From Fistulifera solaris (lineage: Eukaryota): 64,000 nt of DNA. The stretch is from contig AP026152.1 of NCBI GenBank assembly GCA_030295235.1, positions 558,001-622,000 on the forward strand, read 5' to 3'. A program made the translations under genes and the position numbers. The notes under the pieces are model-generated. The model made no database searches. It was not told the DNA's origin and worked only from the letters and a program-made list of their open reading frames with translations. Positions 1 through 64,000 of the stretch are shown piece after piece; the first letter of the stretch is position 1, and each line of letters opens with the position of its first letter.

Positions 1-264
1 ACAGACACGAAACTCTTGTACAACAGATGACAGTTCGTCGAGTACTTGCGAGCGCAACCGTTTGCGATTGTTGACCAACTTGTGCTCCAAGCGTATCGAC
101 GGAATGGCTTCCGGTGACTCTCCTAAAGAAGGATGCGAAGCTACCGTAAGATCCATTTGTTGCTTGCGTATGGTGACATTGAGAACGCTCCCTGACGCTT
201 TGTGCCAGTCGAGTGCTTGAGCGATACGCTTGGGTGACTTGAGCAGATGAGTGATGGATGACAT
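1..264 (-). CDS. Partial gene running off the window start; possible YqgF/RuvX-like RNase H-fold protein
   Basis: Manual translation from ATG at 264 is open to the window edge: MSSITHLLKSPKRIAQALDWHKASGSVLNVTIRKQQMDLTVASHP...VLDELSSVVQEFRVC. Family guess is from the strand/helix pattern only. Confidence 0.45.
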   Translation of the reverse strand, partial: MSSITHLLKSPKRIAQALDWHKASGSVLNVTIRKQQMDLTVASHPSLGESPEAIPSIRLEHKLVNNRKRLRSQVLDELSSVVQEFRVC

Positions 265-800
265 TGCTTCTTGCTTCCTTATGGGTTCGTTTCCATCCGA
301 AAAACTTTTACTTTCTACATTCAACAGCTTTCTTGCTTCAGCTAGGCATGATGTGCAGGAAGATGAAGAAAGCTTTTGTTCTTGTAATGTTGTGATGTTT
401 TCTTTTCTCGTGTCTTTTCGTTGTCGCCAGATTTTGTTGTGCGAGAAAAAAGAATTCAAAGGAAGAAAAGGTGCGGCGTTTTGGAGTGCAATAGAATGTA
501 GGCGGAAGGAAAAAGACTCTCAAAGTGTACCCAATACGGTACTCGTGTTCGGTAGCCATCGCACTGTTTTGTATCGATCCTGCAAGAAGATTTTGTTGCT
601 GCCGGAGTATTTTCCGATCGCTGAAAAGTCAACAAGTCGTAGCAGCTAGGTATCCGTGATTTCGAATCATCCCACCGATCATAGACTAGATAGAAAAAGG
701 TATTGGATAAAATGCTAGAATCATATCGGACAATACCCAAGTTCTGATCAACAATGCTACAGTAATGTCTGCATCATCCCTCGAGGTCAAACATGTCCTT

Positions 801-2504
801 CTATCCCAACCACTCTTGGAAGAAGTCCTCTCCCTTATCATCGACCACAATAAACGCAGGGAAGTTCTCAACGTCAATCTTCCAAACCGCTTCCATGCCA
901 TCCTCTTCGTTGTCAAGTACTTCCACTTTCTTGATACAGTTCTTGGCCAAGATCGCCGCCGGGCCACCAATCGATCCCAAATAAAACCCTCCGTACTTCT
1001 TACACGCATTGGTAACAGCCTTGGATCGATTACCTTTCGCCAGTGTAATAAAAGAGCCTCCTGCTTCCATAAATCGATCTACGTAGGCATCCATACGGCC
1101 CGCTGTGGTGGGGCCAAAACTACCGCTCGCGTAGCCCTCGGGTGTCTTGGCAGGACCGGCATAGTAAATGATGTGATTCTTGGCGTAATCGGGAAGCCCT
1201 TCTCCGCTCTCAATGCGTTGCAACAACTTGGCGTGGGCAATGTCACGCGCCACGACTATGGTGCCGGTTAGTGACAGCCGCGTCCGAATGGGATACTGCG
1301 ATAGCTTTTGTCGAAGCTCTGTCATGCTGAGCTCATTCATATTGATGCGAACGACATCGTCCGAAAGATGCTTGTCCGTGACGTCCGGTAAGTATTTCGC
1401 CACATCCCGTTCTAAGCGCTCGATGAAAACTCCATCTTTGTTAATTTTCCCCAACACTTGTCGATCGGCCGAACAACTCACACCAATTCCTACCGGACAG
1501 GATGCACCATGACGCGGCAATCGAATGACTCGAACGTCGTGGCAGAAATATTTCCCCCCAAACTGTGCTCCAATTCCCAGATTTCGAGTCATATCCAGGA
1601 TATATTGCTCCCATTTGGTGTCACGAAAGGCTCGTCCTGTGGCATCACCCGAAGTGGGCAAGTCGTCATAATACTTGGTGCTAGCTAGCTTGACTGTCTT
1701 TAAAGTCAACTCAGCACTTAAGCCGCCGACCACGATCGCAAGGTGGTAGGGAGGGCACGCGCTCGTGCCGATCGTCTTTATCTTTTCGTTTAAAAACGTC
1801 TCGAGACTCCCCGAATTCAACAAAGCCTTAGTTTGTTGATATAAGAACGTCTTGTTCGCGGATCCTCCTCCCTTGGCAATGAACTGAAACTTGTACTGCT
1901 CTCCTTTATCGGCAAACAAATCAATCTGCGCTGGCATATTGTTCCCTGTATTCTTTTCAGAGAACATATCCAATGGTGCTACTTGACTGTAGCGCAAATT
2001 CAATTCTTGATACGCTTGGTGGGCTCCAGCCGCCAAATAGGCCTCGTCGTCGCCGTCGGTCAAAACCCGATGTCCCTTCTTTCCCATCACGATGGCCGTC
2101 CCGGTATCTTGACAACCCGGCAACACCCGTCCCGCCGCAATATTCGCATTCTTGAGCAACTCCAGCGCCACAAAGTGATCATTGTCCGAGGCCTCCGGAT
2201 CATCTAGAATGTTCCGCAATTGCTGCAAATGCGCCGGTCGCAACAAATGAGCAATATCCCCGAACGCGGTGCGCGACAATTTTGTTAGAGCACTGCCATC
2301 GACACGCAGCATTTGCTCCCCCGATGGCAACGTCACAGTTTCAATGCCCGCTTCTTGTGCCGACAGAATCTTGTCAAAGGGAATATCTTCCGATTGATGA
2401 ATGTTCGACTGAAACAGGGGCGAATGCTGATACGTTGCCAAGGATCGGCATAGTATGCGGGCCCGAGCGGACTTTTGCAGTACCAACGCCGTTTGGAGAA
2501 ACAT
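801..2504 (-). CDS. Class I (Fe-S) fumarate hydratase, with probable mitochondrial presequence
   Basis: 567 aa intronless ORF with class I motifs [37 protein letters not shown] and GSIGGPAA; Arg-rich N-terminus. Confidence 0.95.
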
Positions 2505-3162
2505 TCGTTTGAGTAGAACGACTCTTTTTGTGGAAGGGATGCTCTACGTATCGCCTGTTACTGTTCGAAAGGATTTCTGCTTTGAACGAAAGGATTGGCA
2601 CCTATGGATTGTCAATTATGACAAGGATGTTATTTTGAATGAAGGGAGCGGAATGTAATGATCTTCAATGATGAAAAGGATGTTATGTTGTTGCCAAACT
2701 TCGTTTTCCGTGTTCGAGTTTTTGACGAAAAAGAGACGAGGTCGGCATCTTTTGTTCGGCTAGCGTCAAAAGGTTCCCATCAAACGAAGTACACCAATTT
2801 CCATAGTAAAAGATGACACGCTGTCTCACCATACCTAATTTCGTGACCGAAAAAGCAGTCTTGGGAAAAACAAAAAACTGCGTTGTTAGGTACAAGTACC
2901 GATACCCGGTACGGTACCGGTACTTGGTAGCAGCTTGGTTGCGGCGATAAGCAAATACAAGAGTGATATGCAGTCGTGGCGAAATACGGACAAAACGTTA
3001 ACCTATAGCAAATACTTGGTACCGATCCAAAAGCATTTTTGACAAGAACACGCGATATCAACTCAATGAAAAGGTCACATTTTCCAAACGACTCCCATGA
3101 TAAAATCGAGTCACCAGATTGCTTACCAAGAACCTAATATAGGTAGTGAAGCCCATTAATCT

Positions 3163-4950
3163 TTAGTTGCTGCTTTCTTCCGATGTATCCGAATCTGTTT
3201 CCATGCGCAATGCCTTTCCAAGCAGTGCTTGTGCTTCCGCAAACTCTTCCGCCGACTGGCTAGATGGGTCCAAAAACTTTAGATCATCGGCGCTGAAGAT
3301 ACGGCTCACAACATAACTTCGAATGGGTACCAAAACAATCAATAGGGCGGGGTAAATGTACCCTGCAAACCAGTGTGAGTTCTGAAAGTTGCACCCCAAA
3401 TGGATTTCGCTTTTTTTTCTTATCTTATACTTACCAATACTGGCGAACTGAGCAGTAGCGAATACAGCAAATGCGAGTGAGAACTGGATAGCCGTATACA
3501 TCATGACACGTCCCCACGCCACATTGCGTACAAGCGCGGTGGCAGGACGCTTGGAGGGCTGGATGATTGCCAAAATGATGCGCTCCCACACTTCATTCCC
3601 ATGAAATGCGCACATGCCCATGTAAAGGAACAAACCAAACAAACATCCTTTTGGAATCCAGCTCACAACTTTTAGAGACACCAAGGAAACAAACATTAGT
3701 AATGCTTGACCCAAACCGGACCATCGCTGTTCTTCGCAATGAATGACCACTTCTCGTTCGACGCCATGGTCATCGACCAAGTAACGACGGGTACAAAGTG
3801 CTCGGGCATGAAGGGGGGACGTTGGAATGAGACCGCTTCCTGGTGGAATACCCAAGATAGCACAGGGAATGAAGGTGAGACCGAGAACGAAGAAGTCCCA
3901 GTGAAAGGTAGGAGGCTTTTGCAAGTTAAACTTTGTTTGTTGTGTCATGATTGAACTGACGTTGTGGTCAATAATAAATAACAAAAAAAGCATGAGACCA
4001 GGCACAAAGGCAGCAGCAATCCCTCTACCGTCGATGCCCTTGAGTGGATTGACAACCCATTTTCGGTCTGCTGTGGGCTGCCAATCCCACGGGGCAGTGA
4101 CATTGACACGGTAAATGCCAATCTGATCGTCATCCGAAAGATCCACTCCGGGTAGGTAGCTAAATGCGGTTCCCATGACCACAGCAATGACAGTATTGTA
4201 GCTAGTGAGAAAAACTCGCACTCCTCTCGTGAAGAAGGGCCATGTTTCCGCAGAGTGCAACGTCCAAGCAACCCACATGGTGATAAAACCAATCAAGAGT
4301 GTCGCATACTGCTGGCTTCTGTCGTCCTGCAATTCACCATTTGTGAACGAAATGGGTTCGACTAATTCCTTGATTGAGGTATACACAAAGGTCAAGCCGA
4401 TAAATAGTTCAAAAACTTGTGTCGTAAAGGTGTGATGTGCCACACCAGCGACACTAATCCCACCAATGCGCTGATCATGTGCAAAGTACCTGCCCAGAAA
4501 CACGTCCAAAAAAAAGAATGCAAAGTAGTCGGCATTGTATTGTTCGATGAGTTGGTAAGAAGCCCCCAACAGAATGGCCACTGGGGCAGTCACGCCCGTA
4601 ATTACAATCGGTTGCCCCGAAAAAACAGCGTAAATAACTCCCAAGATTCCCTTACTCAGCAATACCTCTACCACCGCCAGATTCCCTTCGGTTTCAGTCG
4701 TCATGAGCTCGGCAAAGATAAGTGCAGGAACGAGCTGAATCACGAAGGTGTATATAGCAGAATTAAACACGGTGAAGAAACTCTTGGGAGCGCCCCAATC
4801 ATCGGCATAAAATGGCAGTCGTCCAGATAGATCTTCTTTCATACCTTTGAAAGGTACAAACAATCTAGGCTCTTCGTCTGGTCCGCCTAAAACCGGCTGT
4901 TGCCCTCGTTCTTCTTCGGCAGCTATTGTTGGCGTATTTCCTTGATTCAT
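3163..4950 (-). CDS. SLC4/BOR-family bicarbonate (anion) transporter
   Basis: Motifs RLPFYADDW, FSGQP, IIDHNVSS, KPPTFHWD, SPLHARAL, EEQRWSGL and GLFLYMG. Probable intron ~3363-3432. A compensating frameshift pair at ~4430-4515 masks the expected FFWTCFWAGTLHMISALVGLVSLVWHITPFT. Confidence 0.9.
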   Translation of the reverse strand: MNQGNTPTIAAEEERGQQPVLGGPDEEPRLFVPFKGMKEDLSGRLPFYADDWGAPKSFFTVFNSAIYTFVIQLVPALIFAELMTTETEGNLAVVEVLLSKGILGVIYAVFSGQPIVITGVTAPVAILLGASYQLIEQYNADYFAFFFLDVFLGRYFAHDQRIGGISVAGVAHHTFTTQVFELFIGLTFVYTSIKELVEPISFTNGELQDDRSQQYATLLIGFITMWVAWTLHSAETWPFFTRGVRVFLTSYNTVIAVVMGTAFSYLPGVDLSDDDQIGIYRVNVTAPWDWQPTADRKWVVNPLKGIDGRGIAAAFVPGLMLFLLFIIDHNVSSIMTQQTKFNLQKPPTFHWDFFVLGLTFIPCAILGIPPGSGLIPTSPLHARALCTRRYLVDDHGVEREVVIHCEEQRWSGLGQALLMFVSLVSLKVVSWIPKGCLFGLFLYMGMCAFHGNEVWERIILAIIQPSKRPATALVRNVAWGRVMMYTAIQFSLAFAVFATAQFASIGKYKIRKKSEIHLGCNFQNSHWFAGYIYPALLIVLVPIRSYVVSRIFSADDLKFLDPSSQSAEEFAEAQALLGKALRMETDSDTSEESSN

Positions 4951-5589
4951 GACGTTCTTATGTCGTTACGACGGGGGCGGGTGAAACTAAAGGAAAATGC
5001 ACAGGAAAGAAAAAAAGTAAGAATGACCAATCCTTCAAAATCAATCGTTTGTTTTTTTTTGTCATTATTATTTTATTCGGATGCGATGATTGTGATGATA
5101 ATGATTTGAATACTGGTAGTCCCATCGCCCATCCGCGTAGCTGAAAATCAGCTGGCTGTCCTTCTGACTTCTGACCGAAAAACATCTAGAGGGACGGAAC
5201 TTGAATTTCACTCGTGAAATGCGGCCGGCCGGCGCGGCTGACAGTGATTTATAGTGTACAAAGCGCCACGGTGCCAAGTGCCAAAGTCGAGAAAAAATCA
5301 AATTCTTGTTGTTAAGAATAAGGCTAATACTAACCGGTACGGCCGTCGACGGTTTATTCTGTAGCCGATTGAACATTTGTTTGATTTAGAAACAATCCAA
5401 TCCCTACCTGCTACCTGTATTGATATATATCAGACCGTAATACAAGTACAAGGTATCCACTCTAGGTAGTTTAGCTCTACTGGTACGGTACCGGGCGTCT
5501 GTGTTACATTGTACAGCTGAAACTGGTCTAAGAAGGAGAAGCGGGGTTAAGCACAGGATCCCGACCATGTTTATTGTGTTTCACCGCTT

Positions 5590-6264
5590 TTAAGACGATC
5601 TCCGTGAACCACCTAGAACAAAGCCTGCAGCTGCGGCAACAACCGCAACAGCGGTCACCGACGCCACTGTCTTTACGGTGGAAGTACTCATTGACGGGTC
5701 CCCAATAGGTAGTGATTTCTGATCTCCGATTTCTTCCGCCTTTTGTTTCTTCTTCTTTCTCCTTTTCTTCTTCTTTTTTGAACTACTTCCATCTTCGTCG
5801 TCGTCTTCACCAGCCGCCGAAACGGGCGCGGCGGCGGCCTGTCGCAACTTTTCTCCCAAAGCATCATATTGACGTTGCCGTCCTTTCGTATGCGCATCTT
5901 TCCCTCCTTCCAATACCGATCGTAATTGTCGTTCTACTTCTTTATTATCGCCTTGGGCATGAAACACTTGTTGAAAGTACGCACCCATGTGTCGATTCTT
6001 TTCGGCAATGCCCGAGTCGTCCATTTGTGCTTGATACCGGGCACGAATTTCAGCTTCCAAATCGTCTTCGGATTTTCCAAAATGACTCGCGTAGCCCATA
6101 GAGAGACCGACGGGTATCATTAAAACGGTAAATAAAGCAACGTGAACGGGAATTTGAAAACGAGGCGCGGATGGTTTTTTCGGTGGGGCAGTGGAAAGCA
6201 ATCGTTGTGGCAAAACAGCAGTGCGTCGCACCATGTGTCGGGAAAGTAAGATTGGGCGATCCAT
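5590..6264 (-). CDS. Hypothetical membrane protein, probably mitochondrial
   Basis: 224 aa ORF with an Arg-rich presequence-like N-terminus, one internal TM helix, a poly-Lys tract and a C-terminal hydrophobic anchor. Confidence 0.65.
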   Translation of the reverse strand: MDRPILLSRHMVRRTAVLPQRLLSTAPPKKPSAPRFQIPVHVALFTVLMIPVGLSMGYASHFGKSEDDLEAEIRARYQAQMDDSGIAEKNRHMGAYFQQVFHAQGDNKEVERQLRSVLEGGKDAHTKGRQRQYDALGEKLRQAAAAPVSAAGEDDDEDGSSSKKKKKRRKKKKQKAEEIGDQKSLPIGDPSMSTSTVKTVASVTAVAVVAAAAGFVLGGSRRSS

Positions 6265-6459
6265 TTCCTTTAATGTTCGAATGTATATCCGTCGTGCAAA
6301 GGATCAAGGGAAGATCAAGAAGGAGAACAGGCACCTTGTCAAGAAATAACATCATCATTGTCGTCGAAATCGTCGCATTATGCAGCGTCAGCAATGTGGA
6401 AAAAGTTAGAAATACCAGGTAAGCGATCTAAAAGGGTTCAGGGTACAAGAACACTTCTT

Positions 6460-8045
6460 GTCCTGAAAATCTGGACCAGTTGTATTTTCACGTTCCCAGG
6501 AAATCTGGGAGAGTGATTTTTACAATGGTCCAGAAAATCTGGACCAGTTGTATTTCACGTTCCCCCAGGAAATCTGTTTGTTTGAAATTTACACTGGTCC
6601 AGATTATCTGGACCAGTTGTATTTTCACGTTCCCAGGAAATCTGGGAGAGTGATTTTACAATGGTCCAGAAAATCTGGACCAGTTGTATTTCACGTTCCC
6701 CCAGGAAATCTGTTTGATTGACATTTACACAGGTCCAGATTATCTGGACTAAATGTATTTTCACGTTCCCAGGAAATCTGGGCCGGTGTTTTTTTCACTG
6801 GTCCAGTTGTATTTTCACGTTCCCAGGAAATCTGTTTGTTTGAGAATTTACACTGGTCCAGATTATCTGGACCAGTTGTATTTTCACGTTCCCAGGAAAT
6901 CTGGGAGAGTGATTTTACAATGGTCCAGAAAATCTGGACCAGTTGTATTTCACGTTCCCCCAGGAAATCTGTTTGATTGACATTTACACTGGTCCAGATT
7001 ATCTGGACTAAATGTATTTTCACGTTCCCAGGAAATCTGGGCCAGTGATTTTTCACTGGTCCAGTTGTATTTTCACGTTCCCAGGAAATCTGGGTGAATG
7101 ACATTTATACTGGTCCTGAAAATCTGGACCAGTTGAATTTTCACGTTCTCAGGAAATCTGGGAAGGTGATATTTACACTGGTCCAGAAAATCTGGACCAG
7201 TTGTATTTTCACGTTCTCTGGAAATCTGGGTGAATGACATTTACACTGGTCCAGAAAATCTGGACCAAATGTATTTTCACGTTCCCAGGAAATCTGGGCC
7301 GGTGATTTTTTCACTGGTCCAGAAAATCTGGACCAAATGTATTTTCACTTTCCCAGGAAATCTGGGAAGGTGAGATTTACACTGGTCCAGAAAATCTGGA
7401 CCAGTTGAATTTTCACTTTCTCAGGAAATCTGGGAAGGTGATATTTACACTGGTCCAGAAAATCTGGACCAGTTGTATTTTCACGTTTCCAGGAAATCTG
7501 GGAGACGTTTGTTGCTTGTTTATTTTCCCAGGAAATCTGGGCGGCTGATTTTTACACTGGTCCTGAAAATCTGGACCAATTGTATTTTCACCTTCCCAGG
7601 AAATCTGGGTGACTGATAATTACACTGGTCCAGAAAATCTGGGAGACGTTTGTTGCTTGTTTATTTTCCCAGGAAATCTGGGCGGCTGACTTTTACACTG
7701 GTCCTGAAAATCTGGACCAATTGTATTTTCACTTTCCCAGGAAATCTGGGTGACTGATATTTACACTGGTCCTGAAAATCTGGACCAATTGTATTTTCAC
7801 TTTCCCAGGAAATCTGGGTGACTGATATTTACACTGGTCCAGAAAATCTGGAGCTGATGGATTTTCACGTTTCCAGGAAATCTGGGAAGGTGAGATTTAC
7901 ACTGGTCCAGAAAATCTGGAGCAGATGGATTTTCACTTTCCCAGGAAATCTGGGAAGGTGATATTTACACTGGTCCAGAAAATCTGGACCAAATGTATTT
8001 TCACGTTTCCAGGAAATCTGGGAGACGTTTGTTGCTTGTTTATTG
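6460..8045. repeat. Palindromic minisatellite array, ~68 bp unit with higher-order structure
   Basis: Repeated unit ctggaccagttgtattttcacgttcccaggaaatctggg...ttacactggtccagaaaat containing two dyads (tggtccaga-aaa-tctggacca and cccag-gaaat-ctggg). Confidence 0.95.
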
Positions 8046-8615
8046 CTTTCTTCATGCCATCGTTCCGATTTTGCCTCTCTGAAAGAAAAAAATTTTTTTT
8101 TTTAAAGCCATATAAAATCCTAAATATTTATTCCTAATTTTCCTGAAATGCGGATGCTTTTTCGACATTTGACTGAATTTTCCACTGGTTTTTCTCTTTT
8201 GGCACAAATATTGTTTTTTCTTTCTTTCAGAAACTCCGATTTCTGAATCACTGTACCACAGTTAGTAGTAAAGCGACAAACCTGCGCCGGTTTCCCAGTG
8301 CGGAGGATTGCGCTGTGGCGCGCCATCTCTCGGATTTCGCAATAGCATGCTCACCGATCGAACCAACGAGAGACTCAAACGAGATCGGATAAACCCACAA
8401 ATTTCTGAGTACGGTCTCTTCCATTTCTTTTGCAGCAAATAGTTTTTTTATTAAAAAATAAAAAAAACTACCGGTATTGTCGGGACTGCGGCCGCGACGA
8501 GTCGCGTTTCTGTTGTCACGTTGAAGATGATTCGTGAGACCCTTGCGATCGATATACCATTGCACTCAAGACAGCATTTGTTACCTGTAGTCCTTTTTCA
8601 ACAACAAGAAGGAGG

Positions 8616-9193
8616 ATGTCTCAACAAAGAACTCGAATCTTATTGATACTGTTGACATTAATTTGTCAGCAATATAGTCATGCTGTGCCCTTTCGTCAAC
8701 ATCCGGCTGTCTACACATGGAATGACGAATCCTTTCGACGCTCGACATCACGAGGCAACTGGATGATTTTGTTTCACGATTCCGTGGATCAAACGGTTGT
8801 TCAAGATATTCCCGACCAGCTTAGAGACATTCATTTGGCGGCGATGGAGATCCGAAAAGCTCCACAGACGATGCGTCGCTTCGAAGTACATCGAACCCCA
8901 TCCTTTCTCTGTTTGCGCGACGGCACCCATTATTATCACTACTCGATGACACCGCCGTATACGTGGTCCGCTATCTATGAGTATTGCTCCAATCCACCCG
9001 AACAAGATGCACGCGCTTTTCCTCCCCACTGTCGCTGTGGAAAGAGATGCGGATGCGCGTCCACCAACACGTCTACTTGCAAGCTGCAATACTACTCATG
9101 GTGATTGTTTTCGGAGGTTTCGTGGCTTCCATTTGCCGTCACTTCTTCTCCTTTTCTTCTTCAATTGAGGAGACGAAACTGAAGAAACAATAA
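8616..9193 (+). CDS. Thioredoxin-fold (TMX-like) ER membrane protein lacking CxxC; one frameshift at ~9025
   Basis: Signal peptide; YTWNDESF...GNWMILFH and RRFEVHRTPSF Trx-like pattern. The second frame supplies a TM helix and a KLKKQ (KxKxx) end. Confidence 0.6.
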
Positions 9194-9268
9194 AATGTAA
9201 AAGAACTGTATTATAATCATATGTGCGTTGTAGTATCTGTGTGATTCTTTTCCTGTTTCTTTGTTTGT

Positions 9269-10210
9269 TCAAAACGCTTTTCGCTTCACGGGAAGCGATC
9301 GAGGCGGCGGACTCGCTTCGACGGCCATGGCCTGTGCTACTGTTCGCAAAACGGAACCTTGACTGGACCAGGCGATACACAAACACGCGTGCAGGATCGC
9401 GTTGATTTGTCCCACTTGCAATCCGGTCGAGATCAAGATGGGGTACAGCGGCAGCAGAGGAGCATTGAGAATCCAAGCAAAGGCACCCCGGCACCGGTAA
9501 TTCGTCGACAGTGGTAGTAGCGGTAAACCTTTCCAAATCAATGCCATGACATAAAAAGTGGACGGAAATTGCGTAATGCCGGCGACGAAGGTGTCACAAG
9601 CCGGTCGTTGATAACTCCATCCACCCAACGCGACAATCAAAGTCGTTACGGTGGCAAAGGCCACCCAAAACACTTCCGGAATTACGGGAATAGAGGCACA
9701 TCGATTCTGTTTATCCATTTTTGCCCATACGGTCCCTATACTCCCCATCCAACCCGAGGCCGCGGTGACGGTTCCGACACAGATGGTCCATAACAGTCGG
9801 AACAGCAGCGTGTTGCGTGATTCAACCGAAGTAAAGTAATGATGCGCCAAGCCACCGGCAGTTACGGAAATCAAATACGTCAATAAAAGTCCCCGACTGC
9901 GAAAAATATGTTGCTGCAAGAGTTTCTGTCGAAACTGGACATCCGGTTCGCTTTTAGTCATTTGATTCGATGAAACGCCCATGCTGAGAACCCAAGCGCC
10001 CATAACGCCAGCTAGTATATAGTCGGTAATATACGTTAAGGGCGTATTGTCAAACAGCGAGTCTGGTTGATATTGGTACGACGCACGCTGATAAATGATG
10101 GGAGAAACTTCTCCCATCGTCGGGTCGGACCAAAATGGAAAATACGTCGAGAAGACGGCCACCGCTGACGCTGTTATAATACCGCTGACTGCCCATGATG
10201 CGGATGGCAT
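9269..10210 (-). CDS. Multi-pass membrane protein of unknown function
   Basis: Long ORF with about 7 hydrophobic segments and polar intramembrane motifs ITDYILA, GGLAHHYF and NAILH. Confidence 0.7.
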   Translation of the reverse strand: MPSASWAVSGIITASAVAVFSTYFPFWSDPTMGEVSPIIYQRASYQYQPDSLFDNTPLTYITDYILAGVMGAWVLSMGVSSNQMTKSEPDVQFRQKLLQQHIFRSRGLLLTYLISVTAGGLAHHYFTSVESRNTLLFRLLWTICVGTVTAASGWMGSIGTVWAKMDKQNRCASIPVIPEVFWVAFATVTTLIVALGGWSYQRPACDTFVAGITQFPSTFYVMALIWKGLPLLPLSTNYRCRGAFAWILNAPLLPLYPILISTGLQVGQINAILHACLCIAWSSQGSVLRTVAQAMAVEASPPPRSLPVKRKAF

Positions 10211-10791
10211 GACTGAAGTTGTATTTAAAATAGGTTGTTGGCAATAGGATGACAAAGCCACCAGACTGTTTCCTTATTCCTTATTCGACAGACATGTAAA
10301 AATGCAATGGACGCGCGCAAAAGAGCGACGCAAAGGCGAACTTTTGAGTGCCGCTTCACGGTGATCCGCGCCTAAACCAACATTATATAAGATAGTTATT
10401 ACTATCACGCAAAGAGAACACGACACGACAGCATGCAGTCAACGTGTCACGCATTGAATGATGACGTGATGACAAAGCAGCGTCAAGAGCAAATAGTACG
10501 TCACAGAGGTGCGGACCCATCAAGATTTCCATAGACCTAGAGACTAGCTAGCAGATGATAATAACCATAGCTAAATGGCACGTCGTGCGATCCAACAACC
10601 GACAAAGTAGTGTCAGTGATTGCTTGGGTCTCTATACATGAATGATGTCTTGCGGGACGCCTCGTCTTTGGTTTTTAACCTTTGACGAAATGTTTTCCGA
10701 GCTGATAACCTTGTACAAACTAATGTTTTGAATTATTTAACATTCAAAACAAGAAGCGGTACTAAGAAAAGGATTCAATCACAATAATCGA

Positions 10792-11981
10792 CTAATAGTA
10801 ACTATTTGGCTGTTGAGGCGGCGGAGGAGCCGCAAATCCGTACCCTGGAGGGTAAGCCTCTTGACCAGGCGGTTTCGGTGGCTGCGCAAAGGAAGGAGCC
10901 GAACCGAAACTCGCAAATGATTGCATACTGGGCGATGGAGGTTGATTGTAATTCGGAGCGTACGGATTGGACGGAGGGTAAGAGGCGTACGGATTTGTTG
11001 CCGCTGGCTGATACGAATTCGTTGCCGCTGGCTGATACGGACTGGGCGCCGCTGGTTGATAGGGGGTCATCGCGTTGCTCGTGTACGGGGCGGGAGGAGG
11101 TTGCTGGTATGTTGGTGCATACGGATTGGCTGGAGGCGGTCCCGCAAACGAATACTGATTCGTCGGAACGCCGTAGTTCGGTGCGTTTGATGGTGGCCGC
11201 TGCAGGGGCTGTTGCTGCATCATGGGGGGAGAAGCAGCATCCGAGTCCTGAAAATCGGAACCCAAAGAAAGCGAAGACATGAATGCCGGATATGGCTGTG
11301 GAGCGTTGACGTATCCATTGCCAGCCACAGGAGGGGCGATGGTGGGTGGAGCTGGATCATCAAAACTAATCAACAAATCTTCTTCACGTTTCATGGCCGG
11401 TTGTTGTTGCAGACGATGACTCGCACTGTTCCGATTCTGTTCGTATTCTTTGAGTGACTCCAATTTGGCTTGTGCTACCAGACGTCGTTCTTCCGCCGTC
11501 ATCATATCACGATCCGGATCGTGATGATTTCCTCCGCGGGTCGTCATCGCTGCAGTCCCCAACTGAAAGATCTGATTGAAGGAAAAATACGAAATTCCTC
11601 CGACACGTAAATCAAACGGCCTCGAACCGGGAATATCCTTATTGACAGGCTGCGAAATGAAATGCACTTTTAAAGTCTGACGCAAGGCCGTATCGTGCAA
11701 CGGAAACGAATGCTGCCAGGCCCGATCCGACGTCCATCCATTTTGACCCGATTCCGAATAATGCACATCTTTCCCATCCAGTAATAGTTGTCGTTTTCCA
11801 CTGGCCAGACTCCAAATAAAGATGACTTCGTGTTCACTGCCGCGACAGGCGGCGCCGGTTTGATCGCGCGATGCGGAAGGATTGGCAAAGCCAAATTTGA
11901 AACTGACCTTCTTTTCGAGAATCCCAATGTTTTGGCGGCGTTTGTCACGGCGTAATCAATTTGGTACGGAATGAATTTCAT
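10792..11981 (-). CDS. Beta-rich (FAIM-like) N-terminal domain + UIM-like helix + Pro/Tyr-rich tail; frameshift ~11910
   Basis: Joining frames gives ...FKFGFANP...EHEVIFIWSLASGKRQLLLDGKDVHYS...PFDLRVGGISYF, then EERRLVAQAKLESLKE, DLLISFDD and NPY repeats. True start may lie further upstream. Confidence 0.65.
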
Positions 11982-12466
11982 TATAATGTCGAAAACTTGT
12001 TACGGCAAGGAGGAGTTGAGTGAATGTTGCAAACCAACTGTCTCTATGTTACTTTACAGTCGCTTCGTGCTCAACGTGTCGTGCGAAACAAATGTGCAGT
12101 CTTGTTCTAGTTGTTGTTGCTTGATATAGCTGACGGATGAATGAGGCAGAGCCACAAATCGATCAACGAATCATCGAAAGATACAAAGTACAAAGCGTTG
12201 CATCGCAATGCACGGCGCAGCGAGGAGCTCGCTGGAACACACCGCAGTACCGTTTCTACACAAAGGTTATAGCACGCGACAGGCACGATCCGAACCCTTT
12301 TCCACAGCGTCTTACCGGTAATGAGCCTTGAAAGAAGATCTTCGCGAATGTCGTCATCGGTCATCGATCGACCCCTCATTCTTTATTACTCCGAGTATTT
12401 CTTGCATTTGTTACAATAGAATTAAAATTGCATTCTTGCTACCTTCGTTCGTTGCTCTCTTTCACT

Positions 12467-13246
12467 ATGCAACTCTTATCAAGACAATCACTCTTGCTTA
12501 GCCTGTCGACGGTCGTATGGCTCATCACCGGCCAAACACAAGCTTTTGCACCGCAATGGCAGCGTCCTCGGAGTACGACGATCCCGAGAATGGCTCCGAA
12601 AGAAACCACGTGGGATCGGATTACCGGACCCAAATTGTTCAAAACCGTCACCAATTGGCAGGGCATTCACGCTGTTCCTCTCGTACCACTCCGCATCTTG
12701 ACGGGCTTGCTCATGATCCATCACGGCAGTGAAGGTGGCACACTGCCCGCCAACGCCGGGACGGCCGAATTTCAAGGATTTGTGGATTTTGTCGTCCGAC
12801 CTTATTTCGGATTCTTACCGGGACCTTCCGAAGTCTGGGCGGCCTTGCACGATTATGTCGAATTCGGGGTGGAATCTTGTTGGCGTTGGGTTTCTTGACG
12901 CGACCGGCGGCTTTGTCTTTGTTAATCACAATGATGGGCGCCGTGTATTTTCATTTGTCGGCGACGGGGGCACAAGGATTTCCGTTGGGTCATGTACCGA
13001 ACTTTTCCTATGACTTTGAAGAACCGACCTTGTATGCGCTCATCTTTCTGTTGTTTTGGTTCAATGGAGCGGTACGTGTTGTGTGGAGCGATTTTGTAGC
13101 CTGTCTATTCTTTCTTTTCCACTTATGTATCAACTTGTCTATCCTCACACTTTGATCTCTTTCAATCCCATCTTTAGGGTCCTCTATCTATTGATTCCAT
13201 TGTGTATCAGCAAATTTCCCAAGAGGAAAATGCCAGTGAACCGTAA
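12467..13246 (+). CDS. DoxX-family membrane protein, plastid-targeted
   Basis: TQA-FAP bipartite presequence; LRILTGLLMIHHG...VEFG(G)GILLALGFLTRPAA DoxX pattern; frameshift ~12868; intron ~13072-13178. Confidence 0.8.
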
Positions 13247-13566
13247 CAGTATCATCTTAGACTAGCTATATAGACGATCGAGAATCGACGCAAAGAATAA
13301 AAAAAATTAAACTGTGATATTGCTAATGAAATCATCTGAAAAACTCATAACATACATTGACAACTATATTCTAAATCTAGGTTGTCTGAAAGAAAGAGCA
13401 GGTTGACTCCGTATATCGCAATACCTTAATGTCAACCATTTGAATAACTAAAGAATTATGACATTGGATTGACTGGCAATGACATCTAATAACAACAAAG
13501 ATTGACTACTGGGTTCTCTTTTCTGTTTTCCTAAAGACCGAACAATGCACCCATCCATCATGGACT

Positions 13567-15951
13567 TTACTCTTCGACAGGTGAACCACGGCTGATGCGA
13601 TCGAGTTCGTGTTGGAGTTGGGCACTGGTTTGCGACCGTTGGTCGAGACAAAGACCGACACTTTCAAAGTAATCGAGTACTTCCTCTTCCGTAGGTCGAC
13701 CGGATTCTTCCAGTAGTTGATCGAAATCACGTAGAGCGTCCATTTCCATGCGGAGAATCTCCATGATGCGATCGACGTGCACTTTATGGGCTCGGAGCAA
13801 GCGAATGGCAATTACCGTGTGCTCTGGTGGTTGTGACGCGGCAACGTTTTTCGTGGGAGAAAGAGGAGGACGATAACGGGGCTTGTCACCTGATACAGAA
13901 GTGCTGTTGGGTATAACATTTTCTTCTTCGCTAAGTTTACGAGGAAACAAATCTTCCAAGCCGTCATCCGATTCGCCGTCGTTTTCCAATGTGCTACTTG
14001 ACATACGGAAACGCTCTTGCATCAACATAGAGTTGCGGCTACGTCGCTTGGACGCGTGTTCCTTCAATTTCTGAATGCTTGCAATGTACGGCCCGTTGCG
14101 GCGGCTTTTTCCGCTGTCCGCAGAGGAAACCGAATCAATTCTAGGGCTGCCGCTAGCCACAGGCCGAATGTTTTCTTCGGGTCGAGACACCGGTGAAACA
14201 GGCACCTTGTGCATTTCCTTCATTGTAGGCTTTATTGTAGAAGTTGTCTCGTGACGAAACTCTCCGCTACCCGAACCACTCATCTTGGACAGGTCATCAT
14301 AATCCGACCTCGATTCGGAGCTGTAGCTTTTGAACACCGAGAGGTCATGGTCATCATTGCAGGCTGATGTGTGATCAAGAAAAGCGCTGGTTCTTCCATG
14401 CCGCTCATTGCCGGTAATGTGCATACCAGCTAATCTGGCAACAACATCAGTCTTATTTGTATCCTCAGCCGTATCAGGAGATGACGGCAGAGTCTCATCG
14501 GAAGTTTCTTCGGCGCTGCTTGACACCGTGATAGGTTTGTCAACTGTCCCGTGCTTAAAGTCAGGTGAAGCAGGACGGCCCTTGGTATTATCACCGTCTT
14601 TGGCAGATAAAAAGGCTGCATTGAGATCTTCAGGAAAGCGCGGACTTCCGACCTCTTTGTTGACCGGAACTTCTGAAGTACTTTGTTCCCTTGTTATGGT
14701 TTCCGTAGCACCATCCATTGTTTCCTTTTGGGCTCTTTCAAAAGATCCGAGGGAGACAGGAGCATCAGTGTTCTTCGTGCTGTCCGGAATACGCAAAGGA
14801 GGAGGTCGTGGAGGAGAACTTTTCGTCGGAACGGCTTTGACTGGATTTGTTTTGATCTCTAATGCTTTGGGTGCCAGCGGAGGCTGCGATGCATTGCCCT
14901 CCACCGGCTTGGTCGCCGCCGGAGGAACCGGCGCTACGCGACGCAATGGCGGACCCAAACCACCGGCACCGGCACGGCGACCCACTACTGCAATACTTTT
15001 TGGAACTCCCGCGGTGCTATCATCGTCAAAGCCAATACTCGAAAGGCTACTAGTGCGCGGAGGGGCCTTTCGTGGTGTTGCGGAGCGAAATGTCCCCGTT
15101 GCACGCGCTGCGTATCGGGTGTCGCTGTTGTAACTGAATTTGCTTGCCACCGACAAATCTTCCGAGTCTGGGCTGTTACCATTTCCAAGAGATTTCAACC
15201 ATTTCTGTATCTTGGGATCTTTTACAGAAGGACCCTCAGGATCATTTACAAGCTCATCGAAAAGGCGTCTCTGTGCATTACTCATGTATTGCAAGGCGGC
15301 CTTGGCGTGCACTCGAACCTGAGGAGAGGGATCTCGGAGTGTACGCACAAGTACATTGCCCACTTGCATCCAAATTTCGTCGGTTAAATAGCCATCTGTA
15401 GTCCAAGATTGAAGCGCAAGACCCAAATAGAAAGCGCACGCCTCCCGAACGGTGCGGCTTTTGTCTACTTTCAGCCGATCCATCCAAAGCGGCATGACCA
15501 TTTTGCAAGGAACTTCTGGAATGGCTTCAGCTACCATGTTCTGTACCGCCGTTCGGACAACTTGAACTGTTTGCGCATGAACAGAGAGAATGGTCGGCAT
15601 CATATCCTTGAAAAGATAACGTGCATCGCCCTGGCATCGATTGAACAGAATAATCAAATTCTCACAAGTCCTCTTCACAACACTGGATCGCGCATCTTTG
15701 AGCAATTCCGAGACAGCTATAGCCAAGTGTCGAAGAAGCGCGGGGTTATTGTACCAGGCGCTGTTTTTCGAATACGCCGTCCCCTCGGGGATCATTCCTA
15801 CTAAATGACTGAAGGCATCCGTTCGAGTCGTCCAATCCTCTGCAGCGGTTGTTTCAATACGATGACAGAATTCAACGACCGGTCCATCGTCGGCGAATGC
15901 TTGTCGAGGGCTGCCTCCTTTACTGGATGGGGTTTGAAAAATCTTGGACAT
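13567..15951 (-). CDS. CLASP-like protein: N-terminal TOG/HEAT domain, disordered Ser/Pro linker, C-terminal coiled region
   Basis: 794 aa; EDWTTRTDAF, LLKDARSSVVKRTC and LRDPSPQVRVHAK match the CLASP_N HEAT pattern. Confidence 0.8.
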   Translation of the reverse strand: MSKIFQTPSSKGGSPRQAFADDGPVVEFCHRIETTAAEDWTTRTDAFSHLVGMIPEGTAYSKNSAWYNNPALLRHLAIAVSELLKDARSSVVKRTCENLIILFNRCQGDARYLFKDMMPTILSVHAQTVQVVRTAVQNMVAEAIPEVPCKMVMPLWMDRLKVDKSRTVREACAFYLGLALQSWTTDGYLTDEIWMQVGNVLVRTLRDPSPQVRVHAKAALQYMSNAQRRLFDELVNDPEGPSVKDPKIQKWLKSLGNGNSPDSEDLSVASKFSYNSDTRYAARATGTFRSATPRKAPPRTSSLSSIGFDDDSTAGVPKSIAVVGRRAGAGGLGPPLRRVAPVPPAATKPVEGNASQPPLAPKALEIKTNPVKAVPTKSSPPRPPPLRIPDSTKNTDAPVSLGSFERAQKETMDGATETITREQSTSEVPVNKEVGSPRFPEDLNAAFLSAKDGDNTKGRPASPDFKHGTVDKPITVSSSAEETSDETLPSSPDTAEDTNKTDVVARLAGMHITGNERHGRTSAFLDHTSACNDDHDLSVFKSYSSESRSDYDDLSKMSGSGSGEFRHETTSTIKPTMKEMHKVPVSPVSRPEENIRPVASGSPRIDSVSSADSGKSRRNGPYIASIQKLKEHASKRRSRNSMLMQERFRMSSSTLENDGESDDGLEDLFPRKLSEEENVIPNSTSVSGDKPRYRPPLSPTKNVAASQPPEHTVIAIRLLRAHKVHVDRIMEILRMEMDALRDFDQLLEESGRPTEEEVLDYFESVGLCLDQRSQTSAQLQHELDRISRGSPVEE

Positions 15952-16724
15952 CTTTTATTGTCGATTGTAATCCGCAACACGCTGTCAAACTTCTTTGTGA
16001 ACAAATTAAGAGCTAGAGCTCGGTGACTTCCGTTTTTCCAGCTGTATAAGCAAGGTCTTTGCTATTTTTGTAGAGAACGACGCGGCTGCGAAGTAATAAT
16101 CATCAATTACAGGGTGTTCGTTTTGTTTGACAGCGGCGGTCTCATCATCCGAGGCGATCGCCAACCGAAAAAGCGATCTCGATCAAAAACACGGGCTTCG
16201 CGCGTTCCGGAAAGACCGCCCGCGATCAGTACCGTACTCTGGATGACTATAGCGTTAAATGTAGAAGGAAACCTCCTTCTTAGAAACGCCGTGATTGAAG
16301 CATGTTTTCAGTATAGGCAGAATGTACCGGTTGTTCAACAATGTCGCCGTTGTACTCATACTGCGGTTATTTTTTTGGATATCAAGAAATTTTGAAGGAT
16401 GCTAAATGTTTGTTGCGACGCCAGCCGATACAAGTTGCAAAAGTATTTATCACAACGGAGTATTACTTAGAGACAACTCAAACCTATCCAGTCATTGACA
16501 CGTGTCGGAACCTTTAACCTTAGCGTTGCATCCATGAAAGGAAGTTGCGTCGCCGCAAGCGCGCACCTTGACCATGACCATGACGCGATAATAAAGGATC
16601 CGTTTTCATTTGCCAGCGTTTTATTTCGCTTGTAAAAATTTACAGGCACCACTTATCTTCAAAGCATTGTTTGTATTTTGTTGAAAGAATAGCTTTCGAG
16701 GTTTACTGCTTTTAAGAAAATATT

Positions 16725-16979
16725 ATGTCGGGTCAATCTACCGCAACACCTCCTTCGGAACTCGCCGTGTCGTCAACGATCCGACAAGGAATGGAGACAA
16801 TGTTTATCAGAACAACCATGGGATTTCTTGTGGGAGGTATGGTGGGAGTTGTTTTGGCAAGATCTGGATCTTCCGGAGCCAGAAAAGCTTTAGCTGGTCT
16901 TGGTGCTGGTATAGGGATGGGATCTGGATGGACTCGTACCTCCATTGACCTAGAAGAAATGTTGGCTAACAAAAAGTAA
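16725..16979 (+). CDS. MIC10: MICOS complex subunit Mic10
   Basis: 84 aa; PPSE motif and two Gly-rich TM segments (GFLVGGMVG, GLGAGIGMGSGW). Confidence 0.8.
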   Translation: MSGQSTATPPSELAVSSTIRQGMETMFIRTTMGFLVGGMVGVVLARSGSSGARKALAGLGAGIGMGSGWTRTSIDLEEMLANKK

Positions 16980-18050
16980 TGCGGCGTTCTGAATTGAGTT
17001 CTCAAAAAAAAATAATAGAAATGCTGTTATGTTTTCCAATCAATATTCGCGACACATTATAAACGAAATGTCAGTTTTATTTTTCATTCTTTGCTCGCTG
17101 TACTATGAAGCCTTAAATCCGTGGACCTAAGGTTTTCTCCATAGCTTGCAGCGTTGCACGAGGCCGGGCCTACAAAGATTTCAAGAGGTAGGCCGTCCAT
17201 GTTTCAATCATCCAGACTGTGAAACGATCTCTAGAGACTACAGATATAGCTTAAAAATCAATTGTAGGTAAATGGTAATCACGAAACTCCCATGGTGTAT
17301 CGACATCGCAAGTGTTTTCATTTCTCACGCCCCAATTGTATAGAATGCACTGGTACCAAGTCGAAAAGATGATCAAGTAGTACGATAGCCGATAGGCAAG
17401 GAAGGGACGCGTGACTGGATAGACGAGTCCTGAATATCAGCATTTCCATTCCTTAACTATAGAACGTGTATTGTCTGTTCTTCTTTATGTATAATCAATA
17501 GAGCCGTCATTGTTGTACTGAAGACATTTTATACTTAATAAGGCGCCATGACGTATTTAGTACTCAATCAATCTAATTTTATGGCAGTATCGAACACGGT
17601 GTACAAATGTCCTTGACCATTCACGTAATTAGCTGAACGGATACACAAACTGTGGCAACTGTTGTTTACCCGTCTTTTGGTCGATGCAGCGAAACGCTAC
17701 GCGTTTGAAAGCAATGAAAGCTTTGGCAAAGTGTCGGAAAGGTAGATCACTCTTTCTATTTACCGCTATTTTAGAAATAGTTAAACGTTGCTTCTTAACG
17801 GAATCGAGAGATCGGGTAGAAGGGTGTTCATCACGGCTCGAGCAATCGTATTGTTGGAAAGCACTTTCATTTTTCATTGCGGAAGACTCCGAACAGCTGC
17901 GACGTCGATATATATCTGCACATTTGTGGCAGTGCTTTCTTGCAAGGAACGTCGAATTATTTCCGCAATAAAAAGACATCACTTTTCCGCAGGAAATCTT
18001 ACTAGCAAGCGTTTAAAATAAGTGAGGACGCTGAAAACGAAGCAGCCTCC

Positions 18051-20126
18051 ATGTCTGCTCCCCGAACGTCAATGGCGACAATTTCTGATTCAACTTGGAA
18101 TAGCGCGACGAATAGCGCTACAGCAGCAGGCTCTTCATTATTAAGTTTTGTTACGGGCGCTACTTCGCGTGCCGCACGACCAGCTGATTCACAAATGTCA
18201 TCACAGCAGCAAAAACAACTTCAGGGAGAATCCTGGAGTCGGGGAGGAAAGCAGTTTAGTTCCCATCGCGAAGTGTACACCCGCTCTCTTTTCCGTTTAT
18301 GTCTCAAATTTACAACTTCGGAGGACGAAGATGAAGGCAAACCCGAACCCGCAACCGCGTATTGGACTGTATCTGGAAAAACAACAACGATAGGAAATGC
18401 TGGCCAGAATTCGCCGACTCCAGACACAATATGCCGCAGAATGGATGATTCGATGTCCGGTCCTGCGGCAGGCATTCTCACCAGGTTGACCGATAGCGAC
18501 GGAGAACAAGCAGCAACTTATGCTTTGCGATCAGGGATGACCTGCGGTTGGCAGATCAGTGGTGAACGGGGCGATGCCGCGATTCGTGTTGGAAAAGCCA
18601 AAGTGTTTCAGACCAAAAAAGGTGCCGATGAAGCGACGGGTCGAGAAGCGCAAATATTGTCCCTCGATGCAGATCGGTGGGTTTTGTGTAAACAGGCCTC
18701 CTTTGCCGCGGGAAACTCAGTATTCAATGTGGAAGACTACAATGAAGCGAAACAAAAGATTACCGTGCACTGTTCGAAGGGCCCAATGCGCGGAAAGGTT
18801 TTTGATGTTCATGCTAATCGATGTCCATTTGTCTTTGGACGAGCTCACGAAGCGGACCTGTGTATTATGGACCGAGAACTAAGTCGTAGACACGGCGCAA
18901 TTCTCTACCTGCCGAACCGGAAAAATCGAAAAACGGGCAACGGAACATTCATTTTGGTCGATCTCGAAAGCACGGTGAGTTCCTTACCTTAAGCCTTCTC
19001 GTATATATTTCTCTATCTGTAGTAAAGCTAACCCTTTATGAACAGAATGGATCTTACATGCGTCTCACGGGTCCATACGCCTTAAAAGGCATCGGAGCGT
19101 TATCTCTGGGCGATGAGTTTATTGTAGGAAGAACTGGGTTTTCGGTCAACCGTTTTGATTACGGAATTTCTGAAGCGATTGGGGCGCGACCAACAATGGA
19201 AGACAGAACGGTTGTGATTCAGAGTTTGCTGCTCGAACCATCGCATGGCTATTATAAAGGCGAACCGAAGGAAGAATTAGAAGAGCTTGCGATGACTACT
19301 TTGCTGCTGTATTTGACGGTCATGGTGGAGACGAATGTTCGAACTATTTGGTAGAGGCTTTGCCAAGACAAGTACGAGCTGCGCTGCTAGCTGAGAGAGT
19401 CGCGCTAAGGACTGCTATCGAACAAAGCGAAGCGAATGGACGAACTGAGCAGCCCGAAGATCCTGCATCAGAACTCATCAGAAGGATACTTAAAGCCGCC
19501 TACCTCCGAACCGATAGAGACTTTATTTCGCCAAAAATTCTCCTCAGAGCGGATCTACTGCCGCAACTGTGATTATGTTCGGTCGCCGTTTGTTCGCGGC
19601 AAATGTTGGAGATAGCCGAGTAGTGCTTTGTAGAGCAGGAGGGCAATGCGTTGAGCTGACAAGTGACCACAAGCCAAATAGGCCGGACGAAGCAGCTCGT
19701 GTTCGCGCGGCGGGTGGATTTATTTTGAACAAGCGAGTAATGGGTGAATTGGCAATTACCCGCGCCTTCGGAGACAAATCGTTTAAGATGGGGATCAAAG
19801 CTATGATGGAGGAAGAAGCGGAGGAAGTATCTGGTAATGCTGAAGCGAAAGACCTTACCGCGCCGTTGGTCAGTGCGGAACCAGAAATCGCTTCCATGAT
19901 TTTGAGCCATAGTGACGAATTCCTCCTACTCGCATGCGATGGACTTTTCGATGTGTTCAGATCACAAGACGCTGTTGCGTTAGCTCGACAAGAGCTAATC
20001 GCTCATCGCGGTGAGCCTGCCGAGGTTGCTCGTATACTCAGTGATCAAGCCATTCGCGTACGGCGAAGCAGAGACAACGTTAGTATTTTGATCATCGTGC
20101 TAAGGCCATTTTGGGAGCTTAACTAA
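18051..20126 (+). CDS. FHA-domain-containing PP2C protein phosphatase
   Basis: FHA motif FVFGR...ELSRRH...DLEST|NGSY across intron ~18975-19046. PP2C motifs RPTMED, FDGHGG (frameshifted), ANVGDSRVV, DHKP, TRAFGD, LACDGLFD and DNVS. Frameshifts ~19300 and ~19535. Confidence 0.9.
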
Positions 20127-20293
20127 TTGATTTACTCCTTTGAGTCAACGATCACTGACATGAAGAATGATCGAGCATTTTTAATTGCGTTCAAGCATCG
20201 AACCGTGTATCGGTTAAAGTAGAACCGACTAGAGGGTTGTAAGGTAATCCATTCTAGGGTGATCTTGCTCTATAATTTACATTATAATATAAA

Positions 20294-21554
20294 TTAGGAA
20301 AGTGAAATCCACAAGAGCGGGAAAAGCCATATGAAAATTGCCAAGGTAGCACTCCACCACTCTCGTTTCCGTTGCCTTTCTGACCACTCGCTAGTTTGTA
20401 GTGGTTGATACTTGCTGCCTATTATATTTGCTGCCGCTAGCGCCCATCCAAAATAGGATGCACCAAGTGTGCCCAAGAAGCAATTATAAGGTTGCTGTAA
20501 CCATGCCGCTGCTGTCAGTAGTATGGCACAGCTGAAGAGAGGAAACCTCCGATGCGGTTGAAGAATACCCGTCGCACAGAGAACCCCACATGTTCCCCAG
20601 GAAATGCCTCCCGTCAGCGTTCCGACTATTTCACTCTCGTCTCTCTGAAACGTATAGCGTACCATTTTCGAGTCGTCCCAAGCCAAAGTCCATAATTCAC
20701 CCGTCACTACTGCAGTCACGTAAATAACCAGCGCTTGTGCTGGCGAATAGCGCAAAGATCTCGCGGATTTGCGCATTTGTTCTTGTTCTTGAGTATTCGA
20801 CAGCACGAAAACCCATATGAGACATACAATTGCCCATTCCCCCCAGCGAAGTCGACATGCAAATGGCGGTCCCCAAACGCCAATACGAATGATTCGAAAC
20901 GGTAATGGTGGGAGCCAAGGCCCCGCATCGCAGCAACGTCTCATCACCGGGCCTCCACCATGTCATCCATGCATACGGTGAAAAAAGTGAATACCGTTCG
21001 TTCGATAAAATTGAGGCATCACCGCTTTTCCAAGACCAAATTAGCATGACTATTAACTGCAGCAGCGACAGCGAACATATCCAGAAACCGGTTCTTTGAA
21101 GACGTATTCTTCTGGCCGAAAAGAACATGGTCGACGGAGATAGAGGAATTTCTGCCGTATAACGCGGATGAAAGGAAGTCGCCGTCGATCGAATATTTGG
21201 TGGTGGTTGTAATAGAGAAGAATGTTCACTCGGATATTGTTGAATGTTTCGTTTTGGGAGACCATCGTCGTATTGCAAGGCCACTTTAATGCTGGATTTG
21301 CGCTGTTCCTCGTCATCGTCGGCAGTACTATTGCTATGCTCATCATCATTATCAAATGACCGAATCGGACTCAAGCGCGCCCCGATCCAAGAAGTATCGT
21401 GCAATCGAGGCAGACTGCCCGGTTCAGCCGAAGAGGAGCGAGCATTGGGTTGAAAGAAGGATAGAGAAATCGGAGAAAAGAAGTCGCTACTGTCATCGCT
21501 TTCGTGTCCATCTTCCAAGTGATTTGGTTTCGTGTTATTATTTAAAGGGTTCAT
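20294..21554 (-). CDS. Rhomboid-like membrane protein, probably catalytically inactive; frameshift ~20845
   Basis: Disordered N-terminus, then TLLRCGAL...YWRLGTAI (rhomboid L1/WR loop-like) and several TM helices; no GxSG. Confidence 0.55.
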
Positions 21555-22014
21555 CGTAGGTTTGAGGATTTATGCAATAGACTCTCTTTCTAGGGGAAGA
21601 GCATTGGTCATTGCGCCTTCAAAATTTTTGTTGTTGTCTTTTCTTTTCTCGTAACCTCATTATTTCAGTATGGTTAAGGCTTTGATGACGTAAATTTCAT
21701 TCCACGTGGCACACACGGGATCCACGATCCACGTCCGCGTCAGAAGAGGTTCGGAAAATCCATCACATGATCGCCAACGAAATGGCGACCGGTACTCATA
21801 GTATGGAGTAGAAAGAAGGCAAGCGGAAACGGAGGTCTGTTTTTGACCTTTCCCTTTCCTCCACGCGATTTTGTACGCGTTCATCTTCTCGCGATGAAAA
21901 ATAAATCCAAACTCGCAGAACGAACGAATAATACATCATCATTCAATTCGACTTGATTCCTTTCATTCGTTTCCTATTTCACCTTCACAACACAATAGAT
22001 AAAAGAGAAGAAGG

Positions 22015-23038
22015 ATGGAGACGTCAAGACCTTTTCTAAGACGGTGGCTATTGACATACACTGGTTTTCTGCTCGCCAGCAGCGTGCACGCCTTTGTGCC
22101 GCATCGACCCGTGATGCCGGCGTTTGCGTGGCAACATCACAGCATGACGGCAGATAAGGCGACCGATCTTCCGATGATTGAAACGATGCGAGCGGGGGAA
22201 ATTAAAAAGGAATTAGAGAGCTACGGTATATCTACTGTCTCCTTTCTGGAAAAGAGTGAATTGGTCAACGCCCTCACGAAAGCTCGGGCAGAAGGACTTA
22301 CCCCCAAGGTATCATCTGCTTCTACCAGTTCAACGTCGTCCACAACCAGCAACACCAGCTCGAAGCAAACGGATACTACTAGTGGAAAACCGAGAAGTGA
22401 ACGTATTCGAGAGGAAATGGAAAAATTGCAATCCATGAAGGCTTCGGAAATGAAAAAGAACTCGAAGAACTCGGTGTTTCGACCAAATCCTTCTTCGAAA
22501 AACAAGAGTTCATGAAGGCTTTGGCCGAAGCACGTGTCGATGGCGTGAAGAATGAAGAGTCGTATGCGGAATACACCAATGTGGAAGTTTTAACGGACGA
22601 GTTCTCGGGTCCCCGTCCGAAAGGACAGCAATCACCGAGTTCGTACGGTGGGCCCGTCGATGGTCCCGGTTCCGTGGGCGGCATGGGAATTGCGGATATT
22701 TTGAAAAACATGGGAGCTGGCGGAGCCGGACGTGGACCTTTGCGAATGGAAATGTTGGCAACGCCAGTCCGTTTGGCGGAGCGAATCCATTCGGTGGCGC
22801 CAATCCGTTCGGTGGTAAGGGAAGTAGTCCATTCGGAGGTGTTGATCCAGGTTCCTTTGCCAGGGCCCAAAAAATGATGAAAGACCCCAAGGTACAACAA
22901 ATCATTGCCAAGGCACAATCCAATCCTGCGATTATGAAGAAGATCAACGAATGCATGAGCAGCCCTGCTGCATTCGCGAAATACCAGAATGACCCGGACG
23001 TTGCGGATTTGATCAAAGAACTTCGAAAATTTAGCTAG
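22015..23038 (+). CDS. Plastid-targeted protein with two short helical repeats and a C-terminal STI1-like domain
   Basis: VHA-FVP presequence; repeats MRAGEIKKELESYGIST.SFLEKSELV.AL and MKASEMKKELEELGVSTKSFFEK; Gly/NPF-rich linker; MMKDPKVQQII...NPAIMKKI...YQNDPDVADLI. Frameshifts ~22457 and ~22740. Confidence 0.7.
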
Positions 23039-23178
23039 AAAAGTGTGCCGTGTTTTCCGCCACACAAGCACAACGATCATTGCATGAGTAGTATCATCAG
23101 AGGTATTTTGACAGCCTATAAAAACCATATCACCAAGTCAAACAACAAGCGCTTCTATAACATGTTTACTCTGCGTTT

Positions 23179-24406
23179 CTAATAGTACGTTCCTTGTTCT
23201 TTCCGTTTACTGTTCTGAATGAAACTAACAATGATCGACGTCAAACGATGACGGCCGTCCAGAAGGTGCACCGCGTGATCACTGTCGGCCAGAATCGACC
23301 AGGTGCGATCGGAGCCGCGCCCCAAATTGCAAAACAACTCCTGTTGTATATGCAAAGGCGCATAGGGATCTTGATCGCCGGCCACCACCAGAGTGGGAAC
23401 ATGTATTCGAGCCGGATCGCAGTTGTTGAACTGGTACAAATGCCTCCAGGATGCTTTGATGGGGTCACTCACCAAGGCGGCGGTACCGAAATGACAAGCG
23501 GGCTCGGGTGGAATGGTGCCTTCGATGGTAAAGTCTTCAATGGCGTCATCGAACGTATTGAGTCTTGGCTCTGGTACTTTGGCTGGATCCGGATTCATGT
23601 TGACGTAGAGAGGATCGCGCGGATATCGATGCAATGGATCATAGATGGAGCCATACAAGATTAATTTCGACAAGGCGGTTCGCTTGAGTTGTGCCGTCAG
23701 TTGTGCGACTAAAGCACCCTGACTCCACCCCAAGAGTGCGGGAAGCTCCGCCTTGGTTCCATTCGCATCGATCAAATCGGCATCAAAGCCATGTCGTTCC
23801 GCAATCCATTCCAAGACCGACTCCGTATCACGAACACAACGCAGTGGCTCTACGCATCCCGTGTCATCCTTGGCCGTCCCTCCAAAGCCACGAAAATCCA
23901 TGCAATACGGAACGAGCCCATGTTCGAGCAAAGCTTCCATGAGAGATCGCGACTCATCGCCGCGGGCCCGGTGGGTAGGACCGCCCATGAGATGATAGAC
24001 CGGAACCGACGACCACGTGCGACCGTGCAACAACAGAATCGGACGCAGCGACGGATCCTCTTGGTACTGAACGGGCTCGGTGCTTTGAATACCGTATACG
24101 GCGAGGGGTGGTCGTCGCCTTTGGCTTTGACGGAATATACATCGAGGCCATCAAACAAATGAGCTCCCTTTGCCCAAGCTGTGTGCTTTCAAAGGATTTG
24201 TCGGCTGTACTGGAAGAGAAGCGTGTTGTGGAGACACCGCCCGGTCCGGAAATCGTCTGACTGGAACTGAATCGAATCAAGTTGGGTGAAATGTAATAGC
24301 GACCAAATCGTCGTTTGCCCGCCGACTGAAAGGCCGGCGAAAAGCACCGGACAACGGAAGAGCGATTGAGCATGAGAATCAGTGAAGCAATAGATAGAAA
24401 GAGCAT
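23179..24406 (-). CDS. Alpha/beta-hydrolase with organelle-targeting-like N-terminus
   Basis: LLLHGRTWS, MDFRGFG, GWSQG nucleophile elbow, AGDQDP and DHAVHL give a Ser-Asp-His triad. Frameshifts in the 5' part (~24065-24170). Confidence 0.85.
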
Positions 24407-24604
24407 GTAACAAGACAGCAAATATAACAATGTATATTGTTGGATAATGAAAGGAAAGGTTGATTGACTTTCTCGGAAATGAAAGACTTTTGATGTGCTT
24501 TACTTTTGCGGTTTTGCGAACGGCGCGCGACGGGACGACGTACGAAACCACCCCTAACCCTACAGGAGCTCGTTAGCGTTGTAGAAATCGTACGACAACG
24601 ATCT

Positions 24605-25340
24605 GCAAGGAATTCTGGAATGAATATTTGGTTCAAACAGAGATTCTGTATACTAGTTGTTCCAGAATTTTTTTTTTAAAAAAAAATTAATTTGCTTTGG
24701 GTCAAACGGGGGGATTCTGTGGCCAATCCAGAATTTCTGGAATTTGATTTTTGGGTCAAACGGAGATCCTGAAGTCGTTCCAGAATTTCTGGAATTTGAT
24801 TTTTGGGTCAAACAGAGATTTTGTAGTCGTTCCAGATATTCTGGAATCGGTGATTTGGGTCAAACGGAGATCCTGAAGTCGTTCCAGAATTTCTGGAATT
24901 TGTTTTTGGGTCGAACAGAGATTCTGTAGTTGTTCCAGGAATTCTGGAATCTGTGTTATGGGTCGAACAGAGATTCTGTGGCCATTCCAGAATTTCTGGA
25001 ATTTGTTTTTGGGTCAAAAGGAGATTCTGTAGTCGTTCCAGATTTTCTGGAATCAGTGTTATGGGTCAAACGGAGATCTGTAGTCGTTCCAGATTTCCTG
25101 GAATTGGTTTTATGGGTCAAACGGAGATTCTGTAGTCGTTTCAGATATTCTAGAATCGATATTTCGGGTCAAACGGAGATCTGTAGTCGTTCCAGATTTT
25201 CTGGAATCGGTGTTTTGGGTCAAACAGGGATTCTGTGGACATTACAGAATTTCTGGAATCGGTGCTTTGCGTCAAACGGGCATTCGGTTGTCGTTCCAGG
25301 TTTTCTGGAATCGGCGTTTTGGGTCGAACGGAGATTCTGT
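24605..25340. repeat. Palindromic minisatellite array, ~52 bp unit, about 13-14 copies
   Basis: Unit ttccagaatttctggaat(tt/cg)g...ttttgggtcaaac(a/g)gagattctgtagtcg. Confidence 0.95.
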
Positions 25341-25504
25341 TTACATTTAATTTGGCAAGATTTTGGTCCACTAAGTCTATAGTATCTATGAACATTATTC
25401 AACGATTGACAGCTTTTGTCTAGAAAGTTCGTAATCGGAAGCATGAGTCATATGTCAAAGCCATCTTTGGTTTTCAGAAAAAGCCAATTCATCGAGGGAT
25501 AATA

Positions 25505-25583
25505 ATTGGTCCGTAATCGTCATTCACCAGGGATGGATCTGATTTACTTTGAATTGTGCCGGTAAGACTTCACCGTCGACAAT
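25505..25583 (-). promoter_or_regulatory. Candidate SECIS element in the 3' UTR of the selenoprotein gene
   Basis: Minus strand reads AUUGUC-gacg-GUGAA-GUCUUACCGG-(AA-containing loop)-CUGGUGAAUGAC-GAU-uacg-GACCAAU. This gives two helices around an RUGA/GA core; the geometry is slightly non-canonical. Confidence 0.45.
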
Positions 25584-25603
25584 GTTGATGCCCAGCTCTT
25601 CGT

Positions 25604-26149
25604 CTAACAGTATTCTTCCTTAAAATCCTTTAAGTTAGCCTGAATGGCCTGGATGGACTTGGTCCTTTGTGCCGCATATTTACGAAACAAATCACGCTGG
25701 GGACCACTCCAAATATCAATCGTTTCCTTGCCGTCGAGTACCGCGGATACGGTGACACGCGTCGGATAATTATCCGTCTGATTTTGTTTGATTTTGCTAC
25801 CAGGGAAAATCTCTTTCACAGCTTGCGCTGCTGTGTCGTACTCCTGGTAGCCGCCGTCTCAGTTGCGGCACTTTGGGTTTAATAGCGGTGAATCAAAACA
25901 TGCAAGTAAGAAAAAGGTCTTTTTGGTCGTCAAATCGAACAGCATTGACTCCTTCCTTGTGATCCAAAGAAAATTAACATTCTACAAGTGAAATTCACAC
26001 GGCACAGCTCTTAGAATGCATACATCAACGTGTGAAGCGGCTCGAGAAAGGACGTTCACATTATTTTTTCTCCGAACCCCGCAAGTCGAATCGTGTTCGC
26101 ATCGAACAAAACTTACATAAGTAACAACGAAACTCAGATCTTTGCTCAT
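25604..26149 (-). CDS. Small selenoprotein with CxxU motif (Rdx / SelW-SelT-SelH-like), 99 aa, two exons
   Basis: Exon 1 26149-26117 (MSKDLSFVVTY); intron 26116-25871 (GTAAGT...AAAG); exon 2 25870-25604 begins TGC CGC AAC TGA GAC (C-R-N-U-D), in frame with the 71 aa ORF KEIFPG...KEEYC. Confidence 0.85.
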
Positions 26150-26734
26150 GATCGCTCGAGGCAATGTAGAAAAGGACAGCCGATGAATGAACAATGTAGA
26201 GACTTTGGAAGGAAACATGCACAGACAACAATGCGCAGGCACGTTTTTGTTTCCGGAAGAACGGCAATGAGAAAATAACGCCCAAGCACGTTTTGCAGTG
26301 CGGCGGCGCAGGGCGGCGTTTTATTCGGATTGCGAACACGCTGCGGTTGTCCAATAAAAGTTCACGTCATTCCGGTACCCGATTACGGCCAACGGTTGGA
26401 TCAGCGAAGTGTTCGTGTTCGGTTGACGTACAGACAGATGACTACTTTTCAGTTGAGTGTCATTCGCTGGTTTTAGTCGTGAAATTTGGTCGGAGAAACA
26501 GGAACGGCAAAATGTCCAATGATCGAGTGATGACCGTTTCGTCCAGCTAGGGCGACGGTTTTGCCTTAGCTAGGCATGCAAAAGTAGCTAGATAGTCAAG
26601 CGGAAACAGCTTTTCATTATGATACCAGTAGTTGTGAAACCATGCATGGGAAAGCAACGAAATCTAGTTCGTTAGTTGGGTCGTTTATGAACATACTATC
26701 ATGATGCTGTCTCATTTGAGCTTATGAGCGCATT

Positions 26735-27673
26735 CTAAAAGAATGATGAATAGAGGATTGACTTTGGCGAGTCCTCCAGAGACTTTCGGCGGCGGCGGCG
26801 GCGTCTCTTCCGGATCGAGCGTGATGATTCTTTACGATCGCAAGGCGCGTGACGGTCGATCATTTGGAGTGTGACAAAGGGATAGAGAAAGCTTTGCACG
26901 TCGATCACGTGATCCGAGTTGCAGTCAATTTTTAATACCAGCGAAAGGAAATATCCAACGTATCCCAGTTTTTTGGCACTGAGTCGAAGGTTGTCGAGCG
27001 AATTCATAATGGCGCAGTAGGCCACAATCGACGGGGGAACGGTAACGAAGTGGTAATTGCTACACGCAAACTCGGTCTGTACCCGGGAAAGTTCGTGTAC
27101 ATCGTGCAATGTTTCCGCGTCGATCACGTCCTCTGGGACTGCCTCGAGAAGCAACCGCACGAATCCCATGGTCGTCGGCGGATTGACATGCCATTTCAGC
27201 GCATGCAGTAATTTTAATTCCATTTCTTCAATATCTTCTGGTTTCATCATTTCGGGCCCGAAACCGGCAAATACTGATGTATCGAGAGCAGTCTCTTCGT
27301 GAATTTTGATTGCTGTGTACAAGAAGGTCATGAAGAGTAATTGAAAGTCCATGCGATTCCGCCGGGGGCGGGTTCCTGCAGGTGTTGCAAGATACCGATC
27401 GACATAGGACGCCGCTATTTCGACAGTTTCTCGACTATAACCGCAGAAATCGACGACATTGTTGCACCATACGACCATTTTCTCGCGGCAATCGGAATTC
27501 ACGTCGCACGTCGCGTGTTGTGGAGTGTGTGGTGATTGGGGTGGCTCGCTATTTTCCAATGCCAGCCAATCGCACCTCGCGTATACACCCGTCTCTTGAG
27601 CCCGCATAGAAGCTATTACTTCCAGGCGTTGCTCCATGGTTGGGTTGTTCATGCAATGGTTATTGTCGACCAT
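26735..27673 (-). CDS. Cyclin, diatom-specific cyclin (dsCYC)-type
   Basis: CREKMVVWC...RETVEIAASYVDRYL...FQLLFMTFLYTAIKIHE...IEEMELKLLHALKWHVNPPT cyclin box. Confidence 0.9.
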   Translation of the reverse strand: MVDNNHCMNNPTMEQRLEVIASMRAQETGVYARCDWLALENSEPPQSPHTPQHATCDVNSDCREKMVVWCNNVVDFCGYSRETVEIAASYVDRYLATPAGTRPRRNRMDFQLLFMTFLYTAIKIHEETALDTSVFAGFGPEMMKPEDIEEMELKLLHALKWHVNPPTTMGFVRLLLEAVPEDVIDAETLHDVHELSRVQTEFACSNYHFVTVPPSIVAYCAIMNSLDNLRLSAKKLGYVGYFLSLVLKIDCNSDHVIDVQSFLYPFVTLQMIDRHAPCDRKESSRSIRKRRRRRRRKSLEDSPKSILYSSFF

Positions 27674-29042
27674 GGTTTCCCGTCGCGTCAAATGAAGAAT
27701 GTTTCATTACGTCTTGGTGGAGCACACTTCCGTGATTTCTTGGGGGCTTTTTACCCTTTGGCGCGTTCGAAGATGCGAAATGAGTAGTATCTTGTGAAAA
27801 GTAGGGCTCCGTCTCGCTTCAGCCATAAGTAAATCAGCGCATCGAACTCAGATTTAGTAAGATCTTAAGACTGAACAGGTCATTATAGTTTGCAATATCC
27901 CTTACGATGTAGAACGGAACGCAAGGGCTTATTAAATCCTGTAAATGTTAGGTCCTGCAAGCCTACACGGCAAAGGAGCGTCCGACAATCGGGATTGGAT
28001 TACAACTGTGTCCTCCGCTTGGTCCACGACAGAAATGTCATAGTGACGCCGACTCCATCAGTCACGTGTCATGTCTCATTCACTTAAGCCTTGTTGAGCG
28101 CCACTCCCTGCTCTCACAAAAATTTTGCATTATTTCGAAACCGGCTTTGGCAGGATGCGATGCGATGACACAAATCCCTGCATAAGAAGTTCTTTTGATG
28201 AGGCTTAATGTTTTAAATCGATTGAGTTTCAGGGATGAGGGCGGAATGGCCACAATAAATTCGATGAATCATCGATCGCATGTCATAACCTTGCTGCTGT
28301 AGTTCTGCACACGATATCATAATAAATGCGTTCGCCTCACATTATCGACTAATGTCGAACTGAGGTCAGCGACACTCGCAAAAGAGATTGATTGAGCTTG
28401 GAGAGTTGGCGGAGTTCTTGTAGATTCAGCCTGAACTCTCGCTCACACGCTGCAAAGCTGGTTGACACCTTGTTATTTTCGCGTTGGTTTGGCAAGGGAT
28501 CGACCAGCACACTGAAAATTTCTGGGTTAAAACCCATTCAAGCTATGAGGTGTCCCCACAATAAACTTTTTTGTCGAGTCAAATTGACGTCGGTTGAAAT
28601 GTCGATCAGTCATATTAGCGTTCGCCGTAGCACAGCTTCTTCTCAGCTTTCGGTCAAAAAAAGTCGTTCATTTAATCACAATCCAGCGTTGGCGAGGAAA
28701 GAATGATCTTAATGAGATCATGCCTCCAGTCTGACTGAAAGTTCGTGGGGAGGGCAAAAACTGAGTAAAAGCGCTACCGCTTTATTTGAAGAGTACATGT
28801 GAAAAATCGACAAAGACATGTATCATACAATGGTTTCTCAATCGCAAGGATGAAGGTGGATCTGCGAAAAATCACTCAGCTGAATAGCAGCAAGAAAAGA
28901 TGGTCCGAAAGTGCTAAGACGATGACCAAACTCGCACAGAAACACACAAAAGATAGATCTCGAAACGTTAGAATGCTGCAGTTCATTGCTTGCGTTTCCT
29001 TTCCGATTCGTCTCTAAAAAATGGCTTTCTTTCACTCATTGT

Positions 29043-29480
29043 CTAAACTTCATCATCCTCATCCCCGTCGTCTTCATCATCGTCGTCATCGTCGTCGTAA
29101 TTTTCTAAATCGCAGACAGAGTCTTCTTCTTCGTCTGATTCTTCTTGTTCGCTTTCGTCTGTGTCTTCGAACCCAAACACGTTACGGTCGCCATCAATCG
29201 ATTCGTCGTCGTCGTCTTCCGAATCGTCGTCATCGAAATCGTCACAATCGTAGTCGTCTTCATCTAAAAGGCCTTCATATAAATCTTCTTCGTCTTCATC
29301 CGTGTCGTCCTCGTCCATGTCATCGTCGTCACTTTCATCAGAGACATCGTCCTCCTCAAAGAGACGACAGGTTTCTACAATACGCTCCTGGACACACTGC
29401 TTTTGCGTTGACGATTCATTTGTTCGCAAGGCAGTCCAAGAGCGGTACACTTCCGCGATAGAATCGAGGAGTGAGGACAT
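29043..29480 (-). pseudogene. Array copy A: C-terminal remnant (coil + Asp/Glu tail) of the acidic-tail family
   Basis: Begins abruptly at SLLDSIAEVYRSW...QKQCVQERIVETCRLFEEDDVSDES, homologous to the last third of copies B-F. Confidence 0.7.
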
Positions 29481-29754
29481 TTATCGGAGATTTACAAGCA
29501 AGATTAAAAAAACATTTTTAAATTTACTTCTAGACTAATAGTTTGACATCGTCTTTACGAAAGCGCTTTATTCCTTTGTTTAGAAGCGCTGTCTATAATT
29601 CATATTTCTTTTAAAAGACTTAGGCAGGATGAGTCACCACGTTGTCCATTCGAGGCTACAATCACACGATCTTTATTTGACTCAGTCACGCCCAGCTTTG
29701 TTAAAGCTGTACTAATACCTCACACTTAAGATCATTGTTTGCTCAATTAGCATC

Positions 29755-31352
29755 CTAGTCATCGTCAAACGAGCTTCCTTCAACCGAGTCGTCATCGTCT
29801 TCCTCGGATTCATCGTAATCTTCCCCGTATCTGATAACGAAAACACAGCCATCATCTGTGTCCTCGCCGGAGCTTTCATCCTCTGAGTCGAAATCGTCAT
29901 CGCTTCTATCGGAATCGTCGTCGTCTGAGTCATAGTCGTCATCGTCGCTTTCTTCAGAGTCATCGTCATCGGAGTCTTCGTCCGTGAAATCGTCTCCATA
30001 GAACAACATAAATACCGAACCGTCGTCCGAGCTGTCTTCATCAAAGTCTTCTTCGCTCTCATCAGAGACATCGTCGCCCTCCAGGCTAAGACAAACTTGT
30101 GTAATGTTTTCTTGAATAAGTTGCTTCTGTTTGGATAAAGAATCCCTTCGTAGTTCGGCCCAGGAACGGTATACTTCTGAAAGAGAACCGAGGAAAGACG
30201 ATGTGACATGGGAATTATCGTTCGTATTTGTCGGATTGCAGTGATAGGTTGACAAGACTGCCGCTTTTTCCAGGTTTTTCGATACATGGTCTAAGATCGA
30301 CATGTCTCTATCAATTTCTAACTCATTCATAACAAGTGGATATACCTGCTCGATGAATGGAACATTCAAAAGCTGGGGCAACCAGCAGTACGGCTTGGCT
30401 TGAACACATTGGGGGCAAACTTTGAGTATGAGAATGATCATTTCTTGCACCGGAGGGCGGTTGCAAGATCGAGCTAGCCATTGAATCGGCGTGGATCCAC
30501 CATATCCTTCTTTGAGGAGCAGATTAGGATGTTCGGATATGAGGAAATGAAGTATTTTAGTCATGTTTGGCGTGCATTCTTCTTTGTATTCATTTCTCGA
30601 GGAAAGTGAAGCGCAAAGATCATGCAAAACGGAATGTGTCCCCGAGCAAACTGCTTCTGGGTATTCTCGTGCCATCCAAATGAAAAAGTCCGCGTCAGGC
30701 ACCCTACGTCCTCTTAAAATTGCAGTTAGAGGGTGGGCGCCGCGAAGCTTTTCTCTTAGCCCTTGCGGGTAAACTTTGTAGAAGTTTTGAGCCGTTTCCA
30801 AATCACAGTAGCCATTCACGTATTCGCTCAACATTTCAAAATGCGGAGGAGCTTCTTGACATGCTTTATGCTGAAACACCCACGGATAGTGCTGAGCAAT
30901 CCATGGTAGCATTTTGCAGCCCCATTCTGTATCTACGAGCTCATGAATGATCAGAAAGACGTCGTCGTCGCTATTGTCGTCGTCTTCAACTTCGTCTTCA
31001 TCGTCATCGTCGTCATCGTCTTCCCCTTTCCACAGCAAACTGTGTGGATTCATTTTTATAAGAAACTGAATGGTCTCGTAGCTCACAGAACCGACATTGT
31101 CAATAAGAAGTTCGAGGAGCAGCAAATGGCCCGTCATGTCATCTTGAAAAGAGTGCGAGCGAATATGGGATGAGCCTTGACTTCTTTTCGTATCTTTCGA
31201 TGCAAAGCTGCGGCATCATCTTTTGGCGATTCGTGGTATATCTCGTCCCATTCGTAAACCTCCTTGCACAAGACACGGAACTTTGTTCGCAGCGTCGGTT
31301 TTAATTCCGATTCGAAGATCGGCTGTTTGAAATCGGGTACTTCGTAGGACAT
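29755..31352 (-). CDS. Array copy B: degenerate ankyrin-like protein with long Asp/Glu-rich tail; frameshift ~31137
   Basis: Starts MSYEVPDF; shares ETIQFLI.MNPH, YPWVFQH, YPQGLRE, PDADFFIWMA, CTPNM, CNRP.VQEM and SEVYRSWA with its paralogues. Confidence 0.8.
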
Positions 31353-32001
31353 GATGATTATCTGTTTTGATTGATATGAAGTGAGCCGTAGTTTGCTCAA
31401 GAAGGAATAGTTGAAGATTTGAAATGAATGTCATTGCAAGAAAAGCGACGAGATCGTCGTGGCAACAAAAGAAAAAGCGCGCGCCCGCGCCACAAAACGC
31501 ACTCGTTCGTCCTTGCGCGCGCCAGTCTGTCCGGATGTACGGGCCCAATGTTGCTAAGGTTAGGATGCTCGGACATCGTACTGCCATTCGCAATCAAACG
31601 TAATAGCTACGATGTAGCAGTGCCGAAAGAAGCTAGAAAAGCATAAGTAGCAATAGATGAAAGCAAGCAGCAATAAGAAACTAAAGTCAGAACGATACCA
31701 GGTAATCCGCATTCTTAGACCATTCTTTATTTCGACAGAAAGCTAGAAGGGTGGGATAGGTCTTGTATCAGAAGAAACTGTGTTTATGATTCTGTTTTAA
31801 AAGGATTCAGCCTTTTGTACCAATTCAATCACGTCCGCTTTGCACCTGTCTTGTCTTCCACATCGTCCCTTGAAACATCTTCAACCCTTTCAAAGAAATG
31901 CCGTTTCCTTCAGGACGCGATCAAAAGCTTCCTGCCGCCTCAACTTCGATTTGTCAACAAATTTACCCTTGACACCCCAAAAATCAAGCGCTGCCCTCCA
32001 T

Positions 32002-33320
32002 TCAGTCATCGTCTTCGTCGTCGAAAAGGTGGCTATCTTCGCTGTCTTCACTTTCGGTCTCTGCCTCCCAGTCGACTACATCTGCGCTTGCCTCAGAGAC
32101 GTCATCAGTTTCAAAACGACGACACATCTCCATTATTTGTTCTTGTAGACGCTTCCTTTGCTCATTGAGCTTTTTCACCTGCAAGTCCGCCCAGGAACAA
32201 AAGACCTCCGACACCGATTCAAGTAAAGAAACGTTTGCAACCGAACCGTTCCCTGTACTCTCGGAGGCAAAATGATTAGCCGGCGACACAATCACTTTTC
32301 TCACATTCGCTGATAAGTCGCCTAGTAGCGAGATTTCTTGGTCGATTTCCAACTCTTCAAGAACGAGGGGTTTGACCTCTAGGATAAACGCGAACGAAGA
32401 AAGATTAGTGCCATTCACCTGTTGCAGACATTCCGGGTACGCTTTCAACAGCAGAATAACCATTTCCTGAACCAAGGGTCGATGACATTGAGGCGCTAGC
32501 ATGTGGATTGGCAAATATCCGAATCCAGTGACAAGCTGGCGGACGGTATCCGGATGTTCCGAAATGAGGAAACGGCATATTCGCGCCATATTGGGTGTGC
32601 ACTTCGTTGAGGCCAGCAAGAAGCAAACAAACTGCAACACTGTAGGTACCTGTGTCAGTTCGAAATAAACTGCAGCTGGGTACTGTCTCGCCATCCAGAT
32701 GAAGAAATCGGCATCGGGCTCTTCCGTCCCTCTTAAACTTGCCGAGAGAGGATAGCCCACGGTTGATGATTCGTTTCTTTCCCGGAGTCCTTTTGGGTAT
32801 AACTCATAAAATCTTCGAACCGTTTCCAGTTCACATCGACCGGTTACGTAGGAACTCATCAATTCTAAATGAGGCGGAAATTGTTGACATGCTTCATGCT
32901 GGAAGACCCAAGGATAACGTTCCACAATCCAAAGAAGCCAATCGGAAGCCCAACCACTCCCCGCAAGAAAATGAAGAGGAGTAGCAACATCGTCAGATTG
33001 TCGGTGTACTAGTGCATGCGGATTCGCCTCGATGAGGAAGCGGATCGTCTCTTGACCCGCACTGCCGACTTTCTGACACACAATGTCTAACAACGTAAAG
33101 CCATTCAAAGTGACTTGGGCCAAGAGGGGATGAGCCTTGACTTCTTTTGCAAGCTTTGATGTAAATCTGCGATAGCCTTAGCGCGTATCGATTCCAGGTC
33201 CTCGTGTTTTTGATCCAGTTCGTACAGCTTAAACACCAACTCGACGAACGTTTCGTTCAGATCGGAGGACAACTCGGAATGGGGGATCGGCCGCGACGAC
33301 TCTGGTATTTCGTACGACAT
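32002..33320 (-). CDS. Array copy C, short acidic tail; frameshift ~33120
   Basis: Starts MSYEIPES; same conserved blocks as copies B, D and F. Confidence 0.8.
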
Positions 33321-33666
33321 GCTGACTTAAACCTCAAAGGTATAGTGAGTGATCAAAAGCTTATCATTATCACTCAATGCTGTTATTTTGTTTTTTGCAA
33401 CGCGGCTATTATTATTTTTGCGTATAAAGCTCCAAGTCGCCGTGACTGATGAATGAGCCGCCAGTCGTGGCAAAATTAAGCTACGCTAGATCGAACTCCG
33501 AAATTAGTAATAGTACCATGGGAGATGCAATATAAGCTCAAAACTATAGCTTCCAAACATCGATTGAACACGCGTTTCTAGTCAATCCTCGTCACGAATA
33601 TAGACGGCTGACGACGCATCACAATAACAGTATTATTACGACAACCTCGCTGTTTATTACTTGGTT

Positions 33667-35368
33667 TCATCGCTTGCGCTTCTTTCCGACGATCGTTTCG
33701 GACACGACATCATCACCAATCCGGTCTTCCTTGTCATTATCATTTTTGTCGGAAGCTCCGTTCTTTGCCTCCCCTAGCTAGGGTTGCGTGATCATCATTC
33801 ACATCAGTTTCTTCGATCGCACCGGCATTATCCTCGATCCTCGCTTTAATTACCAAACCATCATCCGATTCATGAGCCTCATTCCTCGCTATACTAAGCG
33901 CATCATCATCTGAGTCGTCGTCTGAGCTTTCTTCCGATGAGTCATCTTCATCCGAACTATCTTCAGATTCGTCGGAATCGTCGTAATCCCTTCTAAGAAA
34001 ACCCACTGAGTCGTCGTAGTCATCTGGATCGCTGTCATCGGAGCTTTCTCCTTCCGATGTTTCATCATCCGACAAGTCGTCATCTTCTGAAGAGGAATCG
34101 CTTTCGTCGGAACTTTCTTCATCGGAGGCGTCATCGTCACGGAAAAAGATACACGTCTCTTCAATATGTTCCTTGAGACATTGCTTCTGCGTTTTTAAGA
34201 GTTTTATCCGGAGACGGGCCCAGGATCGGTAGACTTCGTTTAATGAATTCAGAACGGACAAGGTTAAATCGGCACCTTCCGGTGTACTTGTGGAATGATA
34301 TGCCGATAAAATTGTCGCGTTTTTCATGTTTCGCAATACTTGGGCCAGCAATGACAGCTCACGATCGATTTCCACGTCTTGAAAAACCAGTGGTTGAATC
34401 TTTTGAATGAATGGAAATCCCGAAAGCTCAGGGCACCACGGTCTACCTTCGACTTGCATACATTGAGGGTATGCTTTCAACAAAAGAATGGCCATTTCCT
34501 GCACCAGGGGACGGTTACACGATTTCATCAACAAAGATATTGGCATCATATAGCCATCGATTTCAATTGCTAGATCCGGATGCTCCGAAATGAGAAAGCG
34601 ACAGATTCTGGCCATATTAGGCGTACATTTGTTCCTGTCCTCACTCTTTGATGCAAGTGAACGGCAAACCTCATGCAACACACTACGCGCCCGACTTTGG
34701 TCATAATACGCAGCTTTCGGATATTGCTTTGCCATCCAGATGAAAAAGTCCGCATCCGGTTCTCTCCATCCATGCAAACTAGCCGACAGGGGGTATCCCT
34801 TTGACGAAAATTTGTATCTTTCTCTAAGTCCTTGTGGGTATATCTCATAAAAATTCCGGACTGGTTCAAGATCCCATTGAGATGAAACATAGCATGCCAT
34901 CATTAAGAGATGGGGAGGGTTATGTTGACACTGTGAATGCCGAAAGATCCAAGGATAGCGTTGTGCAATCCACGGCATCAATTTGCAGCCCCATCCACTC
35001 GAAGCCAGACAATAAATCGGCGCCTGCAAACCGCTAGACCAAAGTAGTGCATGCGGGTTCGACTCGATAATCAATTGAATTGAATCGTAGCAAACGTCAC
35101 CGACATTTCTGCAGAAAACTTCCAAAAGGGAGTATTTTTGCATGTTCTTGAAAATCGTTTGAGCGAGGACAGGAAACTCCGCAAGTGTTTCTTTTACGCT
35201 TTGATGCAAAGACGCAGCAGCTTCCTTTAATAGATCATCATCATCGTTCTCATGTATTTCATACAACTCGTAGGCATCAAAAAACAAGACACGAAACTTC
35301 TGTTTCAAGTCCGAGGGAAGTTGCAAATCGAGAATGGGCTCCGGCGACTCGGGAATTTCGTACGACAT
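33667..35368 (-). CDS. Array copy D; frameshift ~33775, corrected end ...VVSETIVGKKRKR*
   Basis: Starts MSYEIPES; same blocks. An alternative frame at 33775-33667 reads GEAKNGASDKNDNDKEDRIGDDVVSETIVGKKRKR*, matching copy F's end. Confidence 0.8.
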
Positions 35369-35639
35369 TATTCGTGGCTTCTGTTCGCACCGGAATGGGG
35401 TATTTTCAATTAAAGGTGTTAGAAAGCAAATGAAAACAAGAAGCAAAGTGGTGTCTGGATAAAGAATAGTCTCTAGGAGGATATACCAGGTAATGCCAAA
35501 GATTGCATCGCAATAACAGTCGTTTTTCCTCCCGCGTACCTGGTTATCCTGGCGAAGGGCGAATAAGGACGTTAACGTTATGCCTCCAGTACAAGATTAT
35601 ACCTAGCGTCTACGACGAGGCAGAATTTTAACGCCGTTG

Positions 35640-35930
35640 CTAAAATCAGTGTTTGCGATCAAACAGAAATTATGCGGCAGTTCCAGCAATTCTGGAAGAA
35701 TCGGTGTTTGCGATCAAACAGAAATTCTGCGGCCGTTCCAGAAATTCTGGAAGACATCGGTGTCTCCGATCAAACCGAAAACCGAAATACTGCGGCAGTT
35801 CCAGTAAGTCTGGAATCGGTGTCTGTACTTTGTAATCAAACAGAAATTCTGCGGCAGTTCCAGAAATTCTGGAATCGGTACCTGCGATCAAACAGAAATT
35901 CTGCGGCAGTTCCAGATATTCTGGAACGAT
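35640..35930. repeat. Palindromic minisatellite array, ~52-55 bp unit, about 5 copies; related to 24605-25340
   Basis: Unit gcgatcaaacagaaattctgcggcagttccagaaattctggaatcggtg. Confidence 0.9.
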
Positions 35931-36899
35931 CAAAAATCAAGGATTGAGATACCTATCTACAGATAATAATGTAGTAGGTCTAATGATTGAAGGCATTGGC
36001 TAATAATAAAAACTTTAGACACTCTAAGTCGACGAACGCATATCTCAGAACACAACCGGATGGGAAAGCCCTATCGCTCGCGATATTTTGAGTGGGAAGA
36101 TATGTCATCTCTAGAAAGACAAGGAAGTCTTCACCATGGCTTTAAATTCGCAGCTCGTTTTGGTCTATATTCATTCCCAAATCCAGGCACCTTCTTCCAA
36201 TGGCGTTGCCACTCATTCATGCTTAGTCCTGTTTATGTTCGACTACTATGATAACGTTGACCGTGGAGGAAATCGTCTCGTTCATTCCGTCTTGTACCCT
36301 AAATTTATTCAACATCCATTCCGGCAACAAGATCGCCATGAACAGCTTCATTTCTTAACGATGGTCATTTACTCCTCACCTTCCAACGGAGTAGGAGTCG
36401 ATTTAAGGAGACAGCAACTATTCGCATTGCTCATAAGGAACACGCTGCGTCGGTCCGGGAATGCCACAAGTTTTTCGTTTACCCTTTGATACAAGGTCGA
36501 GGCACCTTCTTAAAACTTTTCCTCGGTTAATTTCACGTCGTACCCGCCGAAACGCAAAACTTGCGTGCCATGGTGATGGGAACTTAGCACAACGAAAGCA
36601 GAGTAGAGCGACGCTGATGGAATTTCGTTTCACATGTTGGAATCCGGTAATTTACTTGACGCATCGCTGCTTTTGTGAAGAGTACTTCGCTTGCGTCCGA
36701 AATTCATTTCCGACTCATTGCTGGAAATGCCGTCATTCTCTCCTCACCCAAACATTGGCTAGCATGACACGCTCTTCGTTCAAGCATTTTCATTCTTACC
36801 AATACTATTGGCATGCACGCTCTTCGTTCAAGCATCTTCATTGAAACTTTCGCGTGGCTAAGTGCATAAGTCAGATCAAATCTGAGTCGTTCATCCAAG

Positions 36900-37860
36900 T
36901 CAAGCCAATCATCGTCCTCGACGGTAGCAAGTATGTTCGTCCCGATCGCAAAGTGACTCGCTGCCGTGTCTTTTCATTCGGACAACAGTTATCATCCAAA
37001 AATTTTTCATCCGACTCGCTGGTGTGTTCCTTGAGTGTCGTCGGAATTTGACCAGGAACGGTAGACTTCTGCAATGGAGCTAAGCAGACGACAGTGTGAA
37101 ACGGAATTGTTCGGTTTGACCACAAAAGAATTCTTTGTCGCCGATAAGATAGCAATTTTCGCCAGAGTTTTCGAAAGTTTTGGTTTAGCAACGACAAGTC
37201 TCAATCGTGTTCAAATTCTCGAATAACCAGTGGATGGACTCGCTGGATAAAAGGGGCGGTCGAAAGCTCGAGGAATTAACTGGCTAGCCTTGACGTTTAT
37301 ACGCTCGGGATATTCTTTCAAGAAACGAACAGCGATTTCCTGCACCAGAGGCCGGTTGCAACATCTGACTAACCAGTGAATCGGCAAGACACCGTCAGGA
37401 CCTTTTGTTCGGACTAAATCAGCATGTTCGGAAGTAAAGAAACGGCAGATCTTTGTCGCATTTGGCGTATAATGACTGTATCAGTCATTTAAGTTTCCTC
37501 GCGGAAAGTGAGCTACAAACGGCATGCAACATAGTATGCTCGGCATCGTGGTCAATACGGACTGCCTCTGGATATTGCTTCGCCATGCAGATAAAAAATC
37601 CACATCGGAGGCCCTTGGTCGTTGTAGACTTGCGGTTAAAGGGCAGCGTCCGTAACATGCTTTGATTTTTTCTTTAAGCCCTCGTGGATACAATTCATAG
37701 TCTTTTAATCGTATCCAGCTCACATCGATAGTAGATATAATGTTCCATCAAAGTCAAATGCGGCGGATACTCTTGGCAAAGTTGATGTTGGAAGACCCAA
37801 GGATAATGTTCTACAATCAAGGGAAGCAATTCGCATGCCCACATTCTACTGGAGTGTATT
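36900..37860 (-). pseudogene. Array copy E: 5'-truncated and multiply disrupted
   Basis: Homology begins immediately after copy F's stop (WACELLPLIVEHYPWVFQHQLCQEYPPHL), then YELYPRGLKE, RFLTSEH, RPLVQEIA and SIAEVYRSWS in shifting frames. Confidence 0.75.
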
Positions 37861-37864
37861 CGTT

Positions 37865-39610
37865 TCATCGCTTTCGTTTTTGCCCGCCTATACTTTCACG
37901 CGCAGAAACAACCTCTTGTTTGCAGTTATTACCTTCCCTAATTCCGTCATTATCGTCATCCTCCTTCCTATCGGCTACGTAAGCATAATCTTCACTCCGA
38001 CAATCATCTTCACTGTCATCGTCGGAGTCGTCACATCCTTCGCCCATCGGTCCAGAGGCGCTACCAGTATCTGTAACCCATTCGTCTTCCACTTCGTCGG
38101 AAAGACCCTCGCCAGCACTATCACGATCATCGTCGGAGTCGTCACATCCTTCGCTCATCGGTCCAGTAGCGCTACCAGTATCTGTAACCCATTCGTCTTC
38201 GACTTCGTCGGAAAGACCCTCCCCAACACTATAACGATCTTCATCCCATTCGTTTTCATCGTCTTCCTCGGACACATCCTCCTCGTCCTCGTCAGAGACA
38301 TCGTCGCATTCGAATAGACGACAAACATCCGCAATGCTCTCTTGGATGCGTTCTTTTGCGCCGATAAAACATTGCTTCGCAGGTTGGCCCAGGAACGGTA
38401 GACTTCCGCGAGGTCATTAAGCAATGACATGGTTGAAGTGTGGCGCACTGATGTGTTCGTAGAGTGTGAGTAATATGTCGATAAGACTGCCGCTTTGGTC
38501 AGACTTTGGGAAACCTGGGCAAGCAGCGACATGTCTTGATCGATTTCGACCTCTTTGTAACAAGCGGATACACTTGCTGGATGAATGGAACTTTTGTATG
38601 GTCGGGTAAAAAGTCAAAAGACTTTAGTCGCACACACTCGGGATACGATTTCAGTAAAGAATGACCATTTCTTGCACCAGGGGTCGGTTGCAAGAGTCGA
38701 CTAGACGGTGAATTGGGAGCATTTGGCCACTACCTCTTGTGCGGACTAGAAGAGGATGTTCGGAAATCAGGAAACGGCATATTTTGGCCGTGTTGTGTTT
38801 ACCTTCGCTTCGGGTCTCATTTCCGTCCCGAGGTTTTGAGGAAATACTATTGCAAACCAAATGCAACACGGAACAACTCTTATCAACTGCATCTGGATAT
38901 TGCTTCGCCATCCAAATGAAAAACTCCGCGTTGGGTTCCCCTGCTACTTCAAGACTTGCTTTCAGGGGATAGATCCCACTGCGTCTTTCTCGAAGTCCTT
39001 GCGGATAGAATTTGTAAAACTTCCAAATTGTTTCCAAGTCACATTTCCCTTTGTTAAAGAGCCTCATCATCTCAAAGTGCAATGGGTTTCTTTGACAAAA
39101 TCTATGCTGAAGCACCCACGGATAGCGTTCTGCAATCCATGTAACTATCTTGCAACTCCAACCAAATCGTGCGAGATTATGAATGGGCGGGTCAACATAG
39201 CGGTGGTAGTTCCAGTTGCCTTCATCGTCAGAGCTTTCATCGTCACCTGAATGATCCCCATACCGAACCTTCCACAATAGTGCATGCGGATTCATTTCAA
39301 TGAGAAACTGGATGGTCTCGTAGCATCGTTCGCCTACTTTCATGCGAAGAATTTCAATCAACGGCAACGATACCTCGCCTTCCAAAAGTCCAGTTCGAGC
39401 TAAGATTGGATTAGCCGCGACTTCTCTTCGTATGATTTGATCCAGCTGTGCGGCGGCAGCTATAAAATCATCGTTCATCAATCCGCGTTCCCGTAATATC
39501 CTGTTCACATCCACGGCTTCTCTCTGCAAGGCGCGAAACTTTGTCAGCATTGCCGGTGTCAATTCCGTTTCAAGGATCTGCTTTGGAGACTCTGAAATCT
39601 CGTGGCACAT
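37865..39610 (-). CDS. Array copy F; frameshifts ~38655, ~38553 and ~38355; ends GGQKRKR
   Basis: Starts MCHEISES; same blocks spread over four frames; the tail contains a 37 aa duplication. Confidence 0.7.
38018..38232. repeat. 111 bp tandem duplication within the acidic tail of copy F
   Basis: GEGLSDEVEDEWVTDTGSA(T/S)GPM(S/G)EGCDDSDDD occurs twice. Confidence 0.9.
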
Positions 39611-39996
39611 GTTGGTTGATTGTGTGAAAGTGTCGTTTGTCACCAAAGAGGGATAGAGCTATTGCTAAACAGAGTCTATTGACATCGCGTCAGCAATGCG
39701 AGGCAATGCAAAAAATAATAAAACACACAACAAAAACGCTTCCTGCCCGGACGACATGCAGACGCCCAAAGATTTTTAATGCGGTCTGTCCGGAGTACGG
39801 GTTTAACGAAATCTCATCCTCGCATTTATTCGCGCCCATTACGTATGGTACTGGTAGTTTTTTTTTTTTTTTAGTACTCCGTATTTACTTATTGGTATTA
39901 TTTTTTGCGGAAGACAACAATCATCAATCAACAACAAACTCTGTAAAGTCTAATATTCAATCAAACTAATTACAGCAGCCGCATCACAGATCAAGC

Positions 39997-40716
39997 ATGA
40001 CACTGACAGAATCTCAAGCTTTCACCGTCGGCAGTGATTGGGAACTCGTATCACAAGGTGCAGAAGCCAAGCTGTGGAAAATACCGGCCGGACCTTTGTT
40101 CGACGTACCTTGCATTGCCAAGGAACGTTTTTCGAAAGCATATCGACATCCGGCATTAGACGAGAAGTTGACAAAACAACGATGTCGAGCCGAATCTAGG
40201 ATTCTAACAAAATGCGTCGAAAAAGGAATCCCCGCGCCCCGAGTGCTAAGAACTGATGCACCAGTGCTGTATCTCGAATACATCGATGCTCCTACCGTTC
40301 GAGAATATCTCGAGACTGATTTATTAGTAACACTGACGGACGATACACAGGATTCTCCTCAGCACAACAAATTACAGCAACTTGCTGACGCATTCGGTCA
40401 AATGGTGGCCGCATTGCACAATTTGGGCATCGTACATGGCGATTTGACTACATCCAATGCAATGATTCGATTGCCAGAAATGACGTTAATAGCCATTGAC
40501 TTTGGTTTGGCGAAAAATACGACTTCCATGGAAGAACGGGCCGTCGATTTGTATGTACTCGAACGCGCTCTTAGTTCGACGCATCCGAAATTGCCTACTG
40601 ATTTTTGGACTCTTTTATTGAAGAGCTATCAAGCCGCGGCGGAGAAGGCAGAAGCGACATTGTCGCGGCTGGAACAGGTACAAATTCGTGGACGAAAACG
40701 AGAGTGCTTTGGATAA
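39997..40716 (+). CDS. BUD32: KEOPS complex kinase Bud32/PRPK
   Basis: SQGAEA, KERFSKAYRHPALD, VHGDLTTSN, IDFGL, EERAVDLYVLERA and C-terminal RGRKR. Confidence 0.95.
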   Translation: MTLTESQAFTVGSDWELVSQGAEAKLWKIPAGPLFDVPCIAKERFSKAYRHPALDEKLTKQRCRAESRILTKCVEKGIPAPRVLRTDAPVLYLEYIDAPTVREYLETDLLVTLTDDTQDSPQHNKLQQLADAFGQMVAALHNLGIVHGDLTTSNAMIRLPEMTLIAIDFGLAKNTTSMEERAVDLYVLERALSSTHPKLPTDFWTLLLKSYQAAAEKAEATLSRLEQVQIRGRKRECFG

Positions 40717-40808
40717 CGTTGAATTGTTCAAGCAAGACGTATGATAACGCAATCATTACGTATGATGTATTGTATACTTTGACAAAGAAAACGGTGATGA
40801 CACGAATG

Positions 40809-41666
40809 TTACGGCGACTCTTCTTGATACAAAACGGATCGTGGTGAAGAAATCGCACATTTTTTGGACGCCTTGGATCCCAAGTCGATGGACTTGTCGT
40901 CGTTGGAAGAAGAGTATGCTTTCTCCAACGTGTTGGTACTGGCCAGTACTAACGATTGTAGATCTTTTCTGAATGCGTCTTCCTTCTCGCAGTCAATCTC
41001 TAAAGAAAAGCGTAATGTTTGCTGTAGGGATACTATCATCGTTTGATCCATCCCCACTGTTTCTAGTGCATTGATAAAAGCACAATAAGCAGTGACATAC
41101 GACGCTACTGTCATCCACTTTTCATTCGGAGTAGAATGCACCACTTGATAATCTGCGAGCTCCAAAACAATTTGCTTGTCGTCTTCCACAGAAGGCAAAA
41201 GCTCCACAAATAATCGTAGATAAGATCGTCCTGTTGGTGGATTCATCCGCCATTGCAGAGCAGGGAGCAACTTGTATTCCATTTCTTCGATTTGCTCGAC
41301 TGTGTATTCGTCTTGACACAGTTGTGCAAAGGAGGAGGGTGGAACGGAAGCATATCCGTGTACCTTGATGGCCGTGTATATGCACGTCACACACAGCAAA
41401 CGAAAGGATGACAAATTTTGTGCCATGGAGGACCCGGCTGTCGAGCAGAGACATCGATCCAAGTATGACAAGGCAATTTCAGCAATCTCTGTAGGGTACT
41501 CGAGAATCTCTAACAAATTGAGCCACCAGATTACCATGGCACTCCGGTGATCAAAATTTATGTGAGCGTGGTCGGTGGGCGGAGATTTTTCATATGCCGA
41601 CTGCTCTTGCATCCTCAAAACCGAAATCCGGTCGAGGATGAGTTCGTTGGATGGTATGCACAACAT
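40809..41666 (-). CDS. Cyclin, dsCYC-type
   Basis: HRSAMVIWW...EIALSYLDR...FRLLCVTCIYTAIKVH...IEEMEYKLLPALQWRMNPPT. Confidence 0.9.
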   Translation of the reverse strand: MLCIPSNELILDRISVLRMQEQSAYEKSPPTDHAHINFDHRSAMVIWWLNLLEILEYPTEIAEIALSYLDRCLCSTAGSSMAQNLSSFRLLCVTCIYTAIKVHGYASVPPSSFAQLCQDEYTVEQIEEMEYKLLPALQWRMNPPTGRSYLRLFVELLPSVEDDKQIVLELADYQVVHSTPNEKWMTVASYVTAYCAFINALETVGMDQTMIVSLQQTLRFSLEIDCEKEDAFRKDLQSLVLASTNTLEKAYSSSNDDKSIDLGSKASKKCAISSPRSVLYQEESP

Positions 41667-42387
41667 GGTCTTCGGCTACTAATGATGCGAATCGTCGTTG
41701 AAAAATATAACAAGAATAAAGTCAACAAAGGACGACGAGGACGAGGGGAAAAACCGTCAGCATGTTTCCTTTGGAAGCAACATTTGCTTCCCAAGAAATT
41801 CTTTGGAATTCCCCTCCTTCTTGTGTTGCATCATCCTACTTTCGAAAGGACCCTAAAATAATCTGACGTCAATGACGGCGGATGACAAAAGACAAAAACC
41901 GAGTACACACGTTTTATCCTTGTTCGTCAAGTTACGGGACTGAAAATATATCGAGTCGGAGACGTGTACCCCCTGCTCTGTAAACGATACTAATCACATT
42001 TCAATAATTTACGAAATGCAATGGACACATTTCATTTATCTAACAGCAACATCATTAGCACTCATACGTTCAAACGAAACGTTAGAGCTTCATAACATCC
42101 AAGGTCGAAATAGTTCTAGGGAGAGCAGTCATTCATTGAGAACAGTTCATCTCAAGTTTTCCGGGACTGCAAATCAGTTGAGTCGTGATCTGGCTGAGCC
42201 TACTCTTTAGACAATACTTCGTACTAACTCGCCACACTTTTTAGCTGAAACCTTAATGTTACAGCATCATCTCGCAATAGAGGTGCGCGGGTATCGTCGC
42301 GTTGTTGCATTGCAAAATCATTACTGGCAATCGTGGGAGTCTATAAGCAACTATCAGGTACAAGTCAGTTTGCACTCATTTGCCAAG

Positions 42388-44179
42388 ATGATCGTTGCGA
42401 AAAGAAAGACCGTCACAAGGCTTTACTTGTGCTGCGCAGCAATCTATATCCATGTTGCCGCCGCTTTCGCTCCGTCGTCGGTTCGTTCTCTTCCCCGCAT
42501 TAACCCTCCCTCCACGCGGCACATGGTAAAATATGAAGATCTCATGGAGAAGTTACCGTCCGACACTGTCGTCGATGTAGTCGATGCCATGCCAGAGAAG
42601 CGCGTTGTAGCATCCGACGTGGCCGCCCGAGCCGGTGTATCACTTTCTCAAGCAAGAAAGGATCTAGTAGCGTTGGCATCTTTATCGCAGGGAGACATTG
42701 CCGTCGATAAAGACGGAGAACTCATTTACCAATTTCCACCGAATCTCAAGGCAACGTTAGCCAGTAACTCGGCCAAATACAAAGCCATGGCGACGCTACG
42801 TAAGGCCTGGCCGAGTATATTCTGGTTTCTGCGAGCTTCCTTCGGTGTTACACTGTTGGCTTCGGTTTTTGCTATTTTCAGTACCATCTTTTTCTTGCAA
42901 AGTAGTAACAGTCGCAGTGATGATGACCGTGATGACCGAAGAGGCGGTTCGATGAGCTTTGGGGGCTCGTATATGTGGGGTCCGAGTCCGTTTGACTTCT
43001 TATACTGGAATCGTCCTTATGGATACTACGCCAATCCTTATCAAAGGCCCGATGAAATGGGATTTCTGCCATCGGTATTTAGCTACGTCTTTGGAGACGG
43101 TAATCCCAACGAGAAAATTGAAGAAAAGCGTCTCGCGTTGGCCGCCAACATGATTCGAGCGAACAATGGGGCTGTCACGGCGGAACAGCTGGCTCCCTAT
43201 TGTGATGATGCCCCGATCCGTCTGAATACATGAAAGCCACCTATGTGGATGAGGTACGTTCAGTGATTATTTATCATCTCTTTGTGTTTGACATTAAGTG
43301 CCTCACGCCTTCGTTTATTACACAGAGTTTCGTACTTCCGATCGTAACAGCGCTGGGCGGCGAAGCACAAGTTATGGAAGACGGTGAAATCGTTTACACA
43401 TTCCCGGAACTGCAGACTTCTGCCACCAAAGTTTCGGAAACGACATCAATGGTGAAACTAGAGAAAGTAGAAGAATCGTTGCTGTTGCAGCGCGCCGGTT
43501 TGCCTTCGAGTGCCACGTCCCGTCAAATTCAAAGTTTTTTGAATTGGAATGGCATATCCACAGCTGGTGCAATCGAACGAGACGATTTAATCCGGATTTT
43601 ACGTCGGGCGTTGCCTCCGCCGTCCGATTCGGAGAAAGCTTTGTTGGAAGATGCCGCTGCGGACAGTCAAACGGATGTGTTGACAGAGCGTCGATTGAAA
43701 TTCAGTGTTGCTACGGACGTGAACAAATTTCTTGCCGGAGGACTGGGTGTGGTCAATCTGGGAGGCGCTCTCTACCTGGGCAATTTGTTAGGGCAGTATG
43801 CGTTGTATGGCGTCCGATTGCCTTCTTACATGGGAGTTGTGCAATCCTTTTATCCTTTGTTGCTCTTGTACGCTGTTTTATTCAATGTGATTCCGTTGGT
43901 GAGGAATGTGTATAATCAACAAGAAAATGCGAAAATTGAGAAGCGCAACGGTGTCCGTAGGAAATGGAGAGACGCGCTGAAGAATAATTCTTTCACACGC
44001 AAGTTAAAGGCTGCCGCCAAAATGGGTACGCGCTTGAAACAATTGGGCGCCAACCCTGACGAAATTGTATTTGATACAAGGAAGCCCATTGAAGAAATCA
44101 AAAACGAAAGATAGATTTAGAACTCAAAGAATTTGACAAGTTGTTGCAAGAGGACGAGTCGAAAGATAGTTTTCAATGA
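42388..44179 (+). CDS. Conserved plastid-targeted membrane protein (plant At5g03900/cyanobacterial-like)
   Basis: AAA-FAP presequence; DVAARAGVSL, GELIYQFP, SVFSYVFGDGNPN, GAVTAEQLAPY, GEIVYTFPELQ and GLGVVNLGGA. Intron ~43253-43325; frameshifts ~43215 and ~44105. Confidence 0.75.
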
Positions 44180-44263
44180 AACACGTTGTTGGTTAGAAAA
44201 AAGAACGTAATTAGGCTCAAGTGTGACGCGAAACATTAACATATAACCTTGTACATTTTACAT

Positions 44264-45303
44264 TTACTGCTTTCGGATCTCGGCAATCTCCTTGTCGGTC
44301 AAAGTATGGCGCATGACACGAGAGAAGGCGGATATGTTGGGATCTGTAATGTAGTTGAATAACACCATCACCCATGATTCACATTTCGGTAGAGGATCGT
44401 AAAACTCAGCAGCAATACGTCTTAGCTCGGGTAGACGAGAACCTGGAATATTGGGAAAGTCGTGATGTTCGTTGTGGTATCCAACGTTGAAGCCGAAAAT
44501 GTTCAAAGGACCGTAATACGAGTACGTCTCCGCACCCTTGACGAAAACATAATGCTCGGCAATGAAATGACCGGCCACCGGATGAAGTCCAGCGCCCAAG
44601 TATGTGCTCAAAATCAAGTAAAACATGGCCCAAGGGCCGAGTGTGTAGAGAATAGCGGCATCGAAAGTAATGCAACACGCCGCATTGATAAACTCCCATT
44701 TACCAGGTTTCTTGGGGTTGACAAAGAGAGGGCGCAGAGCATAAAGAAGATCTGATTCATGACAAATAGGAATTTCATGAATGTGCTTTGAAAGATACGT
44801 CCTTCCGCTGGTGTTGGAATGTCGACATCCACACCAACTTCACCCTGGTACTTGTGATGCTCCAAGTGATAGCGCTTGAATGAGATAGCCGAAGGAATTC
44901 CGATCGGCAAGTTGGCGAACAGAGAAAAGATGCGGTTGTGAATCATCTTCTTAAAGCCAAGATTGTGCGAAAGCTCGTGCATCGCCAACATGAGCATGTG
45001 ATTGCAAGTACCTCCGACCGCATAGGCTCCGAGCACAAACACCCATGCGCTGCAGAAACGCATGTAATACGCCATGCCGATCTGAATGGACACGAGCAAT
45101 GTCACAACATACTTGAAGTTGGGGTCATGACCGAATAATTCTTTGACTTGGGGGTATTTGGCCAGAATTTGCTTGCGACGCGTCGCGTGCGGTTCTTCCG
45201 TGTAACTCCAGAAAAAGTCGTCTTTGCCGGGTTGACCTTTGCCATTGTTTTCATTGCTCTTCGAGAGCTGTTTGATTTGAGGGGCTGAATCGGACTTGCA
45301 CAT
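44264..45303 (-). CDS. Sphingolipid delta-4 desaturase (DEGS/DES1-like); frameshift ~44740
   Basis: EEPHATRRKQILAKYP and His boxes HELSH, HLEHH and HNEHH; HPVAGHFIAEH. Confidence 0.93.
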
Positions 45304-45927
45304 GGTGAAGTAGTTCTTTGACGAGTCTTGTAATGCAGTTATTAAGCCTCGGTGACGAGAAGACTCCGGTCCCCGATGTTGTGCGGCAAGAGCGACTCGT
45401 GCATTCCATCGCGTTTATGGTTCCGTCGGTCTGACGAAGTTTTCTGCAAAGTCAAACGAAACGACGTTGGACCTGCGTGCGCTTCGCATTTATCGTGCTG
45501 GTATCCGAACCTCGCGCGCGGGCCGTCTCTCAACGACTATTTCGTCCATACTACAATGGCAGAGATCAACGAATCATCGGATACAATTGGTCTAAGTAAA
45601 AAACCGAAGGCTTGTCACAAAATGCGAAGTTTTTAGTCAAGCAACTTCTACTTTTCAGTTCAGTGTGATTGAATCGCAAGACTTGCGAGACACATGACTC
45701 TTTCGTCTACTTCAAAAGTCATAGTCGGGTTGCTTTGAGTCACTAACACTTGCCCTATCTAATTGTTTTATCGACTGTAGACTACAAAGTAGCCAAGCAA
45801 GAAAGGACGAAAGACTTTTTCTCCTCCTTTTCTTCAAACGAAGATTTTGTTGCACTTGTTGATGTCATTCATCCGGACTTGTTGAGCGCCGTCGTAGCTT
45901 GCAATCTCCTTCTCTTTATTAATCGAA

Positions 45928-46898
45928 ATGGATGCGAACGACGATCCTTATGAGATCTTGGGCTTGAGCCGGGATGCGAGCGACGCGGATATCAAAAAAG
46001 CGTATCGCAAGCTTGCACTCAAAAATCACCCCGACAAACAACCCACTCCCGAAGAGCGTGAAAAGGCAAATGCGATCTTTGCCAAAATATCAAACGCTTA
46101 TCAGATTCTGACGGATAGTGAATTGCGTAAAAAGTATGAATATCAAAAGAAAAAGGATGATTTCACCGCTCAGTCACCGAGACGATCGCGCACGAGACAT
46201 TATACGGTCCCCCGAGAAGAATCATCCAGTAGTATGAATGCACCATTCTCTCCCACCTTCACATCCGGTAAGACAACAATGAGGAATGATGGAACGAAAT
46301 CGACTTTCCAATCTACCACAACCAATGAGGACGGATCCACAATTTCGTTTTCGTTCTCTTCTGATAAGTTTAATCCAGACTTTGAAGATCCCTTTGAGAT
46401 GTTCCGAAAAATGTATCGAGAAGAATACGGTAAAGACTTCGAGTCCACTGCTGGACCTGTCAATTTTTCTCCTAGCAGTAAAACCCGTATTGTACAGCAA
46501 AGGGCACATTTGCGTCGCCGACGAGTAGCACAGGCAAACTGTCGATTCCTCAATGCCCCAAAAGTAGCACAAAGTCCCCTGCTCGATCCTCACTCACGCC
46601 GAAAAGTGTTTCCAGGAAGAAAGCAAGTCCACTGACGATTCCACCTCCCCTGGTCGATGAGGAAACCCCCTACGTGTCCATGTCATCCAGTACCAAACAA
46701 ATCCAGCATTCCGACGGACGTGTGGAAACGATCACGGAAATCACCAAAACGTTTGCGGATGGGACGGTATCGACACAGCGGAAATCATCGACCTCGGCCG
46801 CTACGACGGGATCGTACAAAACCACATCGTCGAGTCCGATTCGCATGTCACCGCGACAAGTGCCGATGGCCATCAAGACGTTGGCCGGAAGTTCGTAA
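45928..46898 (+). CDS. DnaJ (J-domain) protein with low-complexity C-terminus; frameshift(s) after ~46500
   Basis: DPYEILG...KKAYRKLALKNHPDK...FAKISNAYQIL; later MSSSTKQIQHSDGRVETITE in another frame. Confidence 0.85.
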
Positions 46899-47365
46899 AG
46901 CGGCACTCGTTGGTAAACAAAATTAGAGCATGCTTTTTACACATATCTTCCACTACGTCAAAAGGATGCAGTGTGGTCAAACATGCTTTGCTTTGGTATA
47001 GAAAAATCCTTTTTCGATTGTCAAAATAAATATCCAACAGCAGATACCTCGAACAAGTGTAGACCTTCAAAGCATTATACATCATCCCTTGTCCACCCGT
47101 GTTCCGTCTAAACGACATTATTTCGTTGTTGTTAAGATCGCTGGGAGTAACGGGTACAGGTTGAGGTGGTGTAAGTGAACATGGGACCATAGACACAAAA
47201 ACCTACTTGCTAATCTTTACTTGAATCAAGGAAAGGTAAGGAAAGCTCCGGGCACCCCCTCTGTCAAATAATTTCTCTACAGTGTGTACGAGAGACTTTT
47301 CCGACTCGAGAATGAAACTTTTTCCGCTGAAACAATACAGCAGAATCTCCGTCTGCTTTAGGCGA

Positions 47366-48328
47366 AAAGACGAAAAAATCGCGCTACAGGCTGCGCCTGT
47401 AGACCCTAGCATGTACAAAAGGATTGCTGCACTCTCATGACAGAAATCCAGTCGTGGATTGGTAGAACCATCTGTTTGCATCATAGTAAAAACATGAAGG
47501 TCAGGATCGAGAGCATTGCCGGCTGAAATCGCAATTGCGCAAAACTCCAAGGTGAGAGCATAACTAGCTTTACATCTATAATTGTAATGAGGCTACAATC
47601 AAACGCGGAAAGTCGAAAACAGTTCGCGCTGCAGGCTGCATGTAGCATGTACAAATGCAGTCTGATAACTGAAATCCAGTCGTGGATCGGTAGAACCAAG
47701 TGTTTGCATCATAGTAAAAACATGAAGGTCAGGATTCGAGGGCATTGCCGGCTGAAATCGCAATTGCGCAAAACTCCAAGGTGAGCATAATTAGCTTTAC
47801 ATCTATGATTGTAATGAGACTACAATCAAACGCGGAAAAGTCGAAAACAATTCGCGCTGCAGGCTGCATGTAGCATGTACAAATGCATTCTGATGACTGA
47901 AATCCAGTCATGGATCGGTAGAACCAAGTGTTTGCATCATAGTAAAAACATGAAGGTCAGGATTCGAGAGCATTGCCGGCTGAAATCGCAATTGCGCGAA
48001 ATTCCAAGGTGAGAGCATAACTAGCTTTTCCTCTATGATTGTAATGGGACTACAATCAAACGCGGAAAAGTCGAAAACAGTTCGCGCTGCAGGCTGCATG
48101 TAGCATGTACAAATGCATTCTGATGACTGAAACCCTGTCGTGGATCGGTAGAACGAACTGTTTGCATCATGAAGGTCAGGATTCGAGAGCATTGCCGGCT
48201 GAAATCGCAATTGCGCGAAATTCCAAGGTGAGAGCATAACTAGCTTTACATCTATTATTGTAGTGACACTATTATCAAACGCGGAAAAGTCGAAAACAAT
48301 TCGCGCTGCAGGCTGCATGTAGCATGTG
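47366..48328. repeat. Tandem repeat, ~220-235 bp unit, about 4 copies
   Basis: Anchor tagcatgt(acaaa) recurs at ~47407, 47643, 47870, 48101 and 48320; high identity between copies. Confidence 0.95.
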
Positions 48329-48909
48329 ACACTTTTCGGCTTTCCCTACGATAGCTACGTGAAACGCACGTAGAAATCCGCAACATTGCTTTCGTTGTCC
48401 TTCTTCATGTTTGGTTTCCAATTATTGTCGATATATTCGTATGGTCTCAATGAAGTCATGTTGAGGTTCTTCCGATGAACCTAATCGCTTTCTTGCCCGA
48501 GAATGACAAGGACGAAGTCGATAAGTCCAAGGTGCTACGATAAAATTCCCGCGGGGGCTACGTAATTATTACGTAGATCTTCGATGCATTGTATCTTTGA
48601 TCCTTTCTACGTGTTATTTCTAATTAATGGTTTAAGAAGTTAATCAGTGCAAAATAAGGACGTTGGAAAAAGGTTTTGTGGTATTGCAGTCAAACCGACC
48701 CGAAAATTGGATGATGTCGATTTTTTCAATATCCGGGTTTGCTTTACCTGGTAACTGTAAGCCAGTTGCGAGTTGCGACGACGACGATTCGCGTTTCTCG
48801 CATTTCCACCATCAACCATCATCGCAAAAATATTGCGTTGTGGTCGATAGACCAACGTGTTATTGCGTTTTGCATCTACTTCATTCAATTATCAGAAGCT
48901 TGAGAAACA

Positions 48910-50430
48910 ATGTTCAGAGGCAGAGAATTTCCTCCTCACGACGGAAAACGGAAGGGATATTACGGAGATCACGATGGTTATACGGACCGTCGTTCTTGCG
49001 ATGACTCGAAGCGGTCTCGGCGAGGTGATTAATTATTTCAGCGATGATGACTCCCTTTCCATGAAAAAAATCCAATGATGCGCATCAATGAAGGGTTATC
49101 TCACCGTAATGATTACTTTCTCTTTCAAAGGCTACGATTTTCCGGATGAAAGAAATAGTGATAGTCACTACCTGCGTCGTGACTCACGAAATTACGACGA
49201 TTGGAAGTGCTTCGAGGTAATTCGGTTCTCTATTTGACACCACATATTGCTTTGTTTCTATATCTCGTCACTGATGATTTGTCCCGTTGACATACGAAGT
49301 GCTTGACGTGGAACTACCCGGACGACCTTCGCTGCAATCGTTGCGGTGAACATCGCCCCAATGAAGGAGACAACCAGCACTACCAGAAGTCCGAAAGATT
49401 CTATTCGGATGTCGTTCGAGAAGTTGATGAAACACAAGTAGATGAGTTTGGGAGGGCTGTAAAGAAAACAACCGAGAAACGAAACGCTCCAGAATGGCCT
49501 CCTTGTTTCGACTTGGCAGGATCAGCCTTCGTATTTGATGCCCGTTCGGGGATGTTTTACGAGGGCGTCAGCGACTTCTTTTACGACCCTAAAAGCAAGT
49601 TATACTATGGAAACAAGAAGGGAATATATTACAGATACAACAGCGACATGATTCCTCCTTTTGAGCCCGTGCAAGCTGTTAACAGCGAAACTGCAGGAAA
49701 GTCCAGTACCATGGACCCAGTGCCGATTCTAGACCCGTCACGACCGGAAAATGGAATCGAGGGGTCCAAGAAGAGCATCATGATCAAGTTGAAAACAAAG
49801 TCGCTGAAGAGTGCAAAGTCGAAACCGCAGGCACCTTCTACAGAAACACTGGGTGCGACTGTTGCGGTCACGCAGCCGCGCGTGCACAAACAGCACGAGT
49901 TAGACATTGACAAATGGTCGGATCGTCAAGTGGAAAAGCGGATCGAAGATCGACAGTTCCAGCGAACAGCCAAGGGTGAGCCAATGTGTCCTTTGTGCCG
50001 CCGTAAGTTTCCTTCGGTAGAAAAATTACTCCAGCATGAGAAGGTTTCGCAGCTCCACAAAGATAATCTGGCCAAGGCGGCTCAGGCCAAGAAGGAAAAA
50101 CCCTCTCAATACGTAGATCGCGCGGAGCAACGGCGGAGTATGTACGGCCCGGATGTTCCCGCATTACCGAAACGGGAACTTTCAACGGAATTAGCTGCGA
50201 TTTCGAACGAAACGGCGCCGGTCGTTGACAGTCTCGACAAGGAGTCGAATATTGGTAATCAACTTCTTCGTAAAATGGGATGGAAAGAAGGGGGTGCGGT
50301 AGGCGGTCGACCCGAAGGTTCGTCTGCTGCAGCCGGCCTGGTGAAGGACTGGGAACGAATTGAACAACTAGCGGAACAGGGAGGAAAAGATCGATCCGGG
50401 CGCAATGGAGGTGGCGTTGGCGCTTTGTAA
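48910..50430 (+). CDS. RBM5/RBM10-like protein: RanBP2 zinc finger, OCRE, C2H2 zinc finger, G-patch
   Basis: Exons 48910-49024, 49131-49216 and 49300-50430 give DWKCFE|CLTWNYPDDLRCNRC; OCRE FVFDARSGMFY..FFYDPKSKLYY; CPLCRRKF...HEKVSQLH; YVDRAEQRR; SNIGNQLLRKMGWKEG. Confidence 0.85.
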
Positions 50431-50488
50431 TGCCTGTTATATACCTAAGTTTTAAATTTACAAAAATCTACTCGTTCATCCTTGTGGT

Positions 50489-51202
50489 TTAAGTAGTTAA
50501 AAACAGTGTCATCAAACCTTTGGCGTACAAGAAAATCTCCTTTCCTCCCAGTTTCGATTCCCCATAAATTCGATCGACAAATGTGATGGGAACTTCTCCA
50601 ACGCGGTAGCCCGCCTTTTTCGCCAAAATAACAATTTCCATTTGAAAGGCATACCCCGTACAAGTCACTTTCGGCAGAATATGCTCAATCGCCTTGCGTT
50701 CATACAATCGAAAGCTCCCGGTCAAATCGGAAACACCTCCCGCATTTAACAGAAACGTGGCCAGCGTGTTGGCACCTTTGCTGACCACTTTGCGTTTCAA
50801 ATCCCATCCCGCCACACCTCCCCCGCGACGGTATCGTGTTCCACTGACAATTTCGACCTTGTCGCGGTCCATGACGTGGATCATTTCGGGAATGGCGCCG
50901 GGATGATGCGACAAATCGGCGTCCATGAGGATAATGCGATCGCCCTTGGCGACTTTCAAACCAGCAATATAGGCTGTGCCGAGTCCCAATTTGCCTTCAC
51001 GAGACACGATTTGTATCAATTCTTTGCCATACGATGATTGCAATTGTTGAGCGACCTCTAAAGTACCGTCCGGCGAAGCATCATCTACTACTACCACTTC
51101 AAAGGAGATATTTTTGGCGGAGAGTGTTTTGTGCAGCAAATAGAATATAATGGGTAAATTCTCCCGTTCATTGAACGTTGGCAGAATAATTGAGTATTTC
51201 AT
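50489..51202 (-). CDS. DPM1: Dolichol-phosphate mannosyltransferase subunit 1
   Basis: [49 protein letters not shown] and [12 protein letters not shown]. Confidence 0.95.
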
Positions 51203-51569
51203 TGTGTTTTATTCTCTGCAGGGATAGATGTGTAATGATAATGTTTGAAGTCGTCGACAAAAGGAATGAAATGAAACGCATTGTTGCGTTGCTTCTCCGT
51301 CATGGTCAGTCGTTTGTCTTGTTGCGACGATCAATACGGTTCAAAAAATTGGGGGTTTTCGGAGATAAGGTTATCGTACCCAAAATTATGACGCGTTACG
51401 CACGACTTAAAGGCGTGACCGATCTATTAAAATGATCGATGGACTATTAAACAGTCAATCTCAATTAATCTGAATGAATCAAGCAAAAAACTCAATTGAA
51501 TAGAAAGGCTTTCCTTATATCCGACTAAGAATTGCAAAACAATGTGGCCGCCACCAGCGCTCAAGCTTG

Positions 51570-52360
51570 CCATCAATATTTCCAGATTTTCTGGAATTCA
51601 CGCAGAAGCGCTGTTCGTCGAAAAACGCCGTTTCCTGATTTTATGGAAGCAATACACCATTGCTGTATGATCCATACCACCGTCTCCAAATTTCCTGGAA
51701 CCAGCCCGAACCTATCTGTGAGACGAAAACATCTGGTCCAGAATTTCTGGACCAATCAAACAGAATTTCTGTATGACGAGATCACTATTTCCAGATTTTC
51801 TGGAATTCATGCAGAAACGCTGAAGACTTTTTCTCGGCTAAATTTCAGTCATGAGTCATGATAGATTGTTGCTGCCAAAAATTCAGGTCAGGGTTCATTT
51901 GATCATACATGATATTTGTGTACGTAACTAACAATCGAAATAGGGTGCATTTGATCATACCAGGTACAGGATATCTGTTTTAGTTCAAGCAAGGGGAAAT
52001 AAATAATACAGATATTTCTGTTCTTGTTCCAGAAAAACTGGACAAGGTGTGTTTCTTACAGAAGTTTGTGTGAGTTCCAGAAATTCTGTAATTAATGTGA
52101 TACGTAATACAGAAACTATGTATAAAAATTTTAGAAATTCTGAACAAGGTTGTCTATCATCGTAAAAGCTTACAGATATTCTGTGGTTCGTTCCAGGATC
52201 ATACTTACAGATATTTTGGGATGGTTCCAGAACATCTGAAGACGGTGGATTTCATCGTAAGTTACAGCAATTCTGTGTAAGTTCCAGAAAATCTGGAATC
52301 AATGTGATTCGTCACACAGAAATTCTGTATAATAGTTTTAGAAATTCTGGATAATCGGTG
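51570..52360. repeat. Degenerate palindromic minisatellite, two patches (51570-51810 and 52005-52360); same family as the other arrays
   Basis: Recurrent ttccagattttctggaa / ttccagaaaatctggaa and acagaaattctgt dyads at ~52 bp spacing. Confidence 0.8.
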
Positions 52361-52935
52361 TCTAATGTTTGTTGAGAGTCTTCGAAGTCCCATTTTTCTG
52401 TCAGTATCGTTTAAATCAAGCACTTTGATTCATATGTTGTTGATTTGTTGAGAGATTTGAAATAGCTTATATTTATTTCCATTTTGTTTGCTCCAAATTT
52501 TCCCTTGACTGAGCATAGGGAGCGATGCGATCCAGTCGCGAATGTGTCTGCCGGTCGACGGGGCTGCGTCAAACCGATCTTGCTAGCGCGCGAGCCTGTC
52601 TTTCCCACTTCAAGGGAAAATTCCAGGTTGCCATAGTTGAGAATGCGTTGGGTTGTCGAGACTGAGCTCGAAAGTACCGAGCGCGCAACGCAGTCACTCA
52701 CGAAAGTGGAGCCATGATGCAGGGTACTCTCCATCCAAGAGTACAATGTTCTACGGTTGGAGGGAAAAATACGATGCCGCCACTCACACAGCTCATCACG
52801 TTTTTCCCTTCATTCGAAATTTATTCTTCTTCTTGTTGTCATCTCTTTTGTCTACGGTTGCTGTGATCCCCTTGATCCGGCTGTCTCCCATTCATTTGTT
52901 GAGTAAAGGAAGCTTCCGAGAAGACATCAAAAGAA

Positions 52936-54756
52936 ATGGTGGACGCATCAAGTATGACGATGCTTCATGCAAACGATGCTACTTCGACTACCGCAAACGA
53001 GACATTTGACAAATTAGAACCAACCAACAACTCAAGCTTTCCTCAAACGCCCGAGACTAAATCAATTGCTACAGCAGAGAGTGAAAATACGGCAAAGACG
53101 GCGTATACAACTGACACGGAGTCGTCGTCCGCCCTGCAAAATGCAAAGACATACAACAAATCGTTTGACGAAGACGACGAAGAAGAGGAAGAAAAAACGA
53201 CCGAAGTCGATGCACATTTCTATCCACATTACGAAATTGTTTCGCGCTGGAGTGATTTAACGCAGAAACGACTCGATCTCTGTCGACAGCGTGTCGATCT
53301 TGAACAGCGCTTATTTGAATTTGCCGAACTACGACAACATCGCGATCGTAGTGAAAAGACGTGGCATTCGTTTCGTGATCCGCGCGAAGAAGAAACGCAC
53401 GATCCATCTGCGTTTTTTACAGAAGAAAGTTCGTTGCGTCAACCGGATCCGGTTTCTCCGACGACCGAAAAACCGTCCGCGTACCCGACACTGTGTTCCG
53501 TGCGTTGGGAGACGGTCCATTTTCCCGATGGTCAGATTTATGAAGGACAAGTCTTGGTATTACTGAAACGGAGTCAAGCAGAGCAGGAGGTGGAAGAGAA
53601 GAAATCGAGGCGAGGATTGTTCGGTGGTGGCGGCGGAAAAGAGAAAAAGAGCAAACAGGTGCGTGTGGTTTCTTTGAAAGACGTAGAGTCTGCGATAGCT
53701 GCAAACATTTCTCACACCTCTCTTTTACAACAGAGTCCCAAAATTGTGACGACGACAGAGTGGATCCGCCACGGTCATGGCTACAATCGGTGGCCGGATG
53801 GACAAGTGTATCGCGGCGCTTGGCACTGGAACAGTCGGCACGGCCGAGGCACGCACGCGTGGCCCGATGGCCGAACGGTCACCGGCTCGTGGCAATCGGG
53901 ACATTTACACGGTCGGATCTTCTTTTCGTGGCCGGATGATAGTACCTTTGATGGAAACTCAGTTTTGGGAAAGAAACATGGCCGAGGTGTGCATACGTGG
54001 AACGGAGGGAAGCGAGTCTATTCTGGAGAGTATGAAAGTGGTTATGAACAAGGATTCGGATGTCTGGTCGAGCAAGAAGGAGGTGTCGATGATGAAAATG
54101 GCTCGCAAATCCGATATCGTGGCAATTTCAAAGCTGGAAGACGTCATGGATACGGTGTCCAAGTGTGGAGCGACAAAACATACGATGGCGACTGGGAAGC
54201 CAATGTGGTGCATGGAAGAGGTAAACTGACATGGCACAGTACTGGCGCAAGCTACACGGGTGATTTTCGAGCTGGTCGCTACCACGGAATGGGAAGCTAT
54301 CAGCACCCTACCGGACGAAAATATGTTGGTCAGTGGTACAAAGGCCGAAAAAATGGAACCGGAGTACAGTGCTGGCCGAACGGAGCCATGTACAGCGGTC
54401 TATACTGGCGTGGAAAGCGTCATGGATACGGTGGTATGGTCTACGCTGACGGAAGCTTGTACAAAGGAGGTTGGAAGAAAGGACGACGTAGCGGATTTGG
54501 GATCAACATCTCTTCGAACGGTCGAGTCATCCACTGTGGTTTATGGAGTAATAATCAACCCGTGCCCTTGCCGGAATTTCCTTTGGAGAGACCTTTATTT
54601 GGCAAGGGCAGCAGTGCCGACGATCAGTTTCTCCTTTTAAAAACTCCTCTCCGTCCGGTATCTTCGTGGAATGAAGCGGAACTTGCCCTGGATCGAAAGT
54701 ATTTCCCCAGTGACGAGAACGTACCGGTGTCACGACAATTGTTCGCTGTGTTATGA
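52936..54756 (+). CDS. MORN-repeat protein
   Basis: About 11 Y.G.W..G.RHG.G repeats after a low-complexity N-terminus. Confidence 0.9.
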   Translation: MVDASSMTMLHANDATSTTANETFDKLEPTNNSSFPQTPETKSIATAESENTAKTAYTTDTESSSALQNAKTYNKSFDEDDEEEEEKTTEVDAHFYPHYEIVSRWSDLTQKRLDLCRQRVDLEQRLFEFAELRQHRDRSEKTWHSFRDPREEETHDPSAFFTEESSLRQPDPVSPTTEKPSAYPTLCSVRWETVHFPDGQIYEGQVLVLLKRSQAEQEVEEKKSRRGLFGGGGGKEKKSKQVRVVSLKDVESAIAANISHTSLLQQSPKIVTTTEWIRHGHGYNRWPDGQVYRGAWHWNSRHGRGTHAWPDGRTVTGSWQSGHLHGRIFFSWPDDSTFDGNSVLGKKHGRGVHTWNGGKRVYSGEYESGYEQGFGCLVEQEGGVDDENGSQIRYRGNFKAGRRHGYGVQVWSDKTYDGDWEANVVHGRGKLTWHSTGASYTGDFRAGRYHGMGSYQHPTGRKYVGQWYKGRKNGTGVQCWPNGAMYSGLYWRGKRHGYGGMVYADGSLYKGGWKKGRRSGFGINISSNGRVIHCGLWSNNQPVPLPEFPLERPLFGKGSSADDQFLLLKTPLRPVSSWNEAELALDRKYFPSDENVPVSRQLFAVL

Positions 54757-55091
54757 TAGCAAAAGTAAGTTTGTCAAAGGAACGACGGCCCGATCTTGCA
54801 CCGCCATGTCGAAGATGATGTCAACAGCTTGCACATCAAGAGCGGGCTTTCTAGAGTTTGAATCATAGCCTATTTCTTGAAGAGATAGAAATAATGAGTT
54901 TAAGCTTTACTAATAAAACCACCTTTCTTTTCTAGCATGTTGGTCTGCATGAGTTTTCGTTCCTTTGAGATTGTCACTCTATTCACCCTTGGAGTTCGGA
55001 GGTGCGATGAATCATGAACATTTGCGGCTTGTCGCGATCGCACTGTCACAACCAGCCCTCTGGTAATGGCGAGTCTTATCTTTTTAGACTT

Positions 55092-55598
55092 CTACAAATC
55101 AGGAAGTTGGATGATTGGATTTTCCACTAATTCCGGGAAATTCTGTATGATGAAAGCGATGGTGATGATAAAGACCGAAATGAAGCCGATCCAGTTCTGA
55201 CGATACGGGCTTAATATTTCACCCCATAACTTTTCATCCGGCACTTGCTTTCCAGACTGACGAGCCGCAATACGAGCGGCTTCCCGCTCTTGTTCACGCT
55301 TCAAGGCTTCTTCGTCCACCCAGTAATCTTGACCTTTTTCTTTGGCGTTGCTGGAGATCAAAGGACGACTTTCCGATTGTTCCCAAAACGCTGCATCTTC
55401 TGGAGATCGACCCGTCAGCAAATCTCTCACACGGTTCCTTCTCTTCTTAAGATCGCGTCGGGCTTTACGAGGAGGTGGCGCAGAAAAGAGAGTTGTGGAA
55501 GGTAGGAGCGCGTTGGGCTTGTTTGTCGAGTCAACAAAAGCTGTTGCTTTCGCTGCAAAGCATGCGAGAACCAGGGCGGTAATCTCAAAAGTTCGCAT
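55092..55598 (-). CDS. Hypothetical plastid-targeted protein with C-terminal TM helix
   Basis: ATA-FV presequence; DYWVD, PYRQNWIG and FPEL...IQLPDL. Confidence 0.7.
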   Translation of the reverse strand: MRTFEITALVLACFAAKATAFVDSTNKPNALLPSTTLFSAPPPRKARRDLKKRRNRVRDLLTGRSPEDAAFWEQSESRPLISSNAKEKGQDYWVDEEALKREQEREAARIAARQSGKQVPDEKLWGEILSPYRQNWIGFISVFIITIAFIIQNFPELVENPIIQLPDL

Positions 55599-56302
55599 AA
55601 CGAAAATCGGGTGCTGTGTTGTAAATTGTTTCAGAAGTTTGTCAATCAAATCCTTTTGCGCTTCGTTATTGTTATTATTTATTTAAAAAGAAGATGCCGT
55701 CAAACAAAATGTCTGTGTCAGCCTTATTTTTGTCAGTGCGATTTTGATTGCGCGAGAAGCGAGGATGAGAAACAAAACGCGGAAGCATGACAAACGTCAT
55801 TAGCCTTATCCTTAACGTTTTATCAACCCTTTGATTGTACAGTGTACAGTTGATGAATCAGCGAATCAACAATATATTCAGTCCCGGAAAATATCGATGG
55901 TAACTAACTCTTCAATTCAATAAGAAAATCATAAATTCACTCAACAAATGCGCGTAAGATCCATCTCGCGCTCTCTCATCGATGCCCACTAGTAGCTTGC
56001 AACAAGAAACTTCTACGGGAAAATCAAATTCAAGGCTTGGAGACAATACTTCCAAGATTCCGTCACATCATTCAACGAAAAAGAAGGCGAGATGCTGTCG
56101 AGATATAAAGCTTACCGTTTTGTTTCATGACAGTTGTTGGCTGGTACCTGACAGTTGTGGTCCGCACTTGCCGTTCTTTTTTTTATTTTAAAAAAGAATT
56201 TCTTGGTTTTTCTTTCACGGCATGTTTACGGATTAATTGTTCTTTGTTCTTCTGGGCTTTGGGCCTCTCTTCTATTTGCTTCCGATTCCGAGAGGTGAGA
56301 GA

Positions 56303-56537
56303 CTCATGGCTCATGGCTCATGGCTCATGGCATTGCTTATGTTTAGCGCGAACAACAGCATCGCATTTCAAAGAAAAGTAGATGATTTGGCTCTCTCTCT
56401 AGTCTCTAGTTTCTCTAATCAAGGTATCTAAGTCTAAGATCTATGAATGACCCCAGGAGCCGGGAGCCTGGAGTCTCTGCTCTTTAGATGTTAGATCTTG
56501 GATTTCGGCTTTCGGACTTCCGACTTCCGACTTCGGA
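56303..56537. repeat. Cluster of heptamer microsatellites
   Basis: (ctcatgg)x4 at 56303-56330 and about 5 tt(c)(c/g)gac units at ~56503-56537. Confidence 0.75.
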
Positions 56538-57227
56538 CAATCGGCTTCCGTAGTTCTGAGTTCTGGTCATTTCTCGCTTATCAGTTTCTCGCTCTGTGCT
56601 TTTTGTTCTTGATTTCGTGCCTCGTTTTGGCTTGCGGCAGATGGCAGCAGCTGGCAAGATCATGACGACGATGGATTCTAGCTGCTGATTGGGCACCTAT
56701 CAGCTGTCGGCCGTGTTCCATGGAAAATGACTTCTGTCGTTTTCAGAGTTCAATGTCGAACTATGTCTTTTTCGACTGAAGTGTCGAACAGGAAGTAGAC
56801 CTAAGGATAAAAGAATTTGGACTTTTGCATAGATTTATCTTTGCGTGTCTGGTTTCTGATGTGTGATCTATGCCTTGTTGTCTCGTTTTCCTGTTCCCTG
56901 TCGGAGTTCCAAGTTCGTATCCATTCTCCGTAATCCACGATCTCACTATGAAACTGTACTCGAAAATGATTTAAGTCTCAAGGGCGATTTGGATACTATC
57001 TTCAATTAGTAAATAAAGTAAGGTTCTAAGTTCTAATTTTCAACGGCTTGGACCTTGGACATCGTAGCAATTCTAAAGTCATCGGTCATCTGAAAATGCT
57101 AGATTCGCCCTCCAAATGAAGTGATTCGCCCAGCCACCCATCATCCATCATTATTTGACGACAAAAACTTCTCATAAAAATTGTTCTTTCCGATCAATGC
57201 ATTTGATCTGACGCCTCAAAAAGCAGC

Positions 57228-60200
57228 ATGTTCCCGCAACAAATTCGATTTGATTCTTCTGAATCGTCTCGGTCTCTCTCTTCAAAGCACGACGGTGAAA
57301 GCACTTCCGACCCGTCGCAGTCGGAACAACACCACTGGACGTTCCGACGGTTCTACATCCAACGGAAGCTTCACCAAGGATGAAACGAGAGCCGTCAACC
57401 GCACAAAGGCGCTTGTTTATATATGTCTACTTCTTGCTGGCGTTGCTATATCCGTTGCGGCGTATTTCTTCAGCGAAAAACAAAGGACAAAACGATTTCA
57501 AGCAGAGGTATGTAAAACAGTTATTGTCGTCTCAAACACTGTTTTCGACAAATAAGTGCAAGTCCTCTCACGCTTCATCTTGGGCGCCAGTTTCGTGAAT
57601 TTAGCAGCTGAAATCATCGACGTCTCCCGAAACAAATGTAGACAACACAGTAGGCCAAGTTCATAGTCTGGCAATCAGTATTTCTTCGCATGCGACCGCA
57701 ATGAATCAAGATGCTACATGGCCGAACGTTACCCTCCCTCACTTCCTTGAGCGCGTTAGTGACGCAGTAACTCTGACCGGATCCGAGCTCTTTGGATTTA
57801 CACCCATCGTCCCTGTAGCACAGAAATCCTCCTTTGAGATATACGCTGCTGCCGAGTGGATCAACAATTACGTGGGTGAAATTCCTTCTGAAATCCACAA
57901 TGTCGACGGTGAAGCCACGGTTGGCATGTCGCAACAAGGTTTCTATGCTCCACTGTGGCAAGTCGCACCCCAAGGCGATCTGGACATCATACTTCTCGAC
58001 ATGACAACGTTTCCCTGGTTCCAGCAGCTGGAGATGGATGTTCTCGAGGTCCATCACGCCGTCATATCAGGCATTGTTGATGTTGAATACTTGCTGGAAG
58101 CGACCCGGTCAATCGAGCTGATGGAGTGGCATCCACGCTCTGTCATTATGCAAGACATTCCGAAGAGCATAGGAACCAGCGAAAACGCCACACACACTGA
58201 TATTAGCTACGAGTCCGGTGGCTTTGTTTTCGCTGTATTGCCTGGGAGCGGTTCTTCCGAAATGTCACACCCCACCTAATTGCACGGGTTCTTAGTCGAA
58301 GTCAATGATCATTGTGGATCGGTCGTCACTTACAAGATCGACGGACACGAAGCCACCGTTGTAGGAAATGGAAACCTACACGACTCCAAATACGATTACC
58401 TGCATTTGGATAGCGATTTCGCTGGCTCCACTAGATATGACGGAACAGACTCATCCGGTGCTCATTGCTACTACGTCATCGATGTATACCCGACGGACGA
58501 GCTCAAGGAGCTGTACACGACGCATACCCCCGATCTTGTTTGGCGTCGGCTATTTTGGGCGTTTTCCTCTTTACTATCGGTATCTTCTTCTGCTACAACT
58601 GTGCCGTTGAGAAGCGCCAGAGACGCATAGCGAGTATCGCCAAGCCGCATTTAACAACATTGTCAAGTCGCTCTTCCCCAAGAACGCATACAAGAACGCA
58701 TCATGGCAGAGGCAATTGAAGAGGCCGAAAAAGCAGAACAGGCTGGAAAACTCAAGGGGAAGGGGAGCGTACCATGTCAGCGTGAAAGACCGACTTAAAG
58801 AAACACTAACCAGCTCCTTACAAGGTGACGGCAGCGATCACGCATATAAAAATGTACCACCAATTGCGGATCTTTTCCCTTCCACGACAATCATGGTAGG
58901 TAGCATCAAAGACGTCCTACTTTGCTCGTTTACTATGTCAACATGTCTCAACCAGTCCGCCTTTTTGATCTTCTCGTAAACAGTTCGCAGATCTGGTTGG
59001 TACGTTGATGGCCGAATAGCATGAAATGATCAACGTGATTTGTCCGTCAACTCACATTATTTGCACCCTTCTTCTGATTCAACAGGTTTCACTGCTTGGA
59101 GTTCGATGCGAGAGCCTGCCAGAGTTCGATTTGATCGCACATAAAAGACGAAGTCTTCAAGGTCGAGACTGTTGGAGACTGCTACGTCAGCGTGGTGGTC
59201 TTCCGGATCCTCGTCGTGACCATGCTGTTGCCATGGCCCGTTTAGCCAGAGACTGTCGTGCTTGCATGTTGTCGCTGATGACACAGCTTGAAGTAACATT
59301 GGGGCCCGACACCGGAGAGCTCGGATTGAGAATCGGATTGCACAGTGGACCAGTGACGGTAAGTCCATTGAATGCACATTGTACCTATCAGCTTGAATTG
59401 AAGTTTTCGCTAATACGCCCCTCGCTTATTCAAACCATAAACAGGGAGGCGTTCTTCAGCGGTGACAAGGCACGCCTTCCAGCTTTTCGGAGACACTATG
59501 AATACCACCGCTCGCATCGAAACAACGGGAAAGAAAAACATGATCCACATCTCCTAAACGACGGCCAACATCTTGCAAGCATTCGGAAAAGGTCACTGGA
59601 CTAAACTGCGCGAAGACAAGGTCAATGCCAAAGGCAAAGGAGAAATGACCACGTACTGGCTCGTCAAGACGGACGGCCCAAAGTCGACATCCTCCGAATT
59701 TCGTCCAGCCGAAGGTACCGGAACGGGCCAAGATGACGATGCCAACAGTGTGAACGCCAGAGCTGTTTTTCAAGTGGAAGAAAATCATGTTGCAGATTCC
59801 AACGTCTTAACCGACAAGGCCCTGCGTTTGGTGAAGTGGAACTCGGACGTCATCGGAAGGATTCTCAAGGATGTCATGCAACGACGACAAGCACTGAATG
59901 TCTCTGCCGATCTCGAAGCAGTCCGACGACTCGAAAAGGACTCTTCCATCGGACATGTATTCGACGAGATCACCGAAGTTCTAAACCTTCCGAAATTGAC
60001 GAGGCAACGGCACGACAGAACGCACTGAACCCCATCACGTTAGATCCGAAGGCAGCCCAGCAACTCGAGGCGTACGTCCACGCGATCGCTACCTTGTACC
60101 ATGACAACCCGTTCCACAACTTTGAGCACGTCAGTCATGTCATCATGTCGGTTACCAAACTGTTCTCACGAATCGTGGCGCCAGAGGTCTCCGGAGATAA

Positions 60201-61001
60201 TCGTGCCCTCCACGATCACACCTACGGTATCACGTCGGATCCACTGACACATTTCGCCGCTGTCTTTGCAGCTCTCATTCATGATGTAGACCACCAGGGT
60301 GTGACCAATGCTACTCTCGTCGACGAAAACAATCCCCTCGCCACCGTCTACAACAACAAGAGCGCTCGCCGAGCAGAACTCGGTGGACATTGCCTGGTCG
60401 CTCCTCATGGACGATGCGTTCATTGATTTCCGCAACTGCATCTACACGACCCCCGGCGGAGTATCGCCATTTCCGGCAGCTCATTGTCAACTTGGTCATG
60501 GCGACGGACATCATGGACAAGTCTTTGAGTCAGGCTCGTAAGGATCGCTGGGCCACGGCTTTTTCTGACAGCAGCGACGAGTACGGTAGTTCGTTGAATA
60601 CCATGGAGGAAGAAATCGAAAGAAACGTCAATCGCAAGGCGACCATCGTCCTTGAGCATGTCATTCAGGCGTCCGATGTCTCCCACACAATGCAACACTG
60701 GCATATCTACCGCAAATGGAACGCGCGTCTCTTTGAAGAGATGATGAAGGCCTACCGTCAAGGACGCACGCAAGTTAATCCTGCCGATCGTTGGTATGAG
60801 GGAGAGAAGGGCTTCTTCGACTTTTACATCATTCCTCTCGCGAAGAAGCTGAAGGATTGCGGCGTGTTTGGTGTTTCGAGCGAAGAGTACTTGAATTATG
60901 CTGAAACGAATCGTAAAGAATGGGAAGCAAAGGGTGAAGCTCTTGTTGCAGAGATGATTGCCAAGTTTCAGGAGGATCCATTTCCCTCCAATGACCCATG
61001 A
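57228..61001 (+). CDS. Receptor-type nucleotide cyclase - cyclic nucleotide phosphodiesterase fusion; many frameshifts, possibly a pseudogene
   Basis: TM, sensor region (TWPNVTLPHF, YAPLWQVAP), TM, cyclase (IADLFPSTTIM|FADLV|GFTAWSS, FKVETVGDCY, RIGLHSGPVT, QLFGDTMNT), then PDE (NPFHNFEH, HDVDHQGVTN, EQNS, ATD, ASDVSH). Confidence 0.85.
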
Positions 61002-61737
61002 AGGAAATAATTTGTTGTTTAACTCACTAGTTAAAATTGGTAGAACTCATTTTAACCTTTTCAAGCCAAATGCACAATCATTTTGTCCGTTTGTCAACGC
61101 ATTTCAGAATTGACTTGCTTTTGTAGAAGCTCGATCGTCAAACGAACAAATCGAGGATGTTCAAGCATCTGTTTCAACACGCCTTCTCCTTTTGATCATT
61201 CATGAATTTCTCCTTTTGATTCATTCATGAATTTCTCAGTATAGTATTGTGATCATTATTGTGTTGAGCGGCTGTCGTTGTCATTGTCGCATCAATGAGC
61301 GCGACCGTAAACCTTTCCAAAAAAATTCTGGAAAACGATGTGTGTCGAATGCAGATATTCTGTTTGTGTTCCAGATCAAAAACTGTGCAATGCTTCATGA
61401 CTGAATTCAGTCGTGGGAAAGGTAACATACACTTTGCTTTATAGTGAGAGATTGAATTCAAAGCCGCGAGAATTTACGATAAAATCAATTGAGGCATGCA
61501 CTAAAATTTTTGCTATAGTTGACTTCTTTGTGTTACCAACAAGTGTTCAGCTTGTAAAATTAGTAAGATGAACGAAAGTAAGACAGAAGAATGGCTTGAA
61601 AGAGCCCTTTTGTTTATGCAGTTGTGGTGAGAAGTCGCAAACACTTTAAATCTATAGTGAATGAAGCCTTATACAAAGCTTGTGATACTAGAAAGTTGAA
61701 AATGAAGGAATAGATGTTAGAAGTCTAATGAAGATTG

Positions 61738-64000
61738 TTAGTTTACTTGCGCAATACCCAACTGCGCAACGATAGCATCGTAACGCTGCTGGCTCGGCAT
61801 ACCATTCTCAAGAGATACTAGCGCAGGAGGTAGTCGACGAAAAGCATTCAAGAACGCCATGGCTGCCGAGCAATCTTCGCCTCCTACAGCACTATCCTCA
61901 TGAGTATGCATGATCTCTCCGTTGTTTCTCTTGCGAGGTCGGTATTCAAAGTTCTCCAACTCTTCGGCCTTACGCTTTGCATCCTCGATGACCACTGCTG
62001 GGACGTTCGCCATTTCGGCGACCTGGATACCAAAAGATTCCAAACAGGGACCGGGCTTCACCTGATACAAAAAAGTTAGCCCTTGTCGAGCTTTGTGGGC
62101 TGTCACGTGGCAGTTTTGAACAACGGCGTGGCTTTCCTCTAATGCTGTCAGCTCGTGGAAGTGAGTTGCAAAGACAGTGATACAACCAATTTTGTCAATC
62201 AGATATTCGGAGATCGCACGCGCCAAACCATAGCCGTCGAACGTACTGGTACCACGGCCCAACTCGTCGATGATAATCAGGCTTCGCTTCGAAGCAATAC
62301 GAAGGATGGAGGAAGCTTCGAGCATTTCCGCCATGAATGTGGAAATACCGCGTTCTTGCAAATCACCGGCTCCCACTCGAGCCAATATGTGATGGCAAAT
62401 ATTGATCTTTGCCGACGAACATGGAACAAATGAGCCAATCTGTGCCATAGTCACGATGGCGCCAAGAGCGCGAATATAAGTTGACTTTCCACCCACTTGA
62501 AGTCGCGAAGAATGTGTGAGATGGCTTCTGAATATTTAGAGAAACGGTTGTACTTACTGTTCGGCCCGGTCACGATTAGAAAGTTGGATTTGTCAAGCAC
62601 CAGATTGACATCGTTGGGAATAAATTCAACATTTTCCTGAAGTTCTACACAGGGATGTCGCGCCGCCTTTAGTTCAATACCACCACCCTCTTCAAGATCG
62701 GTCAACTGGGGTCGACAATATCCATGGGGACTGTAAGCTGCGACGTTGGCCAAAGCGCACAAAACATCGAGGAGTGCCGTAGCGTCACTCGCTTGCTGCA
62801 GAACTTGCTGATACGTAGCGGCTACTTGCAAAGCATCAGCAGCAATTTGCGTCTGGTGGCGATTGTATTCGGCCAGTAAGTCTTGCTGCTGAACGGCCAA
62901 TTCGCGGAGACGTTTGGTACTAAAATAGACACCATTTTTTAACAAGCGATGGATCTGCACCTGTGGTAGTTGTTGCTGTAGAATCTTGGAATCATTCGTA
63001 TTCGGTAGTCGAAACTGCCAGCTTTCGCTATCGGACTCGAGCCGTACTGCCCCAGTGTTACCCGTAATACTCGCCCACTTATCGTTCATGTCATCGTGAC
63101 AAGCTTGAAGATCATTTTGTACATTCTTCAGTTCACGAGCAATATCTTCAAGCTCAGGTTGGTAGGAAGCTTGCACCAAGAAGTCGCGCGGCGCTGCGTC
63201 CAGATCGAGAACAGCGGTGGCTAACTCGACCGACTTGGATAAAGCCGACACTGCCTCTTTCAAGGGAGTCACAACTTTGTCTTCCAACAAAGGAGGAAGC
63301 GTGTCAGGGCATTCATTCATAAGTTGTTCCAGCAAAAGAGGCAACTTTTGCGCACTAATTATGTAGAGTTCATACAACGTCTTGAGGGCATCTTTGGTAC
63401 GAAAGGATGCGGTTTCTTCATTGCCATGTCCGTATTCAGCCAATGCCGCCGCCAGTTTACCCAGATCTTGACCTTTGAGCAGTCGCAATCCTTCCGAGCG
63501 TACCGCCTCCAACGCCACCGAATGATGCACCCAGTATTCCACAGCATCTTGTCGGGCCATCAGTGCTTCTAAATTGACTAAAGGCTGCCTTAGCCACATT
63601 TCCAGTAGCCGCTTCGCCATCGGTGTCAAACAGGGCTGACTCAACAAACTGGCAATGGAATTGTTGTGCGCCAAGCCACCCGTGTGCGCCGCCGCTCCTT
63701 CCCCTACGGGAGGCCACAAATGGATGGCTTGAGCAGCGGTCCGATCCAAGTACAGATGCGATTCCAAAACACCCGCTTGCAAGGTCTCTAATTCCACGTT
63801 GGTTTCATCCCACCATCCGTGGGCCTGCAAGAAAAACACCAAACCCTTGGAAACCGCCGAATTCCCGCTGACTTCCGTATCTCCGGCGACTTGCAAATAC
63901 TGTTCTTCCGGCAACATATCTTTCAACACGGCGGGCAAGCGTTCCAGAGCGTTGGAAGACGCGGACCACGATGAATGATACTGAATAATGTTTTCCGCGA
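61738..64000 (-). CDS. MSH2: DNA mismatch repair protein MSH2 (5' end outside the window)
   Basis: [26 protein letters not shown] (intron 62496-62557), [36 protein letters not shown] and SFGIQVA. Confidence 0.93.

Follow-up and report, generated by a model that had tools for sequence, protein, structure and literature searches.

Introduction

The canonical ankyrin repeat is a unit of 33 residues whose consensus contains a G-A-D-x-N loop. In I-kappa-B proteins, an N-terminal region precedes about six ankyrin units, and the C-terminal part is acidic and rich in Ser. Members of the ANP32 family carry a leucine-rich-repeat cap, a long acidic tail, and a KRKR nuclear signal. In diatoms, Siren2 of Seminavis robusta is described as an ankyrin-annotated family that occurs only in pennate species and has no signal peptide; its expression goes down on silicon depletion and reaches a night-time peak close to cell division (bioRxiv 10.1101/2020.11.23.393678). 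Two further reports describe dAnk1-3 of Thalassiosira pseudonana as ankyrin-repeat proteins that are cytosolic and belong to the valve silica deposition vesicle (PMC9894196, PMC13652820).

Here, we describe a tandem gene array in a stretch of 64,000 nucleotides of Fistulifera solaris DNA (the window). Compared by description, its products resemble dAnk1-3 and Siren2 in being diatom-restricted, probably soluble ankyrin-repeat proteins without targeting signals. The likeness to Siren2, also by description, extends to the lack of a signal peptide, the N-terminus being hydrophilic in the present family, and to named members that are all pennate, a taxonomic range that is a lower bound. Neither an acidic tail, nor a helical hairpin, nor a KRKR end is mentioned in the portions of the dAnk1-3 and Siren2 descriptions available.

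Organization of the array

The single uninterrupted open reading frame (33740-35446, minus strand) was compared with the window by tblastn. Eleven matching stretches were obtained, with E values down to 1e-106; all 11 lay on the minus strand within 29358-39610, and no family copy was detected with this query elsewhere in the 64 kb. The array (29043-39610, 10.6 kb) contains six minus-strand relatives, comprising four full-length genes, a C-terminal fragment, and a pseudogene (Table 1). The six same-strand copies proposed in the initial annotation were thus borne out, and the ordered blocks that it quoted were all found in the translations.

Table 1. Copies of the family in the array and the duplication in the tail of copy 6 (positions in the window)
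Feature	Position	Strand	Tail (residues)	Description
Copy 1 (c1)	29043..29480	-	102	C-terminal fragment only, 145-codon ORF; second hairpin helix (EVYRSW block) and tail with 66% Asp+Glu
Copy 2 (c2)	29755..31352	-	106	Full-length gene; acidic insert in the loop joining units 1 and 2
Copy 3 (c3)	32002..33320	-	34	Full-length gene; shortest tail, end DDEDDD
Copy 4 (c4)	33667..35368	-	155	Full-length gene; start MSYEIPES
Copy 5 (c5)	about 37010..37895	-		N-truncated, frameshifted pseudogene
Copy 6 (c6)	37865..39610	-	146	Full-length gene; start MCHEISES, end GGQKRKR
Tandem duplicate in c6 tail	38016..38239	-		111-bp (37-codon) unit x2, 93% identity

Both broken copies lie directly behind an intact copy. 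The fragment c1 is located 275 nt downstream of the c2 stop, and its closest paralogue at the DNA level is the corresponding part of c6 (69%). The pseudogene c5 lacks its first ~125 codons and begins about 25 nt past the c6 stop, with the YPWVFQH block; it contains at least three frame changes and stops, retains the EVYRSW block, and is devoid of an acidic tail. The placement of c1 and c5 fits unequal crossing-over or deletion inside the array, as such events would leave them. A high-copy satellite is located between c4 and c5.

Frame breaks and intactness of the copies

As the window reads, c2, c3, and c6 are split over at least two frames, and the tail of c4 ends in the wrong frame; c4 is the sole copy with its core in one ORF (33740-35368, with the stop at 33740). 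The N-terminal 70 codons of c2 are one frame off from the remainder, the frame of c3 breaks after about 59 codons, and c6 has three breaks. The window was compared with short-read contigs of runs X1, X2, and X3; X2 represents a close strain, with SNPs present, and the X1 contigs had no other letters on the long pieces listed and nine on one short piece. X1 and X2 both had one additional base behind 31146 (c2, A run), 33144 (c3, T run), and 38353, 38553, and 38655 (c6), and X1 and X3 had one base fewer at 33771 (c4). Each of these differing sites is a homopolymer run at a frame break, and removal of the base at 33771 produces the 155-residue tail of c4, which ends in GKKRKR. The public gene models P0005, P0003, P0001, and P0032 are 98-99% identical to c2, c3, c4, and c6, respectively, and their frames are uninterrupted. 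Because the contigs differ by one base at the breaks and the public models read through them, c2, c3, c4, and c6 are most likely intact, intronless genes. The count of four nearly full-length and two truncated copies in the initial annotation therefore holds, with the correction that the four are interrupted or misframed in the window itself. In contrast, X1 record 2 (35611-38087) covers c5 with no gaps and shows the same breaks, indicating that these are real and not assembly errors.

Structure of the encoded proteins

The AF2 model, calculated on an 83-sequence alignment (mean pLDDT 91.2, pTM 0.87), begins with an N-cap built from two helices (residues 19-64). Six ankyrin-like units follow, each about 39-48 residues long, and then a hairpin of ~90 residues, whose two long helices (319-358 and 366-408) run antiparallel and correspond to the coil recognized earlier. 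Each unit is made up of an inner helix with the P-L/I-H signature, an outer helix, and a short extra helix at a Y-P-x-A motif. In a structure search of 48,161 PDB representatives, the first 42 of the best 50 matches were ankyrin-repeat proteins by title (four titles being silent on fold), with Z 10.0-13.8 over model residues of about 18-335 and alignments of mostly 195-270 residues (95-314 over all 50 matches). These 42 included ankyrin-1, a DARPin, ASB7, p100, and RNase L. The remaining eight, tankyrase excepted, matched residues 313-414 only and were two-helix coiled-coil hairpins with Z of about 9.8. Z values up to about 13 are common for helical repeats, and the assignment of the fold therefore leans also on sequence evidence. 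Foldseek gave no match against the PDB at E<=1e-3, its first rows being designed armadillo repeats with an rmsd of about 16.

The family profile matched the PDB sequences of the NOMPC ankyrin repeats (E 1.2e-10), a designed ankyrin protein (2.9e-7), and espin (1e-5). Among the 83 relatives, Pfam models were matched at E<=0.01 by Ank_2 in 19, Ank in 13, Ank_4 in 10, Ank_3 in 8, and Ank_5 in 5, the strongest Ank_2 match reaching 1.4e-8; for the copies in the window, neither E<=0.01 nor E<=0.1 gave any match to a Pfam ankyrin model. Off-diagonal self-alignment of the profile revealed internal repeats over residues 62-313 (88-93% probability, E 3e-7 to 3e-6), with the unit consensus G..TpLH.aC / G..LPIH.L...Cnrp.VQe...lLLr.YPe. 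The structure search, the PDB profile search, and the Pfam hits in relatives show that the family consists of divergent members of the ankyrin-repeat superfamily. The ankyrin-like core suspected at the outset is thus supported, and the label "uncharacterised" is appropriate only below the level of the superfamily, which is a known one.

The proteins share with the superfamily the stacked helix-turn-helix solenoid (Z 10-13.8) and the G-x-T/L-P-L/I-H ... V..LL signature, which is found in units 2, 4, 5, and 6. They differ from it in the length of the unit (about 39-48 versus 33 residues), in the short third helix that stands at the Y-P-x-A motif in place of the canonical loop, and in the 90-residue helical hairpin and polyacidic tail that follow the stack. 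The longer unit represents variation within the repeat and gives no ground to exclude the ankyrin fold.

Acidic tail and C-terminal KRKR

Tail length was counted from the DDVSDE motif. The tails (34-155 residues, Table 1; Asp+Glu fraction 0.40-0.66) agree well with the hypervariable acidic tail of ~30 to over 150 residues in the initial annotation. They had pLDDT values of 37-50 and no secondary structure in the full-length AF2 model and are predicted to be intrinsically disordered; no tail motif was docked onto the ankyrin stack in that model. CK2-type S/T-x-x-D/E sites are abundant (1-16 CK2-like sites per tail), and aromatic residues stand amid the acidic ones. The 111-bp doubling in c6 is a recent expansion of the tail. 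At least eight Asp or Glu residues were present among the last 20 residues in 35 of 87 near-full-length relatives.

Hydropathy revealed neither a hydrophobic leader nor a membrane segment: the maximum 19-residue Kyte-Doolittle mean was 1.0-1.5, the N-terminus was hydrophilic, and the pI was 4.2-4.8, suggesting that the proteins are soluble. KRKR stands at the C-terminus of c4 and c6, two of the four intact copies, and of the F. solaris relative P0008; it was terminal in 4 of 169 family sequences. Its resemblance to a nuclear-import signal hints at a destination in the nucleus, and if it is read as such a signal, at least c4, c6, and P0008 would act there. Since the motif is confined to so few sequences, a nuclear role cannot be general.

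Divergence of the copies and range of the family

Amino acid identity between paralogues was 47-55%. Synonymous sites were saturated (pS 0.63-0.80), and dN was 0.39-0.45. For four of the six pairs, dS was computable, and dN/dS in these was 0.17-0.30. In DNA self-comparison, only the coding parts aligned across copies, the intergenic DNA being no longer alignable. Judged from sequence divergence, the copies are old, and together with one pseudogene and one fragment this supports the earlier picture of an old array that is still turning over. Identity between paralogues was highest in the ankyrin units (52-57%) and lower in the N-cap (30-42%) and tail (32-44%), and variation was concentrated in the length of the low-complexity tail, not in a binding surface.

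Of 1.84 billion cluster representatives, 159 matched the family at E<=1e-3. Named members came only from F. solaris, Cylindrotheca closterium, and Thalassiothrix antarctica, all pennate diatoms; most relatives are environmental sequences without a species name, so that this taxonomic range is a lower bound. No Thalassiosira protein appeared in 30 cluster look-ups, which is weak evidence on a possible orthology to dAnk1-3 (Tp23225, Tp5147, and Tp21058). No signalling or effector domain was found by Pfam in the window copies or the 83 relatives, and no fused forms were found among longer proteins, the latter being weak evidence.

Possible functions

The cluster is an old tandem set from a pennate-diatom family of divergent ankyrin-repeat proteins. 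We consider there to be about an even chance that these proteins serve as soluble adaptors with a polyanionic effector tail. The conserved ankyrin stack would dock one partner common to all paralogues, and the tail would be the effector part, binding basic ligands such as histones or other basic proteins; alternatively, it may serve in activation, as acidic regions do, or be PEST-like. Slippage and duplication would let the length of the tail drift. At least the long-tailed, KRKR-ended c4 and c6 may act in the nucleus, by analogy with acidic chaperones of the ANP32 type or with ankyrin co-regulators of the I-kappa-B/Bcl-3 type. The chromatin-interacting role raised in the initial annotation is hinted at solely by the polyacidic tail and by the KRKR with which two of the four intact copies end. 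As in ANP32, a small repeat-fold domain is followed by a long disordered Asp/Glu tail, and c4, c6, and P0008 end in a KRKR-type cluster; however, the folded part is an all-helical ankyrin stack and not a leucine-rich repeat, so the likeness is an analogy of design. Membership of the ANP32 family was rejected, the leucine-rich-repeat N-terminal domain being absent.

A cytoplasmic scaffold of silica cell-wall morphogenesis or late cell division, the same as or like Siren2 or dAnk, is an unlikely explanation. The stack would then bind the cytosolic tails of membrane proteins of the silica deposition vesicle, and the polyanionic tail would organize basic components. The present family is likewise soluble by prediction, ankyrin-type, and named only from pennate diatoms. 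Siren2 is described as a pennate-only, silicon-responsive family without a signal peptide (bioRxiv 10.1101/2020.11.23.393678), and knock-out of dAnk1-3 is reported to alter pore patterns (PMC9894196, PMC13652820). However, diatoms hold many ankyrin families and the likeness is by description only; dAnk2 and dAnk3 are said to be near-ubiquitous in diatoms, whereas the named members of the present family are all pennate, and the terminal KRKR of c4, c6, and P0008 points to the nucleus and not to a vesicle surface.

The adaptor reading also has to be weighed against an I-kappa-B-like inhibitor, in which the stack would mask a client, such as a transcription factor, and the tail, acidic and rich in Ser, would be a PEST-type, phosphorylation-controlled turnover signal. 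The architecture is similar: as in I-kappa-B and Bcl-3, a stack of about six ankyrin units has an N-terminal region before it and an acidic, Ser-rich region after it; many CK2-type sites are present in the tails, and I-kappa-B-alpha, I-kappa-B-beta, Bcl-3, p100, and I-kappa-B-zeta were among the structural matches (Z 11.2-13.4). All ankyrin proteins matched about equally well, however, so these rows are unspecific. No DSGxxS-type degron was found in c4 residues 1-80, and I-kappa-B lacks an equivalent of the 90-residue helical hairpin. To our knowledge, Rel-homology factors are not known in diatoms. We regard this possibility as quite improbable.

Even less probable is a diversifying recognition or defence family, as suggested initially, in which each paralogue would bind a different foreign or self ligand via variable ankyrin surfaces. 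Gene birth and death in a tandem array, restriction to one lineage, and deep divergence of the paralogues are compatible with it. However, conservation is highest in the ankyrin units and dN/dS is low, the opposite of what is expected of such a family; the variation lies in tail length, and neither signalling or effector domains nor, as weaker evidence, fused forms accompany the stack. Judged from these sequence comparisons, the well-kept ankyrin core is more in line with a conserved partner than with diversifying recognition.

That the copies belong to a mobile or selfish element as its ORFs, or are non-genes in decay, has a negligible chance despite their clustering and the neighbouring satellite, being contradicted by the lack of transposase, reverse-transcriptase, or integrase families by Pfam in all 83 members, the lack of terminal or flanking repeats around the units in self-comparison, the purifying selection, the confident globular fold, and relatives in transcriptome assemblies. 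No sequencing run recorded as RNA was found for the copies of the array. Three relatives, however, originated from MMETSP assemblies, two of them with named species, which indicates transcription of the family in at least these two species.

Organization of the Array

In the ORF listing for 27-42 kb of the window, a series of minus-strand ORFs carried the sequence blocks quoted in the initial annotation. When the uninterrupted ORF at 33740-35446 was compared with the whole window by tblastn, 11 matching stretches were obtained, all on the minus strand within 29358-39610 and with E values down to 1e-106, and no further copy was found outside these limits in the 64 kb. The individual copies (c1 to c6) were then delimited by three-frame reading and are shown in the table. 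All three analyses bear out the claim of six same-strand copies with common ordered blocks, and the array as first described is real, far beyond chance. Measured from the DDVSDE motif, the tails were 34, 102, 106, 146, and 155 residues long with an Asp+Glu content of 40-66%, in agreement with the variable acidic tails of about 30 to more than 150 aa noted initially. The positions of c1 and c5, directly behind intact copies, would be the expected leftover of unequal crossing-over or internal deletion.

Copies of the array and other features of the window
Feature	Position	Strand	Remarks
c1	29043-29480	-	C-terminal fragment; 275 nt past c2 stop
c2	29755-31352	-	Full length; first 60-70 codons in other frame in window
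c3	32002-33320	-	Full length; first 60-70 codons in other frame in window
c4	33667-35368	-	Full length; tail meets early stop in window
c5	~37010-37895	-	Broken; begins at YPWVFQH block, only ~25 nt past c6 stop
c6	37865-39610	-	Full length; split three times in window
Class I fumarate hydratase	801-2504	-	Pfam
HCO3- transporter family protein	3163-4950	-	Pfam
CLASP_N protein	13567-15951	-	Pfam
Cyclin	26735-27691	-	Pfam Cyclin_N, 3e-13
55-59 bp tandem repeat	35644-35926		Between c4 and c5
Small atypical protein kinase ORF	39997-40716	+	239 aa; directly beside c6
Cyclin	40809-41666	-	Pfam Cyclin_N, 7e-14
Adjacent ORFs	42256-43233 / 43230-44114	+ / +	4-nt overlap
MORN-repeat protein	52936-54756	+	Pfam
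MutS ORF pair	61738-62496 / 62451-63938	- / -	46-nt overlap, different frame

Frame Breaks in the Copies

Contigs of four public sequencing runs (X1, X2, X3, and X8) were compared with 28900-39750. X1 contained 97% of the sampled words, with no other letters on the long pieces listed and nine on one short piece. X2, a wetland metagenome, contained 78% of the sampled words with scattered SNPs, indicating a close but separate strain. Both X1 and X2 had one base more than the window behind 31146, 31812, 33144, 38353, 38553, and 38655, and the base at 33771 was missing from X1 and X3. All seven sites were runs of three to four identical bases, and six coincided with frame breaks, the exception being 31812, which is intergenic. 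Four public gene models from a 15.4 kb contig (P0005, P0003, P0001, and P0032) were 98-99% identical to c2, c3, c4, and c6, respectively, and uninterrupted at the breaks. After correction, each of these four copies formed one unbroken ORF, and the C-terminus of c4 read GKKRKR. The frame breaks in the window are thus mostly assembly errors, and homopolymer indels make four good genes look like pseudogene pieces in this assembly. The frame changes of c5 are genuine, since X1 covers this copy without gaps. At least seven homopolymer indels fell within 10.8 kb among the matches listed (14 further indel rows exist), so short-read polishing should precede any count of genes and pseudogenes, and the whole assembly probably needs it.

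Two further ORF pairs in the window each look like one gene that a short intron or an indel of one base has divided: one pair separates MutS domains III and IV from MutS domain V, and the other is the adjacent pair starting at 42256. X2 contained the locus at about 99% identity. Its pieces reached 3.6 kb (30 other letters in 3559) and had SNPs and small indels of their own, so a close strain lives in that wetland habitat. X3, for which the RNA kind is a guess, covered only 29580-30112, 31883-32202, 33676-34080, and 34253-34419, corresponding to the 3' parts of c2, c3, and c4. X8, labeled "METAGENOMIC RNA-Seq" and flagged as probably DNA, gave contigs of 151-231 nt on c4, c5, and c6. The coverage from these two runs was counted neither for nor against expression, and no run recorded as RNA was among those carrying the locus.

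Fold and Domain Layout

Pfam assigned the window copies to no family, and sub-threshold matches to SURF2, KBP_C, and mTERF were discarded as noise. AlphaFold2, run on an alignment of 83 relatives, gave an all-helical model (mean pLDDT 91.2, pTM 0.87) with cap helices at 19-40 and 44-64, six units at 81-305, each made of an inner, an outer, and a short third helix, and long antiparallel helices at 319-358 and 366-408; confidence was low past residue ~410. With Foldseek, no PDB entry passed E ≤ 1e-3, and the rows were a mixture: designed armadillo repeats and beta-catenin stood first (rmsd ~16), and the ankyrin rows had smaller rmsd values (6-8). An armadillo reading was dropped after profile and structure searches of the PDB and the Pfam matches of relatives.

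In a structure search of 48,161 PDB representatives, ankyrin proteins occupied rows 1-42 of the best 50 (four of the 42 have titles that leave the fold unnamed), and the other rows were mostly hairpin-only matches to generic two-helix coiled coils. The ankyrin rows scored Z 10.0-13.8, mostly with 195-270 residues aligned over model residues ~18-335, and because a Z of about 13 may reflect an arrangement that many helical repeats share, support from sequence was sought. The family profile matched ankyrin chains among PDB sequences at E values of 1.2e-10, 2.9e-7, 9e-7, and 1e-5, Pfam Ank_2 was detected at E ≤ 0.01 in 19 of the 83 relatives, and the profile aligned with itself off the diagonal at 88-93% probability. 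The unit consensus contained the signature G-x-T/L-P-L/I-H ... V..LL. A protein-language-model atlas, used as a lead only, placed the query beside a 165-member diatom cluster auto-named "Ankyrin family protein." From these profiles and models, we conclude that the family is a divergent ankyrin type with long units of ~39-48 residues; the ankyrin-like core proposed initially agrees with the PDB structure and profile searches, the Pfam matches in relatives, and the internal repeats.

In a second model, built from a full window ORF, the tail had a pLDDT of 37-50 and no secondary structure, and no tail motif docked on the core in the full-length model. The proteins lacked a hydrophobic leader or membrane segment and had a pI of 4.2-4.8. 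In layout, the proteins are soluble and join an ankyrin stack to a rigid hairpin of helices; the tail behind it is disordered, polyanionic, and variable in length through drift, and in some copies it closes with a basic, nuclear-import-like KRKR.

Evolution and Turnover

Core identity among the paralogues was 47-55%, with saturated synonymous differences (pS 0.63-0.80) and dN of 0.39-0.45. In the four of six paralogue pairs for which dS could be computed, dN/dS was 0.17-0.30, and the family is under purifying selection. The ankyrin units were best kept (52-57% identity), compared with 39-59% for the hairpin, 30-42% for the N-cap, and 32-44% for the tail. Only coding DNA could be aligned between copies (63-69%), and no 8-mer was common to at least three of the four upstream regions (with the c2 start placed 3 nt off), indicating that the duplications are ancient. 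The tails are still turning over, as seen from a doubled 111 bp unit in c6 (93% identity) and a 3-base insertion within the c1 tail in X2. The picture of an old array that continues to turn over therefore holds: synonymous sites are saturated, noncoding DNA is unalignable, and a unit within one tail has doubled.

In a quick maximum-likelihood tree, built from 35 rows picked by hand out of ~170 relatives, the four window copies fell into one loosely supported group (SH-aLRT 81-83) along with a Fistulifera clade; the tree did not resolve one-to-one orthology with Fistulifera copies or the order of duplication. Judging from their gene numbers (14H/L 219-227 and 6H/L 257-258), the named relatives in F. 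solaris may also lie in clusters.

Taxonomic Range and Tails of Relatives

In an exhaustive phmmer search, 1.84 billion cluster representatives yielded 159 matches at E ≤ 1e-3, of which 108 also passed 1e-10 and 58 passed 1e-30. Names were looked up for 30 of the 159 clusters, most relatives being environmental sequences without a species name, and all named members came from pennate diatoms: the raphid Fistulifera solaris and Cylindrotheca closterium and the araphid Thalassiothrix antarctica, the latter two from MMETSP transcriptome assemblies. A second search seeded with the profile contributed only two more proteins and left the list of named species unchanged. Proteins of 995-2840 residues included no fused forms of the family, which is weak evidence. 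Members were already public as hypothetical proteins, one from F. solaris being auto-named "Ankyrin repeat protein," and none of the named F. solaris proteins matched was near-identical to the window copies; in the literature on diatom and Fistulifera ankyrin families, we found no description of the family or array, and the F. solaris nanopore preprint does not contain the word "ankyrin." Within the ankyrin proteins, the family is set apart by units that are unusually long and have three helices, by the hairpin, and by the polyacidic tail, and it is so far confined to pennate diatoms.

Relatives with 380 or more residues numbered 87; 35 of them had at least eight Asp/Glu within the last 20 residues, and 14 of these 35 also carried an aromatic residue within the last six. 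CK2-type sites numbered 1-16 per tail. KRKR C-termini occurred in 4 of 169 sequences, namely, the c4 and c6 models, P0008 of F. solaris, and P0114.

Possible Function

The structural and evolutionary description of the family is very likely correct. A nuclear-adaptor mechanism, taken by itself, is a tentative proposal, and the two combined stand at about even chances. As the conserved part, the ankyrin stack would dock a partner common to all paralogues, and the tail would be the effector, either binding basic ligands or acting as an acidic activation or PEST-like region; KRKR would direct the long-tailed paralogues into the nucleus. Two near designs exist: ANP32, with a repeat domain, an acidic tail, and KRKR, and I-kappa-B/Bcl-3, with ankyrin repeats and an acidic C-terminus. 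The family resembles ANP32 in its tail and KRKR, whereas its fold is not LRR; it resembles I-kappa-B in joining ankyrin to an acidic C-terminus, but residues 1-80 of c4 hold no DSGxxS degron. It therefore falls outside both groups.

Chief among the alternatives is that the family works in the cytoplasm, either in building the silica cell wall or in late division. Siren2 of Seminavis robusta is described as pennate-only, without a signal peptide, annotated as ankyrin, silicon-responsive, and night-phased (bioRxiv 10.1101/2020.11.23.393678). The dAnk1-3 proteins of Thalassiosira pseudonana are described as ankyrin proteins of the cytosol located at the silica deposition vesicle (PMC9894196, PMC13652820). 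The present family may be related to either of these or work like them.

It is unlikely that the family is a pennate-diatom invention in which an ankyrin docking module is coupled to a tunable polyanion, in a Siren2 or an ANP32-type version. If the Siren2 version were true, this would be the first pennate-specific cytoplasmic factor in silica cell-wall morphogenesis, with acidic tails that would gather polycations on the surface of the vesicle (long-chain polyamines, basic silaffin-like proteins, or the carriers of these). If the ANP32-type version were true, the KRKR paralogues would be diatom counterparts of histone chaperones or acidic co-activators on an ankyrin rather than an LRR scaffold, and those without KRKR would be cytoplasmic forms of the same machine.

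The idea of a recognition or defence family, put forward in the initial annotation, fits the dynamics of the array; however, the conserved ankyrin surface and low dN/dS do not fit it. An origin as a mobile element or transposon ORF is contradicted by purifying selection, by self-comparison, in which only coding parts align, by the confident fold, and by Pfam, which found no transposon family among the 83 members.

Roughly half of the genes in diatoms are without an assigned function, and tandem families of repeat proteins that are restricted to one lineage recur among them. One such family can now be placed in the ankyrin superfamily with its parts defined (cap, six long units, helical hairpin, polyacidic tail, and optional KRKR). 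The main value lies in this defined, testable piece of the unknown diatom proteome and in the warning on homopolymer errors in this assembly.

Neighbourhood of the Array

The neighbours annotated by Pfam are ordinary, so the cluster lies in a normal gene-dense chromosome. The array is flanked by two cyclin genes on its own strand, a paralogous pair with 31% identity (E 6e-43). The kinase ORF beside c6 had Kdo/RIO1/Pkinase matches, and we take it to be Bud32/PRPK-like from its size and matches. Rfam gave no match over 28000-41000. The tandem repeat between c4 and c5 consists of about five copies of its unit, with the palindromic words CAGAAATTCTG and CCAGAAATTCTGG, and within the window the unit occurred only there (4 matches, 0 expected by chance). 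Contig depth over the repeat was ~1839 in X1, compared with ~18 around it, and ~700 in X2, and many contigs branched off, indicating a satellite or small repeat element that is dispersed in high copy number.
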